From Candidatus Magasanikiibacteriota bacterium (GTDB lineage Bacteria > Patescibacteriota > Patescibacteriia > Magasanikbacterales > GWA2-37-8), in assembly GCA_963802255.1 (NCBI GenBank), contig CAWDHY010000002.1, forward strand, positions 83,984 through 147,983: a DNA stretch of 64,000 bases. The letters run 5' to 3'. Positions 1-64,000 of this stretch are shown here, one piece after another. Each line of letters starts with the position of its first letter. Within the stretch, counting starts at the first letter, position 1. The position numbers and the translations under genes were made by a program. The notes beneath the pieces are model-generated. The model did no database searches. It saw nothing but the letters and a program-made list of their open reading frames with translations, and had not been told where the DNA came from.

Positions 1-453
1 AAGATGCCGCAGATAATCCATAGTAACTTCGTAGGTTGGTAAAAGGTTTGTTGAGTCTTCATTTTCTTTTATTAGGCCGCGCATAAGCAAATTTCTGAGA
101 ATCAAAGCGCAATTTACCCCGCGAATTTGCTCTAATTCCGGCTTAGTAATCGGCCCGCAATAGGAAATAACTGTCAATGTTTCGAGTTGCGGACGGGTTA
201 GTTCACCACTGACTTCTGCTTTTAAAAATTTTTCCGCAACCGTTCGATTTTCAGGATTTGACACCAGTTGCCATTCATCATTATTTTGCAAAAGAGATAC
301 GCCGGAATTTTGCGAATTATATTTCATCTTAAGCGATTGAAGCGCGTCAGTTACCATCGTTTCTTCCGCGTCCATTGCTTTAGCGATTTTTTTTAGTCCA
401 AGCGGCTTTGAAGCGACGAACAGTATTGATTCTATTTGTGAAATTATAGACAT
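1..453 (-). CDS. scpB: Segregation and condensation protein B (ScpB). Partial: the C-terminus runs off the window edge
   Basis: Manual minus-strand translation from ATG 453..451 to position 1 is open: MSIISQIESILFVASKPLGLKKIAKAM...PELEQIRGVNCALILRNLLMRGLIKE, a typical ScpB winged-helix sequence. It starts 2 nt after the scpA stop, in the conserved scpA-scpB order. Confidence 0.8.
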   Translation of the reverse strand, partial: MSIISQIESILFVASKPLGLKKIAKAMDAEETMVTDALQSLKMKYNSQNSGVSLLQNNDEWQLVSNPENRTVAEKFLKAEVSGELTRPQLETLTVISYCGPITKPELEQIRGVNCALILRNLLMRGLIKENEDSTNLLPTYEVTMDYLRHL

Positions 454-455
454 AT

Positions 456-1148
456 TTAAATTTTTGAAATTTCCAAATCGGCGAATGTTTTATTTTGGTA
501 TACGGCGGCATTTCCGAATTTAACCAATTCAAGAATAGCTAAAAATGAAATAATTACTTCTGTTTTATTTTCCGCACCGGCAAGAATCGTTGAAAAATTT
601 AATTTCTTATGCCGTTTCAGCAAGTCAAAGATTGAATCAATTTTTTGTTTTACACTTATCGCCCGGTCAATACTTATCTTCGGCAACGGATTAATCGGTT
701 TAAGGCGCTTTAATAAATTAACAAATGCCTGTTTTAAATCATCCCCTTTTGCGTTTACCGGCAAAACAAAGCCTTCCGCTTTTACCGGCGATTCTAAACG
801 CCCATAACCGACAACATTTTTATTCCATAAACGGTCAACATCGCGGCTGGCCTCGATGTAGCGCTTATACATCTTTAACTGATCGGCTAAAGAAGGCCCA
901 TCATCTTCTTCGGGCGATATTTGAGGTAGAAGATTTTTTGATTTCATGTAAACCAGTTTGGTTGCGATCACCAAAAAATCCGCCAGTTCCTCCGGACGCC
1001 TTTCCTCAAGTTTATTGAGGTAAGCAAAATATTGCTCCGTAACTTTGGAAAGAGCGATGTCATTAATATTTAATTTCTCCTGTTCAATAAGAGCCAGGAG
1101 CAAATCAAGTGGCCCGCTGAATTGTTCCAGCTTAATTTCCCTCATCAC
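456..1148 (-). CDS. scpA: Segregation and condensation protein A (ScpA)
   Basis: 230 aa ORF with N-terminal LDLLLALIEQEKLNINDIALSKVTEQY, characteristic of ScpA. Followed by scpB. Confidence 0.85.
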   Translation of the reverse strand: MMREIKLEQFSGPLDLLLALIEQEKLNINDIALSKVTEQYFAYLNKLEERRPEELADFLVIATKLVYMKSKNLLPQISPEEDDGPSLADQLKMYKRYIEASRDVDRLWNKNVVGYGRLESPVKAEGFVLPVNAKGDDLKQAFVNLLKRLKPINPLPKISIDRAISVKQKIDSIFDLLKRHKKLNFSTILAGAENKTEVIISFLAILELVKFGNAAVYQNKTFADLEISKI

Positions 1149-2536
1149 TTCAATTTTATATGCACATCGTCAAGCGCAGAATCAGGCATTGGCGATGGTG
1201 CACCCATCATCAAATCCCGCGAATCACCGGTTTTCGGAAAAGCGATTACTTCGCGTACACTATCTTCGCCTTGGAGTAACATAAGCAAACGGTCCAGGCC
1301 CAAAGCAATACCGCCGTGAGGCGGGACGCCGTAAGTGAACGCTTCAAGCATATGGCCAAAACGCTCTTTAATATCGTTTCCATCCACGCCCAAAATCTCA
1401 AAAATCTTTTTTTGCAACTCGGCATTGAAAATTCTTAAGCTACCACCACCGACTTCACAGCCGTTCAAAACCAAATCATAACAGTATGCGCGGACTTTTT
1501 CCGGTTCGCTATCCAGCATCGGTAAATCTTCGTTCATCGGGCGTGTAAACGGATGATGCGCGCTAACCAAGCGATTTTCCGTTTCACTTTTTTCAAACAA
1601 CGGAAAGTCCACCACCCAGGCAAAGGCTAGTTCGTTATTATCAGTTTTGTCTTGGCGTAAATCCGGCTTGTCCGAATTATATTTGTCTTTGGCTTCGGCC
1701 CAGGTCAATCGTGGAAACGGTTGGGCCATAATTTTCTTTTCCGGATATAATTTTTCCACCAGTTCAATCATCGCCTGCTCCATGAGCTGAATAATATCTT
1801 CCTGACTCAAAAAAGACATTTCCAAATCCAGTTGAGTAAATTCCGGTTGGCGGTCACCACGCATGTCCTCATCACGAAAACAACGGGCAATTTGAAAATA
1901 TTTTTCTACCCCGCCTACCATCAGCAATTGTTTAAACTGTTGTGGCGACTGTGGCAAGACATAAAAACTGCCTTTATAAATTCTGGACGGTACCAGAAAC
2001 TCACGCGCGCCTTCGGGCGTGCCCTTGGTCAAATCCGGGGTTTCAATTTCCCAATAGCCTTTTTCGGAAAAATAATTACGCAAAAATAGATTCACGTTGT
2101 GGCGCATTTTCAGATTATTTTTCATGCGCTCGGAGCGCAGATCCAAATAGCGGTATTTCAGGCGCAGTTCTTCGCTTATTTCTTTTGTATCGCTATCCAC
2201 GGCGAACGGCATGGGTTCGGATGCGGTGATAATGGAAATTTCTTTAGCCAAAAGTTCAACCGTGCCGGTTGGCATATCCGGGTTGACCTGTTTGGCACCA
2301 CGCGCCTGCACAATGCCGCGAATTTCCAATAAATATTCCAAACGAGCGTCACGCATTGCTTCCAGGGATTTTTCATCCAGTTCCGCCGGCACGCCGACCA
2401 CTTGGATAATTCCCTCGCGGTCGCGCAAATCAAAAAACGCGATTTTACCCATATCACGACGGGCATTCACCCAGCCTTTGAGCAAAACTTCCTCCCCTAT
2501 TTTATCAACTGTTTCAGTTGTATAAATTCTATTCAT
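1145..2536 (-). CDS. aspS: Aspartate--tRNA ligase, short form without the GAD insertion domain (possibly non-discriminating)
   Basis: 463 aa with class II AspRS motifs QSPQQFKQLLMVGGVEKYFQIARCFRDEDMRGDRQPEFTQLDLEMSF and GGGSLRI. It is about 130 aa shorter than the usual bacterial AspRS. Confidence 0.8.
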   Translation of the reverse strand: MNRIYTTETVDKIGEEVLLKGWVNARRDMGKIAFFDLRDREGIIQVVGVPAELDEKSLEAMRDARLEYLLEIRGIVQARGAKQVNPDMPTGTVELLAKEISIITASEPMPFAVDSDTKEISEELRLKYRYLDLRSERMKNNLKMRHNVNLFLRNYFSEKGYWEIETPDLTKGTPEGAREFLVPSRIYKGSFYVLPQSPQQFKQLLMVGGVEKYFQIARCFRDEDMRGDRQPEFTQLDLEMSFLSQEDIIQLMEQAMIELVEKLYPEKKIMAQPFPRLTWAEAKDKYNSDKPDLRQDKTDNNELAFAWVVDFPLFEKSETENRLVSAHHPFTRPMNEDLPMLDSEPEKVRAYCYDLVLNGCEVGGGSLRIFNAELQKKIFEILGVDGNDIKERFGHMLEAFTYGVPPHGGIALGLDRLLMLLQGEDSVREVIAFPKTGDSRDLMMGAPSPMPDSALDDVHIKLK

Positions 2537-2541
2537 ATATT

Positions 2542-3543
2542 TTATGCATTGCCAAACATTTCGGCGATTTCAACGAGCCGATGAGAATAACCCATTTCAT
2601 TGTCATACCAGGCGACAACTTTAACCAAATCGCCTTCAACCACATTGGTCATTTTTAAATCAACAATAGAAGAAAAAGGATTACCGACAAAATCTGATGA
2701 AACCAATTCTTCTTCGGTAGTCAAAAGAATATGATGAAAACGAGCGGTTTTTGAGGCGTCCGTCAAAGTCTGATTTATTTCTTCTTTAGTAGTTTTCTTC
2801 TTTAGTACAACTGTAATATCAGCAAGTGATACTGTCGGCACTGGCACACGAATGGAAATGCCGTCAAAAATTCCTTTCAAATCAGGAATAACTTCACCGA
2901 CCGCTTTGGCCGCGCCCGTAGTTGTCGGCACAATATTCTCGGCTGCCGCGCGGGCCCGGCGCAAATCTTTGTGCGGACCGTCCTGCAAATTTTGGTCAGA
3001 TGTGTAACCGTGCACTGTTGTCATCATCGCTTTTTCAATGCCAAATTTTTCTTCAAGAACCGCCATTACCGGGGCGATACAATTGGTGGTGCAAGAGGCA
3101 TTATTAATAACCAATTTTTCTTCCTTTGAAACTTCATCGCAATTCACTCCGCGCACATATGTCGGGATATCCCCTCCTTTGCCAGGAGCGGATAATATCA
3201 CCTTGCGTGCCCCGGCTTGAATGTGCAGTTCAGCCCCTTCCAATTTAGTAAATTTACCGGTGCACTCCAAAACAACGTCAACTTTCATTTTTTTCCAAGG
3301 CAGCACCGCCGGGTCTTTTTCGGCGAACACCGGAATTTTTTCGCCGTCAATAATAATGTTAGTTTCATCATAAGAAACTTCTTTGTCGTAAAGATCGTAT
3401 GATGTGTCATATTTAAGTAAATGGGCCAGAGTTTTTGGGTCGGTTAAATCATTGATAGCGACAATATCAATTCCCTTTTTTCCAAAGGCAATTTTAAACG
3501 CTTGACGGCCGATTCGGCCAAAACCGTTGATGGCTAAGTTCAT
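2542..3543 (-). CDS. gap: Glyceraldehyde-3-phosphate dehydrogenase
   Basis: 333 aa with NGFGRIGR Rossmann motif and the ASCTTNCIAP active-site signature. Confidence 0.95.
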   Translation of the reverse strand: MNLAINGFGRIGRQAFKIAFGKKGIDIVAINDLTDPKTLAHLLKYDTSYDLYDKEVSYDETNIIIDGEKIPVFAEKDPAVLPWKKMKVDVVLECTGKFTKLEGAELHIQAGARKVILSAPGKGGDIPTYVRGVNCDEVSKEEKLVINNASCTTNCIAPVMAVLEEKFGIEKAMMTTVHGYTSDQNLQDGPHKDLRRARAAAENIVPTTTGAAKAVGEVIPDLKGIFDGISIRVPVPTVSLADITVVLKKKTTKEEINQTLTDASKTARFHHILLTTEEELVSSDFVGNPFSSIVDLKMTNVVEGDLVKVVAWYDNEMGYSHRLVEIAEMFGNA

Positions 3544-3623
3544 ATGGATTATAAATGATTATTTGGAATTAAATCTATATTATTATAGCGGGAAACAAAG
3601 GTGGTGGCAAGGAAAGGTTTAAA

Positions 3624-3652
3624 TAAAAAAAATCCCTCGCCTTAGCGGGGAT
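3624..3652 (-). terminator. Rho-independent terminator downstream of the RlmI-like gene
   Basis: Hairpin ATCCCTCGC-CTTA-GCGGGGAT with an A-run on the plus strand (a T-run on the minus transcript). Confidence 0.55.
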
Positions 3653-3658
3653 AGCAAG

Positions 3659-4855
3659 CTAAACGACCCTCGCAAACAAGCACTTCAGATATTCCCCTTC
3701 TATAAACGAAACCAATTCCGGATGGTCAATGCCGTGAGTAAATGTTTCTAAAATCTGCACTGTTTTTCGGGTACGGCCGGCAGCTTCGGATACTGTGTAG
3801 CGGAAATCCTGAAGAGATACATGCATTGAGCAGGAAGCTGTAACCAAAATTCCCTCGGACGATAATAGCCGAAAAGCCATTTCATTTATTTTTTTATAAC
3901 CCATCAAACCTTCATGAATTTTACGACGGTCTTTAACAAAGGCCGGTGGGTCTAAAATAATAACATCAAAATCTTCGCGGACATCCGGATCTTTTTGTAC
4001 CAAATCAGTCAGATAATCTTTAACATCGGCACAAACAAATTCGCATTTTTTGGTATTCAAGCCGTTGAGTTTAACATTTTCCTCAGCTAGTTCCAGAGCC
4101 TCTTCCGCTGAATCCACACTTACCACTTTTTTTGCTCCGGCCGCGAGCGCGTAAACGCTGAACCCGCCGGTATAACTGAAACAATTTAAAACATTTTTAC
4201 CATCAACATATTTTTGAAGCGCGGCTCGCTTATCACGCTGGTCCAGAAAGAACCCTGTTTTTTGTCCGCGCGCCACATCCACCCAAAACTTCAAACCATT
4301 TTCCGTAATTTTAATTTTGTCCGGAACATCACCGGAAACAATGCCGGTTTTTGCCCCTGTCTTTTCCTCTTTTCTCCCGCCGACATCCGAACGCTCATAA
4401 ATCCCCTTCGGTTTAACAACTTTTTCCAATGCGTCAATAATCGTCATTTTCCATAACTCAATGCCGGGATTGTGGAATTGGACACATAAGTAGTCACCAT
4501 ATTTATCCACAATCAGTCCGGGCAACAAATCATTCTCGCTGTTTATCAGGCGATATGAATCAGTTTGTTTGGATTCAATATAATCGCAACGCGTCTTAAA
4601 GGCAGAACTCACGCGCCTCATAAAAAAACCCAAATCAATTTTTTCCTCTTCATTCCAGCTCCAAAGCCGAACCGCCATCTGAGAATATGAATTGAAATAT
4701 CCTTGTGCCAAAAATCCATCGCGCTCATCATAGAGCGCGACCGGCATTCCGCTTGATATACCTTCAGGCAGACGTTTTATTGCCCCTTGAAATACCCAGG
4801 GATGGCGGCCGAGAATAGGGCCAACACGATTTTTATGAATTATAAGTTTTATCAT
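3659..4855 (-). CDS. RlmI-like class I SAM-dependent rRNA methyltransferase with an N-terminal PUA-like domain
   Basis: 398 aa. The N-terminal HPWVFQGAI motif and the central GQKTGFFLDQRDKR...VLNCFSYTGGFSV...VDSAEEALELAEENVKLNGL are typical of 23S rRNA m5C1962 methyltransferase RlmI/RlmK. Confidence 0.7.
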   Translation of the reverse strand: MIKLIIHKNRVGPILGRHPWVFQGAIKRLPEGISSGMPVALYDERDGFLAQGYFNSYSQMAVRLWSWNEEEKIDLGFFMRRVSSAFKTRCDYIESKQTDSYRLINSENDLLPGLIVDKYGDYLCVQFHNPGIELWKMTIIDALEKVVKPKGIYERSDVGGRKEEKTGAKTGIVSGDVPDKIKITENGLKFWVDVARGQKTGFFLDQRDKRAALQKYVDGKNVLNCFSYTGGFSVYALAAGAKKVVSVDSAEEALELAEENVKLNGLNTKKCEFVCADVKDYLTDLVQKDPDVREDFDVIILDPPAFVKDRRKIHEGLMGYKKINEMAFRLLSSEGILVTASCSMHVSLQDFRYTVSEAAGRTRKTVQILETFTHGIDHPELVSFIEGEYLKCLFARVV

Positions 4856-4935
4856 AACACTGAAATTCTATCTAATTTTTAGCTAAATAACAAGGGCTAT
4901 TCGGGTAAAGCCTGAACATCAGCCGCTTATACTAA

Positions 4936-4969
4936 TAAAAAAAGCCGGCGGTCATTACCCCGTCCGGCT
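4936..4969. terminator. Bidirectional stem-loop terminator
   Basis: AGCCGGCGG-loop-CCGTCCGGCT hairpin with an A-run upstream and a T-rich tract downstream. Confidence 0.45.
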
Positions 4970-5006
4970 TTGGTCTTTTAACCAGAAAAATGAACACGAT
5001 CTACTT

Positions 5007-5321
5007 CTATTCACACTCAACAAACATGCGCCGCATTGCCGGCGAGGACGGCACGCGCTTCGCGAACGCTTTTCTTGTCTTCTTGCGCATTGCACTAAGA
5101 GCGATCTTCTTGATCTTTTCCAGCCGTTCTACCACTTCACGCCTTTTTGGTCTTTCGGATTTCAATTTATCCGAAGCGGCTATAAGAACAGCATGCCAAT
5201 GAGCGAACTCGAACTGTCTAAAATATTCCTCTGATAACCTGTCGAAATTTTTAACTACTGTCGGACCAAACGTCTCGAAATCGACGACCAAATGGCTGGC
5301 CACTCTCTTACGCTGAGACAT
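5007..5321 (-). CDS. Hypothetical small basic protein (orphan)
   Basis: ORF track 5007..5351. The internal Met (MSQRKRVASHLVVDFE...) is preceded by AAGGAGG with a 6-nt spacer, so the likely start is near 5321. Arg/Lys-rich, GC locally about 47%. No recognisable domain. Confidence 0.45.
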   Translation of the reverse strand: MSQRKRVASHLVVDFETFGPTVVKNFDRLSEEYFRQFEFAHWHAVLIAASDKLKSERPKRREVVERLEKIKKIALSAMRKKTRKAFAKRVPSSPAMRRMFVECE

Positions 5322-5451
5322 ACCTGCCCTCCTTTTTTCTTTTACAATCAAGACCGATTTTTTCCGAAGATTGTCCGAGATTATATCTTATTAGAAAAAA
5401 ATGTCAAATTTTTACAATATATAATTAATAATGAAATTATTTTTACAAAAT

Positions 5452-5488
5452 AAAAAAATCCCCGGCTCTATACCGGAGATTTTTTTAA
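5452..5488. terminator. Stem-loop terminator between the orphan gene and tsf
   Basis: ATCCCCGG-CTCTATA-CCGGAGAT hairpin flanked by A7 and T7 runs. Confidence 0.5.
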
Positions 5489-5495
5489 AATTTAT

Positions 5496-6350
5496 TTATT
5501 TCATCTGTTCAGCTACTTCTGCCGCAAAATCACACTGTTTCTTTTCAATCCCTTCTCCTAACTCATAGCGCCAAAACGCCACGACAGTTGCACCCGCTTC
5601 TTCAGCTAATTTGCCGACGGTTTTTTCTTCGTCCTTAACATACGGCTGTTCCAAAAGACAGATTTCACCGTAATACTTGTCCATCTTTCCTTTGACAATA
5701 TTTTCAATGATATTTTCCGGTTTTCCTTGCGCGCGCAATTGTTCTGAAGCAATCTCTTTCTCCTTGTTAATTTCTGTCGCATCAACTGATTCACGGTTCA
5801 AATATTTCGGATTGGCTCCGGCGATATGCATGGCGATATCTTTTGCCAGATCTTCATTTCCTCCGGCCATTTTTACCAAGACTGAAATTTTTCCACCCAT
5901 ATGAATATAACTGCCGATGATTTCCCCTTCTCCTGCCTCAACAACCTGGAGACGGCGTAAAATTATCTTTTCACCGATTTTTGTAACAGCTTCATTAAAT
6001 TTGTTCTGAAGTTCCGGGATAGCCATTGCCTCTTCAACTGTGGCCGGTTTTTCTTTTACGGCGATATCAGCAATTAAATTAACCAAATTCTTAAAGTCAT
6101 CACCTTTTGCCACAAAATCAGTTTCAGCATTTACTTCAATAACCGCGGCTACATTGCCAGCCACTTTAATTGCTGTTAATCCTTCCGCCGCAATTTTATT
6201 ATCTCTTTTCGCCGCTTTGATAATCCCTTTTTTACGCAAAATTTCCGTGGCCTTTTCCATATCTCCTTCTGACTCATCTAAAGCCTTCTTACAATCCATC
6301 ATCCCTGCGCCGGTCATTTCGCGCAATTTTGTAATGTCTTGAGTTGTCAT
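5496..6350 (-). CDS. tsf: Elongation factor Ts
   Basis: MTTQDITKLREMTGAGMMDCKKALDESEGDMEKATEILRKKG is the canonical EF-Ts N-terminus. The true start is taken at the internal Met (ATG at 6350), not the upstream in-frame extension in the ORF track. Confidence 0.9.
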   Translation of the reverse strand: MTTQDITKLREMTGAGMMDCKKALDESEGDMEKATEILRKKGIIKAAKRDNKIAAEGLTAIKVAGNVAAVIEVNAETDFVAKGDDFKNLVNLIADIAVKEKPATVEEAMAIPELQNKFNEAVTKIGEKIILRRLQVVEAGEGEIIGSYIHMGGKISVLVKMAGGNEDLAKDIAMHIAGANPKYLNRESVDATEINKEKEIASEQLRAQGKPENIIENIVKGKMDKYYGEICLLEQPYVKDEEKTVGKLAEEAGATVVAFWRYELGEGIEKKQCDFAAEVAEQMK

Positions 6351-6410
6351 ATAAATATTATTATGGTGTTGCCGAAAAAATATTTTCAGCATCCCCCTTC
6401 ATAAAAAATT

Positions 6411-7193
6411 TTAGTCGGAACCTTCTTTTCTTATCGCTCTTCGTGGCTGAGGTTTTTCAATCTCAGGTTTTTTCTCATCTTTTGGCGCTTCCATCTTTTT
6501 TCTTTCAAATTCCTTTTTACCTTCGTTTATCGCTTCAGCCAAAAGATCGGCCATAATTTTAATTGAATTTACCGCGTCATCGTTTGCCGGAATCGGATAG
6601 TCCGCGTCATGCGGGTTAACATTGGTATCGCAAATGCCGATTACCGGTACATGCCTGCGGGTTGTCTCCGCTAAAGCGGTCTTTTCCGTGCGCATATCGG
6701 CGATATATATTGCATCCGGCATTTTTTCCAAATTAGACAGACCAACCAAATATCTATCCATTTTTTCCAAATCTTTTTTGAATTTTACCTGTTCTTTTTT
6801 GGTGTATTTTTCAACTTCTCCTGAAGCCATTTGTTCGTGCATGCTGTGATATTTTCTCAACCGGCGTTTTACTTCTTCAAAATTGGTTAAAAGTCCGCCG
6901 ATCCATCGTTCAACTAAATATGGCATCCCGCAAGAATCAGCTGCGGCTTTTATCAAGTCGCGGGTCTGGCGTTTGGTGCCGACAAATAAAATAACCTTGC
7001 CTTCAGCGGCGAGGTTCTTCGCGTAATCAAGAGCCTTCTCGAGCATTTCGAGAGTTTTCTCCAGATCAATAATATGAATTCCCCCGCGAGCGCCGTATAT
7101 ATACGGTTGCATTTTGGGGTGCCAACGGGATTTCTGATGACCAAAATGAATTCCGGCTTTCAGTAAATCCAGCAAAGACGGTAGCTTTGACAT
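6411..7193 (-). CDS. rpsB: 30S ribosomal protein S2, with a Lys/Glu-rich C-terminal tail
   Basis: MSKLPSLLDLLKAGIHFGHQKSRWHPKMQPYIYGARGGIHIIDLEKT is the canonical S2 N-terminus. The start is taken at the internal Met (7193). The rpsB-tsf operon order is conserved. Confidence 0.9.
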   Translation of the reverse strand: MSKLPSLLDLLKAGIHFGHQKSRWHPKMQPYIYGARGGIHIIDLEKTLEMLEKALDYAKNLAAEGKVILFVGTKRQTRDLIKAAADSCGMPYLVERWIGGLLTNFEEVKRRLRKYHSMHEQMASGEVEKYTKKEQVKFKKDLEKMDRYLVGLSNLEKMPDAIYIADMRTEKTALAETTRRHVPVIGICDTNVNPHDADYPIPANDDAVNSIKIMADLLAEAINEGKKEFERKKMEAPKDEKKPEIEKPQPRRAIRKEGSD

Positions 7194-7320
7194 AGATGTT
7201 TTTCCTTTAACCTCCCAACCCTGCTCCGAGGATTGGCCCCAGAGAGGAAAAAAGTTTAGCCGTTTTCGGGCTAATCCGCCTTGGGCGGAGAGTTGGTGAG
7301 AGATGATTAACCCCGTTATA
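7194..7320 (-). promoter_or_regulatory. Candidate structured 5' leader of the rpsB-tsf operon
   Basis: About 130 nt untranslated region with several short hairpins (CCGCC-CAA-GGCGG, AGCC-CGAAAAC-GGCT) and GGAGG/AAGGA near the start. S2 autoregulates its leader in other bacteria. Inference only. Confidence 0.25.
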
Positions 7321-7357
7321 TAAAAACAGGTTATCGCGAGTATAACCTGTTTTTTGA
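7320..7357. terminator. Rho-independent terminator after the PP2C phosphatase gene
   Basis: AACAGGTTATCGCGAGTATAACCTGTT perfect hairpin flanked by A5 and T6. Confidence 0.7.
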
Positions 7358-7374
7358 ATTTCGTCAAGAGGTCT

Positions 7375-8337
7375 TTAGGCAGCCTTTTCATCTTTCAAAT
7401 CTTCCTCATCAAGCTCAATTTCTGATTCTTCAAAGCCCTGAAAATCAACCCATGCTACGGTTATGTCATCCTTTTTATTCGCTCTCTTGTTATTTTCATC
7501 AGTCTGAGCGGCTATCCCATTCTCAATCAGCGCTTTTTTGATTGCACCGGCGCCCTTTGATTCATTACCGCGAATAATTTTTTCAATATTTGCATCGGTA
7601 GTTGAATCTGTTAAGCCGTCCGAACAAAGCAAAATTTTATCGCCCTTTTGCAATTTTACGGTATTTATACTCATTTCCCTATCATCAATATTTTGGCCTG
7701 CTAGACCGCCGAAAGTAACATTTCTTAAACTGCCGATAGTCATTTCTCCGGCCTTGCGGTTACTTCTAATTACCATACCCATTATTCTTGAAAGTTGGGG
7801 ATTTTCCGAAATATTATTCTTTTTAACGTATTCACTTAAGGTTATTGATAAAACCTCGTCATTTTGATCGTCAATATTAAGCTTCAATGAATCATTTAAA
7901 AAACTTACAAAAGAATGCTCCTTACTGATCTTTTCCAATTTCCCTTCTCTAAATAGATACGCGATGCTATCGCCGGAATTACCTACTGTTAACATTGGTT
8001 CTCTAGTTTTCTTATCAAGCCAAACTTCACTGCCAACAAATGTTGTGCCAATTTTACTATTCTCAGCTGATGCGGTCTGCTCTATTTTTATCCGGCTATT
8101 AGCCTGTAGCATCACTTCTTTCATTTGGTTTTCCGCAGACGCTTTATCTTTAGCGATATTTGATTTGGCATAGCATTTTCCAAATGTTTCTACACCGACA
8201 GAACTGGCAATATCTCCTCTGCCCGTACCTCCCATACCGTCAAAAACTCCGATTATTTCTACCGTTTTGCAATTCAATACAAGCATCCTGATTAACCCAT
8301 CCTTCAGCTTCTTTTCCGCGGGATTCAGCTGCGACAT
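7375..8337 (-). CDS. PP2C-family Ser/Thr protein phosphatase
   Basis: 320 aa with the GVFDGMGG metal-binding motif and a CSDGLTD motif typical of PPM/PP2C phosphatases. Confidence 0.7.
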   Translation of the reverse strand: MSQLNPAEKKLKDGLIRMLVLNCKTVEIIGVFDGMGGTGRGDIASSVGVETFGKCYAKSNIAKDKASAENQMKEVMLQANSRIKIEQTASAENSKIGTTFVGSEVWLDKKTREPMLTVGNSGDSIAYLFREGKLEKISKEHSFVSFLNDSLKLNIDDQNDEVLSITLSEYVKKNNISENPQLSRIMGMVIRSNRKAGEMTIGSLRNVTFGGLAGQNIDDREMSINTVKLQKGDKILLCSDGLTDSTTDANIEKIIRGNESKGAGAIKKALIENGIAAQTDENNKRANKKDDITVAWVDFQGFEESEIELDEEDLKDEKAA

Positions 8338-8533
8338 CAGCTACAAACTCCTTTTCATTCAGGTCTTCTTCATTCGTTTCATCTTCAAAGTCAGCTAAAA
8401 ACTCATCCTTGGCCGAAGGCTCTTTAAAAATCACTTCCGCGCCTTCAATCATAACCGGCCCGACAGGCCCTTTTTCCTGCGGCTTTTTTCCGAACAATTT
8501 GGCAAATCCTTCTTTAAACATAGGGGTTGACAA
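8240..8533 (-). CDS. Hypothetical acidic 97-aa protein. Possibly spurious, or overlapping the PP2C start
   Basis: ORF overlaps the 5' about 100 nt of the PP2C ORF in another frame. Acidic composition, no recognisable domain. Confidence 0.25.
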   Translation of the reverse strand: MSTPMFKEGFAKLFGKKPQEKGPVGPVMIEGAEVIFKEPSAKDEFLADFEDETNEEDLNEKEFVADVAAESRGKEAEGWVNQDACIELQNGRNNRSF

Positions 8534-8557
8534 TATTATTTTTTATGCTATGATTAT
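8527..8557 (+). promoter_or_regulatory. Candidate sigma70-type promoter for rpmE
   Basis: TTGACA, 16-nt spacer, TATGAT, about 80 nt upstream of the rpmE ATG. Confidence 0.4.
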
Positions 8558-8633
8558 AGCACTTTTAAACATATAAATATAGCATATTTTGACCAAAAAG
8601 TCAATAGTTTCGCTAAAAATACAATAATCTTCT

Positions 8634-8918
8634 ATGAACAAAGATATCCATCCAGAGTTTCATAATGACTGTGTGGTTACCTGCGCCTGCGGGAACACCT
8701 TTAAAACCGGCTCAATATTAAAGGAAATACGTGTAGAACTGTGCAATATGTGCCACCCGTTTTACACCGGAAAACAAAAATTCGTTGATACTGCCCGTCG
8801 GGTGGAAAAATTCCAAGAAAGAGCAGGCAAGCAAACCGCGGCTTCAGCAGAAAGAAAAGGTAAAAAGGTAAAAAAGGCCACTTCTGCGGCAAAAAAGAAA
8901 GCAAAAAAGAACGAATAA
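8634..8918 (+). CDS. rpmE: 50S ribosomal protein L31 (zinc-ribbon form) with a Lys-rich C-terminal extension
   Basis: [27 protein letters not shown]...[12 protein letters not shown] matches L31 with both CxxC pairs. Confidence 0.9.
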
Positions 8919-8925
8919 TCAATAA

Positions 8926-8952
8926 AAACAGGCCAAATTTGGCCTGTTTTCT
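8926..8952 (+). terminator. Rho-independent terminator of rpmE
   Basis: AACAGGCCAAATTTGGCCTGTT hairpin followed by a T-run. Confidence 0.75.
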
Positions 8953-9025
8953 AATATTGACAAATAGCACAAAATGTGCTACGGTTAAGTGCCAATAAAA
9001 ACGTTCATTGACAAAGGAGAAAAAC

Positions 9026-10279
9026 ATGTCGTCGCGTACAGAATCGCTGTCCCGCGGTGACATTTCACTGCGGAAATTAAGGTCAATTAAGAACCATTTC
9101 GCGCTGGCGTCAACAAAATGGATAACACTGGGAAACAGAATATTTTCCATCAGTGACAACAGCGAGAAGGATGAAAATCTGTCCACTCCGAAAAATCGCT
9201 TCGCCAACGACATTGGCTCAATCCTCAAGTCTGAGCAACGCGCCAACCCCGACAGAATAATAACCACATTCGTGTCGGAAATGGGACTTTATCGAAGGGA
9301 CCTCATAGCCCTTACGGAGCGACTCATGCCACAGGCTCTGAGAGAGAAGCTGTGGCCTCTCAGCGAGGATGAAGTTCCAAACGACCCGATAGAACTGCTT
9401 ACGCGAGTCCTTTCAGTTCAATCAGAAGACTCCGTAATTGACCGCGGAACATTTGAAGCGATGCGCGCTCTTGAATTCACCGGGGATTATTTCTTCCTGA
9501 CCACGCAAGTAAACGGGTGGAGGCATGCCGCACCGAAAGCAGACGGCAAAACGCGCGTCACGGATTTTGTGAAATGGCTGAGTGCTGAAGGTGTTATTGA
9601 AGAAAAGAAGCTTGCCATTTATCTTGACCCAAAAGATGAATGGCGATGCGCCGGCGTTGAATTTGACGAACAAGATAAACGACGCCGGAAAAATCACCTT
9701 AAACGCCTTCTGCGCACTGTTGAGGTTCTGAAAATGAAAGCGCTGTTCGGCGACCATGTTCAGGCAATTGTTCAGGCGAGAGCAAAAGACTACATGTCTG
9801 CTTTTGCCAGGCGATTCAGGGACCCACAAGCGCATTTGTTTGAAAGCGTGCCGGACATGTACGGTCTGCGTTTCACCTATCTTGATAAAAAAATGATGAA
9901 AAGAGGTGTGGCGTATCTTGCCGCCCGTGCCGCCATCATCCAAAGTGATGGGTCGGTGAAGAATGTTCAAATTGCGAACCGGCATTCGCACAGAAAACTC
10001 TGCATTCAAAGCCAGTATCTCTATTTGGACGGACGCCGGCGCGAAGTTCAGCACATGCCGGCAAAAAATCTGTACAATATTGAATACTCGCTGGGTCCGG
10101 AAAACCACAGCCTTTACCATTTGCGCTGGTACACAGACTGCCAGTACCCGGGCTTATTCTTTCACCTTTTTCCGCCGGAAATCTACGGCATCAATTGGTC
10201 AGATCCGGTTATCCGACAAGAGATGGAAGCTCACGTCAAGGAGGAAACTCTCCGGAAAATCGAACGAGACCAAACATGA
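9026..10279 (+). CDS. Hypothetical protein with a divergent C-terminal RelA/SpoT-synthetase-like (RSD-like nucleotidyltransferase) region. Locally GC-elevated
   Basis: AAGGAG RBS 6 nt before ATG 9026. Residues about 245-400 contain, in the right order and spacing, RAKDYMSAFAR (compare RxKxxxSxxxK), DMYGLRF (compare DxxGxR) and REVQHM...EYS...HLRWY (compare EVQIRT...EYG..HWRY). Gene GC is about 50% against about 40% for neighbours. The motif assignment is inference. Confidence 0.45.
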   Translation: MSSRTESLSRGDISLRKLRSIKNHFALASTKWITLGNRIFSISDNSEKDENLSTPKNRFANDIGSILKSEQRANPDRIITTFVSEMGLYRRDLIALTERLMPQALREKLWPLSEDEVPNDPIELLTRVLSVQSEDSVIDRGTFEAMRALEFTGDYFFLTTQVNGWRHAAPKADGKTRVTDFVKWLSAEGVIEEKKLAIYLDPKDEWRCAGVEFDEQDKRRRKNHLKRLLRTVEVLKMKALFGDHVQAIVQARAKDYMSAFARRFRDPQAHLFESVPDMYGLRFTYLDKKMMKRGVAYLAARAAIIQSDGSVKNVQIANRHSHRKLCIQSQYLYLDGRRREVQHMPAKNLYNIEYSLGPENHSLYHLRWYTDCQYPGLFFHLFPPEIYGINWSDPVIRQEMEAHVKEETLRKIERDQT

Positions 10280-10292
10280 CCGCTCTCTCCTT

Positions 10293-10341
10293 GCGCCCCG
10301 TTGCTAGAGGTTATATACTGATAGCAGCGGGGCGCTTTTTC
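10293..10341 (+). terminator. GC-rich rho-independent terminator after the RSD-like gene
   Basis: GCGCCCCGTTGCT...AGCAGCGGGGCGC long stem followed by TTTTT. Confidence 0.7.
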
Positions 10342-10348
10342 TTTAAAT

Positions 10349-11800
10349 ATGCAACAAAAACAAATTTTACAACATTTGCTTAGAACACTGAAAAAAAACT
10401 GTCCGTCCGAAGATTTAACGGATGTAAAAAGAGCATACGAATTTGTTCGGACGGCCTACGGAGATATGCGACGGGCTTCCGGAAATAAGCAAATTGAACA
10501 TTCTGTAAATGTGGCAACCCTTCTTGCAGAATGGAAACTCTCACCGGATATTATTATCGCCGGATTACTTCATGATATTTTGGAATATTCCAATTATTCA
10601 GAAGATGACATCCGCCAAAAATTCGGACAAAAAATTGCCCGGCTGATTGTCGGTGAAAACCGATTGGATAGCTTAAAATATTGGGGTAAAGAGAGATACG
10701 CGGAAAATTTACGGAGGATGTTCATGGCCATGGCGGAAGACGTCCAAATTATTTTTATTAAATTTGCCGACCGCATTGATAATTTAAAGACGCTCAGCTA
10801 TTTACCGCCGAGAAAACAAGAACGTTTGGCGATGGAAAGCATGCAAATTTATGCCGCCATCGCGAACCGTTTGGGCATGAACAAAATAAAACGGGAACTT
10901 GAAGATTTGTCCTTTTCTTATTTGAAGCCGAAAGAATATGAGGAAATTTTTGAGGTGGTCTCTAATTATTATCATGATGACGGAAAAAGCATGAAAATAA
11001 TTGAAAGTGTCCTGCATGAAGGAGCTAAAACTGCAGGCATTAAAATACTGAATATTGATAACCGGATAAAAAGTTTATACAGTTTGTATGAAAAATTTAA
11101 ATTCCGCAACCGCGACGTAAAAAATGTATATGATATTGCGGCATGCAGGATAATCGTACCGACAATCAGCGATTGTTACGCCATGCTTGGACTGATTCAT
11201 CGCTATTGGAAACCGTTGCCGGGACGCTTTAAAGATTATATTTCCCAGCCAAAACCTAACGGCTACCGGTCTTTGCACACAAATGTATTTTGTGAACGAA
11301 AAGTAGTGGAGTTCCAGGTGCGTACGCCGGAGATGCATGAGGAAGCCGAGTTCGGTATCGCCGCCCATTGGATTTATAAAGAAAAAGAAAAAAATATTAC
11401 GGAAAATATCAGACGGCATACCGTCTGGCTGAAAGAACTGTCGGAAATCCAAATGGAACTGAAAAATAATTTTTCTGTTCCGCAAACAATCCGCTCGGTA
11501 AAAATCGATTTATTTCATAATAGAATTTTCGCCGTGACGCCAAAAGGAGATGTCGTCGACTTGCCCGAGGACGCTACGCCGATTGATTTTGCCTATTCCA
11601 TCCACGCCCAGCTTGGCAATTATTTTCAAAAAGCAAAAGTTAACGGTAAAATTGTACCGATCACGCACAAAATTAAATCAAATGATGTGGTTGAGATTTT
11701 TAAAAATGACAAACCGACGGCAAAAAAATCATGGCTTAAAATTGCGGTGACGAGAAGGGCAAGAAATGAAATCAGGGATTTTTTAAAAATGAAACATTGA
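10349..11800 (+). CDS. rel: Bifunctional (p)ppGpp synthetase/hydrolase, short Rel/SpoT form (HD + synthetase + TGS domains, no ACT domain)
   Basis: HD motif LLHDILEYS. Synthetase motifs [24 protein letters not shown] and [25 protein letters not shown]-terminal TGS-like [27 protein letters not shown]. Ends with a TGA stop. Confidence 0.85.
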
Positions 11801-11810
11801 AGATATATTT

Positions 11811-12863
11811 ATGATAAAAAAGTATCAGGAAATTAAAGATAAATTTGAAGAGCTTGAAGCCGGATTGCAAAATAAGGCGGTGCTTGAGGACCCTGAAAAA
11901 CTCAAAAAAATATCACAGGAATATTCCGACGTCAAACCGGTAGCAGAAAAAATTCTCGCGCTGTATGGTTTGGAAAACAGTCTGGCTGAGGCGGAACTGA
12001 TAATTGCTAAAGAAGACGATGAAGAATTTAAGGGCTTGGCCTATGCTGAAACTGAAGATTTAAAAATTCGGATTGAGGCATTAAATGCGGAACTTGACGA
12101 ATTAACGCGGAAACGAGACCCGATGGATAAGAAGAGCGTTATCGTCGAAATCAGAGCGGCTGCCGGAGGAGACGAATCAGCACTTTTCGCAGCGGAACTT
12201 TACAGAATGTACACTAAATACGCAGAAAATCATAAATGGAAAACTTCATTGGTCGACGCGAGCATGATCGGTATTGGCGGTTTCAAAGAAGTAATATTTA
12301 CGATAAAAGGAGAAAATGTTTATCGCGATTTAAAATATGAAATGGGTGTCCATCGTGTCCAGCGTGTGCCGGAAACTGAAAAATCAGGGCGCATTCATAC
12401 TTCAACGGTAACGGTTGCCGTTTTGCCGGAAATTGAAGAAACTGAAATGAAAATTGACCCGAAAGATTTGCGTATCGATACTTTCTGTGCCGGAGGTCAC
12501 GGCGGGCAAAGCGTTAATACAACCTATTCGGCGGTTCGCATTGTTCATGTACCTACAAATACAATGGTTCAATGCCAAGATGAGAGGTCGCAGGCCGCAA
12601 ACAAGGAAAAGGCAATGCGCGTGTTGCGCTCGAGAATTTTCGAGGTGGAGCGTGAAAAACGTGAAAAAGAATTATCCAGCCAAAGAAAATCCCAAATTGG
12701 CTCCGGCGACAGAAGCGAAAAAATACGTACTTACAATTATCCTCAAGACCGTATTACCGATCACCGCATTAATCAAAACTGGAATAACATCAAGATAGTT
12801 CTGGAAGGCAATATAGAACCGTTAATAGAAGCTCTTCGGGATGCGGATTATAAGAATCAGTAA
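11811..12863 (+). CDS. prfA: Peptide chain release factor 1
   Basis: [19 protein letters not shown] with the GGQ motif. [17 protein letters not shown] carries the PxT (RF1-type) tripeptide. The N-terminus is typical of RF1. Confidence 0.9.
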
Positions 12864-12873
12864 AACCGGATAT

Positions 12874-14340
12874 ATGTGGAAAAAAATGAAACCACATTTT
12901 CCGCTACTTCTTATTCTTGCTCTGGCGACAGTATTAAGGCTTATCGCAGTATTTAAATACGGCGATTTTTGGGACGATGAAATGTTTAATTTCATTTATA
13001 GCCAAAAATCATGGCCTCAAGGATTTATTTATTGGCTTTGGGAAACCAATCCCCCGCTACATTTGCTGATATTAAAAATTTGGTTCTATTTTTTTCCGGC
13101 TATTGAATTTTTCGCCCGTCTGCCAAGCGTTTTAGCCGGCGTTGCCTCCGTATATGCTATCTACCGGTTCGGTTGCGAAATATTTAATAAAAAAACCGCT
13201 TATATTGCCGCATTTTATCTTGCAGTACATTCTTATAATATCTTTTGGTCCGCAACTTCCCGCGTTTATGCCATTTTTATGCTTTTGGTGTTATGTTCAT
13301 CCTGGTTTTTTTACCGAATATTTTTCACTGATACCGGCAAGCACGGACGGAAAAAACTTGCCATAATAAACTTATTATTAATTTTTGCGCATTTAAGCTC
13401 ACTATTTTTTTTAGCCGGCCAATTTATCGCTTTGCTCGCCATTAAAGGGAAAGCCAGTGTTATTGAGTGGATAAAGATAAATATATTTCCATTTATCGCC
13501 GGGTTTATCTGGATTTCAGCATCATTCATTATTAAATCAGGAAATAATTTAGGGCAAGCCTGGTTTTTAAATATGTCACACTCAATAAGAAGTTCAGTCA
13601 ACCCGCTGATAAACATGTTCTTCGGACTATATCCGCTTATTGCCGGAGCGATACTCGTTGGGGCGGCTATTCTGGCTTTGCTGTTAATGATGATTAAAAA
13701 AATATCAGCTAAAGATACTCTATACTTATTGCTGATAATTATAGCAACCACACCAATCATTTTTTCTTTTGCCTGTAATGTCTGGCATATTAAATTCTTT
13801 ATCAGTGCGCTACCTCTTTTTGTTCTCGCCCTTGCCGAAGCAATTTCAGTAAAAATAAAATTTATTCCCGCATTAATTTTAATTTTATTAATTTGTTTTA
13901 CCGGTTTATACAGGTTATTTTTTATCCTTCCCCTGACCGACTGGAATAACGTGCGAGAATATTTTGTCAGCCATGACAATGGTATAAATACGGTTCTCAT
14001 CTACAACAATTATATTCATAAATCACAAATTGACCGCTATTTACCCGGAAATATTTCAAACCGTTCAATACCTTTACTGCTCTATGAAAATATAAGCTGG
14101 GATAATATGGTGGTAAAAAAGAATTATTTATTTTCATCATTAGACGAAGAAAAAAAAGATGACTGGTATGAACATAATAAATTAAACGATTACGCGCGGA
14201 TAATTCTTTTGCAAGGAGAGTACAGTTATATGAATAAACTTAACCGTATTCTGGAAAAAAACGGCTGGGAAATAGTTGACGGTCCAAAACGGGCGCGCGT
14301 TAGCGGCAGTTACAATTTGTATTATTATGAAAAAAATTGA
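12874..14340 (+). CDS. GT39/GT83-like (PMT/ArnT-type) polytopic membrane glycosyltransferase
   Basis: Multiple transmembrane helices. The N-terminal region LRLIAVFKYGDFWDDEMFNFIYSQKSW...ARLPSVLAGVASVYAIYRFGCEIF resembles dolichyl-phosphate-mannose / 4-amino-arabinose transferase families. Confidence 0.6.
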   Translation: MWKKMKPHFPLLLILALATVLRLIAVFKYGDFWDDEMFNFIYSQKSWPQGFIYWLWETNPPLHLLILKIWFYFFPAIEFFARLPSVLAGVASVYAIYRFGCEIFNKKTAYIAAFYLAVHSYNIFWSATSRVYAIFMLLVLCSSWFFYRIFFTDTGKHGRKKLAIINLLLIFAHLSSLFFLAGQFIALLAIKGKASVIEWIKINIFPFIAGFIWISASFIIKSGNNLGQAWFLNMSHSIRSSVNPLINMFFGLYPLIAGAILVGAAILALLLMMIKKISAKDTLYLLLIIIATTPIIFSFACNVWHIKFFISALPLFVLALAEAISVKIKFIPALILILLICFTGLYRLFFILPLTDWNNVREYFVSHDNGINTVLIYNNYIHKSQIDRYLPGNISNRSIPLLLYENISWDNMVVKKNYLFSSLDEEKKDDWYEHNKLNDYARIILLQGEYSYMNKLNRILEKNGWEIVDGPKRARVSGSYNLYYYEKN

Positions 14341-15217
14341 GGATTTAAAAAAAATATTTGCGCATAATAAGCTTGCCGAAGCTGATATCCTTATTGCGGA
14401 TGCGCTCGGCCGGGATCGCGCTTATGTTCTTGCGCATCCGGAAAAAATGCTGACTATCTGCCAATACTTAAAAGTTATTCGCGCTTTCCGCCTTTTTAAA
14501 AAAGAATGGCCAATCGCATATATAATCAAAACTAAGGATTTTTTTAATTTAGATTTTACCGTCAATAAGCATGTTCTGATACCGCGTCCTGAAACTGAAT
14601 TGCTGGTTGAGGAGGTTTTAAAACAAATTAAAAATCTCCGGACAACAAAAAATAGCGCCACACTGATAGATGTCGGCACCGGCTCCGGATGCATTCCCAT
14701 AAGCATTGCTAAAAATACAGAACAGCCATTAAACATTTTTGGTACTGATGTTTTTCGCTCCGCATTATGCGTAGCGAAAAAAAATGCCAAACGCCATAAT
14801 GTGCAAATTAAGTTAATGCGCGGTAAATTGTTTAAACCTTTCTTAAAAAAATATTCTGCGTTTATCGGCCCCGGCTTCGATGTCTTAATCACAGCCAATC
14901 TTCCCTACCTAACCGACAAATGGGTGGCGCATGAACTTTCAATACGGCGGGAACCGCGCTCTGCACTGGTTGCCGACAACTATTCCGGACTTTCTCTCTA
15001 TGAAAAATTATTAATGCAAATTATTCCGCTTTTTAACGCTAAACCTGATAGTATTTCAATTTTTTTAGAAATTGATCCCCGGCAGTCAATCAGCGCACTT
15101 GAAATGTGTAAAAAATATTTTTCGACTGATAATGAAAGTGCAAAACAAGTAAAAATTGAAATAAAAAAAGACCTCGCAGGCCGTGACAGATTGGTTATAA
15201 TAAAAACCCATTATTAA
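14327..15217 (+). CDS. prmC: Release factor glutamine N5-methyltransferase (PrmC/HemK)
   Basis: LIPRPETELLVEEV, IDVGTGSGCIPISIA SAM-binding motif and NLPY (a variant of NPPY). Genomic association with prfA. Confidence 0.75.
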   Translation: MKKIEDLKKIFAHNKLAEADILIADALGRDRAYVLAHPEKMLTICQYLKVIRAFRLFKKEWPIAYIIKTKDFFNLDFTVNKHVLIPRPETELLVEEVLKQIKNLRTTKNSATLIDVGTGSGCIPISIAKNTEQPLNIFGTDVFRSALCVAKKNAKRHNVQIKLMRGKLFKPFLKKYSAFIGPGFDVLITANLPYLTDKWVAHELSIRREPRSALVADNYSGLSLYEKLLMQIIPLFNAKPDSISIFLEIDPRQSISALEMCKKYFSTDNESAKQVKIEIKKDLAGRDRLVIIKTHY

Positions 15218-16257
15218 TTTGATACGGTAAAGACGGATTTTTCCGGCACAATCATTATCCACGTTTTCCCCGGTTTAAGATTAATTTCCGCCCCATCTCT
15301 GTCAAAGTATCTGGTCCTGTCTGTCAGAGTATCTTTTTTCCATACTGACCTGATCATAAGGCCATCACGGAACAACCTTGATTCTCCTTCTCCAATTGTC
15401 GCAATTTTTCTTCTTCCGACCGCATCAATTACCGTTACTGTTGCAAATTGGACTATAATATTTGAAGCTATTATGGAAGCATTGTTGCTGTCCAAAAATA
15501 ATTCTCCGTTTAACTTTCGTTCATACGTACCGGACGCCTGATTATATTGCCAGCCAACGACAAATCTTTTTATATATTCAACATCAAAAGAGGAAATATT
15601 TTCTGTTCCTGTCGCAGGTATGATATCGCTAAAATTCCATATGGGCCATTCCGGATACGCACGCTCAGTGCCGTAATCAATAAAATACTCATTCCATTTT
15701 TCACTGCTGGTAAAAAGATTGTATGGAGCATACCGTGTTATATCGCGCCAGAAATACGGGCCCCGAAAAAATTCATTAGCATCAAAAATTTGCCTTTGCT
15801 TAATTTCAGACAATCCCTCCTGCGATCCGCCACAATGCATATAGAGAGCGTCTCCATATTCTTGCACCCAATCCAAATAATACGGGCGGGCGCTCCGGAC
15901 CGGCCCCACTTTTTCGGCTTCCGTATACTCAGGATAAATTGCCATGAACCGGCTAATTCCGCCCTCAACCGGCGCCTCATAGACAACCGGCGCTTCGTTA
16001 AGACCTGATAAGGGATAGGCGTCAGGATTATTATCTATCATTACTCCGACTATTTTGGGTGAGACATATTCTTCTTTTTCTACAGGCAGCCCTGTCAGGC
16101 GGCTTTTATAGGGATTTTCTTTTGCTGTCTCCGACGGCACGACATTCGCCTCATTATTATCGTGATTGATAAAAAAAATAACATAAAATATTACGCAAAT
16201 AACTGCCACAAAAAGGGTGATGGCGGAAATCATTAAAATTAAATCACGATTTTTCAT
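15214..16257 (-). CDS. DUF3048-family (YerB-like) secreted or membrane-anchored protein
   Basis: N-terminal transmembrane helix. VGVMIDNNPDAYPLSGLNEAPVVYEAPVEGGISRFMAIY matches the DUF3048 N-domain signature. Confidence 0.6.
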   Translation of the reverse strand: MKNRDLILMISAITLFVAVICVIFYVIFFINHDNNEANVVPSETAKENPYKSRLTGLPVEKEEYVSPKIVGVMIDNNPDAYPLSGLNEAPVVYEAPVEGGISRFMAIYPEYTEAEKVGPVRSARPYYLDWVQEYGDALYMHCGGSQEGLSEIKQRQIFDANEFFRGPYFWRDITRYAPYNLFTSSEKWNEYFIDYGTERAYPEWPIWNFSDIIPATGTENISSFDVEYIKRFVVGWQYNQASGTYERKLNGELFLDSNNASIIASNIIVQFATVTVIDAVGRRKIATIGEGESRLFRDGLMIRSVWKKDTLTDRTRYFDRDGAEINLKPGKTWIMIVPEKSVFTVSN

Positions 16258-16275
16258 ACGCCTATAATAATATCA

Positions 16276-16310
16276 TAAAAAACAAAAACACGGAAAGGCA
16301 GCTTTCCGTG
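16276..16310 (-). terminator. Rho-independent terminator of rplY
   Basis: CACGGAAAG-GCAG-CTTTCCGTG perfect hairpin with a T-run on the minus transcript. Confidence 0.75.
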
Positions 16311-16326
16311 TTTATATTCCAATATA

Positions 16327-17022
16327 TTATTTTTCGTCCTTTTTTTCTTCCGTCTGTCCTTTCGCCTCTTCTGTGGCGTCTCCGTCTTCTTCCGCTTTCT
16401 TTGCGGCCGATGATTCAATCTTGGTAACATCTACCGTAGCGCTTGATTCAGCTTCCATCGCATTAATCTGTTCTTCAGTCAACGCCGGTTGTGCTTTTAC
16501 CACTACGGCGTCAGCTGACGGGTCGATAATATTTAAACCAGCCGGCAAATTTAAATCTGATACTTTTATGGAATGGTCAAAAGTAGCCAAAACAGAGAGA
16601 TCTACATCAATATGGTTAACCAAATCTTTCGGCAAACATTCAACTTCAACTTCCTCAAAATTCTTTACCAGTGTACCGCCCAATTCTTTGATAGCCGGCG
16701 CTTCACCGACAAAGACTAATTCCACATTTGCGGTAATCGGTTTGCTCATATCTATTCTTCGTAAATCGACATGAATCGGCCGGCCCTTAACCGGATCAAA
16801 CTGGACACTGTGAACCAAAACCTTACCGGCGTCTTTATTTTCCACCACCAAATCGATCAAACTGGATTCACCGGCTTCATTATATAATTTTACAAAATCA
16901 GAATAAACAAGAGATAGCGATTCGGCTTCTCCGCCGGCTCCATAGATAACCGCAGGCAAAAGACCCTCGTTTCTGACTTTTTCACCTTTTATTTCACGTT
17001 TTGTAGCAGACAATTTATACAT
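16327..17022 (-). CDS. rplY: 50S ribosomal protein L25/general stress protein Ctc, with an acidic C-terminal tail
   Basis: MYKLSATKREIKGEKVRNEGLLPAVIYGAG...VHSVQFDPVKGRPIHVDLRRI is the canonical L25 sequence. Confidence 0.9.
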   Translation of the reverse strand: MYKLSATKREIKGEKVRNEGLLPAVIYGAGGEAESLSLVYSDFVKLYNEAGESSLIDLVVENKDAGKVLVHSVQFDPVKGRPIHVDLRRIDMSKPITANVELVFVGEAPAIKELGGTLVKNFEEVEVECLPKDLVNHIDVDLSVLATFDHSIKVSDLNLPAGLNIIDPSADAVVVKAQPALTEEQINAMEAESSATVDVTKIESSAAKKAEEDGDATEEAKGQTEEKKDEK

Positions 17023-17023
17023 A

Positions 17024-17359
17024 TCACACTTTCTTTATAATTAAATCATTATTTATATATTTTCTTCCTTCAATTAATTCATCAATGTCAAGCGGCTGTA
17101 AAACGTGAAGCCGTTTTGCGTCCTCAAAGTTTAAGTCGCTTACCATGCCAATAGTACTTATTCCTCCCTGCATCACCAAAACCATCGCTATAAAATTTCC
17201 ACGGCATGATTCACAAGAAATGTGCACCAAATTCGCTTTTTCATTTTGCGCAAACAACCTTGCCTTTTCAGGTACATATGCCACGCCGCAAACCGGGCAT
17301 TTATTTATAAATTTTAAGGCTTCCTGCCATGAAAGCCGACCATTTTTTGCCGGGAACAT
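17024..17359 (-). CDS. Hypothetical small zinc-ribbon protein
   Basis: 111 aa with CPVCG...CESCRG paired CxxC motifs. Confidence 0.45.
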   Translation of the reverse strand: MFPAKNGRLSWQEALKFINKCPVCGVAYVPEKARLFAQNEKANLVHISCESCRGNFIAMVLVMQGGISTIGMVSDLNFEDAKRLHVLQPLDIDELIEGRKYINNDLIIKKV

Positions 17360-17437
17360 AAGTGCCGATATACTATATAATTATTGGATTTTTGTCAATC
17401 CCATTTGCATAGAGCCTGTCAAGAAACGGCAAATTGG

Positions 17438-17755
17438 CTATTTATTCGCTTCACCCGCATTTTTTTTGCCCACCTTAACCAAATAATAGCCAATGACAAC
17501 AACAAGGACAGTTATTAATGCCGCATACACAAACTTGGCCAAAATACCTCCCGTTTCCATCGGAAAAAATATGTCAATAAGACCCTTAATTGCTTCATTC
17601 CAGGCTAAACCCGCAACTAAACCAAAAGCAGCCATAATATAGCCAAGTGTTTTTTCTCTGGCTTCACGGCGGATAGATAAACCGTCTTTTTTTAATTCTT
17701 CAATTTTATTATTTTCATTGTCCATATGCTCGGGTGGCGCAGCGAGCATTCTCAC
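17438..17755 (-). CDS. Hypothetical small membrane protein
   Basis: 105 aa with two predicted transmembrane helices (MAAFGLVAGLAWNEAIKGLIDIFF, FVYAALITVLVVVIGYYLV). Confidence 0.45.
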   Translation of the reverse strand: MRMLAAPPEHMDNENNKIEELKKDGLSIRREAREKTLGYIMAAFGLVAGLAWNEAIKGLIDIFFPMETGGILAKFVYAALITVLVVVIGYYLVKVGKKNAGEANK

Positions 17756-17770
17756 TGCGCCAATAATTTT

Positions 17771-19825
17771 TTATTGTAGATCAAACTCTTTAATTTTTTC
17801 CCATTTGCTTTCGTCCAGCACGGTAATATTTTCATTTCCGATCAAATACATGTAATCATCCAGGTAAATAGCCCGCTGCACCTGCGTATCACTTACCGCT
17901 TTTTTGAGTGATAACTCATCATTGTCATATCCAAACACATACCCGCCTTGTCCCCCCGGAATAAAAAATACTTTATGCTTTTCATCTAAAAGAAACGCAT
18001 GATGATTGTTAATAGCTTCGGACCAATACTCGCTTAAAATATATTTTGATGTTTCTTTCGGATTTTCCGGAGAAGTCGCGTCAAAAATCGACAATTTTAC
18101 TTTTCCATCTTCACGCCCAATACCAAGTACCTTGTGATTTCCGAGCGGGTGTAAATATGAAGAGAATCCCGGAATTTTCAGCTCTCCGCGCAGTACGGGA
18201 TTTTTAGGATTAGCTAAGTCTAAAACATAAAATGGATCTGTTTCCCGAAAGGTAACCACATATCCCCGGTCACCCAAAAAGCGCACTGAATAAATACGTT
18301 CGGTTTCGCCTAAATCTTTCACCGACCCAACGACCTTCAAATTATTGTCGAGCACATACACATCACTTACTGTTTTTCCACTGCCGCCAAATCCTCCCAT
18401 TCCCCACCAACGTTCTCCGACTGTCATAGCAACGCGCAAATTCTTTTCGTATTCATCAAGCGAAAATTGGTTAAGTGGATGGCCTGGTACAATCTCGGCA
18501 ATCGCTTTAAAATCATTCAGAGAAATTTTTACTATGCCGGTCATATCCAATTCTCTCCGATGGTTCAAATAAAACTTGTCCATCCGATTGGACATTTCAT
18601 TTTGCATTTTTAGCATATCGTCATTATCAAGCGAATTGGTATATTGTTGCAAAATGGATTGCAATTCTGTTTGTTTTGCATTCGCGCTTAAATCGTATCC
18701 TTTCACCTTGTTAAGGCGTTCCATCACCCAATCCGGCACCAAATCTTTATTTTCGGAGAAGAAATCATAAGCAACTTTTACTGAATCTATCTCTGTCTGA
18801 AAAGTCAGATAAATTGCGTTTTCAGACATATAAAAAACGGTCTGCCCGGATGAACCGACGAAAGCTGTCTTCTTCTCCACTGCTCCGGTCTTGGTATCCA
18901 TTACCAAAAAATTATAGGTAACATCAGCGCCTGAAGCGGAAGTCGGATAATAAATATCAGTACAAGCGATACTAACCTCGTCTTTGCCAACGGTCAGAGG
19001 CACTATCGGACATGGCCTTCCATAATCAACACCACTTTGCGTTGTCAGATAAATTTTATTGTTCATCAAACGGGCGCCAACCAAATTTTCACGGTCGCCC
19101 AATTTGGCAGACCATAATTCTTTCGGGCTGGTTTTATCTGTTACATCATAAGCGTAAATTTTGTTATCACCGGCGAAAACCATCAAAATATTTCCATCCA
19201 GTAAAAGATTCCCATTTTTATCAATCTTGGAATCTTCTTTCATTTCAGCGGGGGGGAATGCGGTAATTAATTTCGTCTCTCCCTGGTTATAGTATGGCGG
19301 GGCAATCATCTTTTCCGCCGAACCGGTCATCGGTGTGGCGCGTAAATATGGATAATATCCGCCAAAACGCGAAAAATATATTTCTTTGCCGTCTGTTTTG
19401 ACAATATCTGGCTCGTCAATACCGGCAACTTGCACATTTGTTTCCGAAACACGGCCTGCCGATGGGGCTGAACTGTCCATGACAGCAGATCCTTTTTCTG
19501 ATATTCCCATTGCTACAGGCTGGGCCATATCTACCGCCATTTCGCGGACGGCAACTCCGCCACCAATACCAAAACTATAATTATTTGTCTGTTGTGAATG
19601 ATCAGCCAGATATTTTTTAAACTCGTCAACAGAAACAAATTTTTTCACTTCCGCTGTTACACCGGATAAATTATCCGCCCCTGAATTTCTTCCAATTATA
19701 CTGTTTTCCAGTACAAATTTTAAGTCACCCCGGGTGGCGGCAAAAACAAGAATCCCCCCGCAAATAACAAAAATCACCGCCAAAATGGCAAAGCCGATTT
19801 TTGTTCCAACTTCTCTGTGAAACAT
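17771..19825 (-). CDS. Membrane-anchored, secreted beta-propeller domain protein
   Basis: 684 aa. N-terminal transmembrane helix, then long extracellular region. C-terminal part (ETDPFYVLDLANPKNPVLRGELKIPGFSSYLHP...) resembles the 'beta propeller domain' family of secreted archaeal/bacterial proteins. Confidence 0.5.
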   Translation of the reverse strand: MFHREVGTKIGFAILAVIFVICGGILVFAATRGDLKFVLENSIIGRNSGADNLSGVTAEVKKFVSVDEFKKYLADHSQQTNNYSFGIGGGVAVREMAVDMAQPVAMGISEKGSAVMDSSAPSAGRVSETNVQVAGIDEPDIVKTDGKEIYFSRFGGYYPYLRATPMTGSAEKMIAPPYYNQGETKLITAFPPAEMKEDSKIDKNGNLLLDGNILMVFAGDNKIYAYDVTDKTSPKELWSAKLGDRENLVGARLMNNKIYLTTQSGVDYGRPCPIVPLTVGKDEVSIACTDIYYPTSASGADVTYNFLVMDTKTGAVEKKTAFVGSSGQTVFYMSENAIYLTFQTEIDSVKVAYDFFSENKDLVPDWVMERLNKVKGYDLSANAKQTELQSILQQYTNSLDNDDMLKMQNEMSNRMDKFYLNHRRELDMTGIVKISLNDFKAIAEIVPGHPLNQFSLDEYEKNLRVAMTVGERWWGMGGFGGSGKTVSDVYVLDNNLKVVGSVKDLGETERIYSVRFLGDRGYVVTFRETDPFYVLDLANPKNPVLRGELKIPGFSSYLHPLGNHKVLGIGREDGKVKLSIFDATSPENPKETSKYILSEYWSEAINNHHAFLLDEKHKVFFIPGGQGGYVFGYDNDELSLKKAVSDTQVQRAIYLDDYMYLIGNENITVLDESKWEKIKEFDLQ

Positions 19826-19906
19826 ATGATTTAATTAATTACTTAAAATAATTTTTATGTATTAATAACGTTTTAGCAGAAAAAAAGTGACTAATAACGT
19901 TTGAAA

Positions 19907-22900
19907 CTATTGCCGGCCGGACTGACTTCCGCCTCTTAACACATCCATGGCTATTTTATACTCTGCTGTTGTTTCATCGTTTGAGCCCATCATATAAGAA
20001 TTACTCTTATACAAATGATCAACATCCGCCAGGGCGTTTGCTTCTTGCGGTGTATCTAATATACCAACGACACCTTCAATTTTGTAATGAATCTTTTCGC
20101 CGTCATACAAATACTCAACATTGTTATATGAAGTACGCACACCCGGCTCCAATGTTTCCCGTAAAGCAGTCATTCTTTCATAAAAATTTCCACCCTTTTC
20201 AAAAAATCTGTTAAAACCAATTGACTTGTGCTCGGTTTCACTTAACACATCTTCTTGTTGTGGCGCAATTTTAGACGCTCCCGCCGTTACTTCTTCTTTC
20301 GCTATTTGCGACTGGGCCCTCCTTACTATTTCTTCATATGTTTTTGGTTCATCCTGTCCCGATGCTTCAGTAGCAGACGAAACGGCCGTCGTTGTTTCGG
20401 CTACTGCAATCGGTTTATCATAACCTACCTCGTCCAAAAATTTCTTTTCAAACATTTCATCCGGGTGCGCTCCGGCTGACTGACTGGCATCACGTATTGA
20501 AGCGTGCAAACTGTTTAATATTGCCTGACGCTCATCAATATCACTTGTCTGTTTCAACGCTTCATTAAAAACACTGACTCTGACTAACTCATTCTTCATT
20601 ACCCAGTCATCTATTTTTGTACCCCAGTTGAAACCAACATTTACCTTTATTGTTCCACTATCCTCATCAATATAATCCGGTATAAAATCTTTTTTTACAA
20701 TGCCGTTGTGTGACAAATTAACATCATATTCTTCATAAAGCCGCTGAGTAGCCGGAGATACATTTAATTTGTTAGCCCACAATCCGGTATTTTCTTGATC
20801 GAAACCAATTCTTACACCATCGTAAACTACTATTTCCGGCTTTCCCCCCACCCATTCTGTCACATCAACCCGATGAATTTTACTTCCATCCGACAATTCA
20901 TACACCGGTCCGCGTTCTCTAGCCTGCATTCTATAAGCCATAGCATCATCATAATCTTCATTTCTCACCAACCTTTCATATTCCGCCTGTTCAGCGTCAG
21001 TCATAAATATCGGCTGACCGGTTTTGGCGTCAATCAGTTCCTGCACCGGGTCTACTTTGTCTCCGGTTTCGGCAACAGATTCCTCAGCCAATTCAGCCGG
21101 CGGTTTGGGAATTTCTCTGTATAATCTACCGCCCACATCAACACTACCATCTTTATGCAATACAAGAAACTGCGGACGGTCTTCATGAAATACAAAATAT
21201 TTATCAGCTAAGCCCTGCTGTTGAGCAATTACGCTTGCTTCATGGCCGGCCCAGCGTTGAATTGACTGTTGATCATTAAGGTCACCTTCGTAACCAAAGG
21301 CTTCAGGGTTAATTTTTAATTGCCTTTGAAGCACTCTCTCCAGCCCGTCTCCTTTATGAATTTGCGTTGATTCAAATATCTCTTGTGGCGAATGGCCGTT
21401 CATAATGGCCTGAGAAAATTCCGTTATTGCTTCCGGCCGTCCGTTTGCCAGAGCAAGCACATTGTCCATGGCTGATATTTCTTCCGGTGTAATTCCTCCT
21501 TCGGCCAGCTGCTGAAGAGCCATTAAACTTACACCGGCTCCTTCAAGCTGCCCAAATTTTGTGACCGCCTGATTCAACTGGTCCGGATCCATTTCCGCTG
21601 ATTCCAAATGAAATTTTTGTAAAATAGCCATTTCCGGAGAAATTCCATGTCCGCCACTTTCCGCTGACACGATATGCTCTTCCATTACAGGCGCATGAGT
21701 GGCTTCACCTCCAAAACGACTTGAAATTGTATCTATCGGGTGGGAATAAAACTGTATTGTTCTCTCGGCATTTGTAATAAAATCGTCTTTGATGGCACAA
21801 GTTATACCCTGCTGCTCAATTTTACTGATAAACGCTTGAAGTGTATCAGCCGGAGACATCGAATCTGTAAGCGCCAAGCCGTATATGCCAAATCCTCTGG
21901 CAACAGTTCCAACAGCACGCATAAAATCGATTACCCTGCCCGTACCTTTTGTTTCCTTTTTTGCGCCCATAAATACCAGACTGCGGGCAGTTTCAACAGC
22001 CGCATTAACCGTTAAATCCTTTAGTACATACCCGGCTTTTGACTCCGGTGACGTCTCTTCTTCAGAGGTTCGGCCGGATTTTTTCTTTTCAAATTCCCGT
22101 TCGGATTTGAGCATCCGCTCACCCACTGACATAGCCGCATAAACCGCTCCACGTACCATAGACATCCCGGTAGCGGTTAGAGCAGTATTTAATAAATCCT
22201 TTGCCAGTGTCATGCCGGATACCTTATTTTTCATGTAAACCTTAAGAAGCGATTCAACTTTTTTATCGCGATCCTTTTCCGCGTCTTTGGCGGACGAAGA
22301 ATATTCCGTGGCAATACGCTGTAAATTTTTTAATATCGCCGCTTTATCTTTTGCGTCAATATGGGTTGAATTATCAATTTTTTCTTTCAGAGCGCCTATT
22401 TTCTCCTCAATTTGCCCGTTAGTATCAAAAACTTCTTTCATTACTTCACCAATACTTCCCTTTTCAGCTTTCATTTCACGTGCGCTAAGGCGCATTTTAT
22501 GAATATCGCCAAAGCCAAATTCCTTTTTGAATGCTCCTGTTAAGGCACCAACCATATCAGTAGCGGTTTTTATACCGAACACCGAGGTAACCGTTTTATA
22601 TGCGACGTCAACGGCAATTTTACCGGTTTCCTTATTGGCCACAATACCAATTTTTTCTTTTGTCCTTTGCCACCACGATTTTTTTACCTCTTCTTCCGGC
22701 TCTAAAACCTGCCCGCCTTCTTTTTCTGCCGTTGTTCCGGTTCGATTTGCCTCCGTATCATTTCTCCACGGCGTTGCTTTTGGGTCAGCCATCAACCATT
22801 CATAGGCGACATTCATTTCATATAAACGGTATTCAAATATGTCAAGCGACTCCTGAATAAAATGTCCGGGAGTTTTCTGATTAACCATTTTTTTCTTTTC

Positions 22901-24418
22901 CGCTTTTATTACGGCCGGACTAATTATTTTTTCGGCGACGATTTTCTTCTCCTGAGCAAATTTAGCCTTAATTTTTTTTAAATCTTTGGAAAACTCTTCA
23001 AAAAATCGTGGATACTTTTCCTTTACCGATTCTATTTTTTTCTGATAACCAGCAATTATCGTTTCCACCCTTTGCACATATGCTTCCATTTGCGTTTCAT
23101 ACGATTCTTCAACATTGTCCGGTTCATTAATTATTTTTTCTTTCTTACTTCCCTCGCTTTCTCCCCCCGCTTCCCCATTCCCGCTTTCTTCCCCCGATTC
23201 CCCATTCCCGCTTTCTCCTTTATTATCATCAGACACTGCTGCCACCGGCTTCTCTGATTCTTTCTCAGGATTCCATTCTTCAAATTCTTTAACTGTGACG
23301 GTTTTAACCAAAAAGTGATCACGGACTGGATCGACAATTTTTCGCACAATAATATCAAGGCCATCCGGAGTGCGCTCTACAATTTCCCAACCATCTTCCA
23401 TCTCACCTGAAGATCGTTTTATTTTTATATATTGCTTTTTATCATTCTCCGGGGTCTTAGAAGGTTCATTAACAGCCGACTCTTCAATAGCATTAGCCTG
23501 AGAAATTAACGGTTTGTTGATTTCTTTTTGTTCAGCTTTCTTTTTTCTTTTCTCTTTTTTATTAATTATTTCTTTATCCTCTTTTTTTACGACTTCTTCT
23601 TTAATCTCCGGAGAGGATTCAATTTTTAGCGCTTCTCCTTCGAGTGCAAACAGATGTTCTAACTTTTTTAACTTTTCATATCGCGGACCCCACTTCATTT
23701 TATGAGCTGATGATTTATCCTTAAACAATTCGGCAAAACTTAAATGCTGTCTGAGTTTAGTCAAAACATTATTTATTGCCAACTGTTCTCTCTCTTCACT
23801 AAATAATTTTTCACCGCTTAAGATTCTTGATAGTACGCCCTTCTCGGCGTCATCACCGGCCTCCGGTCTGTCAGAGAGCAGCTCTTGCGTATAATAATCA
23901 TAGATTGTCTGAAGGTCCTGCCTAGAAATTTCATTTTCAGGTTTCTTCTTTTCTTTCTTTATACTTTCGTCTAATAACGATTTTTCATTTAATACACTGT
24001 CAATTTCTTCTTTTAATTGACTAAACCTTTCTCTAACATTGCTCATTTTTTGCTTCCATTCGTCAATTCTCGTTTGAAAATGCTGGATTTCGATATTGCC
24101 AGACTCATCTTCAGCGTGTGCACCTACTGACTGAATTTCTTTTAATAACCTATCTAAAACTTCTTGCTGTTCCTTGAGACCGCTTATCCGATTTTCTTCA
24201 ATTACCCTCTGATATTGATCAATCTGTTTTTCCAGTTCATCGGCTGTAGCATAAGCTTCCCGCGACAATGAGCGCGCTTCCTGCCTCTTCTGGCCGCTTT
24301 CGCTTGTATCCAGATCTAATAACGCGTTTTCAATACTCGCTTGAACGTCAGAATCACCGGGCGCATTACCACCCTCTGCATCAGAAAATTTATTGACTCT
24401 TCCGCGTTTGTGCGCCAT
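19907..24418 (-). CDS. Giant orphan protein (about 1503 aa), coiled-coil and low-complexity rich, no signal peptide
   Basis: Continuous ORF. Probable start at MAHKRGRV (24418). Long Lys/Glu coiled-coil stretches and a GESGNGESGEESGNGEAGGESEGS low-complexity segment. No recognisable catalytic motif. Confidence 0.6.
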   Translation of the reverse strand: MAHKRGRVNKFSDAEGGNAPGDSDVQASIENALLDLDTSESGQKRQEARSLSREAYATADELEKQIDQYQRVIEENRISGLKEQQEVLDRLLKEIQSVGAHAEDESGNIEIQHFQTRIDEWKQKMSNVRERFSQLKEEIDSVLNEKSLLDESIKKEKKKPENEISRQDLQTIYDYYTQELLSDRPEAGDDAEKGVLSRILSGEKLFSEEREQLAINNVLTKLRQHLSFAELFKDKSSAHKMKWGPRYEKLKKLEHLFALEGEALKIESSPEIKEEVVKKEDKEIINKKEKRKKKAEQKEINKPLISQANAIEESAVNEPSKTPENDKKQYIKIKRSSGEMEDGWEIVERTPDGLDIIVRKIVDPVRDHFLVKTVTVKEFEEWNPEKESEKPVAAVSDDNKGESGNGESGEESGNGEAGGESEGSKKEKIINEPDNVEESYETQMEAYVQRVETIIAGYQKKIESVKEKYPRFFEEFSKDLKKIKAKFAQEKKIVAEKIISPAVIKAEKKKMVNQKTPGHFIQESLDIFEYRLYEMNVAYEWLMADPKATPWRNDTEANRTGTTAEKEGGQVLEPEEEVKKSWWQRTKEKIGIVANKETGKIAVDVAYKTVTSVFGIKTATDMVGALTGAFKKEFGFGDIHKMRLSAREMKAEKGSIGEVMKEVFDTNGQIEEKIGALKEKIDNSTHIDAKDKAAILKNLQRIATEYSSSAKDAEKDRDKKVESLLKVYMKNKVSGMTLAKDLLNTALTATGMSMVRGAVYAAMSVGERMLKSEREFEKKKSGRTSEEETSPESKAGYVLKDLTVNAAVETARSLVFMGAKKETKGTGRVIDFMRAVGTVARGFGIYGLALTDSMSPADTLQAFISKIEQQGITCAIKDDFITNAERTIQFYSHPIDTISSRFGGEATHAPVMEEHIVSAESGGHGISPEMAILQKFHLESAEMDPDQLNQAVTKFGQLEGAGVSLMALQQLAEGGITPEEISAMDNVLALANGRPEAITEFSQAIMNGHSPQEIFESTQIHKGDGLERVLQRQLKINPEAFGYEGDLNDQQSIQRWAGHEASVIAQQQGLADKYFVFHEDRPQFLVLHKDGSVDVGGRLYREIPKPPAELAEESVAETGDKVDPVQELIDAKTGQPIFMTDAEQAEYERLVRNEDYDDAMAYRMQARERGPVYELSDGSKIHRVDVTEWVGGKPEIVVYDGVRIGFDQENTGLWANKLNVSPATQRLYEEYDVNLSHNGIVKKDFIPDYIDEDSGTIKVNVGFNWGTKIDDWVMKNELVRVSVFNEALKQTSDIDERQAILNSLHASIRDASQSAGAHPDEMFEKKFLDEVGYDKPIAVAETTTAVSSATEASGQDEPKTYEEIVRRAQSQIAKEEVTAGASKIAPQQEDVLSETEHKSIGFNRFFEKGGNFYERMTALRETLEPGVRTSYNNVEYLYDGEKIHYKIEGVVGILDTPQEANALADVDHLYKSNSYMMGSNDETTAEYKIAMDVLRGGSQSGRQ

Positions 24419-24425
24419 ATTAAAA

Positions 24426-24608
24426 TTAATTAATTTTTTCAATTATTTTTGAAATATTCCGCAATTTTGTCTCATCTAAAAAACGAGTTATATCTCGGCG
24501 GATATCCCCTCCTTCATGTGCGAGCGCCAACAACTCACCATCCACTTCATTGATTAAATAGCGCAATCGTTCTAAACGCTCCCGGTATTTTGTATTTTTT
24601 TCCTCCAT
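24426..24608 (-). CDS. Hypothetical 60-aa protein
   Basis: Tightly packed ORF between the giant gene and the 110-aa ORF. Confidence 0.3.
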   Translation of the reverse strand: MEEKNTKYRERLERLRYLINEVDGELLALAHEGGDIRRDITRFLDETKLRNISKIIEKIN

Positions 24609-24615
24609 AAATTAT

Positions 24616-24948
24616 TTATTCCGGGCTACTGACTCTTTTGTCTAAATCTTCTAAATCATTGAGTGCTTTTTTTTGTATATCTGCCATATCGGCGCTGTAT
24701 TTTTCCGCCACATCCGTCAACCCCTGCTGAAGCGCATTGTCCGCTTGCCTTCCGGAATGTGCAAGATAATTTGTTTCCATTGCTGAAAGTAACACACCAA
24801 GCTGACTGGTGCTCATCTCCGGCAATAATTTAAGAATTTGTTCCTTTTCTTCATCAGGTAAATTTAGAGCGGCGATAAGAAATCCGATTCTTTTTCCCTT
24901 TTCAACAGCCGCTTTCTGGTCATTGTTTAATTTAATTTCTTGAACCAT
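24616..24948 (-). CDS. Hypothetical 110-aa protein
   Basis: ORF packed between the cyclase gene and the 60-aa ORF. Confidence 0.35.
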   Translation of the reverse strand: MVQEIKLNNDQKAAVEKGKRIGFLIAALNLPDEEKEQILKLLPEMSTSQLGVLLSAMETNYLAHSGRQADNALQQGLTDVAEKYSADMADIQKKALNDLEDLDKRVSSPE

Positions 24949-24982
24949 ATATTAATTTCTTTTAAAAAACAATTCCTGATAA

Positions 24983-26737
24983 TTAAAAATCAATAGTAAA
25001 TATATTTATTGGCTCTGCCCGCCCTTTTACCTGCGCACTACCAAGCGACCGCCAGTTATAATCACCCGTCGCCCTGTTTTTAACAATTTCACCGACGATA
25101 ATTTTTGTTTTATATTCTTTATTTAGTCCTTCAAGGCGAGAGGCTACATTAACCGTATCACCCATAACCGTATAATTTAATCTCAATTCGGAACCCATAT
25201 TGCCTACCACCGCCGGACCGGTATATAGTCCGATGCCAATATTGATAGGATCTTTGCCTTCTTTGGCAAATTCAGCATTCAATTCTTCCAGTTTTTTGAG
25301 CATGGTCACAGATGCCTGCAGGGCATGGTCTACCTGGTCGGGGTCGTCGATTGGCGCTCCCCAAAAAGCCATTATCGCATCACCGATATATTTATCCAAT
25401 ACGCCCTTGTGCTCCAAAACTTGCTCAGTCATGGCAGTGAAATAACGGTTTAAAATCTGCACCAATTTAACCGGGGGTGTCTTTTCCGACAATGTGGTGA
25501 AACTTCGGATATCGGAAAAGAAAACCGTAATCTCTTTTTCTTCTCCGCCCAGTCTCACCTTTGACGGGTCATCAACAATCTTTTTCACAACCTCCTTGGA
25601 AACATAGCGGGAAAAAATATCTTTTAATTGATGTTTTTCTTTTTCTCCGACAAAATAGCGATAGCCGAATAACGCAATAACTGAAAAGACCCAGGCTAAG
25701 GTCAGATGAATAATGTTTGCGGCCAAACCATTTTGGAATAAATAAATTACTATAAAAATTTGAGCGATGCCGATAAAAAAACTGGCCACTACCGCCCAGC
25801 GCAGACGACGAAAAAAACCGAAAAATAAAGCGGGTAAAAACGCCGCAAAAATTATCCATAAAGCATTATATGCTTTTGGCATCGGTGCAATGCGATATCC
25901 CTTGAGAATCATATTCGCAATATTTGCCTGCAATTCTACCCCGGGCATGTCATTTTCGCGACCAAAAGGGACAATTCTATTATCATGCAGGTCGGGCGCA
26001 GTCACCCCGAGAAAAACAATTTTATCTTTAACCAAATCTCCGGCTCCCTCTTCCATTAAACGCCAAAAAGGAATCATCCGTACTGACCCGGCGGGTGCGG
26101 CGAAAACAATTTTATTCACCAAATTTAACGTTGCCGCCTGCGGAATATCGGACCCGCTTTGTGCGACGGTTTCATACGCAATTGATTTATATATTTTTCC
26201 GCTTTGCCGACCGCGCACTTCCAGGGGAAATTTTCTGGCCACGCCATCTTTATCCACTATTATATTTACCTGTCCAAGCGATACACGCGGCGCGTTTAAA
26301 AGAACCCCAAGTGGTTCAATAAAAAAATCAGCCATCGGCAAATCTTCTTTTGAAAGAAAAAGATTATTTGCTTCCACTGAAAGAACCACCGGAAAATCTA
26401 TTTTTTCCAACTGGTCGCCGAGCAGAGCATCATCTTTTTCTCCATATCGCGACGGTTCTGCAAATAAAATATCAAAACCCATGGCGCGCGGAGGTGATTC
26501 GTTGATTTTTTGTAATGCTTCGGCAAAAACACTGCGTGGCCATGGCCATTGACCAATTTTCTGAAGCGACTCATTGTCTATGGCAATAATAACGAGACGG
26601 CTATCAATTTGCTTGTTCGAAAACAACAGATCTTCAAAAAAGTTTTCTGGCCCCGAAAAAATGCCGCGCCAAAAAAACCAGGCAAATAAAACCCCGACAA
26701 TTAAGCCAATCGGCGCGTAAAAATATTTCACTCTCAT
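24983..26737 (-). CDS. CHASE2-domain sensor with class III adenylate/guanylate cyclase
   Basis: N-terminal transmembrane helix, periplasmic CHASE2-like region, transmembrane segments, then cyclase domain: ITVFFSDIRSFTTLSEK...KYIGDAIMAFWGAP...GIGLYTGPAVVGNMGS...YTVMGDTVNVASRLE. Confidence 0.85.
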   Translation of the reverse strand: MRVKYFYAPIGLIVGVLFAWFFWRGIFSGPENFFEDLLFSNKQIDSRLVIIAIDNESLQKIGQWPWPRSVFAEALQKINESPPRAMGFDILFAEPSRYGEKDDALLGDQLEKIDFPVVLSVEANNLFLSKEDLPMADFFIEPLGVLLNAPRVSLGQVNIIVDKDGVARKFPLEVRGRQSGKIYKSIAYETVAQSGSDIPQAATLNLVNKIVFAAPAGSVRMIPFWRLMEEGAGDLVKDKIVFLGVTAPDLHDNRIVPFGRENDMPGVELQANIANMILKGYRIAPMPKAYNALWIIFAAFLPALFFGFFRRLRWAVVASFFIGIAQIFIVIYLFQNGLAANIIHLTLAWVFSVIALFGYRYFVGEKEKHQLKDIFSRYVSKEVVKKIVDDPSKVRLGGEEKEITVFFSDIRSFTTLSEKTPPVKLVQILNRYFTAMTEQVLEHKGVLDKYIGDAIMAFWGAPIDDPDQVDHALQASVTMLKKLEELNAEFAKEGKDPINIGIGLYTGPAVVGNMGSELRLNYTVMGDTVNVASRLEGLNKEYKTKIIVGEIVKNRATGDYNWRSLGSAQVKGRAEPINIFTIDF

Positions 26738-26739
26738 AA

Positions 26740-27900
26740 TTACCTCAGTAAAATAATTGGCAATGTAAGCGTGGTGGTGACCGACTGAATGACCGGAGCA
26801 GCTGCGCCAACAATTGGCGACAGAGTGGCGCCTGACACATCGGGTGAGGTAGTTTCAGTGTCAATTAGCGCTGCCGCTTCATCATCTAATAACGGGGATG
26901 ATGTTTGAATATCAGTAGGCGCTGTAGGTCCTGGCTCTACCAGCGGCGAACTGGTATTTGACTGTGTAATATTATTTAAAGAAGGATTAATCACACGCGG
27001 CAACATTCCTGATTGGCGCAATTTAAGCAATAACAACCGACGACGCTCTATCAGATCCAGCCGTATAATTCTTTTTATTTCAATATTTTCAACTCCTTTT
27101 TCGCGTAGCGCTTCAATTTTCCTATTCAACAGTTGATCAGCCGCCATTGCCCTTTTAACCCAGAGACGCAACGTGATATCATCTCCGGCGGCATCACGAA
27201 CTATTCCCTCCAGCATCACGCGGCGTAATCGCAAATCTGCCAATGTCTGTTTTTTTATAGATAATATTTTTTTAGCGGTAACCGGCGCACGCCCGAGTGA
27301 TTCACCGGTTGATTCATCTAACGCTTCAACTTCGACTGTATTTTCAGAACCGATTATTTGAGTTTCTTCATCGTTGTATTCCATACCAAAAGCCGTGCCT
27401 CGAACAGAAGCGACCGCGTTGTTCGTTTTAACTTCCCAATATGATTCTGGTGTAGCAAGTTCAATTATCTTTGACCAAACACGACCGGCAGCAAGCTGAA
27501 TTTTTACTTTCAAAGAATCGCTATCTTCAATGTAATCAGCCTGCTCAAATGTAATTTCAGAATCTGAATCAAGCTGAACCGAAGAACCATCCGGCATGTG
27601 GATATCCGCCAAACCTGTTGAGTCCGTTGAGATAACACTTCCATTAGAAATTTCATCGCCGGTCTGCAATTCTTGCCAGCCGTCTTCAGCTTTTATCCTG
27701 ACCTTTCCGTTTATTACTTCTATCCAGGGACGAGCAGTCGATTCATCGGTGAATATATCAACATTTTCTTCATTGTTCTGTGACAAAGACTGCTCTCCAT
27801 TAGCAATTTTTTCAGCCGGCTTCCTATATTGATCGGCCAGATAGAGAAACCCGAAAACCACAGCTGCCACGACAATAATCCCGTATATATATTTTGACAT
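26740..27900 (-). CDS. FecR-domain protein, membrane anchored
   Basis: N-terminal transmembrane helix. FecR-like region containing VRGTAFGMEY. Sits immediately upstream of the CHASE2 cyclase, a recurrent pairing. Confidence 0.65.
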   Translation of the reverse strand: MSKYIYGIIVVAAVVFGFLYLADQYRKPAEKIANGEQSLSQNNEENVDIFTDESTARPWIEVINGKVRIKAEDGWQELQTGDEISNGSVISTDSTGLADIHMPDGSSVQLDSDSEITFEQADYIEDSDSLKVKIQLAAGRVWSKIIELATPESYWEVKTNNAVASVRGTAFGMEYNDEETQIIGSENTVEVEALDESTGESLGRAPVTAKKILSIKKQTLADLRLRRVMLEGIVRDAAGDDITLRLWVKRAMAADQLLNRKIEALREKGVENIEIKRIIRLDLIERRRLLLLKLRQSGMLPRVINPSLNNITQSNTSSPLVEPGPTAPTDIQTSSPLLDDEAAALIDTETTSPDVSGATLSPIVGAAAPVIQSVTTTLTLPIILLR

Positions 27901-27993
27901 ATAATCTTATTTATTAATGCTTACATTATACCAGAAATGGCATTTTTTTCAAGCTATGTATCCGTACAAAAAATACTTAAAATATATAAATAA

Positions 27994-28022
27994 TTGACGA
28001 ATAATAACAATTATGATATAAA
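27994..28022 (+). promoter_or_regulatory. Candidate promoter for the acidic-protein gene
   Basis: TTGACG, 17-nt spacer, TATAAA. Confidence 0.4.
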
Positions 28023-28054
28023 CATTTTTACACGCATTTTTCAAAGTTACAAAT

Positions 28055-28068
28055 GCGCCAAATGGCGC
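28055..28068. promoter_or_regulatory. Perfect 14-bp palindrome GCGCCA-AA-TGGCGC between the promoter and the RBS (candidate operator)
   Basis: Read directly from the sequence. Lies about 20 nt upstream of the AGGGGG RBS. Confidence 0.35.
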
Positions 28069-28090
28069 CAACACAATTAGGGGGTATCCG

Positions 28091-28309
28091 ATGAAAAGAA
28101 AAAGACAGAGTAATGAACCGGAAAATGTCACCAACTTGTTTGATGACATGAGTGAGGAAGAAGGCAGAGAAGACGACGAGCACGATGGAAGGGACCCAGA
28201 GTACCAAGACGATTGCGAAGTCAATCTCGAGGACGAAATTCCAGATGCCAACTGGGACGAATGGGGAGAGGAAGACCCGTCGGCATATGACGACGGACCC
28301 CTCTATTGA
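28091..28309 (+). CDS. Hypothetical extremely acidic 72-aa protein
   Basis: AGGGGG RBS. Product MKRKRQSNEPENVTNLFDDMSEEEGREDDEHDGRDPEYQDDCEVNLEDEIPDANWDEWGEEDPSAYDDGPLY, roughly 40% Asp/Glu. Local GC about 52%. Confidence 0.5.
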   Translation: MKRKRQSNEPENVTNLFDDMSEEEGREDDEHDGRDPEYQDDCEVNLEDEIPDANWDEWGEEDPSAYDDGPLY

Positions 28310-28387
28310 GGGTAAAGCTCCGGTATCTCTCATCCTCGTATACACTTTTTCGGTCAAAACCGATTCACAAAATAATCCGCTCTTTAT

Positions 28388-28419
28388 CAGCCCCCAAATC
28401 TCCCTGGGGGCTTTTCTTA
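28388..28419 (+). terminator. Rho-independent terminator of the acidic-protein gene
   Basis: AGCCCCCA-AATCTCCC-TGGGGGCT hairpin plus TTTTCTTATT. Confidence 0.7.
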
Positions 28420-28448
28420 TTCAAAAATTAGTCGCTATAACAAAAATA

Positions 28449-28477
28449 TGGACAAAATGGTAAAAATGTGCTATAAT
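28449..28477 (+). promoter_or_regulatory. Strong candidate promoter with an extended -10
   Basis: TGGACA, 17-nt spacer, TGcTATAAT. The downstream ATG at 28506 has no obvious SD. Confidence 0.45.
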
Positions 28478-28505
28478 ATGGGGATAATTTACAAAAATCA
28501 TATTT

Positions 28506-29510
28506 ATGATAAGACGAATGGAAGGTGGATTTGACGCCCCAAATACGGTAGAAATTAGCAGGACGGCGGCTTTACAGCATGCCGAATATATCATTTCTAA
28601 AAGTGGAAAACTCAAGCCGTCGATGGACGACTTTATGAGGTATATAGCCAATGACCAAAGCGCTAAAAAGAAATTAAAACAAGATAAAGAAAAAACTGAA
28701 CAAAAACAACTGGAATTTTCAAGAAAAAGTTCAACAACGGAAGAAAAGGAAGTTAAAAAAATTAGCGATGCGACAGAAATCGTAATGCTCGAAATAATTG
28801 AAAAATACGGTAGCTTAGGCGACCAGGTCCATGCAACCATGACAAACCCGCATGATGATTTTTTTAATCATACCGACGCTTACGCGGAAATTTTCAAAGA
28901 CACGGAAGAAGGTGAAGAGGGCGACCCGCTGGTTATTGGTTTCGGATTTGATTTTACCACCGGACCAAACGAGGCTATCAGAAAAATCCGGGAAAATATT
29001 AAAAGAATTGAGATGAACCGGAGAGAACGGCCGCATTTAGATTATTTTGTATCTTCAAAGACAGAAATTGACGAGCATGGGCAAGAAGTTCCGTTTCGTG
29101 TCGGACATATGGAAATCGTACCGATAGTAATCGGCCTTGAACATCGCCATGCGAAAGAGCTGAATTTTTTGTATTTCTTGCTCTCAGTAGTTTCGGAAGA
29201 AAAAAAACGACTTAAATCAGGGCCGTTATACCAGGAAAAAAATAACGAATACCAAAAATTAAGAGCTGAAATATTGCGCCATCCGATTCGTCATATGATT
29301 GTCCAGCAAATAAACTGGCAAATGGGCAAATACCGCGAATTATTAGACAGGGACAATGAACTTGACCGGCTATATTGGGACAAAATAGATCAATTGGAAG
29401 ACGTACTCGCAGGCGCGTTGTCCGGACTATCAGCGGTGGAAAAAAAATCTGATTGGGAAAAAGACCATATTCATAACCGCATTAAAGAAGAAACAGCCCG
29501 CTCGTCCTAA
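28506..29510 (+). CDS. Hypothetical 334-aa protein (orphan)
   Basis: Continuous ORF with its own promoter. No recognisable motif. Confidence 0.5.
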   Translation: MIRRMEGGFDAPNTVEISRTAALQHAEYIISKSGKLKPSMDDFMRYIANDQSAKKKLKQDKEKTEQKQLEFSRKSSTTEEKEVKKISDATEIVMLEIIEKYGSLGDQVHATMTNPHDDFFNHTDAYAEIFKDTEEGEEGDPLVIGFGFDFTTGPNEAIRKIRENIKRIEMNRRERPHLDYFVSSKTEIDEHGQEVPFRVGHMEIVPIVIGLEHRHAKELNFLYFLLSVVSEEKKRLKSGPLYQEKNNEYQKLRAEILRHPIRHMIVQQINWQMGKYRELLDRDNELDRLYWDKIDQLEDVLAGALSGLSAVEKKSDWEKDHIHNRIKEETARSS

Positions 29511-30778
29511 CTTCTTAACTTCCTTTTCTGACGCTGAAAAGAAATGGCAAAACGATGAGCTTCGTCACGGACGCGAATTAATAAATTTTTATTTACGGAA
29601 ATCCAGTCCTGAACGGCTGGATTTTTGATTTTATAAATAAAGTCAGCCTTCTTGCGTTCCGGTCCTTTTGCGATACCGACAATCGGTATGTTCAACCCCT
29701 TGCCTTTAATTATTTTACTTGCGCGATTTATTTGCGGAAGGCCGCCGTCAACCAAAAAAATTGCGGGGAAGGGCCACTCCGTATGTTTCAGCCTCCTCTC
29801 AATCACCTCTCCCAAACAATCGACATCACTTTGGCCGGCGACTGTGTATATAATAAATTTACGATAATCATTTTTAACCGGGCCGTGATTATCAAATACA
29901 ACCATACTGCCAACCTTGCCGCTAGCACCAAGATTAGAAATATCATATCCTTCAATTCGTATTGCTTTTTTGAAACGCGAAAATTTTTCTCTGACAAAAG
30001 CGTCATTGATCAGGGCAATATCGCGTATGCGCTGTAGGGCTTTCTGCTGATCGCGCAAGCGTGCCGCTTCTTCAAAGTCTTCATATCTTGAAGCGGCATC
30101 CATTTCCTTTATAATATTTTTTATTAAATTAATTTTTTTTCCGCTTAAAAATAAAATAAGCGGCGAGATAACTTTTTTCCTGTAATCAGCGCCTGAAAGC
30201 TCACCAGTGCAAACACCCATACACTCCCCCATTTCCCGGTATAAACAAGCGCGTTTTGAGCCGGGTTTGCAAAAAGAAATATGAAATATCCGCCGTAATA
30301 TTTTTAAAGCGGCTTTTACATTCAAACCGGGATACGGCCCGAAAACGCGGCTGAATTTCTTGTCTAATTGATCCTTTTTAATCAGGCGTAATTCTCTCTC
30401 GCGTAATGTGGCGACTTTGGGATATTCTCCTTTCTCAATAACAAAATAATTCCAGCTTTTATCATCCTTCCACATTACATTATATTTGGGCCGATATTTT
30501 TTTATCAGATTCCCTTCTAAAATTACAGCTTCCAATACTGAATCAGTTATCTGGTATTTAACCAGGGATACTTCATGAATCATTAATTCTATCGGACGAG
30601 GGCTTTTTAAACCGCTAAAATAGCTTTTTACCCTATTTTTCAGGGAAGTCGCTTTGCCGACATAAATCAATTCATTCTTCTTTGAGTAAAATAAGTATAC
30701 TCCGGGCTTATTTGGAATTTTTTTTAACGACTGATTGTTTACCTTTAGCCCTCTTGACAATTTCATATTTTTTGACAT
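29507..30778 (-). CDS. uvrC: Excinuclease ABC subunit C, short form lacking the C-terminal HhH domain
   Basis: N-terminal GIY-YIG (PGVYLFYSKKNELIYVGKATSLKNRVKSYF), UVR motif (EDFEEAARLRDQQKALQRI) and endonuclease V-like region. 423 aa against about 600 typical. Confidence 0.75.
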   Translation of the reverse strand: MSKNMKLSRGLKVNNQSLKKIPNKPGVYLFYSKKNELIYVGKATSLKNRVKSYFSGLKSPRPIELMIHEVSLVKYQITDSVLEAVILEGNLIKKYRPKYNVMWKDDKSWNYFVIEKGEYPKVATLRERELRLIKKDQLDKKFSRVFGPYPGLNVKAALKILRRIFHISFCKPGSKRACLYREMGECMGVCTGELSGADYRKKVISPLILFLSGKKINLIKNIIKEMDAASRYEDFEEAARLRDQQKALQRIRDIALINDAFVREKFSRFKKAIRIEGYDISNLGASGKVGSMVVFDNHGPVKNDYRKFIIYTVAGQSDVDCLGEVIERRLKHTEWPFPAIFLVDGGLPQINRASKIIKGKGLNIPIVGIAKGPERKKADFIYKIKNPAVQDWISVNKNLLIRVRDEAHRFAISFQRQKRKLRS

Positions 30779-30806
30779 AATGGTAAGCGTAGAGAAAGGA
30801 GAGAAA

Positions 30807-31139
30807 ATGATTGATAATCTCGATCATGAAACGATTGTGTCGCAACAACTTCGCGAAGCGCTTTACCACTTACGACGCGCTGAAAAAACAAAGCGAAACG
30901 AAGCAGTGGTCAAGATCTACAAGAACATTGTAGCGCCACGACGACCGGGTTTGAGCGGTTTTATCACTGACCTATTTCGCGGCCGAATTATCATGCCAGG
31001 AAGAGAAGATTCAATCGCCAACGAATTAATCGCACGCCTTCGCGAATATGGCTACAACGCCATTAAAGTGACCAACCGAAAAACCGCAATTGTAAAGTTA
31101 ACTGTTACACTCCGCCATGCCGCTCATTCATCCGCCTAG
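30807..31139 (+). CDS. Hypothetical small basic protein (orphan)
   Basis: AAGGAGAG RBS before ATG 30807. Arg-rich, GC about 48%. Followed by a hairpin terminator. Confidence 0.45.
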   Translation: MIDNLDHETIVSQQLREALYHLRRAEKTKRNEAVVKIYKNIVAPRRPGLSGFITDLFRGRIIMPGREDSIANELIARLREYGYNAIKVTNRKTAIVKLTVTLRHAAHSSA

Positions 31140-31150
31140 GCCCATTCCCA

Positions 31151-31176
31151 AAGAGGCATCATCGCCTCTTTTTTCA
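31151..31176 (+). terminator. Rho-independent terminator
   Basis: AAGAGGC-ATCATC-GCCTCTT hairpin plus T6. Confidence 0.65.
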
Positions 31177-31178
31177 TA

Positions 31179-33746
31179 TTACTTCAATATCCGCCGTAAG
31201 TAAAAACCTGTGTAACTGCCGGCTTTTCTCGCCAGCTCTTCAGGCGTACCCGTCGCCACCACTTGACCGCCTTTATCTCCGCCTTCCGGGCCCAAATCTA
31301 TCACCCAGTCGGCATTTTTAATTACATCCAAATTATGCTCAATCACTATTATAGTATTTCCTTGTGAAACTAAACGCTGTAAAACTTCAAGTAATTTTCT
31401 CACATCATCATAATGCAGTCCTGTTGTCGGTTCATCCAGTAAATACAAAGTTCGCGTATGCCCGTATTTAGATAATTCCTTAGATAATTTTATCCGCTGA
31501 GCCTCACCGCCCGATAGCGTGGTAGCCGATTGCCCTAACGTAAGATAATCCAATCCGACCTCACTTAACATTTTTAGTTTATCGCTAATTTGCGGAATGT
31601 CTTTAAAAAATGTTTTTGCTTCAGCCACAGTCATTTTCAATATATCAGAAATATTCTTACCTTTAAAATGGACTGCCAACGTTTCCTGATTAAATCTTTT
31701 ACCTTTGCAAACATCGCAAATAATTTCCACACTCGGTAAAAAATGCATCTCAATTTCAAGTGTCCCGCGTCCTTCACAGTTTTCACATCTTCCGCCGGGA
31801 ACATTGAAACTGAACCGCCCCGGGCCGAAGCCGCGCATCCGTGATTCCGCGGTTGCAGAAAACAGTTCACGAATGTGATCAAAGGCCTTTGTATAGGTAG
31901 CCGGATTTGAGCGTGGTGTCCTGCCAATAGGACTTTGATCAATGGTAATAATGCCGTCAAGATACTCACTGCCGGTAATGGATTTAATTTTCCCCGCCGG
32001 CTTATTCATTCTAAAAAAACGATTCTGCAAATTGCGCTGGATGATATCGTGCATCAAAGTTGATTTTCCCGAGCCGGATACTCCGGTTAAACAAACAAAC
32101 CTACGCAATGGAATTTCAACATCAATATTTTTTATATTATGTTCGGCCGCACCTTTAATTTTTAATTTTGGAGTTGCGCCGTCAACTTTGCGTCGTTTCT
32201 CAGGTAAATCAATCTTTTTCTCCCCTCGTAAATATTGGCCAGTGAGAGATTTGACCGGGTCACCAAGGTATTCATGTTTTTTACCTTTTGTATCCGGCGT
32301 TAATATTCCTGCCAAAGGTCCTGAATAAACAATTTCTCCACCATGTTTACCGGCTCCCGGCCCAATATCCACTATCCAATCACTTGTCAGTATAGTGTCT
32401 TCATCGTGCTCAACGACAATAATCGTATTGCCGATATCGCAAAGATTACGCAACGTTTTAACCAGTTGCTCGTTATCTTTTTGGTGTAGCCCGATTGTCG
32501 GCTCGTCTAAAACGTATAACGCTCCGACTAGCCGGGTGCCAACTTGGGACGCCAGACGGATACGTTGAGCCTCACCGCCCGAAAGCGTTCCAGCGCGGCG
32601 TTCAAGAGTCAAATAATGCAAACCGACGTTAAACATAAAATCTAAACGATTATTAACCTCGCGAACAACTGCTCCGGAAATCTCCCTTTCTTTTTCCGCC
32701 AGATTATTTTCCAGATGACCAAAAAATTCCCGCGCTTCAGAAATCGTCATGGACGCAATCTCCCAAATATTTTTATTATAAACGCGCACGCTTAAAGCGT
32801 TGTCGTTAAGACGCTTACCCTGACATTTAGGACAAACTTCCTCGCTAAATAATTCTTTGGTGCCAAGGCCGGTACAAGCTTCGCAATATCCGTAAGGGCT
32901 GTTAAAACTAAAAAGGCGCGGCTCTATTTCCGGAAAACTGAAACCATCATGCGGACATGAATATTCGGTGCTAAAAATTCTTTCTTCCCTGTCAGGAAAA
33001 ATTACACTAATAAGCCCATTGGATAAATCAACCGCTGTTTCGATTGACTCAGATAACCGCTGTTCTGTTTCTTTGTCATTTTTTAATTTCTCGGCGCTGT
33101 CAAACAAAATCCGGTCAACCACCACCTCGATAGTATGTTTATTATTTTTTGATAAAATCACCCGCTCCCGCAAACTGTAAAATTTTCCGTCGATGCGCAC
33201 TTCGGCAAAGCCGGAATTATATAAATCATAAAGCATTTGATAATATTCTCCTTTTCTACCACGCACTACCGGCGAAAGAATAATTAGTTCGCGTATTTTT
33301 TTGCCGTCAGCGCTTGTCCGCGATACAATCTGTTCTTTTATTTCGTCCGAAGTCATCCGCTCAATTTTATGTCCGCAAATCGGACAGTATGGCGTGCCAA
33401 CGCGCGCAAAAAGCACGCGCAAATAATCATATATCTCGGTAATGGTGGCGACCGTGGAACGAGGGTTGGCGCTATGCGCTTTTTGGTCAATGGAAATGGC
33501 CGGCGACAAACCTTCAATTTCATCCACATCCGGTTTTTGCATCCCACCCAAAAATTGCCGGGCATAGGCGGAAAGTGATTCTACATAACGGCGTTGGCCT
33601 TCGGCAAAAATAGTATCAAACGCTAAAGAGGACTTGCCCGATCCGGACAGTCCAGTGAACACAATCATTTTGTTGCGCGGAATCTCAAGATTAATATTTT
33701 TAAGATTGTGTTCCCGCGCCCCTTTGATTATTATTTTTTCCTGCAT
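31179..33746 (-). CDS. uvrA: Excinuclease ABC subunit A, compact form (855 aa)
   Basis: [65 protein letters not shown]. Two ABC ATPase modules and zinc-finger Cys clusters. Confidence 0.95.
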
Positions 33747-33751
33747 GTATT

Positions 33752-34124
33752 TGTCATTCTGAGCGAAGCGAAGAATCCCTTAACTCCATTCTTCACTCAA
33801 ATCTTTCCACTGTGGATTAACAGTTTTTATCAAATTTGCCTTTTTCATCCTCAACCAGCCCTTTATTGTTTTTTCTCTCGCAATCGCATTATTTATGTCA
33901 GAAAAATATTCATAGTATACTAATCTTTTGCAACCATATTTTTTTGTAAATCCCTCAATCAAACCCTGCTTATGTTCGGAAATGCGTCGTTCCAAATTGT
34001 TGGTGACGCCAACATAAAGCGTACCGGTAGCGCTTGACAAAATGTATACGTAAAAATTGTAATTCCGCATATTTTTACGCAAGGGATCCTTCAGTCGCCC
34101 TTTTAGGACTCCCTCAGGATGACA
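33752..34124. mobile_element. Putative small mobile element: a GIY-YIG nuclease gene bounded by inverted TGTCATYCTGAG...CTCAGGATGACA repeat arms of the same family as the MITE-like repeats elsewhere in the window
   Basis: Left arm 33752..33779 tgtcattctgagcgaagcgaagaatccc abuts the ORF stop. Right arm 34082..34124 agggatccttcagtcgccc...ctccctcaggatgaca is the reverse-complement version, 11 nt upstream of the ORF start. Confidence 0.5.
33780..34070 (-). CDS. Small GIY-YIG nuclease family protein (YhbQ/COG2827-like)
   Basis: MRNYNFYVYILSSATGTLYVGVTNNLERRISEHKQG is a GIY-YIG motif. The start is taken at the internal Met (34070), because the upstream in-frame extension lies inside the repeat arm. 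Confidence 0.7.
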   Translation of the reverse strand: MRNYNFYVYILSSATGTLYVGVTNNLERRISEHKQGLIEGFTKKYGCKRLVYYEYFSDINNAIAREKTIKGWLRMKKANLIKTVNPQWKDLSEEWS

Positions 34125-34202
34125 TGGTGAACGATAGCCAAAAGCCCCGGCATCTTGCGATACTAGGGGGTCATAAAACAATACCTATATTTTCTCACAC
34201 TG

Positions 34203-36338
34203 TCAATGTTTCTTCAATTCTCTTACCTCATCCCGCAAAATCGCTGCCAGTTCAAATTCCAAATTCTTGGCCGCTTCGCGCATTTGCTTTTCTTTGTCTT
34301 TGATAATTTCCGCAATCGGGCGCGCGTCACCGATTGTATCTAGTTTCGCGATTGACTCGGCTTGTTTTTGCCGGAATGATTTCTTATTTTTATCTTTTGT
34401 AGAAGTAATTCCAAACTCTTCCAAAATATTTCTGATAGTCTTTTCAATCGTCTTTGGCGTAATTCCATGTTTCATATTATACGCCAGCTGAATTTTCCGG
34501 CGTCTTTCCGTTTCGCGGATGGCACGCTTAATTGAGCCTGTTATTTCGTCGGCATATAACACTACCAGCCCGTTGATATTGCGGGCGGCACGCCCGATTG
34601 TTTGGACAAGTGATGTGGTGCTGCGCAAAAAACCTTCTTTATCCGCGTCTAAAATTGCCACAAAAGAGACCTCAGGCATGTCTAAACCTTCCCGCAACAA
34701 ATTCACGCCGACAATCACGTCAATATTACCACGGCGCAAATCGGTAATAATTTCTATGCGCTCAACCGTCTTGATGTCGCTATGCAAATATTTTACTTTA
34801 ACTTTTTTCTTCTCAAGATACTCTGATAAGTCTTCAGCCATTTTTTTTGTGAGCGTTGTCACCAAAACCCGTTCTCCTTTTTTGACGCGCTCATCAATAC
34901 GGATAAGCAAATCTTCGATTTGGGATAGATGCGGTTTGTCATCCTGAGCGTTAGCGAAGGATCCCTCGATGGTAGATTTAAGGGATTCTTCACTTCGCTG
35001 CGCTTCGTTCAGAATGACAGACGAACCCGCTCGCCCCGTAACCGGGCGAATGATTACTTCGGGGTCAATTAAACCTGTCGGGCGAACAATTTGTTCAGCC
35101 ACCTGACGGCTTGCAAGAATTTCATATTCATCAGGCGTGGCTGACATGTAAATTGTTTTATCTGTTTTGCTTTCAAATTCAGCGTAATCAAGAGGCCGGT
35201 TATCTCTGGCAGAGGGCAGCCTGAAACCGTGTTCAATTAAGACATCCTTCCGCGATTTATCGCCGGCGTACATTCCGCGTATTTGCGGTACGGTTACATG
35301 CGATTCATCGATAATTGTCAAAAAACGGCCCCGATCCCCTGTTTTTTCAGTCCCATATAAAAAATAATCCAACAGGGTGAAAGGCGGCTCACCTGAAATG
35401 CGTCCGTCAAAATGTCGAGAGTAATTTTCTATGCCGTTACAGTAACCAATATTTTTTATCATTTCCAAATCATAATTCGTCCGGCGTTTCAGCCGTTCGT
35501 ATTCCAATACTTTTCCTGCTTTTTCAAATTTTTTGAGCTGTGATTTTAATTCTTCACGAATTTCTTTAAACGCTGTCTCTTTTACTCCCTCATCAACTAC
35601 ATAATGTTTTGACGGAAAAAGCCACAGATCACTTTGTGTTCTGACAACTTTTCGCGTAATTGGATCAATTACTTCAATATATTCAATTTTTTCCGAAATG
35701 CCAAAACGATAAATTTTTTCTTCATTTACCGGCATTATTTCAAATACCTGCCCATGAAGACGAAACGAACCGCGCTTTAAATCGGAATTTGTTCTTTCAA
35801 ATTGCATATCAACCAGCTGCTTCAACATATCCCTGCGATTTAGCGCGTCGTTAACCGACAAGTGCAAAACAATTTTTTCATATTCTTTCGGCGAACCCAA
35901 GCCGTAAATAGCGGAAACTGAAGCAACAATTATTACATCACGGCGCGTAAGCAAGGCTTGCGTGCAGGCGTGACGCAGACGATCAATTTCGTCATTAATC
36001 ATCGCCTCTTTTTCTATATAAGTATCCGTATTTGGTAAATATGCTTCCGGCTGATAATAGTCATAATAGGAAACAAAATATTCGACCGCGTTTTCCGGAA
36101 AAAATTCACGGAACTCATTACAAAGCTGGGCAGCCAAAGTTTTATTATGCGCTATTACCAACGTCGGCATTTGAACTTTTTCAATTACGCTTGCGGCTGT
36201 AAATGTCTTGCCTGAACCGGTAACGCCAAGCAAGGTTTGTTTATCAAACCCCTTATTTAAACCATCGACCAATTGGTCGATGGCCTTGGGCTGATCTCCA
36301 GCCGGTTTGTATTTTGAATGCAATTTAAATGCAGACAT
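34203..36338 (-). CDS. uvrB: Excinuclease ABC subunit B, carrying an in-frame repeat-element insertion
   Basis: GVTGSGKTF Walker A, helicase motifs and a C-terminal UVR motif. A stretch of about 27 aa (RAGSSVILNEAQRSEESLKSTIEGSFANAQDDKPH) lies where other UvrB have ...IDPEVEVRP-TKGQIDDL... Confidence 0.9.
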   Translation of the reverse strand: MSAFKLHSKYKPAGDQPKAIDQLVDGLNKGFDKQTLLGVTGSGKTFTAASVIEKVQMPTLVIAHNKTLAAQLCNEFREFFPENAVEYFVSYYDYYQPEAYLPNTDTYIEKEAMINDEIDRLRHACTQALLTRRDVIIVASVSAIYGLGSPKEYEKIVLHLSVNDALNRRDMLKQLVDMQFERTNSDLKRGSFRLHGQVFEIMPVNEEKIYRFGISEKIEYIEVIDPITRKVVRTQSDLWLFPSKHYVVDEGVKETAFKEIREELKSQLKKFEKAGKVLEYERLKRRTNYDLEMIKNIGYCNGIENYSRHFDGRISGEPPFTLLDYFLYGTEKTGDRGRFLTIIDESHVTVPQIRGMYAGDKSRKDVLIEHGFRLPSARDNRPLDYAEFESKTDKTIYMSATPDEYEILASRQVAEQIVRPTGLIDPEVIIRPVTGRAGSSVILNEAQRSEESLKSTIEGSFANAQDDKPHLSQIEDLLIRIDERVKKGERVLVTTLTKKMAEDLSEYLEKKKVKVKYLHSDIKTVERIEIITDLRRGNIDVIVGVNLLREGLDMPEVSFVAILDADKEGFLRSTTSLVQTIGRAARNINGLVVLYADEITGSIKRAIRETERRRKIQLAYNMKHGITPKTIEKTIRNILEEFGITSTKDKNKKSFRQKQAESIAKLDTIGDARPIAEIIKDKEKQMREAAKNLEFELAAILRDEVRELKKH
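34937..35019. repeat. MITE-like imperfect palindromic repeat (about 83 bp) inserted inside the uvrB reading frame
   Basis: tgtcatcctgagcgttagcgaaggatccct ... agggattcttcacttcgctgcgcttcgttcagaatgaca. The arms are reverse complements of each other and of the arms at 33752 and 34124. Confidence 0.65.
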
Positions 36339-36343
36339 ATCAT

Positions 36344-36529
36344 CTAATCTGTATTCGATTTATTTTTTGTATAAATTAAACGTCGTATCTTATCATCAAT
36401 TTCTTTAAGCCGTTTTTTATAATTTGGGTCTCTTGGATTTAAACGACGTTTCTGTCCTTCCAAACTTTTTAGGTCGTTCCCATCTTTCCTTATCGCCATA
36501 AACATACTTGCGTCAAATTTTTCCGACAT
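36344..36529 (-). CDS. Hypothetical 61-aa basic protein
   Basis: ORF packed with 4-5 nt gaps between uvrB and the upstream membrane-protein gene. Confidence 0.35.
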   Translation of the reverse strand: MSEKFDASMFMAIRKDGNDLKSLEGQKRRLNPRDPNYKKRLKEIDDKIRRLIYTKNKSNTD

Positions 36530-36533
36530 ATAT

Positions 36534-37025
36534 TTAAAATATTTTATCCGCTCCCACGGTGACGAGCAGGGTTAATATTGAAGAAATAAATATCCCGCCT
36601 AATACATATGGCCATGCCTTGCGAAACGGAATGCCAAATACAAAAGCAGCCAAGGCCCCTGTCCAAGCACCGGTAATAGGCAGTGGAATACCAATAAAAA
36701 TAAGTAAGCCAATCAAACCATATTTTTGATATTCTCCGCTAAATTTATTCTGAGCGCGCTGTAAGGCCTTTAGCCAACCTCTTGAGAGGATGCCGGACTT
36801 TTTATCAATATATTCGTGAAATCGTTTGGCAAAAAATAAAATAATCATTGCCGGAACGGCATTTCCAATAACTGATAATAAAACCGCTTTCCAAATCGGA
36901 AAATGGAATACTAAAATCGCGACCGGCAAAGCCAGACGCAATTCTCCGACCGGTGTCATCGCCATAAGAACTGTAGCAATTTCCGGCGGAAATGCAGAAA
37001 AAAACTGGGTAATTGTTTCCAACAT
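36534..37025 (-). CDS. Small multidrug-export-like (COG2426 family) membrane protein
   Basis: 163 aa, four transmembrane helices. The PVGELRLALPVAIL...VIGNAVP pattern resembles the Sm_multidrug_ex family. Confidence 0.5.
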   Translation of the reverse strand: MLETITQFFSAFPPEIATVLMAMTPVGELRLALPVAILVFHFPIWKAVLLSVIGNAVPAMIILFFAKRFHEYIDKKSGILSRGWLKALQRAQNKFSGEYQKYGLIGLLIFIGIPLPITGAWTGALAAFVFGIPFRKAWPYVLGGIFISSILTLLVTVGADKIF

Positions 37026-37055
37026 AACATGAAATTCGTATAATTCATTTTACCA

Positions 37056-37089
37056 GCAAAAAACGCGCCCGACAAGGCGCGTTTTTTTA
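37056..37089. terminator. Rho-independent terminator of groESL
   Basis: AACGCGCC-CGACAA-GGCGCGTT hairpin flanked by A6 and T7. Confidence 0.8.
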
Positions 37090-37104
37090 GAAAATAAATG
37101 CGAA

Positions 37105-38760
<1,656 letters not shown>

Positions 38761-39066
38761 TTATTCTAAAATTGCGACCACATCGCTTTTGTCTTCTTCT
38801 TTTCCGACAAATAAAATTTTAAATTCTTGTTCATCAATGCCGCGCCCTGTTTTAATATCCTCTCCGCCCCATTTCTTGTATAAAATTTTATCACCAACCT
38901 TTAAACCCAATTTAGCTATATATTCACCATTGCCCACGGCAATAATTTCACCTTCAGCCTTTTTTTCTTTATCAACAGTATCCGGCAAAAAAATACCTGA
39001 AGCGGTAACTTCCTCCTCCTTTGTCGGTTTGACCAGTACACGATCGCCCAATGGCTTGATATTCAT
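38761..39066 (-). CDS. groES: Co-chaperonin GroES
   Basis: [14 protein letters not shown]...ASGIFLPDT... is the canonical GroES sequence. Confidence 0.95.
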
Positions 39067-39100
39067 ATTATATTAAGATTAAATAATAAATGTTTCTAAA

Positions 39101-39127
39101 TTATCACTCAATAATGTTGAGTGATAA
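39101..39127. promoter_or_regulatory. CIRCE-like inverted repeat (HrcA operator) upstream of groES
   Basis: TTATCACTC-aataatgtt-GAGTGATAA. A perfect 9-N9-9 inverted repeat matching the CIRCE consensus TTAGCACTC-N9-GAGTGCTAA with a G to T change in each arm. Confidence 0.75.
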
Positions 39128-39160
39128 CGCGATTACATTTTAGCTCATTTTGATTAAATG

Positions 39161-40480
39161 TCAAGTCCTCTCCAATGGCAACCCGTCCACACTCTCATCT
39201 TTCGCTAAACCAAGGCCAAAAATGACCCAAAAAAGCGCCTGTCCTATGTATAAAGACCACAAAAAATGATCAAATATGCCGGCTACGAACAATGCAAAAA
39301 TAACACCGAGAAACAAAGGCCTCTTCTTCCAAATTTGAAAAACTAGAAAAATCACCAATGTATTTAAAATAATGTATCCAATCAGCCCAAGCTCGGTCAA
39401 TGATAATAAATATATATTATGCACCGGCTCATACGAACCAAAGGCTGGAGGTGAAAAATAACCGGCCATGGCATAAGTGTAAAGACCCGGACCGACTCCC
39501 ATAAAAATATTCTGATTCAAAATTAATGCATTTTGTCTGTATTGTTCCAAACGGGCATCGCGCGATATATTTTCAAATACTCCGTGGCCGGCTATCCGGA
39601 CATAATATGCCGAACAATAGAATGCCGAAATAACCAAAGCAACTGCAAAAACTGCAACCAGTTGTTCAATAACCGGTTTTACCTCGCCGGACATTTTTTT
39701 TATCTTAACTACGATAAAATAAACAATAGATCCCGCAATCATTGCAACTATAGCATTACGGGAAAATGAAAACATAATTCCGGCACCGATAATCATCTGG
39801 CCGATAAGGAAAAACGGGCGGTATCTCGGCTTGACATATTTGTAAATTATAAAACCTATTAATAACGCCAGAGCCAAATATACTCCAAGAGTATTCGGCC
39901 AGCCAAAAGCCCCGTAGGCCCGCAGCCATCGCTCCGATTCGGTCTGTACAACCGCCACACCGGTGTCAAAAGACCGGTGAGAAGCAATCCCCAGCCATTT
40001 GCTTGGTGCCGTCTCTTGGACGAAAAATTGAAGCACGGCCAGATAGCCCTGCAGCGTAGCAGAACTCCAAAAAGCCAAACTCATTTGTTTAAAATTCAAA
40101 TTCGAAACAACTAAACATATCATTAAACAAATTGAACCCAGCAATCGGCTGATAAATTGAGCACTTATTTCTTTTTCAGGAGAAGCCGAATAAAAATATG
40201 CGATTAAAATAGCAATCGCTACGCCAAGAACAAGCGCCGGCCACCGGCGCAATAAATGTGAACGGCTGATAATTTTTTCACGAAAATTTTTGTTTCCAAA
40301 AAGACGGACACCAGTAAGAATTACAATCAACCACAGCAATATTTCCGTGCCGTAGAAGCTTAACGTTCCATATTCCCAAGAATGCCCATTCAATTCAGCC
40401 AGTCCATAAATCCATCTCGTTTGCCAAGGAAGGAGAAAAAGAAATGTTAATATCAGCCAGTTAGTTATTCTTGATAACAT
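39161..40480 (-). CDS. O-antigen ligase-like (Wzy_C family) polytopic membrane protein
   Basis: About 10 transmembrane helices. FSFSRNAIVAMIAG and EPVHNIYLLSLTELGLIG resemble the O-antigen ligase domain. Confidence 0.6.
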   Translation of the reverse strand: MLSRITNWLILTFLFLLPWQTRWIYGLAELNGHSWEYGTLSFYGTEILLWLIVILTGVRLFGNKNFREKIISRSHLLRRWPALVLGVAIAILIAYFYSASPEKEISAQFISRLLGSICLMICLVVSNLNFKQMSLAFWSSATLQGYLAVLQFFVQETAPSKWLGIASHRSFDTGVAVVQTESERWLRAYGAFGWPNTLGVYLALALLIGFIIYKYVKPRYRPFFLIGQMIIGAGIMFSFSRNAIVAMIAGSIVYFIVVKIKKMSGEVKPVIEQLVAVFAVALVISAFYCSAYYVRIAGHGVFENISRDARLEQYRQNALILNQNIFMGVGPGLYTYAMAGYFSPPAFGSYEPVHNIYLLSLTELGLIGYIILNTLVIFLVFQIWKKRPLFLGVIFALFVAGIFDHFLWSLYIGQALFWVIFGLGLAKDESVDGLPLERT

Positions 40481-40484
40481 ATTC

Positions 40485-41418
40485 CTAATTTTTTAAATTC
40501 CACTGATCAAAAATCACTTTCCGCGAATCGTTTTCATGAAATTTCAATACGCCATCTTCGATAATTACCGAGCGATCACTTTTGGTCGCCACTTCCTTTA
40601 TGGACATTTTCAGGCGTGCCAGCTGAAACTGTTTTGCCTGTTTTTCCAAAATATTTCCATAACTGCCGAGCCACATTGTCTCCCACGCACGCTGCCACAG
40701 AGCGCCAGCCTTCCCTTTTGGAGCGGCATTCAGATACAGTGATTTGCTTTTACGGCTTACATTAGGCAAATAATCATTTGTCCAGCTGTTGGCTTTAAGA
40801 AAACTGAAGTATAAATTATCGGGATCATATATTGGTACCATCTGATGAAGCCAATATATAAAATGAATATCATTTTTTACGGCACAAAGAGGCTGAAGAT
40901 CTAAATTTTTTTCATCAACAAAAAATGACAGGCAAATTTTATTTTTGTGTTTTTTACCAAAAGTCCGTAGTCCCCAAAATTTCAAAATTAAATTCGTAAA
41001 AAACCGCACGAGCCAAATTCGGCCGGGAAAAGATATTATAAAAAAATCAATATCACTGCCGTCGTGCGCCAAACCGGATCCGACCGAATTGCAAACAAAA
41101 ACCGCCCGCAAAAACGGGACGGACCTAATTTTTTTTACAGCCCTCAAGGCAATTTTTAATTTTGATTCGCTGACAACCAGCCGTTGCCGACGGCTCTCCA
41201 CCGTGCTATGCACGACCGGCCACAAAATAGTACCCGTATTTTTCCTGATGCACTCCGCCAAAATTATTTTCTTCAGAAAACATTGAAAGAATAAAATCTT
41301 CATAACTTAATCGCGGCGGCTGATACAAATACGCAAATAGTTCTTCTTTGGTAAGAGGGTAATCAAACAAATCAAAGTAAGCGAGAGTTTTACGGATTGA
41401 TTCGTTAAGCGGAGACAT
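40485..41418 (-). pseudogene. Nucleotidyltransferase-domain protein split across two overlapping frames (candidate frameshift)
   Basis: ORF 41206..41418 (MSPLNESIRKTLAYFDLFDYPLTKEEL...) and ORF 40485..41303 (...GSGLAHDGSDIDFFII, a pol-beta-type NTase motif) overlap by about 98 nt in different frames. Probably one gene. Confidence 0.4.
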
Positions 41419-41421
41419 GGG

Positions 41422-42207
41422 TTATTTATTAACCACTTGCCCTTCAATAACATTATTTTTTTCTGATGGTGCCACAGGAGTGTCATTGCTTCCTTTTTTC
41501 AACATATATGTCTGCTGAGCAACGGTAAAGAGAGTGCTAAAAAGCCAATATAAAGTTAATCCGGCCGGTAAAGAAACGCCGATCAGAACTGTCATTAAAG
41601 GCATAAAATACAACATTTGCTTATTCATCATCGCCATCATGCCCTCATCTTTTGCGCCGGCTCCGGCATTTTTTGGCGGCTGCTTTGAAAGCATACCTTT
41701 AGCCTGCCAAAACTGCGCTAAACCCGCCAAAATTGCCAAGATATAATTTTTTGTCGCCGCCATATCCAAAAAGCCGAAAGAAATCGAATTTAATTTGCCG
41801 GGGTTGCTGACAAAACTATATAACTCCGTGGAAAATTTATCCGCCATCAAAGAATCACGCATCACCATGTATAAAGCTATCAAAATTGGGAGTTGAATAA
41901 GAAGCGGAAGGCATGAAGCAAACGGATTTACTTTATTTTCTTTATAAACAGCCATCAGCATCGCCGCCTGCTTCTGCTGGTCATTGGCATATTCTTTTTT
42001 GATTGCATCTATTTTTGGCTGAATATCCTGAATGGACTTTTGTGCTTTTATTGACTTTGACGTGAGCGGATATACAATCAAACGCACCAAAATAGTAATA
42101 ATGATAATTACCACGCCTACATCATGACCGGGAATAACATTATAAAGACCGACAAATAAATTAAATATCGGCTGATAAAGTATTCCGTGAAAAAGTGTTG
42201 AAAACAT
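41422..42207 (-). CDS. yidC: Membrane protein insertase YidC (short form)
   Basis: 261 aa with five transmembrane helices and the conserved VYPLTSKSIKAQKSIQDIQPKIDAIKKEY region. Confidence 0.8.
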   Translation of the reverse strand: MFSTLFHGILYQPIFNLFVGLYNVIPGHDVGVVIIIITILVRLIVYPLTSKSIKAQKSIQDIQPKIDAIKKEYANDQQKQAAMLMAVYKENKVNPFASCLPLLIQLPILIALYMVMRDSLMADKFSTELYSFVSNPGKLNSISFGFLDMAATKNYILAILAGLAQFWQAKGMLSKQPPKNAGAGAKDEGMMAMMNKQMLYFMPLMTVLIGVSLPAGLTLYWLFSTLFTVAQQTYMLKKGSNDTPVAPSEKNNVIEGQVVNK

Positions 42208-42212
42208 AAATA

Positions 42213-43502
42213 TTATTCTTTAGTTTCGTCATTTTTTTCTTCAACCTTTGCTGTCTCTTCTACTTTTTCAACTTTCTCGTCTTTCGCTGGTTCTCCGGCC
42301 TTTTCTGCTTCTTCAACCACCGGTTCTGCAACTGCAACTTCTTCACTGGATAATTCTTGCGTTCCACCCTCTTCTTTAACTTTTATTTTCCAGTCAGTCA
42401 AAGCGGATGCCAACCGGACATTTTGGCCGTTGCGTCCGATGGCCAAAGAGAATTGATCGGCCGCTACATATACCTCAGCCTCTTTTACATCATTATTTAT
42501 TTCAACGCGCATTACTTTTGCCGGAGACAAGGCGTTTCCGATATACACCGCCGGATCTTCGTTCCACTTAATTACATCAATTTTTTCTCCGCCCAACTCT
42601 TCAATAATCGTATTAATACGACCACCACGCTGGCCAATACATGAACCAATCGGATCAATTGAATTGTCATCTGTAAAAACAGCCACTTTTGACCGAAAAC
42701 CGGCATCGCGGGCAATTCCTTTTATCTCAATAGAACCATCACCGATTTCAGGAATTTCTTGACGAAAAATTTCTTCAACCATGCCGGAGCTGTTTCTGGA
42801 GAGTACTATTTCCGGACCGCGCACAGTCATATTTACGGCTAAGACAAAAAATTTCATACGACTGCCGGGCCGATAAAACTCACGGCTTGTCTGTTGGTCT
42901 GAAGGCATAATGGCCGTTACCTTACCCAAATCAACCAGCACTTTGCGCCCTTCCACGCGTTGAATCGTACCAATGATTATTTTTCCCTCTTGATCCTTAT
43001 ATGACCCATAAACCATATTACGCTCAGCCTCACGAATTTTCTGAATAATAACCTGTTTAGCTGTCTGCGCCGCCATGCGTCCAAAGTCATGCGGAATTTC
43101 AAGAGGTATTTCCAAAACATCACCAAGTTTAGCTTTTTTATTTACAGCTTTTGCTTCGGAAATCATCATCTCCGTTTTAGGATTAAAATGAGGCAGATCT
43201 GCCACCTCTTCTTCAGTCATTTCTCTTCCTTCTTCGCGCGCCTTTTCACGGCGTTCTGTCAGCTCTTCCTGCGCTTTTTCCAATACCTCCGGTTCAATAT
43301 CTTCAACAACAATTTTAACATCCCAAGCTAATGTATCGCCGGTTTCGGGATCAAATTTTACCTTGATATTCTGCTGTTTATTGCCGAAATCTTTACGATA
43401 AGCGGCCGCCAACGCAGCTTCAATTGTTTCCATCACGACTTCAAAAGACAGGTTCTTTTCTTCGCAAAGAGTCTGAATAGCTTTAGTTATTTCACTAGGC
43501 AT
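42213..43502 (-). CDS. nusA: Transcription termination/antitermination factor NusA, with an acidic C-terminal tail
   Basis: MPSEITKAIQTLCEEKNLSFEVVMETIEAALAAAYRK, S1 and KH regions (GSCIGQRGGRINTIIEELGGEKIDVI). Confidence 0.9.
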   Translation of the reverse strand: MPSEITKAIQTLCEEKNLSFEVVMETIEAALAAAYRKDFGNKQQNIKVKFDPETGDTLAWDVKIVVEDIEPEVLEKAQEELTERREKAREEGREMTEEEVADLPHFNPKTEMMISEAKAVNKKAKLGDVLEIPLEIPHDFGRMAAQTAKQVIIQKIREAERNMVYGSYKDQEGKIIIGTIQRVEGRKVLVDLGKVTAIMPSDQQTSREFYRPGSRMKFFVLAVNMTVRGPEIVLSRNSSGMVEEIFRQEIPEIGDGSIEIKGIARDAGFRSKVAVFTDDNSIDPIGSCIGQRGGRINTIIEELGGEKIDVIKWNEDPAVYIGNALSPAKVMRVEINNDVKEAEVYVAADQFSLAIGRNGQNVRLASALTDWKIKVKEEGGTQELSSEEVAVAEPVVEEAEKAGEPAKDEKVEKVEETAKVEEKNDETKE

Positions 43503-43598
43503 ATATAAAAAATGATTAACAAAAAAGCAACTTCATGATTGAAGCGCTTTATTAGTAATAATATAGCACGCTCCAACCAATTTGTCAAACCAACTAAA

Positions 43599-44369
43599 CT
43601 AAGGTGAAACCGTGGCGATTTTAACTTTTCCTTTTGGTGTTTCGCCAACAACCTTCACTTTATCCCCCACATCCAAAAATTTATACAATTTTTCTACGTC
43701 TTTATATGCGATATTTACACATCCGTGGCTCATCGGTCTTATACCAAATTGATTGTGCCAATAAGCGCCATGCAAATAATAACTGCGTTTGAACTCCAGG
43801 TTCCATTTTGTGTTTGGCAAATCATAACCTGGCCCGCGATAATGTACAATCGGGACTTTTCTTAATATATTGAATTCTCCTTTCGGAGTTTCCATACCGG
43901 TTAAACCTGTTGATACCGGTATTGTGCCAATCTTAACTCCGTTTAAATAATAATCCAGCGTCTGTGTTGTCCGGTTTACTTCCGCATAACGCGACACATC
44001 CCTGCTGTTTGGACCGGCGAAAGGATTGTATCCATTTTGGACTTCTTCACCATCAAGATAACCATCATAATCCGTATCGGAATTTGTTAAATCAGACCGT
44101 AGAGCAATTTCCAGATAGTCATTTAAACCATCAGAATCAGTATCAACAGCGGACAGTTTCGCTTTGTTCCCATGTAACGGAGAATATCCGTTTTGTATTT
44201 CCCAGCCGTCAGGATATCCATCTCCATCCGTATCTTTCAAATTCGGATTGGTGTGATATATCATCACTTCATCCTGATCTTTAAGACCGTCAGCGTCAAG
44301 GTCATATGGCGTTGAAGAAACGCTAAAACCAGCCAAAATTGTGGTTGTCGCAATTGTCGCTAAAATCAT
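43599..44369 (-). CDS. L,D-transpeptidase (YkuD domain) with N-terminal thrombospondin type-3-like Ca-binding repeats
   Basis: DxDxDG repeats (DLDADGLKDQDE, DTDGDGYPDGWE, DTDSDGLNDYLE), then C-terminal YkuD with catalytic SHGCVNI. Confidence 0.75.
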   Translation of the reverse strand: MILATIATTTILAGFSVSSTPYDLDADGLKDQDEVMIYHTNPNLKDTDGDGYPDGWEIQNGYSPLHGNKAKLSAVDTDSDGLNDYLEIALRSDLTNSDTDYDGYLDGEEVQNGYNPFAGPNSRDVSRYAEVNRTTQTLDYYLNGVKIGTIPVSTGLTGMETPKGEFNILRKVPIVHYRGPGYDLPNTKWNLEFKRSYYLHGAYWHNQFGIRPMSHGCVNIAYKDVEKLYKFLDVGDKVKVVGETPKGKVKIATVSP

Positions 44370-44395
44370 ATTTCTATGCTTCTCTCCCCTGTAAA

Positions 44396-45253
44396 TTACC
44401 TTAATATTATATCATTTTTCTCATCTGTTCGCCAAATTTCGGCACCTGTCCGCTCAAGCTTTCTGATAACCCGAAGTGAGGGGTGCCCAAAACGATTTTT
44501 TCCCACAGAAATAACAGCAAATTGTGGCGATACGGCGTTGATAAAGTCTTCCCCGGATGAGCTATCCGAACCATGATGGGCCACTTTTAAATAATCGGAT
44601 TTAAGCGATTCACAGCTTGATAAAATTGTACTCGTAGAACAATAATGCAATAAAATTTCATCTTCAGATTTTTCTTCAATGTCACCGGTAAAAAATACTG
44701 TCGTCGTACCATATATCAGACGAAAAGCCAGGGAACCGTTATTTTCAGAAAGCTGATTTGAATCTTTTTGCGGACCATAAAAAATAATTTTTGCCTCACC
44801 GTCATTCATCTCTTGATTTGCCACAGCCACACTTACCCGGGCGCCTTCAAGCGCCAGATATTTCTCCCAAACCTGCCAATACGAGTCCCCCTCTTTTTCA
44901 CCGCCATTGGTAATAATATTTTTTACTTCATATCTTTTTAAGACGTCAGAACATCCGCCATAATGGTCCATATCCGGATGAGTGATAAGAAGATAATCAA
45001 GAGTCCGGTCGTAAAAAGGCAAATACTCCCCCAATTTATGCAGCACATCACGGTTTGGACCGCAGTCAACAAGCATTTTGGCTCCACTGGGAAAACGAAT
45101 CAAAGCTGAATCACCCTGGCCAACGTTAAAAAAAACAACTTTAAAATCAGGCCCTGAAGAAAATTTTAAAAATAACAAAACAACAGCAACTATCAAAAAA
45201 ATTAAAGCTGCTGTTAATACTATTTTTGCGCGACCACTATCTGGTTCACCCAT
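44396..45253 (-). CDS. ComEC-type metallo-beta-lactamase-fold domain protein (detached C-terminal module of ComEC)
   Basis: N-terminal transmembrane helix, then FFNVGQGDSALIRFPSG...LITHPDMDH, the ComEC MBL domain signature. Confidence 0.7.
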   Translation of the reverse strand: MGEPDSGRAKIVLTAALIFLIVAVVLLFLKFSSGPDFKVVFFNVGQGDSALIRFPSGAKMLVDCGPNRDVLHKLGEYLPFYDRTLDYLLITHPDMDHYGGCSDVLKRYEVKNIITNGGEKEGDSYWQVWEKYLALEGARVSVAVANQEMNDGEAKIIFYGPQKDSNQLSENNGSLAFRLIYGTTTVFFTGDIEEKSEDEILLHYCSTSTILSSCESLKSDYLKVAHHGSDSSSGEDFINAVSPQFAVISVGKNRFGHPSLRVIRKLERTGAEIWRTDEKNDIILR

Positions 45254-45831
45254 AAATCTTTTTCTTTTACCAAAATTTCCTTCTCAATATTAAAGGCAAG
45301 AGATTGCAGCATCTCTCTGATTTTTTCCGGCCGATGATAATATGATTCAATTTTTATTACCCCTTCCGGTGTCGCAATTTCCGGAGGTTCTTTCTGGTTG
45401 ATATTTGTCAGTATCAGCCGACCGCCCTCTTTAAGCACTCGGTATGATTCATCAAAAAAACTCGACGGATCTTTCAGGTGGACAATCAAAAAAGCAGCCA
45501 AAATGTAATCAAATGAATTATCGGCAAATGGAAGAGATTCGGCATCTCCAACTTGAGTTTGTACAGCCGGTGCTTTCTTGTTCAGCTCTCTAAGCATTGA
45601 AGCGGATAAATCCAAGGCCGTAACTTTTGCTCCCAGCTTATTCAGCGGGACAGAAAGCCTGCCTGTGCCGGCACCAACATCCAAGACAGATTTATTTTTC
45701 ACTGTGCCAAAAAGAGGTAAAAGCAGGCCTTTTTCAAAGCTGTTTAAATATGCCTCCTTTTTGTCATAACCGGCGGCAGCCAAACCATAACCCTTCAAAG
45801 AAGACATTATTGTAATTTTTTGTTTTGCCAT
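45220..45831 (-). CDS. Class I SAM-dependent methyltransferase
   Basis: VLDVGAGTGRLSVPL SAM-binding motif, 203 aa. Located between the two comEC-derived ORFs. Confidence 0.8.
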   Translation of the reverse strand: MAKQKITIMSSLKGYGLAAAGYDKKEAYLNSFEKGLLLPLFGTVKNKSVLDVGAGTGRLSVPLNKLGAKVTALDLSASMLRELNKKAPAVQTQVGDAESLPFADNSFDYILAAFLIVHLKDPSSFFDESYRVLKEGGRLILTNINQKEPPEIATPEGVIKIESYYHRPEKIREMLQSLAFNIEKEILVKEKDLWVNQIVVAQK

Positions 45832-47231
45832 AAAAATATTCTATACAACAATAAATATAACATAATCATCAGCCACCAGGGAAGCTTGCACGGAACCGAC
45901 GACCATTCCTGACGGCCGATAATTTGAACGATGAACAATATATACTTTAATCCAAATCCCGTCACCCATGCAAGAATTTGCCCTATCGGATAAAAGATGA
46001 AACTTGAAATAAGCGATAAAAAACCGAATAGCATTATGTATGGAATAAGCCAAAGAACAAATAAATTGACCGGCAAAGCTACAACGGACAAACGGCCAAA
46101 ATGATATAAAATTAGCGGAAGAGTAGCTACAATAGCTGAAAAAGTTGTCTTAACAACACTATCTCCATTGGCTAGAAACAGTATCCCGGCAGTGGCGGCA
46201 AAAGAAAGCTGAAAACCGACATCCCAAATTAATACATACGGATTAACAAGTACCATGAGTGTGGCGGCAAAAATTAAAGCCGGACTGGCGCGCGACGGCC
46301 TGCCAAAATATTGTCCAAGAAGTACAACCGACCCCATAATGCCTGCCCGCACCGCTGATGCGGATGCTCCGGTAAAAATGACAAATATTATGATGCAAAA
46401 AAGAGCAACCCAAAGCGCCTGACGCCGATAAAATCCGGCCAAAATTAAAAGCGTCATAAGAGCAGCGGCAATAATCGTGATATTGTATCCGGATACGGCT
46501 ACAATATGACTTAGACCTACCCTGGAAAAATTATCCGTAATACTTTTTGGCATAGTGGCACGCTCGCCATAAAGCAAACCGCCGATAAGCGATGACTGCG
46601 GTTCCGGCCAAAGAACTGCAACTTTTCCGGCGACAATATTTTTTAGCGCAAAAATATACCCCAAAAATGTTTTGTTATGCCCGGTAAATTCCGCGACAGG
46701 ATTTACGCAAACCAACGAAACGCCCTGAGTCAGCAAATATTTATCATATTGAAAATCGCCGCCCGGCATTGAATAAGGTTCTTCTAAATAGCACCGTATT
46801 TTAACCGAATCTCCATAGCGATATTCAGGGTATAAAGGAAGCTTAATCAAAATTCTATCGGGAATTGTTTTGCTTCTTATCATATATTCGGCCTGACTCG
46901 TGCCAATTTTTGGTTCAGCGACAATTATTGCGTTAAATTCGAGTTCTTCGCCGAGATAATTTTGCATATCTGGTACAACCGATAAATAGCGCCAACAACC
47001 GGCTATTACTATTGCTAAAGAGATGAATATAAAACGCATTTTTTTATTTTTCCAATACCAGGCGATAAAAAATATGGCGACCAAAAGGAGTCTGTAAAAA
47101 AACATGACCCATTTCTTGTCCGTATTTATTAGTGACATAACCGCAATGCCGGCCAAAAAACAAAAACAAAACGCCAGAAACGTTTTGCTTTTTGAATTTA
47201 TTATTTTATCAAACCCCTCCCTCAAAACCAT
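45807..47231 (-). CDS. comEC: ComEC/Rec2 competence channel (DUF4131 + Competence domains) lacking the MBL domain
   Basis: Polytopic membrane protein. LSHIVAVSGYNITII and the multi-transmembrane competence domain pattern. Confidence 0.7.
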   Translation of the reverse strand: MVLREGFDKIINSKSKTFLAFCFCFLAGIAVMSLINTDKKWVMFFYRLLLVAIFFIAWYWKNKKMRFIFISLAIVIAGCWRYLSVVPDMQNYLGEELEFNAIIVAEPKIGTSQAEYMIRSKTIPDRILIKLPLYPEYRYGDSVKIRCYLEEPYSMPGGDFQYDKYLLTQGVSLVCVNPVAEFTGHNKTFLGYIFALKNIVAGKVAVLWPEPQSSLIGGLLYGERATMPKSITDNFSRVGLSHIVAVSGYNITIIAAALMTLLILAGFYRRQALWVALFCIIIFVIFTGASASAVRAGIMGSVVLLGQYFGRPSRASPALIFAATLMVLVNPYVLIWDVGFQLSFAATAGILFLANGDSVVKTTFSAIVATLPLILYHFGRLSVVALPVNLFVLWLIPYIMLFGFLSLISSFIFYPIGQILAWVTGFGLKYILFIVQIIGRQEWSSVPCKLPWWLMIMLYLLLYRIFLWQNKKLQ

Positions 47232-47233
47232 AA

Positions 47234-49720
47234 TTAGATCACTATGCTGACCAGTTTTCCTTTTACATAAATTACTTTCTTCGGTTCTCTTCCGTTAAGC
47301 CATTTTTGCACCTTTTCACTTGTCAGAGCCAAATCTTTGGCTTCCGATTCAGATATTTCCGCCGAAACTTCCAAAGTATCACGCAATTTGCCATTAACCT
47401 GTACAGCCAGAGTAATTTCAGAATCTTTTGCCAATTTTTCATCGTATTCCGGCCATTTTTCCAGAGCCAAACAGGATTTACAACCAAGCGTCTGCCAAAT
47501 TTCTTCACACATATGCGGGGCAAAAGGCGATAATATTAAAATCAGCAAACCATAATATTCACCGCTTATTTTTTCTTCCTTTGATATTTCATTTATCAGC
47601 TCCATCATCTTCGCAATCGCGGTATTAAAGCGTAGTGACTCAACATTGTGCGTTACTTTTTTGATAGTTTGATGCATTATCCGTGTCATTCTTTCCGGCA
47701 CCGTATATTCAGAATCAATTTTTTCCTGTAAATGCCAGATACGCTCCAGAAATCTGCGGACACCTTTAACCCCATTAGTGTCCCAGGGCTTATCCGCTTC
47801 AAGTGGCCCCATGAACATCTCATAACAGCGCATTGTATCAGCGCCAAATTCTTCAACCACATCTGTCGGATTTATCACATTACCCCAGCGTTTACTCATT
47901 TTATGATTATCTTCGCCCAAAATCATACCTTGATGGCGATGCTTCAAAAACGGTTCGTCAAAATCAATATAACCGGCGTCAAATAATACTTTTGTAAAAA
48001 ATCGGGCATACAAAAGATGGCTGTTAACATGTTCCGGACCACCCAAATAAAAATCCACGGGCATCCATGTTTTAAGGGATTCAGCGGAAGCAAATGCTTT
48101 GTCATTATGCGGGTCAAGATAGCGATAAAAATACCAGCTGGAACACATAAAAGTGTCCAGTGTATCCGGTTCACGATGCCAGCCTTTACCATATTTTTTC
48201 TCAACGCCCTTGTTAAAACTTTTTGAATAATTTAAAGGCGATTCACCGGTTGGCTTAAAATCAACATCATCGGGTAAAATTACCGGTAAATCTTCTTCCG
48301 GCACCGGATGTAATTCATTTTTATCGTCATAAAGAACCGGAATTGGCGCGCCCCAAAATCGCTGACGTGAAACAGACCAGTCGCGGAGTTTGTATTGGAT
48401 TTTTCGTTTTCCCTTCCCCTCTTTTTCCAGCCAATCAATAATTTTTTTTGATGCCTCTTTGGTAGATAGACCGTTTATGAAACCAGAATTAATTGAGACG
48501 CCTTCGCCGGTAAAACATTTTTTTTCAGCGCCCTCCTGGATTCCCGCCTGCGCGGGAATGACAACTTCTGTAATCTCCAAACCATATTTTTTGGCAAACT
48601 CAAAATCACGCTCATCATGAGCCGGAACGGCCATAATAGCACCAAAGCCATAAGAAGCCAAAACATAGTCGGCGATAAAAACCGAAACTTCTTCATTGTT
48701 GACTGGATTAATAGCCTTAACACCTTTCAGCTCTACGCCGGTCTTATCTTTTTGTGTCTGACGATCAAGGTCGGTTTTTAATTTTGTTTCGTTTATATAT
48801 TTTTCAACTTCATCCCAGTTTTGAATCTTATCTTTCAATTTATCTAACAACTTATGCTCTGGCGCTAAAACCATAAAAGTAGCGCCAAACAAAGTATCCG
48901 GACGGGTGGTAAAAACTTCAATTGTCATCCCCGACCCGGTCGGGGATCCAGAGGGTGACTGGATTCCCGCCGGAGCCTGCCCTCGACTACGATCGGGGGC
49001 GGGAATGACATTAAACGAAACCTCAGCGCCTTCACTGCGCCCGATCCAATCCTTCTGCCGTTTCTTTGTTTCTTCCGGCCAATCCAGTTTATCCAAATCA
49101 TTTATCAGCCGGTCGGCATAATCGGTAATTTTTAAATACCACTGTTCCATTTCGCGCTGTTCAACAATAGTTTCGCAACGCTCACACTTGCCATCTGTGG
49201 TCACTTGCTCATTGGCAAGAACCGTCTTGCATGAATCACACCAATTTACAGACTGTTTTTTTCGGTAGGCCAAACCGCGTTTGTAAAACAAAAGAAAAAA
49301 CCATTGCGTCCATTTATAATAATCCGGATTATGAGAACCGACTTCCCTACCCCAGTCGGCTGAAACTCCGAGCACCTTTATCTGCCGTCTAAACATATCT
49401 ATCGCCTGGTCGGTGCTTTTTCGTGGGTGAACATTAGTTTTAATCGCATAATTTTCCGCCGGCAAACCAAAAGCATCCCAGCCAATCACCTGCAAGACTT
49501 TTTTACCCGTCATACGCTTATAGCGGGCAAAAATATCACAAGCAGTATAAACTTCGGCATGGCCGACATGCAGGCCCGAGCCGGACGGATACGGCAACTG
49601 TGGCAAAATGTAATATTTATCGCCGCGCGAGGCGTCAATTGGCGTTTGGAAGATTTTTTCTTTTTCCCAGCGTTTCTGCCATTTTTTTTCAATTTTCGCC
49701 GGATTGTATGAATTGCCCAT
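47234..49720 (-). CDS. leuS: Leucine--tRNA ligase, carrying two in-frame repeat-derived insertions
   Basis: MGNSYNPAKIEKKWQKRWEKEKIFQ...PYPSGSGLHVGHAEVY...KMSKRWGN. The odd PAPDRSRGQAPAGIQSPSGSPTGSGMT and VIPAQAGIQEG segments correspond to palindromic DNA repeats. Confidence 0.95.
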   Translation of the reverse strand: MGNSYNPAKIEKKWQKRWEKEKIFQTPIDASRGDKYYILPQLPYPSGSGLHVGHAEVYTACDIFARYKRMTGKKVLQVIGWDAFGLPAENYAIKTNVHPRKSTDQAIDMFRRQIKVLGVSADWGREVGSHNPDYYKWTQWFFLLFYKRGLAYRKKQSVNWCDSCKTVLANEQVTTDGKCERCETIVEQREMEQWYLKITDYADRLINDLDKLDWPEETKKRQKDWIGRSEGAEVSFNVIPAPDRSRGQAPAGIQSPSGSPTGSGMTIEVFTTRPDTLFGATFMVLAPEHKLLDKLKDKIQNWDEVEKYINETKLKTDLDRQTQKDKTGVELKGVKAINPVNNEEVSVFIADYVLASYGFGAIMAVPAHDERDFEFAKKYGLEITEVVIPAQAGIQEGAEKKCFTGEGVSINSGFINGLSTKEASKKIIDWLEKEGKGKRKIQYKLRDWSVSRQRFWGAPIPVLYDDKNELHPVPEEDLPVILPDDVDFKPTGESPLNYSKSFNKGVEKKYGKGWHREPDTLDTFMCSSWYFYRYLDPHNDKAFASAESLKTWMPVDFYLGGPEHVNSHLLYARFFTKVLFDAGYIDFDEPFLKHRHQGMILGEDNHKMSKRWGNVINPTDVVEEFGADTMRCYEMFMGPLEADKPWDTNGVKGVRRFLERIWHLQEKIDSEYTVPERMTRIMHQTIKKVTHNVESLRFNTAIAKMMELINEISKEEKISGEYYGLLILILSPFAPHMCEEIWQTLGCKSCLALEKWPEYDEKLAKDSEITLAVQVNGKLRDTLEVSAEISESEAKDLALTSEKVQKWLNGREPKKVIYVKGKLVSIVI
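48538..48563. repeat. Partial palindromic repeat (one TGTCATTCCC terminus plus the ATTCCCGC/GCGGGAAT palindrome) in-frame in leuS
   Basis: ggattcccgcctgcgcgggaatgaca. Encodes VIPAQAGIQ on the coding strand. Confidence 0.5.
48923..49010. repeat. MITE-like 88-bp palindromic element with TGTCATYCC/GGRATGACA termini, inserted in-frame in leuS
   Basis: tgtcatccccgacccggtcggggatcc...ggattcccgccggagcctgccctcgactacgatcgggggcgggaatgaca. Contains two internal sub-palindromes. Encodes a segment of about 27 aa where E. coli LeuS has about 7 aa. Confidence 0.6.
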
Positions 49721-49776
49721 AAATCGAATTAGTGCTTAATATTATAGAAAAAATGCGGGTAAAAGTAAAGATGACA

Positions 49777-49813
49777 ATAAAAAACCCGCCAGAGGTCAAG
49801 CGACATGGCGGGT
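49777..49813 (-). terminator. Terminator hairpin within the 3' flank conserved between the two DUF1566-like genes
   Basis: ACCCGCCA...TGGCGGGT stem with a T-run on the minus transcript. Near-identical copy at 63223..63259. Confidence 0.6.
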
Positions 49814-49895
49814 AAATGAACGAATGTAGATTAAAGAGCGGATGTTGAGGCAGGGCTATATTTTCCCTCATGAATATGAGGGATGGCGACGGTTC

Positions 49896-51329
49896 TTACA
49901 GATCGCGGACGCAGCGGATGTAATACGATTCATACTCGATATCCCAGCACTGTTCGCTCACAGAACTGAATTCGAGGGACAGATAGCCGTCGGTGCAACT
50001 ATCCGAAGACCAGTAAAAATATTCGCAACTGCCGCCCATGGCCGGTGACCAGTAACAACCACCTGCACCAGGGCCCTCTCCCGATTCGCACGGGGGATCG
50101 TCGCAACCAGTAACGAGCTGGTACAGCTCAGAAAGAGCCGGCATCCTCCAGTCGTCATGACCACCGAGCAACAAGGTGTCGGCGCAATAGGTCTGAACAG
50201 CGGCCCAGGTGTAAGTTCCGTCAGGAGGCGTCAACTGCCACCCCAAGCCGTTCACCGAATCGATGTACATACCCGCTCCGACGGATGCGTCGTAGGGGGC
50301 TTCGTCCTCACAGGGCGCAGTCGGAACGGTGCAGTCGGCGGTGTTGGCGACGTCGTCGCCGTTAGCATCATTCGGGACGCCATCACCGTCGATATCGTCA
50401 TCCAATGCATTCGGCGTACCATCGCCGTCCATGTCGGCCGCCTGGTTAGCATCAGGCAAATCCGTTTCTTCGCCGGTCTTGCTCTCCAAGTAGTCGGCCA
50501 GATTCTGCACACAGTCAGCGATGGGATCCAGGGCGGCTTCGCCGTTTCTGAGGTACTGCTTGTATTCGGCGCTGATCACACCACTGGTCTGAAGTTGGCT
50601 TCTGATATCGTTGACAAGCTCCTGAAGCCGGGCATCGACTTCGTTGACATCGGCCGCTCTCAATTCAGCTGCCTTGCCAATGATGCAGCTGACCGCCATG
50701 ATGTACTGGTTGTCAGGGCTATCGACGCCGGTCAGATCCATTTCAGTGCCGTGTCCTACTAGGCCCCCAAGCGGGTGTTGAATGCCGAGTTCCTCGAACA
50801 AAGCGTCCTCGGACGCGGCGACCGCTTCGGCTACCACGGTGTAGGTGCCTTCGCGGAAGTCCTTTAGAGCGAGACCGGACGACATGTGAGTGAAGACGTT
50901 GAGATACGCCTCCTGCGGGTCGCCACCGATGATCTCGTAAAGAGCCCGCAGAGTGATGGGTGCGCCGGACAAACTGTCAGTGATCTCGTTGTAGTAAAAA
51001 CCTTCACCGATGAGTTCACACGGACCGGATGTCGCCGCCACCACATTGAACGCGCCAAGCTCGTCTTCGGTGGTCGTGGCGTAGTTGTCACCGGTCGGAG
51101 CACCAGCAGAGTCGAGCATGGAGACAGTCAGTGAGCTCCCCTGAATGAGGGGCCCCTTCTGCATGGCTCCGGTCAAAGTGACGGAGCCGGAATTGTTGTT
51201 GTCTCCATTTCCACCATTGTCATCATCACAGGAAACGCTCAACATGGCGAGACACGCCAACATCGCGAACAAATACTTCAACATTTTTCTACCTCGCTTG
51301 CGGGTTTTTGTAACCCGTTGGTTTACCAA
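49896..51329 (-). CDS. High-GC lipoprotein with thrombospondin type-3-like Ca-binding repeats and a C-terminal DUF1566-like (CLec-fold) domain
   Basis: Signal peptide plus lipobox (LSVSC). DMDGDGTPNALDDDIDGDGVPNDANGDD repeats. GHDDWRMPALSELYQLV and a terminal ...YYIRCVRDL resemble the DUF1566/Lcl-like domain. GC about 58% against about 40% elsewhere. Confidence 0.6.
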   Translation of the reverse strand: MVNQRVTKTRKRGRKMLKYLFAMLACLAMLSVSCDDDNGGNGDNNNSGSVTLTGAMQKGPLIQGSSLTVSMLDSAGAPTGDNYATTTEDELGAFNVVAATSGPCELIGEGFYYNEITDSLSGAPITLRALYEIIGGDPQEAYLNVFTHMSSGLALKDFREGTYTVVAEAVAASEDALFEELGIQHPLGGLVGHGTEMDLTGVDSPDNQYIMAVSCIIGKAAELRAADVNEVDARLQELVNDIRSQLQTSGVISAEYKQYLRNGEAALDPIADCVQNLADYLESKTGEETDLPDANQAADMDGDGTPNALDDDIDGDGVPNDANGDDVANTADCTVPTAPCEDEAPYDASVGAGMYIDSVNGLGWQLTPPDGTYTWAAVQTYCADTLLLGGHDDWRMPALSELYQLVTGCDDPPCESGEGPGAGGCYWSPAMGGSCEYFYWSSDSCTDGYLSLEFSSVSEQCWDIEYESYYIRCVRDL

Positions 51330-51396
51330 ACTCTATGAAAAAGTTTGGTTTTTGTTTTTTGCCTCAATCTTATTATATTGTAAAGGACGAACTAGT

Positions 51397-51489
51397 TGTC
51401 ATCCTGAATAAAATGAAAAATCTGTAATCTGTGATCCCGCATTCGCGTGAATGACAAGTAAAAAGATTCTTCGCTTTGTCCAGAATGTC
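51397..51489. repeat. Intergenic cluster of MITE-like repeat copies (one element with TGTCATCC...GAATGACA termini plus a degenerate family-A arm)
   Basis: tgtcatcctgaataaaatg...gatcccgcattcgcgtgaatgaca, then agattcttcgctttgtccagaatgtca. Confidence 0.45.
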
Positions 51490-51632
51490 AAGTATTTATG
51501 GAACTAATTCATCAATTCTATTAACTAACGATTGTACCAATTGTCACAATATAAAACGGATGAACTACTTATAATATACCTCTTTTATGGCTTTTGTCAA
51601 GAGTGTAACCCAATATTTCATCATATCTTAGC

Positions 51633-51657
51633 CAAAAACGCTCCGTAAATACGGAGC
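51633..51657 (-). terminator. Terminator of the giant surface-protein gene
   Basis: GCTCCGTA-AAT-ACGGAGC hairpin overlapping the TAG stop, with a T-run on the minus transcript. Confidence 0.6.
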
Positions 51658-54600
51658 GCTAATCGATCGCTGGCGGTGTTTCAGCTGGAGGAGTTTCAGG
51701 AGCGGGTTCAGGTGGCGGTGTTTCAGCTGGAGGAGTTTCAGGAGCGGGTTCAGGTGGCGGTGTTTCAATTACTGGTTCAACAACCGGTTCCGTTTCTTCC
51801 GGTTCAATAATTGGTTCATCGACCACCGGATCGGATGGTTCCGGATCATCTGAAGGAGAAAGAGGAGCCGTCACTCCACCATCTCCTCCAGTTGATTCCG
51901 GTATCGTTACCGGAATATCTGAACTAACTAAATCATTACTTATTTTACGTTTGGCGATCACCATCCAGTCAAACGATGCATTTGATGTACCGCCGTCTAA
52001 CTCTTTCACTTTAAAACCTTGTGCCGTCTTTTCAATCACCGCTACACCTTTTGCTTCAATGGAAGTCAAAGTAACACTGACTTTTATCGGAGCAGATTCA
52101 TCAATAATTTCCTGTGTGTCCGTGGCAAAAGTAATTATTGCTTCACCCATCTCTAAGACACCAGCTCCAGAAAGCGTAATCTCAGCCAATTCTGATGCCA
52201 TGCCATAAATATTTTTTTCACCCTGGCTGGTCGTCACTCTTGCGATAAGCAAACCATTTTCATCAATAGACCAGCTGTTATTTTTACCAATAATTTTTAA
52301 AACATTTAATATCGCATTTCCGGCTAAATCTAAAGCTCCGGTACCGGAATATGAAATAGTTCCTCCGCTCGCGCCAACACTTAAATCACCCGGATCAGTA
52401 CCAATATCAATACCTGTTTCAGCGGCAATAATCTGCACCTGTTGTTCCAGTTTTGCCGCTGCTTCTGTCTTGTTGTATACCCAACCCGTACGAATTAAGG
52501 TAATAATTTTTCCATCTGTAGAAACACCGGAATTTTCAAGCGCGATACCAATAATACCCACAACTTTTCGTGAATTGTCCACTTTTGGATCATATTTCAT
52601 CGCCTTTCCCGGTTCTGAAGCGGATACGAGCAAATCACCGCGCGATATTTCTCCATTTTCTAGAGAATATTTAACCGGCACCCGTCCAACCATTGCGAGC
52701 GGAGCTGTCTGGTCTGTTTTTCCATTGCCCACGATAATAGTTGGATTGGTTGAAATAACACCGGCCACTGTCGGCTCATAAGCAATGTTTGATTTTTGAT
52801 ATCTGTCCGCAGATGTCGGGTCTACCATCATCACATCACCGGCTTCAACTATTTCAGCCGGATTAATATCCACTTTTTCCGCCAAATCTCCAGGATTAGT
52901 GGAAGTACCAAGCACTGCGGATGCGGCATACATATTTCCGGCGCTGTGGACATCGCCATTTGCTGATACTGAAAAGACAGGATTGTTATTTGAGCGGAGA
53001 GATAAAATATAATTATCAGCCGTTGAAGTGTTAAAATTCAAAGCGTTGAAGATGAATGCGCGGGTGCCGGGGGTCGAGATGACTGAAGATTCAAAGATGG
53101 TGGAGGTAGAGAAAGAAAGCTTGTGGCCGGAAACAGCGCTCTCGGCTGTGGCCAGGAAATTAACATCACCGGTCAGATTGAGAGTATATGGTTCGGAGGC
53201 GGAACCGATGGTGAGCGACTGAGTTGAGGTAACGACATCAAAAGCCGTGTCCAGAGGTTCAATTATGTTTTGCTGGGCTTTAGCGACTTCGGTGAGGAAA
53301 CCGACATAATGGTCGTAATCTAAAGTAAGATACGGGTGCTCTTCATCACCTGATTGAGTAACTAGCTCGGGTAATACAGCTTGAACTTCCTGAGCAATCA
53401 TACCAACTTGACGCGATGTCGTCGCCGATTCATAACCCGGCTTGGAAGTGTCCCAGAAATAATATACACCGCGCAAACTCTTTAAAGCTTCGAGTACATC
53501 AAGAGAACCGGAAATGTCAGTAACATCCGTCTTAACCTCCTCGTCGGAATTTGTACAAGTAGTACCTGAGTAGAGCAAGCCGGCAGTACTAATACAAATA
53601 TAGTAGGCATTGGCTTTCTCTTTCCAATAGTATACATCGGCATTAATGTTACCAAGATAAATATCGTAAGTTGTTGATGCAACTGCATTACCCCCAATAG
53701 CAGTAGAGTATAAAGCATTTGCAGAGGTGTTATACCCAAGTGCTAAAGTATAGTTCGCGTTTGCATCAGAATCATAACCAACTGCAATAGCGTCGATTCC
53801 ATTCGCATAAGCGGCGTACCCTAACGCCAACGAATTGAGCCCCAGCGCACTGGCGCCATTACCGATCGCCGTGGCGTAGTCATCATCCACTTGAGCATCC
53901 GTACCTACTGCGGTAGCACCATTAACCTCTATACCAGTATCAACACTATACCCGATTAATACATTATTATCGGTTGAGGTTACATGGCTACCGACGCCAG
54001 TACCAATGGCAACGTTATATGCACCGCTATCATTATTTAATATTGCATCAGCACCTAAGGCGATATTGCCCGTCGCCAAGGAACCATATCTCATTGCCCT
54101 CGCTCCAATCAAAGTATTTGAAGTTCCTGTAAGTTCATAACCTGCTTCATTTCCTAGGGCGGTATTATTATTACCAGTTGTATTAGTATACAAAGCACTA
54201 TAACCAATAGCGGTGTTGGCATTGCCGACAGTAATTTGATAACCTGAGCGATAACCCAACGAATTATTTTTCTCGCCTGAACGAAGGTTCGCCATAGCAT
54301 CCATGCCAATGCCTACCGTATTCGCCATCCCAAAGTTCGTATTAGTTAACGCATTACGCCCAATTGCAATATTACCGTCAGTGGACGTGACACCGAATAG
54401 TGCCATGTAACCTATACCGATATTATTATTGCCGCTAATATTCGAAGTCAAAGAGTAGTTCCCCAATGCGACATTGTAATCACCGCTTGTATTTGCGTCC
54501 AACGTTCCATAACCTATAGCGGTGTTTTCCATTCCATTAGTGTTCGACATTAAAGCCGAGCCTCCGACAGCGGTGCTCATTAACCCCGTAGTATTATCGC

Positions 54601-56299
54601 GAAGCGACCAAAACCCAACAGCTGTGTTAAATAATCCGGTAGTATTAGCATTTAATGAACGATAACCAACTGCGGTATTAGAAGCGGCGGTGTTGTTCTG
54701 CAGGGCTTCATACCCAACTGCCACGTTGGCATAAGAAGACGTGTTGTTCAATAGAGACCTGCCCCCCAACGCTACATTATACGAACCGGTTATATTATCG
54801 CGTAAAGCGGCGCGGCCAAGGGCGGCGTTGTCAGCGCCCGTAGTATTGTAAGGCATGGTGCCATAACCGACAGCGGTATTGCTATCTCCCGTGACTGACG
54901 CTAAAGCCGCGGCTCCAAGAGCGGTATTATAATTGCCCGTAGCAGTAATCATGGCCGAAGCTCCGACGGCAGTATTTGCATTACCAGTGCTATTTAGAGA
55001 AAGCGCTTCAGAACCAAATGCGGAATTGGCGACACCGGTGGTGTTGCCGCGCATGGCTTTGTAACCGACTGCCGCGCTGGAAGTACCGGTGGTGTTGCTG
55101 TACAACGACTCATAACCGACGGCAGTGTTAGAAGCGGCAGTGTTAAACATCAACGCAGAATAACCGATGCCCACATTCCCCCAATTGGTTGTGAGTGTTG
55201 CCAACGCTCCAACACCGACTCCAACGTTTCTTGAGCCACTCGTTAAACCATATAACGAACCTATACCCACATTTTCATTGCCGCTGGTATTAAGATAAAG
55301 TGAATTATAACCAAAAGCAATATTAGAATTGCCGGTAGTATTTGCTGTTAACGCATTTGTACCGACCGCAGTATTCCAGCTCGCGGCGTATCCGGTATTG
55401 CTATACAAAGCTTTGGACCCAACAGCTACATTACCAACTCCTTCATCATTGGCGTATAATGCTTGATAACCAAGCGCGGTATTATTCATTCCTCTGCCTG
55501 ACAGCAAATTCACTTTATTATTATATAATGCTTGATAACCGACGGCGGTTGAAGAAGGACCGACTTCATTAAAAAGCGCTTGATAACCGACTGCGACATT
55601 GGCATTATGGTCAGATGAAGTGCCGATAGCCAAAGCGTTATAGCCCAAAGCAACATTAAAAGAACCATACAAATTACTATAAAGCGCATAATTTCCTAAA
55701 GCAATATTACTACTCCCTGTAATATTTTGAGGAAGCGTAGTGTCGCCTATTGCCGTATTTCCTTGCCCAGTGGTATTGGAATAAAGCGTCGTGTTACCTA
55801 TGGCAGTATTAGCTAAGCCAAGTGTATTTGAATACAATGCTGTATAACCAACTGCAGTATTGTTAAGACCAACGGTATTGGAATATAACGATCGATAACC
55901 AACTGCAACATTTCTTAAGCCCCCCATACCGCCAATTAAAGAATTAAAGCCATAATAATTATTCGCCAGAGCTTCGTAACCTATCGCCGTGTTTGAAGCC
56001 GCAGTATTTGAATACAAAGCGCCATAGCCGATAGCAACATTGGCCGGACTGCTTGTATTCGCGGTTAAAGATTTGTAACCAAAAGCGGTGTTGTAATACC
56101 CGCTTGTATTATTATATGCGGCGCTTACACCAAAAGCCGAATTACCATAACCGCTTGTATTATTCAATAAAGCTAGATAACCACTCGCGGTATTATTACC
56201 CCCAGTCATTGTTAAATTGCCGGAATTACCCACGAAATAATTATTTAGCGAGGTGGAAGCCATGGCAAAATTAACGTTGTTATATTTATAATAGGCCTC

Positions 56300-58000
56300 G
56301 GCCGATATATTTATACTTCCTTTTATGTCTACCTTATTAAGCGGGGTGGTGGTGCCGATGCCAACAAAGTCACCAATGCTGGTCAATCTCACCACCGAAC
56401 CGTCATCAGTCCAGCCACCAGATGTTGATATGGTAGAAGAATTTACCCAAGTCGGAGCAGCGGAAACGCCATTTGACATCAATACGTATCCAGCGGTACC
56501 CGCATCATAATTATTCCCCACTCTGATTGTACCCGTTACTGCCAAACTACCAGCGACAGATAAGTTAAACGCCGGAGTGGTGGTACCGATACCAACATTA
56601 CCACCGTTAAAATAAGAATTACCGTTGGCATTTAAATATATTTTTTCATCTGCATTACTATACATAGATAACAAACCCACTGTTGCGCCACTGGCATTTG
56701 TATGGTGGAGTTTAATAGCAATTCTATTATCATCCGTTCCGCTTAATAATATACCATCACCGCCGCTTGCCGATAAAACATGTAATTTGCTTGCTGGTGT
56801 GGTGGTACCAATGCCGACGTTACCGCCGTTAAAATATGACGCACCGGAACCGGCAACTTTAATATTTTCCGTGACACCTCCATATAATGATAGATAACCG
56901 ATGTTGCCGCTGGCGCCATTATAATACATTTTTGCCGCCACGTTGCTATTTCCGCTCAATAATATGCCATCGTTATCGCTGGTGACATTTACCTGTAATT
57001 TATTTGATGGAGTGGTCGTACCGATACCAACATTGCCACCAGTGAAATATGAATCACCTAAAGCGGTAATTACTGTTCTTGTAGCATTGGCCTCATATAA
57101 ATTCAGGCTACCTGCTGAGTTTACAGCGCTGGAATTTATCCAATTCAACTTGGCAACGAGTTGATCATAGCGCCCACTTAAAAAAATACCGTCATATTGC
57201 GTGTCTGTAAGAACATGTAACTTAGCTGCCGGAGTTGTCGTACCGATACCAACATTGCCACCATTAAAATATGACACACCTGAACCGGCAACTTTAACAT
57301 TTTCCGTGACGCCTCCATATAATGATAGATAACCGATATTGCCACTGGAACCATTATAATACATTTTTGCCGCCACGTTGCTATTTCCGCTCAATAATAT
57401 GCCATCGTTATCGCTAGTAACATTTACCTGTAATTTATTTGATGGGGTGGTCGTGCCGATACCAAAAACACTACTTACAAACGAACTACCTGTTGAACGC
57501 CCGGTCAATCGCACACTCTCAACACTGTTTTCAAAAACACTCATTCCACCAAATTCTAGACCGAGACCGGAATTATAGGAATTGCCTAATACAACATTCG
57601 GCGTGCCAGTTGGACTTAAAAGCACCACTCCATCACTCGCCGCTGCTTGTATCATTAATTTGTATGCCGGAGTTGTCGTACCAATACCAACATTGCCACC
57701 ATTAAAATATGACACACCTGAACCGGCAACTTTAACATTTTCTACGCCGCCTCCATATAATGATAGATAACCGATATTGCCGCTGGCGCCATTAAAATAC
57801 ATTTTTGCCGCCACATTGCTATTTCCGCTCAATAATATGCCATCGTTATCGCTGGTGACATTTACCTGTAATTTATTTGATGGAGTGGTCGTGCCGATAC
57901 CAACGCTATCAGTAATTGTCGTCAATCTCACCACCGTTCCATCATCTGTCCATCCGCCGGCTGAAGCGATTCCTAAAGAAGATGTAGCGATCCAAGTAAA
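56300..58000. repeat. Near-identical tandem repeats of about 400-435 bp inside the giant CDS
   Basis: The antisense ORFs at 56943, 57378 and 57777 begin with the identical peptide MLFPLNNMPSLSLVTFTCNLFDGVVVPIPTLPP. This reflects repeated GGNVGIGTTTP... coding modules on the sense strand. Confidence 0.6.
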
Positions 58001-61000
58001 ATTACTGCCGTTATAGGTTAACACATTTCCAACGGCTGATGGGGCGCTACTTGAAGCCAGATCAACCGGTGCAATTGAATTATTAATTATTTCACTTGAT
58101 CCAACCGCATTAGCGGATATGGTTAAAGCACCAGTGTTGGATATTGTTGCGTCACTGCTCATAGAAACAGCGGTTGCAACACCCGAGGCATTCCCAACCC
58201 AGATATATGCAGAGGCAAGAGCCGTGCTCATTAAACCGAGTGTTGAGGTGGAAACCCATGTTGGGGCACCGGCGGCATTTGACCTTAAAATCTGGCCGGA
58301 TGTGCCAACAGCGGTCGCCATATAAGATGTACCATTGGAATATGTTACTGAACCGGCTGCACCGATAGTTGAAGAGTTGGTACCGCCGCGTACGATAGGC
58401 AGAATCCCGGATGTAATTTGGCTGGCGGCAATAGCGATAGTATTTGTAGTAATAGAAGTAACGCGACCATAAGTATCAACTGTGATGTTCGGAGTGGTGG
58501 AAACTGAACCGTATGTTGATGCAGTGACGCCGGATGTAGCAAGACCAACAGTTGTAGCTGATGAACCATTATAGGAAAAAGTGGCAATGCCAGTACCTTG
58601 CGAAAGCGTGGCGTGAGTATGTGTAGAAGTGGAAAAAGTTGTTGAAGCAACCCAGGTGAATTGCGAATCTGAATTATACGCAAGCAAAGCCTGGTACGTC
58701 GGAGCGGTATTAGTCGCAGTTTTAAGCGGGGTGACTTTGCCGATGCCGATAGTTGGATTTGGATAGGTACCGGTCAGGTCTCCACCGGCAGCACCGGAGG
58801 CGGTGATGCCAAGAGTGGTGGTGTTGACCCACGACAAACCCGAACCGGTTGTCTGTAATATCTGACCATTACTTCCGGCACTGCCATTCGTTCGTAAAGC
58901 ACCGGTTAAGTTAGTGTCACCGGAAACAGTCAGTGGGTAACCTGGGGTCGTTGTATTAACGCCAACCTTTCCTCCCATAAGCGCAATCGTGTTGACTTGA
59001 GAAATTGTCGGATTATTCGTAGTACTGACATTCACTCCAAAAGAATAATTGCCACTGACAGTAAATGAGTTGCCAATAGCAACAGAGTTATAACCACTGG
59101 AAGTGACTGATTTGCCGATGGCATATGATTCATTGGTAACGACAGAGTTTCTACCAATAGCAACGGCGCCATAACCGCCGTAACCGGAAACAGTATTTTG
59201 ATAACCGATGGCCATGGAACTTTCTGAACCAGAAGCAATAATATTATCACGGCCAAGAACGACTGAATGATCACTATTTATCGTGTTATTATAACCAAAA
59301 ACCGAAGAATAATTACTGCCAACCGTATTATTTCTTCCTGATATTATTGAATACTGTCCGGTTGATGTATTGTATGCTCCGAAAATTGCTGTATATAACG
59401 CGCCGGAATTTACATTGTTATCACCAGCAGTAAACGCGTAATTTCCGCCGGAATTAATATTGTTGGAACCGAATACGGCTGAAAAACTACCACTTGAATC
59501 ATTGTCAGAACCTGCTACAAATGACGCCTGTCCGCTTGATGTGCTGTTATTGCCAATCGCAACGCTGGACAGACCAGTTGCTCTGGCATTATTACCGATA
59601 GCCGTAGCATAACTGTTTGAAGATTGCGCCTGATAACCTATGGCAACTGAATTAAGATTTTCCGCTGACGCAAGATTGCCAATCGCGATTGAATTATTAC
59701 TATAAGAATGAGCACCTGAACCCATGGCAATAGAACTGTAGCCGGATGCTATCGGAGAAGAACCGCCAATAGCTACAGCTAAATCATTTGTCGCCGCTGC
59801 TAAACTTCCCATGGCAATCGAATTCGTTCCTGTGGCCTGACTATTTAACCCCTGGACAAAGGATCCCGGCCCTAACGAAAAAGTATAGTTGTCGCCTACT
59901 GACAACGAACCAAGCGCGTTATCCCAAACAAGGGTATTTGTAGCATCAAAAAATCCGTCTGTATAAAATTGTATTTGTCCGTTTGCTCCGGCCGGTGAAG
60001 AAGTTGTATCTGTATCAGTGTCTACAAAACCAAGAGAAGATGTGGAAGACCAAGATAATATCCCACTTCCATTATTTAGTAAGACAGTATTAACATCGCC
60101 TTGAGTATCTGGCCAAAGATAAGGTATGCTCTTAATTCTTGTAATGTCGCCATCATCATCGACCCGGAATTGTTGTGACTCGCCGACATTTAATAACCCC
60201 GTTCCTGAATACGATGTCGTACCAATATTTAAACCGGGTAATATTGCCGATTTAGTCCATGCGGAAATAAATACTGTCGGTGCCACAGAGTTATTATATA
60301 AAGCTAAAAAGCCTGAGTGGTTACTGCCTATATTATAATGACCTAAAAATGTTGTTGGAGTTCCTCCCCCGGCAATAGATATTCCATCAAACAATCCGGC
60401 GCCAACAGTAGAATCAATAGTAAGTTTTGTTACAGGCGATGTAGTGTTAATTCCTACATTACCACCCATGAGAGCAATAATATTATTACCGGAAATTGTT
60501 GCCGGCGCTGTACTCGTGGCGTTAATGCCAAAAGAATAATTTCCACTAACTGTCATGTCATAACCAAAAGCTACAGAGCCGATTCCACTCACTGTATTAT
60601 TGTATCCGCCACCTATAAACGAGCCCCCGTTCGCACCACTAATATCATTGTAAGTTCCACCTCCAATAAACGAATTGGCCGCAAAGCCGCCGGTTGTATT
60701 AAATTGCCCGCCACCAATAAACGAATAATTCCCGGTTGCCGAATTTGAGTAGCCACCACCGATAAAACTATGATGGCTATCTATATTGTTGCTCTCGCCG
60801 GTGATAAAAGAATTTGAACCGCTATATGTATTGTTATAAATATTATTTGAGCTGCCAAAAACTCCGCTATTTTGTCCCGCGATGGTATTGTTGTAACCAA
60901 AAACATGAGAATAATCTGCCGTGACGGTATTGCTACCGCCCAAAGCGCTGGAATATGTTGAGGTGACATTGTTGAATCCACCGGCAACTAATACTGACTG

Positions 61001-61212
61001 CGCGGAATCAGTTAGATGATTGTTTGAACCAAAAACCGCGTTATATTGAGCGCTGGGGCTTAACAGTGAAGAACCAATGGTATTACCAAGACCTGTGATG
61101 ATTGAATAATATGCAGATGAAGTGTTCACCGCTCCGAACACCGCATTACCGGAACCGGCATCTTTATTTGATTCACCAGCAATAAAAGATGTGTAACCTG
61201 ATGCTAAATTAT

Positions 61213-63051
<1,839 letters not shown>

Positions 63052-63222
63052 AACAAATTCAAAAACCTTGGCTTTTTTGTATCCCTTTTCTCGTTAAAAA
63101 ATATATTACTTGCTCACATATATATTATACTCTCTTTTAGCATAAATTATTAGTAAAAAGTGCGAAGTTATCCACAATTTGAATAATGGGCCCCTACACA
63201 AAAATATTACAATTTTTTATAT

Positions 63223-63259
63223 AAAAAAACCCGCCAGAGGTTGGTGAAACATGGCGGGT
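63223..63259 (-). terminator. Terminator hairpin in the conserved 3' flank of the second DUF1566-like gene
   Basis: ACCCGCCAGAGG...CATGGCGGGT with a T-run on the minus transcript. About 75 nt nearly identical to 49780..49856. Confidence 0.6.
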
Positions 63260-63301
63260 AAACGAATGAATCTAGATTAAGGAGCGGGATTTGAGGCAGG
63301 G

Positions 63302-64000
63302 TTAAAGCATGGTGCGGACGCAGCGGATCGACGCCGATGCGACAGCATCGGCCTCATCTGTCCATACCGGGTAACCACCGTTGAAGGTGACAAGCCAAAT
63401 GTAGCCTGTGGTCGTTGACGAAGACCAGTTGCCTCCGGTGCATGTGCCGCTCAGAACCGGATTGAAGTAGCAGCCACCTGGTCCGGGGCCGTCAAATAGC
63501 GTGCAATGCGTACAAGCGCTGTCGCAAGTTGTTTCCAGACAAGCGTCACTCACTTCGCAGGCGCCATCCGGCACTTCGTTATCCGGACAACCACTGATGA
63601 TGGTCCGGTATTCCCAGACACTCGGCAAACGCCAATCGTCATAGCCGCCGAAATCGAGGTCTTCACAGAATGTCTGCGCATCTTCCCAGTTGTATGAACT
63701 GGCTGGCGGCTGAACCTGCCAGGCCAATCCATTCGCGTAGTCGAAGAACATGCCGGCACCGACACTGTTGTCGTAAGGCGACTCGTCCTCGCATGGGGCG
63801 GTGGGAACAGTACAGTCGGCAGTGTTGAGTACTCCGTCGCCGTTGTCGTCGTTTGGCACGCCATCGCCGTCAATGTCGTCATCGTAGGCGTTGACGAACC
63901 CGTCACCATCGTTGTCCGCCGCCTGATTGGCATCGGGCAGATCGGGGGCGTATCCCATCTTGGATTCAAGATAATCCTGGAGGTTGGACACACAGTCTTC
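63302..64000 (-). CDS. High-GC DUF1566-like / Tsp3-repeat lipoprotein paralog. Partial: the N-terminus lies beyond the window
   Basis: DNDGDGFVNAYDDDIDGDGVPNDDNGDG repeats. YDDWRLPSVWEYRTII and a terminal ...ASIRCVRTML, paralogous to 49896..51329. GC about 58%. Confidence 0.6.
   Translation of the reverse strand, partial: EDCVSNLQDYLESKMGYAPDLPDANQAADNDGDGFVNAYDDDIDGDGVPNDDNGDGVLNTADCTVPTAPCEDESPYDNSVGAGMFFDYANGLAWQVQPPASSYNWEDAQTFCEDLDFGGYDDWRLPSVWEYRTIISGCPDNEVPDGACEVSDACLETTCDSACTHCTLFDGPGPGGCYFNPVLSGTCTGGNWSSSTTTGYIWLVTFNGGYPVWTDEADAVASASIRCVRTML

Follow-up and report, generated by a model that had tools for sequence, protein, structure and literature searches.

The leuS gene of an uncultured bacterium of the Candidate Phyla Radiation (CPR), a member of Candidatus Magasanikbacteria, contains short palindromic elements read in the frame of the gene. 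These are very probably dispersed CGTC-tagged REP hairpins that sit in two loops of the CP1 domain and are tolerated there as flexible surface loops. The gene (47234..49720, minus strand, 828 aa) carries both insertions and lies within the window, that is, the whole stretch of 64 kb that was analysed. It was recognized from its open reading frame and by phmmer (E = 1.7e-210 against T. thermophilus LeuRS 1H3N), and the nearest named relatives of the protein in the protein database are Candidatus Magasanikbacteria.

The shorter element, at site 2, is a 28-bp monomer of the CGTC-1 / NTS type, TGTCATTCCCGCGCAGGCGGGAATCCAG (48536..48563, minus strand). It encodes residues 387-395 of LeuS, with the layout CTGG-ATTCCCGC-ctgc-GCGGGAAT-GACA. 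An earlier note on this DNA had rightly read its peptide as VIPAQAGIQ but had taken the element for a 26-bp partial copy (48538..48563); it is a complete monomer instead. The recurrence of the AGIQ peptide follows from that of the DNA repeat, as that note had also argued. Judged by its sequence, the short hairpin is a CGTC-tagged REP, also known as dRS3, NTS, or Ssn-related motif (SRM) (PMC3733652, PMC11893778). CGTC REPs are defined by a CGTC tag that stays unpaired and frequently reads TGTC or CCTC, followed by a stem of 8-9 bp that opens with two complementary A/T positions, a loop of 4 nt in family 1 and of 5 nt in families 2-4 (loops being variable in some CGTC-1 families), and a short unpaired tail that fits CCA (PMC3733652). 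The monomer has the TGTC tag, an 8-bp stem starting with AT, the 4-nt loop of the CGTC-1 definition, and the CCA tail. It agrees with the Neisseria NTS consensus CGTCATTCCCGCGMAVGCGGGAATCYRG at 27 of 28 positions, and one mismatch was allowed in the published NTS search (PMC11893778). It is also an exact match, the only one in the window (0.12 expected), to the SRM pattern HGTCWYN(0-2)YYVSBRHN(0-5)WNVSBRGN(0-2)RNCYNB of the same study.

The longer element, at site 1, spans 88 bp (48923..49010, no strand assigned), reads TGTCATCCCC...GGGAATGACA, and encodes residues 238-266 (VIPAPDRSRGQAPAGIQSPSGSPTGSGMT). The earlier description of a palindromic element in the leuS frame holds for this sequence and can be refined: the element is a composite of two CGTC/SRM-type hairpins arranged as an inverted dimer, with the tags outward and the CCAG tails facing each other. 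Unit 1a (48923..48951, plus strand) is a perfect hairpin with a 10-bp stem, TGTC-ATCCCCGACC-c-GGTCGGGGAT-CCAG. A spacer of 7 nt, AGGGTGA (48952..48958, no strand assigned), separates it from unit 1b (48959..49010, minus strand), a long-loop variant of 52 nt. Unit 1b is inverted relative to unit 1a and has a TGTC tag, a 9-bp stem, 26 internal nt (CCCGATCGTAGTCGAGGGCAGGCTCC), and a CCAG tail. All three leuS units fit the form TGTCAT-YCCCG...CGGGRAT-CCAG, as perfect hairpins that start with TGTC and end with CCAG. Their stems measure 8 bp in the monomer (ATTCCCGC/GCGGGAAT), 9-10 bp in unit 1a (ATCCCCGAC(C)/(G)GTCGGGGAT), and 9 bp in unit 1b (ATTCCCGCC/GGCGGGAAT), without a mismatch; their loops are of 4 nt, 1-3 nt, and 26 internal nt, respectively. 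Neither unit 1a nor unit 1b matches the strict SRM pattern. The 88-bp element has a G+C content of 65-67%, against 42% for the window, and its DNA folds more stably than shuffled sequences (z = -3.6).

Near-identical copies of these hairpins are found in related and unrelated genomes, and the window itself holds about 10 units of several subtypes in its 64 kb. The subtype of unit 1a occurs at more than 120 loci, in CPR, Proteobacteria, Planctomycetota, Omnitrophota, and others, and a near-identical copy (CGTCATCCCCGACCCGATCGGGGATCCAG) lies in a different gene of a related genome (L006:310-337). The unit 1b variant is also present at more than 120 metagenome loci. Copies differing from it by 1-2 nt occur on low-GC metagenome contigs (L145, L195, L212, L242), and a related long-loop copy is found at LeuS site 2 of locus L005. 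The junction of units 1a and 1b, with any 7-nt spacer, had no match in the metagenome scan. Most low-GC copies are outside long open reading frames, with 3 of 33 in frames of at least 250 codons and 5 of 39 in frames of at least 200 codons. Neither leuS site shows a direct target-site duplication or another transposition footprint of the kind expected of a MITE: the flanks are TTCAAT|...|TTAAAC and CCCTC|...|ACTTCT, and the element termini are inverted (TGTCAT...ATGACA). Within the window, the arrangement ATTCCCGC-N(2-30)-GCGGGAAT occurs at two places, both in leuS (0 expected from 100 shuffles). The window has three CCCGC/CCCGA-type units, all of them within leuS, an odd pattern for a family that disperses at random.

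The comparison of orthologs supports the view of the earlier note that repeat-derived sequence has entered leuS in frame. The sister ortholog (P0003/L001) has the 28-bp hairpin and lacks the 88-bp element, the site-1 loop is at a 12-residue baseline in 74 of the 120 Magasanikbacteria LeuS, and the hairpins belong to dispersed families. Relative to L001, the closest ortholog without the element, 87 nt stand in place of 21 nt at site 1, with no duplication of sequence, and the gene is longer on balance by 66 nt, or 22 codons; the 88 bp are not themselves divisible by 3. T. thermophilus LeuRS has a gap of 22 residues at site 1. At site 2, T. thermophilus LeuRS has a loop of equal length, and therefore the monomer is an insertion only with respect to close relatives with shorter loops. 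Presence and absence at site 1 imply at least 29 gains or losses on the tree of the 120 LeuS (Fitch parsimony). Elsewhere, other subtypes occupy the same two loops (VIARSE..KQS..PRND, VIPSEVEGS, VILSAAKDP, RHSER), and at site 1 the leuS of L004 has a dimer of the NTS type. Where orthologs have equivalent peptides, the underlying DNA is repeat-like, as expected if the peptides derive from repeats.

The same comparisons bear on the quality of the assembly. The exact LeuS protein is found in the protein database on one 255-kb contig only, and repeats are classic sites of misassembly, so that elements created by misassembly or chimerism in a metagenome-assembled genome had to be considered. This is scarcely credible: the 28-bp hairpin is the same, at the same codon positions, in L001, an independent JGI assembly; several relatives, each assembled independently, have analogous dimers at site 1; and the reading frame is intact, with its net gain of 66 nt.

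Both sites map to predicted loops of the CP1 editing domain, where the earlier note had expected them. In the AlphaFold model of LeuS (mean pLDDT 90.9), insert 1 is predicted as coil (pLDDT 48-64) between strands 228-240 and 266-271, and insert 2 also as coil (pLDDT about 69 for the block 391-400). Site 1 is the tip of a β-hairpin that precedes the TTRPDT editing motif by only a few residues, and site 2 is a hypervariable CP1 loop after AKKYGL. The vicinity of this motif might indicate that the peptides are adaptive, e.g., as a new interaction surface or as a modulator of editing. In relatives, whole Nudix, alpha/beta-hydrolase, and methyltransferase domains are found in the same LeuS loops, so that this lineage does equip LeuS with new functions at these positions. 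Yet the DNA palindrome determines what the peptide reads, insert 1 is missing from the sister ortholog, unrelated peptides occupy the same spot in different lineages with the many gains or losses noted above, and the predicted coil is of low confidence, all of which makes an adaptive role of the peptides themselves very improbable.

The V-I (GTC-ATT) frames are the only stop-free ones on both strands of the leuS dimer and of a similar dimer in uvrB (see following). Every insert examined (leuS, uvrB, L001-L006, L084) is in-frame and free of stops, among relatives that were found through intact proteins, a search that misses frame-breaking cases. One might suppose that the inserts are never translated, being either cut out of the mRNA or passed over by the ribosome, as in T4 gene 60 or the 'byp' elements of mitochondria. 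The mRNA hairpins are indeed very stable: the RNA of the 88-bp element folds at -55.8 kcal/mol (z = -4.7), a value equalled by none of 200 shuffles. GC-rich palindromic inserts are bypassed in yeast mitochondrial genes, and the fungal GC-rich clusters, like the leuS hairpins, have invaded coding sequence of an AT-richer genome. However, the fungal byp elements are skipped by the ribosome and need not keep the frame, whereas the window inserts are all in-frame and stop-free, a property that neither bypass nor excision would require, and the stop-free V-I frame is precisely the one in use. The leuS inserts show no evident take-off or landing codon pairs and no features of an intron, and we regard excision or bypass as having almost no likelihood.

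The preferred explanation is thus one of tolerated insertion. The CGTC-tagged hairpins are dispersed in many copies over bacterial phyla, in association with small single-domain GIY-YIG ssDNA nucleases (Ssn), and one dimer and one monomer would have landed in the two loops of the editing domain. Given that the V-I frame of the palindrome has no stops on either strand and that the net length change is a multiple of three, leuS stays open. The insert would then be translated as a loop rich in Gly, Pro, Ser, and Ala, flexible and exposed, which LeuS tolerates and which is presumably near-neutral. Insertions that break the frame or fall in structured regions of an essential gene would be purged by selection, and the few permissive loops left would be struck repeatedly in separate lineages. 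The hairpins themselves may be spread by Ssn-type nucleases or by recombination between copies.

A departure from what one would expect of neutral passengers is the conservation of the DNA at site 2. The leuS of the window and that of L001 have an overall identity of 80.3%, with 59% at third codon positions, but they share a tract of 63 identical nt (48530..48592, minus strand). It is centred on the 28-bp hairpin, and no other identical run in the gene is as long; 60-nt windows around the hairpin reach 98% identity. Together with the perfect stems, this tract indicates that the DNA itself may be constrained or lately exchanged, rather than being a neutral passenger. One possibility, which we consider rather doubtful and which is compatible with tolerated insertion, is that leuS retains the hairpins because of a function at the DNA level, coding being incidental: they could be binding or cleavage sites of Ssn-type nucleases that modulate recombination or transformation at leuS-comEC, or they could be recombination hot spots. 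All three stems are perfect, the local identity of about 98% (against 80% overall) falls in the otherwise most variable loop of the protein, and comEC lies directly downstream of leuS in every related locus. In Neisseria, NTS repeats and SsnA lower the integration of transforming DNA (PMC11893778). On the other hand, recent gene conversion or transfer explains the identity tract equally well, most copies of the family are outside long open reading frames, and the window revealed no nuclease cognate to the leuS subtype. Relatives have different subtypes or none at the same sites, and therefore no specific site is conserved.

A more speculative extension of the insertion scenario, to which we give little weight, is that the LeuS CP1 loops of CPR are landing pads with rapid hairpin turnover, that the hairpins move as short tracts, and that unit 1b belongs to an SRM subclass of its own. 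Hairpins of different subtypes would be gained, lost, and exchanged at a high rate, as the number of events among the 120 sequences might suggest, and the 63-nt tract could be the footprint of how the repeats move. Such movement would proceed by recombination or gene conversion of short hairpin tracts and not by classical transposition, the source possibly being transformed ssDNA processed by Ssn nucleases. The 52-nt unit, with its outer 9-bp stem, its internal hairpin, and its conserved GGCAGGCTCC/GGTAAACTCC, would then be an undescribed subclass with a cognate nuclease of its own.

The window does contain a putative nuclease gene of the appropriate kind. A single-domain Ssn-like GIY-YIG gene (33780..34070, minus strand, 96 aa from ATG) lies between uvrB and uvrA; its protein matches PF01541 over residues 6-77 (E = 6.7e-18, Pfam) and has a weak, sub-threshold NCBIfam match. 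Its length is that of the Ssn family (cd10448, single-domain, about 94 aa), and its 3284 homologs, mostly of 94-100 aa, are found in CPR, Chloroflexi, and Planctomycetota. The gene stands between a hairpin upstream (34083..34124, minus strand, TGTCATCCTGAGGGAG...GACTGAAGGATCCC) and another, inverted relative to the first, downstream (33752..33779, plus strand, TGTCATTCTGAGCGAAGCGAAGAATCCC). Both hairpins are of the CTGAGC subtype, as in uvrB, whereas those of leuS are of the CCCGC subtype. The protein is 55-56% identical to the products of GIY-YIG genes that lie beside the same hairpin type in other phyla. It is 59% identical to the product of a 92-aa GIY-YIG gene in L004, which has NTS-like hairpins on both sides and lies directly after leuS. 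Association with an ssnA-type gene, as described for NTS repeats (PMC11893778), is found with the CTGAGC subtype in the window and with NTS-like hairpins in L004. Among 120 hairpin loci, 3 have an Ssn-like gene, each about 250 nt or less from the hairpin.

A further in-frame copy, of the kind the earlier note had suggested looking for, is present within the 64-kb window, in uvrB: an 83-bp palindromic dimer of the CTGAGC subtype (34937..35019, no strand assigned, VILNEAQRSEESLKSTIEGSFANAQDD). No solved UvrB structure has the 35-residue segment 437-471. In-frame insertion in housekeeping genes (leuS and uvrB), at positions that the predicted structure suggests are compatible with the fold, is characteristic of the RPE of Rickettsia. 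In summaries of the RPE literature, these are described as selfish palindromic repeats that have entered many unrelated housekeeping genes in frame, at sites considered compatible with the fold and function of the protein (Ogata et al. 2000, PMC10969869, PMC1779305). An RPE-7-derived insert is found in the PheT of all Rickettsia (PMC1779305). The earlier note held it notable that an essential aminoacyl-tRNA synthetase should carry such inserts; the inserts are real, but they have this precedent. As far as these sources go, the classic RPE families are of 100-150 bp and specific to Rickettsiales, whereas the window units are of 28-52 bp (88 bp for the dimer) in a CPR host.

The link between these families was made by Di Nocera et al. 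2013 (PMC3733652), who defined families CGTC-1 to CGTC-4, with inverted dimers common and a nomenclature of HH and TT dimers, and identified CGTC-1 with the dRS3 of Neisseria and CGTC-1 and CGTC-4 with RPE-6 and RPE-4 of R. conorii. In that genome, intragenic copies occur in uvrB and other repair genes; among CGTC repeats at large, a minority lie within genes in frame, uvrB and uvrA being prominent hosts, and dimers encode 20-30 aa (PMC3733652). The window shares with them the tag, the stem starting with AT, the CCA tail, the inverted dimer, an intragenic in-frame minority, and an insert in uvrB. It differs in its host, which is of CPR/Patescibacteria and not of the Proteobacteria, Chlorobi, Bacteroidetes, Spirochaetes, or Thermotogae of that study, in the 26 internal nt of unit 1b in place of a loop of 4-5 nt, and in leuS as the host gene. 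The NTS/SsnA system (PMC11893778, Nat Commun 2025) resembles the window in the sequence of the monomer and in the NTS-ssnA-NTS architecture of a GIY-YIG gene between inverted hairpins, seen also with the NTS type in L004. In the window, however, the hairpins beside the predicted nuclease gene are of another subtype than those of leuS. What that work demonstrates for Ssn and SRM is limited to the cleavage of ssDNA and an influence on transformation; the terms 'intragenic', 'open reading', and 'Patescibacteria' are absent from its main text, which does not discuss intragenic copies. The GTAG-tagged REP/BIME elements with their RAYT (IS200/IS605-like) are similar in having tagged short hairpins, inverted dimers, a cognate enzyme gene flanked by repeats, and occasional intragenic copies, but their tag is GTAG and not CGTC, and their enzyme is an HUH tyrosine transposase and not a GIY-YIG nuclease.

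In-frame CGTC-REP/RPE insertions are thus already described in Rickettsia, including in uvrB and PheT, and the leuS inserts are a new example of a known phenomenon; no report of such insertions for CPR was found in the literature. They extend to the Candidate Phyla Radiation the presence of selfish hairpin repeats in essential proteins, best known from Rickettsia, and tie such repeats to the recently characterised system of Ssn GIY-YIG nucleases and NTS. Ssn is a candidate for the associated enzyme of the CGTC repeats, for which there was no dedicated transposase in 2013. Where CPR proteins contain peptides such as VIPAQAGIQ, VIARSEATKQS, or VILSAAKDP, these are to be read as repeat-derived loops rather than as lineage-specific functional motifs, and should be masked when sequences are aligned, phylogenies built, or structures modelled. 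The loops of the LeuS editing domain, which accept whole domains in relatives, are permissive sites validated by nature. Should the identity tract result from recombination, one could learn from these loci how such repeats spread.

An intergenic cluster of the window (51396..51492, no strand assigned) comprises about three degenerate units (TGTCATCCTGAA..., ...GCGTGAATGACA, GATTCTTCGCTTTGTCCAGAATGTCA).

The gene leuS (47234..49720, minus strand) is an 828-aa ORF coding for a bacterial leucyl-tRNA synthetase that matches T. thermophilus LeuRS 1H3N (E = 1.7e-210 with phmmer) and E. coli LeuRS. An identical LeuS is found in a public protein collection, on a 255-kb contig, and the nearest named relatives are Candidatus Magasanikbacteria (CPR/Patescibacteria). 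The gene contains an 88-bp element (48923..49010), whose DNA reads TGTCATCCCCGACCCGGTCGGGGATCCAGAGGGTGACTGGATTCCCGCCGGAGCCTGCCCTCGACTACGATCGGGGGCGGGAATGACA, and a 28-bp monomer (48536..48563), which reads CTGGATTCCCGCCTGCGCGGGAATGACA. The motif ATTCCCGC-N(2-30)-GCGGGAAT occurs twice in the 64 kb, in precisely these two elements, and shuffles predict no occurrence. The 88-bp element has 65-67% G+C and folds much better than shuffled controls (z = -3.6 as DNA, z = -4.7 as mRNA). The coding-strand translations of the 88-bp and 28-bp elements are VIPAPDRSRGQAPAGIQSPSGSPTGSGMT and VIPAQAGIQ, respectively. The sequence, the restriction of the motif to both places, the folding, and the in-frame peptides confirm the claim of the earlier note that leuS carries two repeat-derived elements. 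Extra matches to GCGGGAAT come from a C/T-rich direct repeat at 23150..23215 (…CCCCGCTTCCCCATTCCCGCTTTCTTCCCCCGATTCCCCATTCCCGCTTTCTCC…) that is unrelated to the hairpin family.

Further copies were located by scanning for a tag followed by a stem, as GC islands are too frequent in a window of 42% G+C to serve. The scan (a 'GTCA' tag and then a stem) shows three hairpins in leuS, all with perfect stems and all of the form TGTCAT-YCCCG...CGGGRAT-CCAG; all the units of this CCCGC/CCCGA type in the window lie within leuS. The monomer consists of a TGTC tag, 8 bp of stem around a 4-nt loop, and a CCAG tail. The 88-bp element is a dimer of unit 1a (48923..48951, 10-bp stem) and the inverted unit 1b (48959..49010, 9-bp stem with 26 internal nucleotides), in which the tags point outward and a 7-nt spacer separates the facing CCAG tails. 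The shorter element had been described as a 26-bp partial copy of the longer one, and this is not borne out: it is a complete tag-stem-loop-tail hairpin of 28 bp, and thus a whole basic unit, not a fragment. There is no evidence that the dimer moves as a unit, because a metagenome scan for its junction (GTCGGGGATCCAG-N7-CTGGATTCCCGCC) gave 0 matches. No target-site duplications were found in the flanks of either element or in the comparison with L001, the locus carrying the closest leuS ortholog. No known RNA family was found between 48300 and 49300 in a scan of Rfam at E ≤ 1, the sole match, IS009, being due to chance (14 bits, the gathering score being 117).

Among the peptide and DNA words used in full-text literature searches, GTCATTCCCGC alone gave a useful match, to a work on the Neisseria Transformation Sequence (NTS), CGTCATTCCCGCGMAVGCGGGAATCYRG, which encompasses dRS3 (ATTCCC-N8-GGGAAT) (PMC11893778). 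The same work defines a degenerate 'Ssn-related motif' (SRM). Read on the coding strand, the leuS monomer (TGTCATTCCCGCGCAGGCGGGAATCCAG) agrees with NTS in 27 of its 28 positions and is an exact match to SRM. An older description is that of CGTC-tagged REPs, which have a CGTC or TGTC tag, an 8-9-bp stem starting with AT, a 4-5-nt loop, and a CCA tail; CGTC-1 corresponds to dRS3, and CGTC-1 and CGTC-4 correspond to RPE-6 and RPE-4 of R. conorii (PMC3733652). The monomer agrees with CGTC-1 in tag, stem, loop, and tail. The CGTC-tagged REPs (PMC3733652) are the same elements as NTS/SRM (PMC11893778).

Magasanikbacteria LeuS proteins were aligned, 25 at first and then 120. The loop of the 88-bp element (site 1, between F236 and V269) is a 12-residue segment (F-x-x-xxS-xxx-I-x-V) in 74 of the 120 proteins and shows short expansions in 38. 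In the sister of the window LeuS in a neighbor-joining tree (P0003, 85% amino acid identity), site 1 has the baseline length, and the corresponding DNA in L001 spans 21 nt, against 87 nt in the window. The ortholog alignment therefore bears out the reading of the site-1 element as an in-frame insertion, missing in the sister gene and giving the window gene a net gain of 66 nt. The presence or absence of an insert at this site requires at least 29 changes over the 120 proteins by Fitch parsimony. The loop of the monomer (site 2) is hypervariable, with 19-53 residues. The 28-bp hairpin is base-for-base identical in P0003/L001, a 52-nt long-loop version occupies the site in P0005/L005, and other palindromic subtypes do so in P0002, P0007, P0008, and P0011. 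In 55 of the 120 proteins site 2 holds a whole inserted domain (Nudix, PF00293; alpha/beta-hydrolase, PF00561/PF06821; or methyltransferase). Expansions of at least 8 residues concentrate at few positions: sites 1 and 2, a position following residue 468, which 46 of the 120 proteins use, and another following RFLERIW. Many Magasanikbacteria LeuS (among homologs P0004-P0120) are 940-1200 aa long. A distantly related CPR LeuS, reached through the hairpin scan (L084, Parcubacteria group bacterium GW2011_GWB1_42_6, ORF 4200-6978, minus strand), has palindromic inserts in the two corresponding loops (CHCEESEGRRSNP...ARDD and VIASSERAKQS...PRNDD) and at a third site (DCHSRSASVIPAQAGIQ...LDPRFHGDD).

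The leuS genes of the window and of L001 share 80.3% DNA identity, and 59% at third codon positions. Their longest identical run, of 63 nt (48530..48592), is centered on the site-2 hairpin, around which 60-nt windows reach up to 98% identity; the estimated chance of such a run is about 4e-4. The tract may reflect a recent exchange of hairpin-bearing DNA by recombination, or it may reflect a constraint at the DNA level.

Six-frame translation of the leuS and uvrB dimers (for the latter, see following) shows that GTC-ATT ('V-I') is the only stop-free frame, on both strands. Hence, inserts of the LeuS family mostly begin with V-I and finish with ND or MT; some others are read as CGT-CAT or TGT-CAT, which gives RHS.. 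or CH... The AlphaFold model of the window LeuS (mean pLDDT 90.9, pTM 0.85) places insert 1 as coil, with pLDDT 48-64, at a β-hairpin tip (strands 228-240 and 266-271), directly before VFTTRPDT, and insert 2 also as coil (pLDDT ~69), in agreement with the expectation that the insertion sites are in loops. Relative to the window protein, T. thermophilus LeuRS lacks 22 residues at site 1, the gap falling between residues 236 and 237. The survival of these elements in leuS is most simply explained by selective filtering: hairpins would land widely in genomes, and an essential gene would keep only the in-frame, stop-free copies that fall in permissive loops.

The earlier note had proposed a search for further in-frame copies in other essential genes, and uvrB (34203..36338, minus strand) does carry one, an 83-bp palindromic dimer (34937..35019; VILNEAQRSEESLKSTIEGSFANAQDD). 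It adds 35 residues (segment 437-471) that are missing from every solved UvrB structure. Intragenic CGTC REPs are often dimers encoding 20-30 aa, and many are in replication and repair genes, including uvrB of R. conorii (PMC3733652), as in the window.

Between uvrB and uvrA lies a single-domain GIY-YIG gene of 96 aa (33780..34070, minus strand; Pfam PF01541, E = 6.7e-18). Its flanks carry TGTCAT-type hairpins of the same subtype as the uvrB dimer, TGTCATCCTGAGGG...GAAGGATCCC upstream and TGTCATTCTGAGCGAAGCGAAGAATCCC, inverted, downstream; the whole hairpin-GIY-YIG-hairpin unit (33752..34124) is IS-like, and its hairpin subtype is that of uvrB and not that of leuS. SsnA, a 94-aa single-domain GIY-YIG nuclease (CDD cd10448) associated with NTS/SRM, binds the hairpin and cleaves ssDNA only, a few nucleotides upstream, and its gene typically has the motif on its flanks (PMC11893778). 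The window locus has the same architecture as NTS-ssnA-NTS, but a different stem subtype. The window protein is a putative member of the Ssn-like group, for which NCBIfam contains no model. Among the best 120 homologs, the window's own gene is the only one assigned to the 255-kb contig, and no other Ssn paralog appears there. In a related genome (L004), whose leuS has an NTS-type dimer at site 1, a 92-aa homolog with 59% identity (L004:8516-8794) lies immediately downstream of leuS; its flanking hairpins have the NTS stem-loop core ((A/T)TCCCGCGAAAGCGGGA(A/T)) but a GTTAT tag. Among the genome loci listed for the hairpin subtype of unit 1a (see following), 3 of 120 have an Ssn-like gene (55-56% identical), each at most about 250 nt from the hairpin. 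In L005, also from a related genome, a GIY-YIG gene of a different subtype (L005:2950-3252) adjoins leuS upstream, with no flanking hairpins seen.

In-frame palindromic repeats are established in Rickettsia housekeeping genes (PMC10969869), the tRNA synthetase subunit PheT being among the hosts (PMC1779305). New here are CPR as host clade, leuS as host gene with the LeuS CP1 loops as insertion sites, a high turnover at these loops, the co-occurrence with Ssn-like genes, and the long-loop subtype. No paper linking RPE and GIY-YIG was found in the literature searched, nor any CPR- or Patescibacteria-specific report of palindromic in-frame insertions, for which literature coverage was incomplete and absence is not proven.

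The subtype of unit 1a (GTCATCCCCG-N5-11-CGGGGATCCAG) is present at no fewer than 120 loci of species-representative genomes. The hosts among the matches listed include Doudnabacteria, Uhrbacteria, and Parcubacteria within CPR, and Alpha-, Beta-, and Gammaproteobacteria, Planctomycetota, Omnitrophota, Zixibacteria, and Nitrospirota. The long-loop form (GTCATTYCCGCC-N20-30-GGCGGGRATCCAG) is found at 120 or more metagenome loci, among them copies in contigs of 31-36% G+C whose 26 internal nucleotides are 1-2 bases off those of unit 1b. Copies within long ORFs are a minority: among the low-GC loci listed, where long ORFs are informative, 3 of 33 are inside ORFs of at least 250 codons, one of them being the L084 LeuS, and 5 of 39 inside ORFs of at least 200 codons. 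In a further locus (L006), in-frame units are found in comEC (L006:6412-6438, SRVIPAKAGIQS) and in another gene, one of them nearly identical to unit 1a; comEC is always directly downstream of leuS in this clade (45807..47231 in the window). A degenerate TGTCAT/ATGACA cluster of ~3 units is intergenic (51396..51492), upstream of the ORF at 49896..51329, and by its look would consist of decaying copies.

A reading of unit 1b as an element of its own, nested within the loop of an NTS, was rejected, as near-identical 52-nt copies are widespread and thus make a defined long-loop subfamily. RNAalifold on 91 distinct long-loop copies recovered the outer stem alone. With per-sequence folding, an inner hairpin of at least 5 bp was found in 74 of the 91 copies, against 56 with shuffled loops, a modest excess; quick statistics were indecisive, and covariation is not claimed. 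By eye, inner stems such as CCCGATC..GTCGAGGG, CCGTATC..GTACGGGG, and CCCGCCT..CGCGAGGG suggest compensatory changes. In the metagenome loci (L127-L246) a 3′ internal segment, GGCAGGCTCC or GGTAAACTCC, is conserved after the variable inner hairpin. Many of the metagenome matches listed (for example L238, L230, L185, L176, and L227) show a 5′ half-unit, GTCATTCCCGCC, and then, a few bases further on, a complete NTS, GTCATTCCCGCGAAGGCGGGAATCCAG, which may be the footprint of unit duplication or of neighboring insertion.

Follow-up and report, generated by a model that had tools for sequence, protein, structure and literature searches.

The window, a 64,000-nt stretch of DNA, contains two paralogous genes, copy A and copy B, on either side of a fibre-like giant gene. 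Both are on the minus strand, so the direct orientation around the giant gene that was described in the earlier note holds. The genes are as follows.

49896..51284, minus strand: copy A, predicted lipoprotein gene of 462 aa, stop codon included (translation, Pfam, alignment, composition)
51659..61312, minus strand: fibre-like giant ORF, 3217 aa (Pfam)
61213..63051, minus strand: collagen-like ORF, 612 aa (Pfam)
63302..64000, minus strand: copy B, paralogue, C-terminal 232 aa with the TSP3-like linker and the Lcl_C head (translation, Pfam)

The gene order in the window is B, the 612-aa ORF, the giant gene, A, leuS, and comEC, and copy A is the gene immediately downstream of the giant ORF. The 5' part of copy B lies beyond the window end (63302..>64000). 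Pfam matches in the giant gene region are Collagen, YadA_head, and Peptidase_S74. The 612-aa and 3217-aa ORFs (51659..63051) are probably one gene broken by a frameshift; their counterparts are fused in L003.

The GC content of copy A is 57.2% with a GC3 of 0.67 (over 49899..51284), and that of copy B is 57.5% with a GC3 of 0.65 (over 63305..64000, clipped by the window end). For comparison, the GC content is 42.2% for the whole window, 42.6% for leuS (GC3 0.41), and 44.1% for the giant gene. The GC3 of the giant gene and the collagen-like ORF is 0.36-0.38, slightly lower than that of leuS. Protein alignment of A with B gives 53% identity over 232 aa (E 2e-71), and the global DNA alignment of the two genes, flank included, shows a mean column identity of 74%. 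The description of A and B as a paralogous pair of about 58% GC in a low-GC genome is therefore correct. The divergence between A and B includes indels up to 22 codons. The last ~100 codons are the most divergent stretch, with conserved sequence on both sides.

The protein of copy A consists of a signal peptide with the lipobox Cys19, an N-terminal module (N-module), a TSP3-like linker, and an Lcl_C (DUF1566) head, in this order.

50460..51179, minus strand: N-module of A, aa 36-275, with a beta-sandwich and then a helical bundle (AF2 model)
50310..50453, minus strand: TSP3-like Ca-binding linker of A, DMDGDGTPNALDDDIDGDGVPND... (motifs in translation, alignment)
49905..50270, minus strand: Lcl_C/DUF1566 head of A, putative ligand-binding lectin-like domain ending in IRCVRDL (PF07603)

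PF07603 Lcl_C, formerly DUF1566, has a gathering cut-off of 34.9 bits. It matches copy A with 47.0 bits (E 3.8e-12, aa 339-460) and copy B with 59.1 bits (E 6.6e-16), in agreement with the DUF1566-like assignment made before for both genes. Small neighbour genes in L001 and L002 also score above the cut-off. The heads are Cys-rich, and they are the most divergent part of the family, with indels. The last 40 residues of the copy A head are modelled at low confidence with AF2. The FNGGY-like motif, which had been ascribed to both genes, is present in B but not in A.

The N-module has no Pfam family and constitutes the conserved base of the protein. Between family members, the N-module is 52-91% identical, versus 37-55% for the head (81% in the closest pair). 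The AF2 pLDDT of copy A is mostly >90 over roughly aa 31-280. Foldseek against PDB found no solved relative of the N-module at E<1e-3; the best match, which falls short of this threshold, was the PgcA non-haem domain (E 2.4e-3), besides generic transthyretin-like sandwiches. In the linker motif DxDxDGxxNxxDxDIDGDG, the D/G/N columns are invariant in the 15-sequence family alignment. The TSP3-type repeats proposed earlier for both genes are thus visible by eye, but Pfam TSP_3/TSP3_bac does not match A or B at E<=0.1. PF02412 matches N-module relatives with the same linker.

The start of copy A is most likely the ATG at 51284 (MLKYLFAMLACLAMLSVSC...), rather than the TTG at 51329 chosen in the earlier note. 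The signal MLKYLFAMLACLAMLSVSC has a hydrophobic leader, and the lipobox Cys19 is invariant in 15 homologues. Judged from this leader and the invariant Cys, A and B are predicted to be membrane-anchored lipoproteins, as had been proposed. A lipobox-like pattern is found by regular expression in 77 of 144 N-module relatives.

The host is a bacterium of the Patescibacteria (CPR), with a small genome of the symbiont type. LeuS encoded in the window is 79% identical to that of a "Patescibacteria group bacterium" MAG and 67% identical to that of a Magasanikbacteria MAG. On the 770-kb contig of a relative, the order is giant gene, small Lcl_C gene, Lcl_C lipoprotein gene, 624-aa ORF, and 187-aa ORF, followed by a second giant gene, small Lcl_C gene, Lcl_C lipoprotein gene, leuS, and comEC. 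The order of a giant gene and then one or more Lcl_C genes is repeated in both L001 and L002. The bracketing of the giant gene by A and B, described in the earlier note, is not an arrangement of element termini: each copy belongs to a tandemly repeated module, in which it follows a giant fibre gene on the downstream side. What lies between the giant gene and leuS differs between genomes: in L011 it is an RCC1 lipoprotein gene of 58% GC, and in L026 a gene for a lipoprotein with the N-module and RCC1. Family genes are missing beside leuS in L012 and L013, and another gene takes that place in L011. A GC-elevated lipoprotein gene is found beside leuS even in CPR genomes with LeuS identities down to 52% (L026, L011, L113).

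The flanking elements of A and B are as follows.

51573..51600, minus strand: promoter-like site for A, TTGACA-16-TATATT, 11/12 positions (promoter scan)
49865..49882, minus strand: hairpin 1 in the 3' UTR of A, CCCTCAT-ATTC-ATGAGGG (fold)
49779..49858, minus strand: shared 3' UTR block of A, in which a spacer of ~40 conserved nt (CCCTGCCTCAA..GCTCTTTAATC..TTCATTT) precedes a predicted intrinsic terminator (repeat search)
49803..49786, minus strand: scan match for the copy A terminator, ACCCGCCA...TGGCGGGT and a T run (terminator consensus scan)
63224..63301, minus strand: shared 3' UTR block and predicted terminator of B (alignment, repeat family, motif)

The 38 nt around the promoter-like site of A are 84% identical to the region upstream of L003 P0002, and the same TTGACA...TATATTATAAG sequence is present upstream of L010 P0004.

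The 3' flanks of A and B are nearly identical with the same hairpin, as the earlier note reported; ~80 nt are shared, ending in the terminator. Positions 49803-49858 and 63249-63304 are 86% identical over 56 nt, and another 18 nt are identical. The shared flank begins 41 nt past the stop in A, behind hairpin 1, and immediately past the stop in B. The motif TTTACCCGCCATGT-N(5-9)-ACCTCTGGCGGGTTTTTT, which folds as a GC-rich hairpin with a T run after it, occurs exactly twice in the window, against 0 expected from 100 shuffles. Downstream of both genes, ACCCGCCA..TGGCGGGT is followed by T6-7. The UTR block of A shows an MFE of -30.7 kcal/mol (z -3.6) and that of B an MFE of -14.5 kcal/mol (z -2.3). 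The terminator scan misses copy B because its loop exceeds the limit of the scan. Judged from the stem and the T run, the conserved hairpin downstream of A and B is a rho-independent (intrinsic) terminator. Hairpin 1 has a 7-bp stem and a 4-nt loop, 16 nt past the stop of copy A, and is missing from B. The same hairpin stands after L001_small and L010_P0004; in the version after L001_P0007, one base pair has changed in a compensatory way.

Near-identical UTRs are found on adjacent genes within L001 (both genes) and within L002 (both genes). A second, dissimilar UTR type serves other family members. Rfam and tRNA scans gave no match, which leaves the 3' UTR outside the known RNA families. The single match of the UTR motif in IMG/VR is an unrelated phage terminator.

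Comparisons between related loci revealed abrupt changes in sequence identity. When L010 is compared with L001, identity per 100 nt is mostly 78-99% in leuS and the intergenic DNA (a single 100-nt segment there, with a 45-nt gap, scores 49%), versus mostly 47-68% in the lipoprotein coding region, with 19-35% at gaps. The switch is at the 3' UTR. L003_P0002 and L010_P0004 are 88-97% identical in the promoter and 73-93% to about codon 300, or ~86% for promoter and N-module together, versus 37-60% in the head. The drop is at the TSP3-like linker, and the 3' UTR is of the other type. P0016 has the most distant N-module (36% identity overall), and yet its head is among the nearest to that of A. Within a given gene pair, the head shows 2-5 times the synonymous divergence of the N-module, at a dN/dS of 0.11-0.23 throughout. 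As read from these alignments, whole alleles have been replaced between close relatives, and the head and the 3' UTR have been swapped independently of the promoter and the N-module. On the same reading, the breakpoint zones are the repetitive TSP3 linker (50310..50453 in A) and the 3' UTR. Among the close pairs tested, positive selection on the head was considered and rejected, as their dN/dS is 0.11-0.43.

It is conceivable, though we consider it unlikely, that the 3' flank is conserved by selection and not as a by-product of recombination; it might give rise to a 3'-UTR-derived small RNA, stabilise or localise the RNA, or bind a protein. This reading concerns the flank only and is compatible with the overall explanation given below. 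The ~40-nt unpaired spacer is 85-95% identical between genomes whose heads are <50% identical, every occurrence of the UTR motif in the window and 122 loci follows an Lcl_C gene, and the one compensatory change in hairpin 1, seen among few independent sequences, also points to function. The conserved spacer could have a separate function. Against this stand the lack of a match among Rfam families and the second UTR type, which serves other family members equally well. In L115, the UTRs have diverged from those of L001 despite 93% identity of the coding DNA. Conversion fits this divergence better than strict constraint does.

Family genes in low-GC hosts show a graded GC excess over the host. 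The GC content of the family genes is 56-60% in the window, L003_P0002, L009, L010, and L112, 47-49% in L001, L002, and L115, and 39% in the 33% GC genome of L113. It is 60-63% inside the contigs of 63-66% GC (L007, L120). The GC step is found at the same leuS-adjacent place in independent assemblies, counted as six, with L001, L009, L010, L113, and L115 named. Since the junction recurs in this way, a chimeric contig is ruled out, and misassembly was rejected as the source of the step.

An exhaustive representative search with the N-module found 2322 cluster representatives at E<=1e-3, in which the module is almost always N-terminal; a word-indexed homology search with the N-module alone gave 6 matches only. 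The heads of these relatives include Lcl_C, RCC1, DUF4215, TSP_3, and SBBP. The few relatives that carry names are without exception Myxococcota, Polyangia, "Deltaproteobacteria", or Myxococcales, and this speaks for import from a GC-rich donor. Most of the family shows an amino-acid composition of the GC-rich type. An NJ tree of the N-module, drawn without support values, places A together with its closest CPR relatives as the sister of the GC-rich group, and the NJ tree of the head domain, also without support values, is star-like. The nearest GC-rich homologue is ~51% identical overall and 65% in the N-module. In Myxococcota contigs, the family gene is slightly less GC-rich than its neighbours. 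A metagenome scan with the full-length family alignment returned only unrelated TSP3 proteins because the TSP3 repeat (DxDIDGD) outweighed the rest of the protein in the back-translated patterns.

Deviant composition, patchy distribution, and homologues in a compositionally matching group (60-63% GC) are therefore all observed, as is expected of horizontally transferred genes. The family most likely entered the CPR lineage from GC-rich Myxococcota-type bacteria; the direction is suggested by family size, the few named sequences, and composition. The foreign origin proposed in the earlier note stands, with the GC anomaly reproduced across assemblies and homologues in GC-rich Myxococcota-type genomes. 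The recent acquisition and duplication of a cassette, proposed along with it, is not supported: A and B are only 53% identical, and family members already occupy the two positions in a relative whose LeuS is 77% identical. A GC3 of 0.65-0.75 is kept by all CPR alleles with mutual identities of only 55-62%, which requires slow amelioration or repeated imports.

The same retention of GC3 could also be expected if A and B were old vertical CPR genes whose high GC is maintained from within, by GC-biased gene conversion (gBGC) at a hyper-recombining locus or by codon selection. Frequent recombination at the locus is demonstrable, and the leuS slot holds a GC-elevated lipoprotein gene in genomes with LeuS identity down to 52%. 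Nevertheless, we regard this vertical origin as improbable. The giant gene and the collagen-like ORF are equally variable, but their GC3 is 0.36-0.38. The GC content of the family ranges from 39% to 60%, unrelated to how recombinogenic the locus is. The N-module family is mostly of GC-rich-type composition, with its named members of Myxococcota type. Reported effects of gBGC in bacteria amount to a few percent of GC3, and the excess here, at 25-30 points, is larger. Import from Myxococcota-type bacteria remains the preferred origin.

The earlier note had also raised the possibility that A and B are targets of a diversity-generating retroelement (DGR). They would be remote targets of a DGR outside the window, with the last ~40 codons as the variable region (VR) and the GC-rich end and hairpin as IMH/cruciform. 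DUF1566 proteins are an established class of DGR targets, accounting for about 14% of DGRs, for example the Legionella surface lipoprotein LdtA; non-adjacent targets are found in 45 of 372 surveyed DGRs, and 34% of DGRs have a GC-rich inverted repeat behind the IMH (PMC5758913). Hairpin 1 of copy A, close past the stop, and the position of the most divergent A-B stretch between conserved sequences would fit such an arrangement. Hairpins follow both stops; an IMH, however, is definable only against a template repeat (TR), hairpin 1 is missing from B, and the shared hairpin carries a terminator-type T run.

No reverse transcriptase (RT) was found in the 64-kb window or in ~35 kb of the syntenic relative: among the scanned window ORFs of at least 150 aa there is no match to Pfam RVT families, and none is in the L001 or L002 gene lists. 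For none of 11 family genes was a further, TR-like copy of the final 160 nt found in the window or in any fetched locus, and the sole repeat involving A or B in the window is the A/B pair itself. The statement that the window has neither RT nor template repeat thus proved right within these searches. The adenine-specific C-terminal variation expected of DGR targeting is not seen among natural orthologue variants. The L001 and L115 alleles P0007 and P0039 are 92% identical, and their 108 substitutions (77 transitions, 13 in the last 200 nt) are spread evenly along the gene without A bias. The head dN/dS is 0.11-0.13 with raised dS (0.11 for L001 versus L115), which is purifying. Family gene sequences of orthologues are identical across 4-5 sequencing runs. 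The 22-codon indel between A and B also counts against a DGR because A-to-N mutagenesis makes no indels. It is very improbable that A and B are targets of a DGR located outside the window. The case is a caution for DGR screens: it takes more than a DUF1566 C-terminus and a conserved hairpin behind it to call a DGR target.

An integron (attC) or other site-specific cassette was rejected, as no integrase or recombinase domain is present among the scanned window ORFs, no mobility genes flank the copies, the 3' hairpin is a plain terminator, and the breakpoints are in homologous sequence (TSP3 linker and UTR).

We consider it fairly probable that A and B are horizontally acquired, homologously recombining CPR surface lipoproteins of Myxococcota-type origin, without targeted hypermutation. 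In this explanation, a conserved N-terminal base would be followed by a calcium-binding TSP3-like linker and an exchangeable DUF1566/Lcl_C lectin-like head, and each lipoprotein gene would lie just downstream of a giant fibre-like gene as part of a tandemly repeated module beside leuS. The family would have entered the CPR lineage by transfer from GC-rich Myxococcota-type bacteria, in which the N-module is common with many kinds of heads. Such an origin would explain why the genes have 57% GC and a GC3 of 0.67 when the genome has 42% GC. After entry into the CPR lineage, they would change by homologous recombination, with breakpoints at the TSP3 linker and the 3' UTR. The 3' flank common to A and B would be the family's own 3' UTR with a rho-independent terminator. 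Its similarity between neighbouring copies would reflect local gene conversion, with the UTR at, or serving as, the distal recombination boundary. We infer that the UTR acts as a homology arm. The role of A and B is most likely adhesion to a partner cell or a matrix glycan, considering the domain family.

Attachment to other cells is the way of life of Patescibacteria, and little is known about the proteins that mediate it. The locus gives a concrete candidate adhesin family beside giant fibre genes, in which a calcium-binding linker joins a lectin-like head to a lipoprotein base. Exchange of heads and of whole alleles by recombination between closely related strains is documented at this locus. 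The N-module, with ~2,300 clusters and no Pfam model, merits family definition. A wider reading, which we put forward only as a speculation with a low chance of being right, is that the leuS-adjacent fibre and lipoprotein modules are a dedicated surface-variation locus of Patescibacteria, whose lectin-type heads (Lcl_C, RCC1, and others) are time and again imported from or exchanged with GC-rich Myxococcota-type bacteria and joined to a conserved lipoprotein base via the linker and UTR homology arms. If the donors were physical hosts of the episymbionts, the GC-rich genes would mark a Patescibacteria-Myxococcota partnership.

Compared with known systems, A and B are an ordinary but well-resolved and well-documented example of HGT and mosaic surface-protein evolution, and nothing is overturned by them. 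With LdtA and other "category d" (DUF1566/CLec2) DGR targets, they share the predicted surface lipoprotein nature, the C-terminal DUF1566-type domain ending in ...RCVR, and a hairpin past the stop (PMC5758913). They differ in that no RT, TR, IMH/IMH* pair, or A-to-N pattern was detected and in that their variation consists of recombination and indels under purifying selection.

Myxococcota-type lipoproteins (MCU0661510.1, HEY3357297.1, MBI5488989.1) have the same N-module after the lipobox and the same TSP3 linker, some with an Lcl_C head. They differ in being encoded in genomes of 63-66% GC, in unrelated gene contexts (for example, after a gene for a 1254-aa CarboxypepD_reg/Lcl_C protein), and without the CPR-type 3' UTR.

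Receptor-binding proteins of phage tail fibres and bacterial adhesins are modular and swap domains at conserved linkers. Like these, A and B have a conserved base, an exchangeable distal binding domain, and breakpoints in a repetitive linker. As in tail-fibre systems, the gene is directly downstream of a fibre gene with a Peptidase_S74 chaperone domain. Unlike fibre subunits, A and B are predicted lipoproteins with their own promoter and terminator; the Pfam scan of the window ORFs found no phage genes nearby, and the N-module has no relative in IMG/VR, so nothing points to a phage as vehicle.

The Legionella adhesin Lcl is the prototype of Pfam Lcl_C/DUF1566. Its C-terminal domain is a trimeric head that binds sulphated glycosaminoglycans and has no disulfides (PMC11162425). 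A and B differ from Lcl in being predicted lipoproteins with an unrelated N-module and a TSP3-like linker instead of a collagen stalk, and their heads are Cys-rich in contrast to the disulfide-free domain of Lcl. They share with it the same C-terminal Pfam domain on a surface protein. In addition, a collagen-like protein is encoded beside copy B, and Lcl itself is a collagen-like adhesin.

The two GC-rich lipoprotein genes of the window, copies A and B, are recombination mosaics of probably foreign origin. They lie on the minus strand with a giant fibre-like gene and leuS, and comEC follows leuS in minus-strand reading order.

63302..>64000, minus: copy B, cut by the window end
61213..63051, minus: 612-aa collagen-like ORF
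51659..61312, minus: 3217-aa fibre-like giant ORF
49896..51329, minus: copy A, mechanical ORF
47234..49720, minus: leuS

The most likely start of copy A is the ATG at 51284, giving a predicted 462-aa protein beginning MLKYLFAMLACLAMLSVSC. Its leader Cys is invariant in an alignment of 15 full-length homologues, as expected of the putative lipoprotein. Both copies pass the cut-off (34.9 bits) of Pfam Lcl_C (PF07603, formerly DUF1566), with 47 bits for A and 59 bits for B, and their proteins share 53% identity across the part of B inside the window (232 residues). The GC content is 57.2% in copy A (GC3 0.67) and 57.5% in copy B (GC3 0.65), against 42.2% in the window; leuS and the giant gene have GC3 values of 0.41 and 0.36. 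The earlier description of two GC-rich DUF1566 paralogues is borne out with these small corrections. Of the Tsp3-type repeats described with them, the motifs are visible, but they do not reach Pfam significance. A YkuD L,D-transpeptidase gene (43599-44369, minus) has significant TSP3_bac repeats at host-normal GC, and thus TSP3-type calcium-binding repeats are not restricted to GC-rich genes here.

The remaining genes are ordinary housekeeping genes (rpsB, tsf, gap, uvrABC, groEL, nusA, yidC and others), and no tRNA genes or Rfam families at gathering score were found across positions 1-64000. A 423-aa TTG-start ORF (9008-10279, plus) coincides with a local rise in GC (48.7% at 9-10 kb) and has no Pfam match; the antisense ORFs overlapping it (8701-9267 and 9422-10120, minus) have no significant Pfam match. 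A 1511-aa ORF without Pfam domain (19907-24442, minus) adjoins a 684-aa Beta_propel (PF09826) protein and may be another large surface protein.

The LeuS protein is 79% identical to that of a "Patescibacteria group bacterium" MAG and 67% to that of a Candidatus Magasanikbacteria MAG. Contigs of other assemblies, obtained by exact-protein look-ups of homologues (ENA, JGI, Logan), contain a family member beside or close to leuS with the same kind of GC step: 59% in the family gene and 42.5% in leuS at locus L009, 58% and 41% at L010, 49% and 42% at L001, and 39% and 35% at L113 (contig 33%). The step is thus genuine, and this repetition rules out a chimeric assembly.

A 770-kb contig of a relative, whose LeuS is 77% identical to that of the window, covers two giant gene/lipoprotein modules before leuS. 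The first contains a giant gene, a small Lcl_C gene and an Lcl_C lipoprotein gene, and is followed by ORFs of 624 aa and 187 aa. The second has the same three genes and continues into leuS and comEC. The window is the counterpart of the second half of this order. The repeated order indicates that every lipoprotein gene is paired with a giant fibre-like gene upstream of it; for copy B, this partner is presumably a further giant gene past position 64000. The earlier note saw A and B as bracketing the giant locus after recent acquisition and duplication of a cassette. The repeated order rejects the pair as ends of an inserted element, and an older, tandemly repeated module of fibre and lipoprotein genes replaces the recent cassette.

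The slot between the giant gene and leuS varies among relatives. At L012 and L013 it contains neither an Lcl_C family gene nor an RCC1 lipoprotein gene, and at two other loci it contains the following.

L011 (LeuS 79%), 1179-2681, minus (opposite strand): RCC1-repeat (beta-propeller) lipoprotein, gene 58% GC, contig 45% GC
L026 (LeuS 52%), 7759-9486, minus: lipoprotein with the N-module (the conserved lipoprotein base) and RCC1, gene 44% GC, contig 37% GC

Small lipoproteins (171-214 aa), composed of a leader and the Lcl_C head only, are encoded in relatives downstream of the giant gene, ahead of the full-length lipoprotein gene (L001 9133-9777; L002 9193-9708; L115 799-1443). At this position the window has just 330 nt of non-coding DNA (51330-51658), and L003 has a GC-rich full-length family member instead. 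A REP-like intergenic element (..GTCATTCTGAGCGAAGCGAAGAATC..) forms an inverted pair in the window (33748-33785 and 51457-51494), and one member of the pair sits inside copy A's long 5' leader. At L003, L009 and L010, family genes are flanked by comparable elements and by another palindromic one (CCCTCTCC..GGAGAGGGCTGGGGTGAGG).

In the giant gene (Pfam domains: YadA_head repeats and the Peptidase_S74 chaperone domain), three ~435-nt tandem repeats, 89-93% identical, encode ...KL units (56783-57903). At its 3' end, two perfect 42-nt repeats and a third weaker copy (64% identity) encode a Pro/Glu/Thr-rich tail (51671-51781). The 612-aa and 3217-aa ORFs overlap by 100 nt in different frames (61213-61312, minus), and the homologue of their junction in L003 (5600-5700) is a single continuous ORF. 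The distance between conserved codons there is 17 nt in the window versus 15 nt in L003, indicating a frameshift. The two ORFs are probably one gene of about 3,800 aa; pseudogene formation, phase variation or a faulty assembly could each account for the frameshift.

Named relatives of the family all belong to one broad group (Myxococcota, Polyangia, "Deltaproteobacteria", Myxococcales): MCU0661510.1 from Myxococcota, HEY3357297.1 from Polyangia, and MBI5488989.1 and MBI4511839.1 from "Deltaproteobacteria". The contigs around two homologues have 63-66% GC. In amino-acid composition, the 144 N-module relatives analysed resemble GC-rich proteomes, and in the neighbor-joining tree of the N-module, copy A and its nearest relatives from Patescibacteria (CPR) are sister to the GC-rich group. 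In CPR genomes the GC content of the family ranges from 60% down to 39%, exceeding the host in every case; the spread seems to reflect unequal amelioration, unequal arrival times, or both. No close donor was found, the best GC-rich homologue being 51% identical. The findings are best read as import from a GC-rich, Myxococcota-type pool, and the horizontal transfer proposed earlier is supported by GC excess, relatives and tree.

Family genes change through recombination, by whole-allele replacement and by exchange of the head (the C-terminal Lcl_C domain) at the TSP3-like linker. In a comparison of the close relatives L010 and L001, most 100-nt windows of leuS and of the intergenic DNA next to it are 78-99% identical (49% in one window with a 45-nt gap), whereas the lipoprotein coding regions are mostly 47-68% identical (19-35% where gapped) and differ in GC (58% vs 49%). 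Identity climbs to 73% in the window where the coding sequence gives way to the 3' UTR, stop codon included, and to 95% in the next. Here the whole allele was replaced. Between L003_P0002 and L010_P0004, at different genomic positions, the promoter and 5' UTR are 88-97% identical and the N-module 73-93% until about codon 300; the head drops to 37-60%, and the 3' UTR types differ. The breakpoint falls inside the repetitive TSP3-like linker. In close pairs, synonymous divergence of the head is 2-5 times that of the N-module of the same gene (dS 0.36 vs 0.16; 0.96 vs 0.20), with dN/dS of 0.11-0.23 throughout; the head thus has a different, older history and does not evolve faster at the protein level. 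The N-module and head trees disagree: P0016 has the most distant N-module, yet one of the heads nearest to A.

The near-identical 3' flank with the same terminator hairpin, noticed earlier, is a block of ~80 nt common to A and B. The window contains the core motif of this block, TTTACCCGCCATGT-N(5-9)-ACCTCTGGCGGGTTTTTT, exactly two times, where chance predicts no occurrence. With its GC-rich stem and a T run behind it, the folded core is an intrinsic terminator. In copy A, a further 7-bp hairpin lies after the stop codon, ahead of the block. Family 3' UTRs are of two types, each ending in a CCCGCC...GGCGGG terminator. The window's type recurs in L001 and L010 at 86-95% identity, and among 122 fetched loci its core motif was found only after Lcl_C genes. 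Adjacent UTRs are near-identical for both genes of L001 and both genes of L002, though the heads are 41-46% identical; L115 and its close relative L001 have different UTRs despite 93% identical coding DNA. We read the shared flank as local gene conversion or recombination ending in the UTR. The UTR would serve as the family's own terminator region and as a homology arm, so that its similarity outlives that of the coding sequence. A separate function of its ~40-nt unpaired spacer is conceivable; no Rfam family matches it.

The suspicion that A and B are targets of a remote diversity-generating retroelement (DGR) was reasonable, as DUF1566 proteins, including the lipoprotein LdtA, are a recognised DGR target class, and DGRs with distant targets or with inverted repeats downstream are on record (PMC5758913). 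It is nevertheless very improbable. No reverse transcriptase is present in the window, as noted before, or in the syntenic 35 kb of the relative, and no family C-terminus has a second, template-like copy in the window or the fetched loci. The natural variants P0007 (L001) and P0039 (L115), 92% identical, differ along the whole protein; 77 of the 108 DNA changes are transitions, only 13 lie in the final 200 nt, and adenines are not changed preferentially. The head is under purifying selection, gene sequences are identical across 4-5 sequencing runs, and the A-B difference includes a 22-codon indel. The C-termini are not supported as DGR variable regions.

An AlphaFold2 model of the copy A protein, built from 31 sequences, is confident from about residue 31 to 280 (pLDDT mostly above 90) and shows two parts, a beta-sandwich (35-129) and, after it, a helical bundle (130-270). 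It is poor in the linker and the last 40 residues, and no solved structure matched at E<1e-3. The N-module has no Pfam family; an exhaustive search found 2322 cluster representatives at E<=1e-3, of which 914 remain at E<=1e-10. It is nearly always N-terminal, behind a signal peptide or lipobox, and is followed by Lcl_C, RCC1, DUF4215, TSP_3, SBBP or FG-GAP/VCBS heads. The finding is of some use for defining this uncharacterised family and for CPR attachment biology.

DUF1566 has its prototype at the C-terminus of the Legionella adhesin Lcl, where the domain forms a trimeric head for sulphated glycosaminoglycan binding (PMC11162425). Copies A and B share this C-terminal DUF1566/Lcl_C domain family, and by analogy we infer that they may be adhesins or lectins. 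Horizontally acquired surface adhesins and modular domain swapping are known kinds, of which A and B are a further member.
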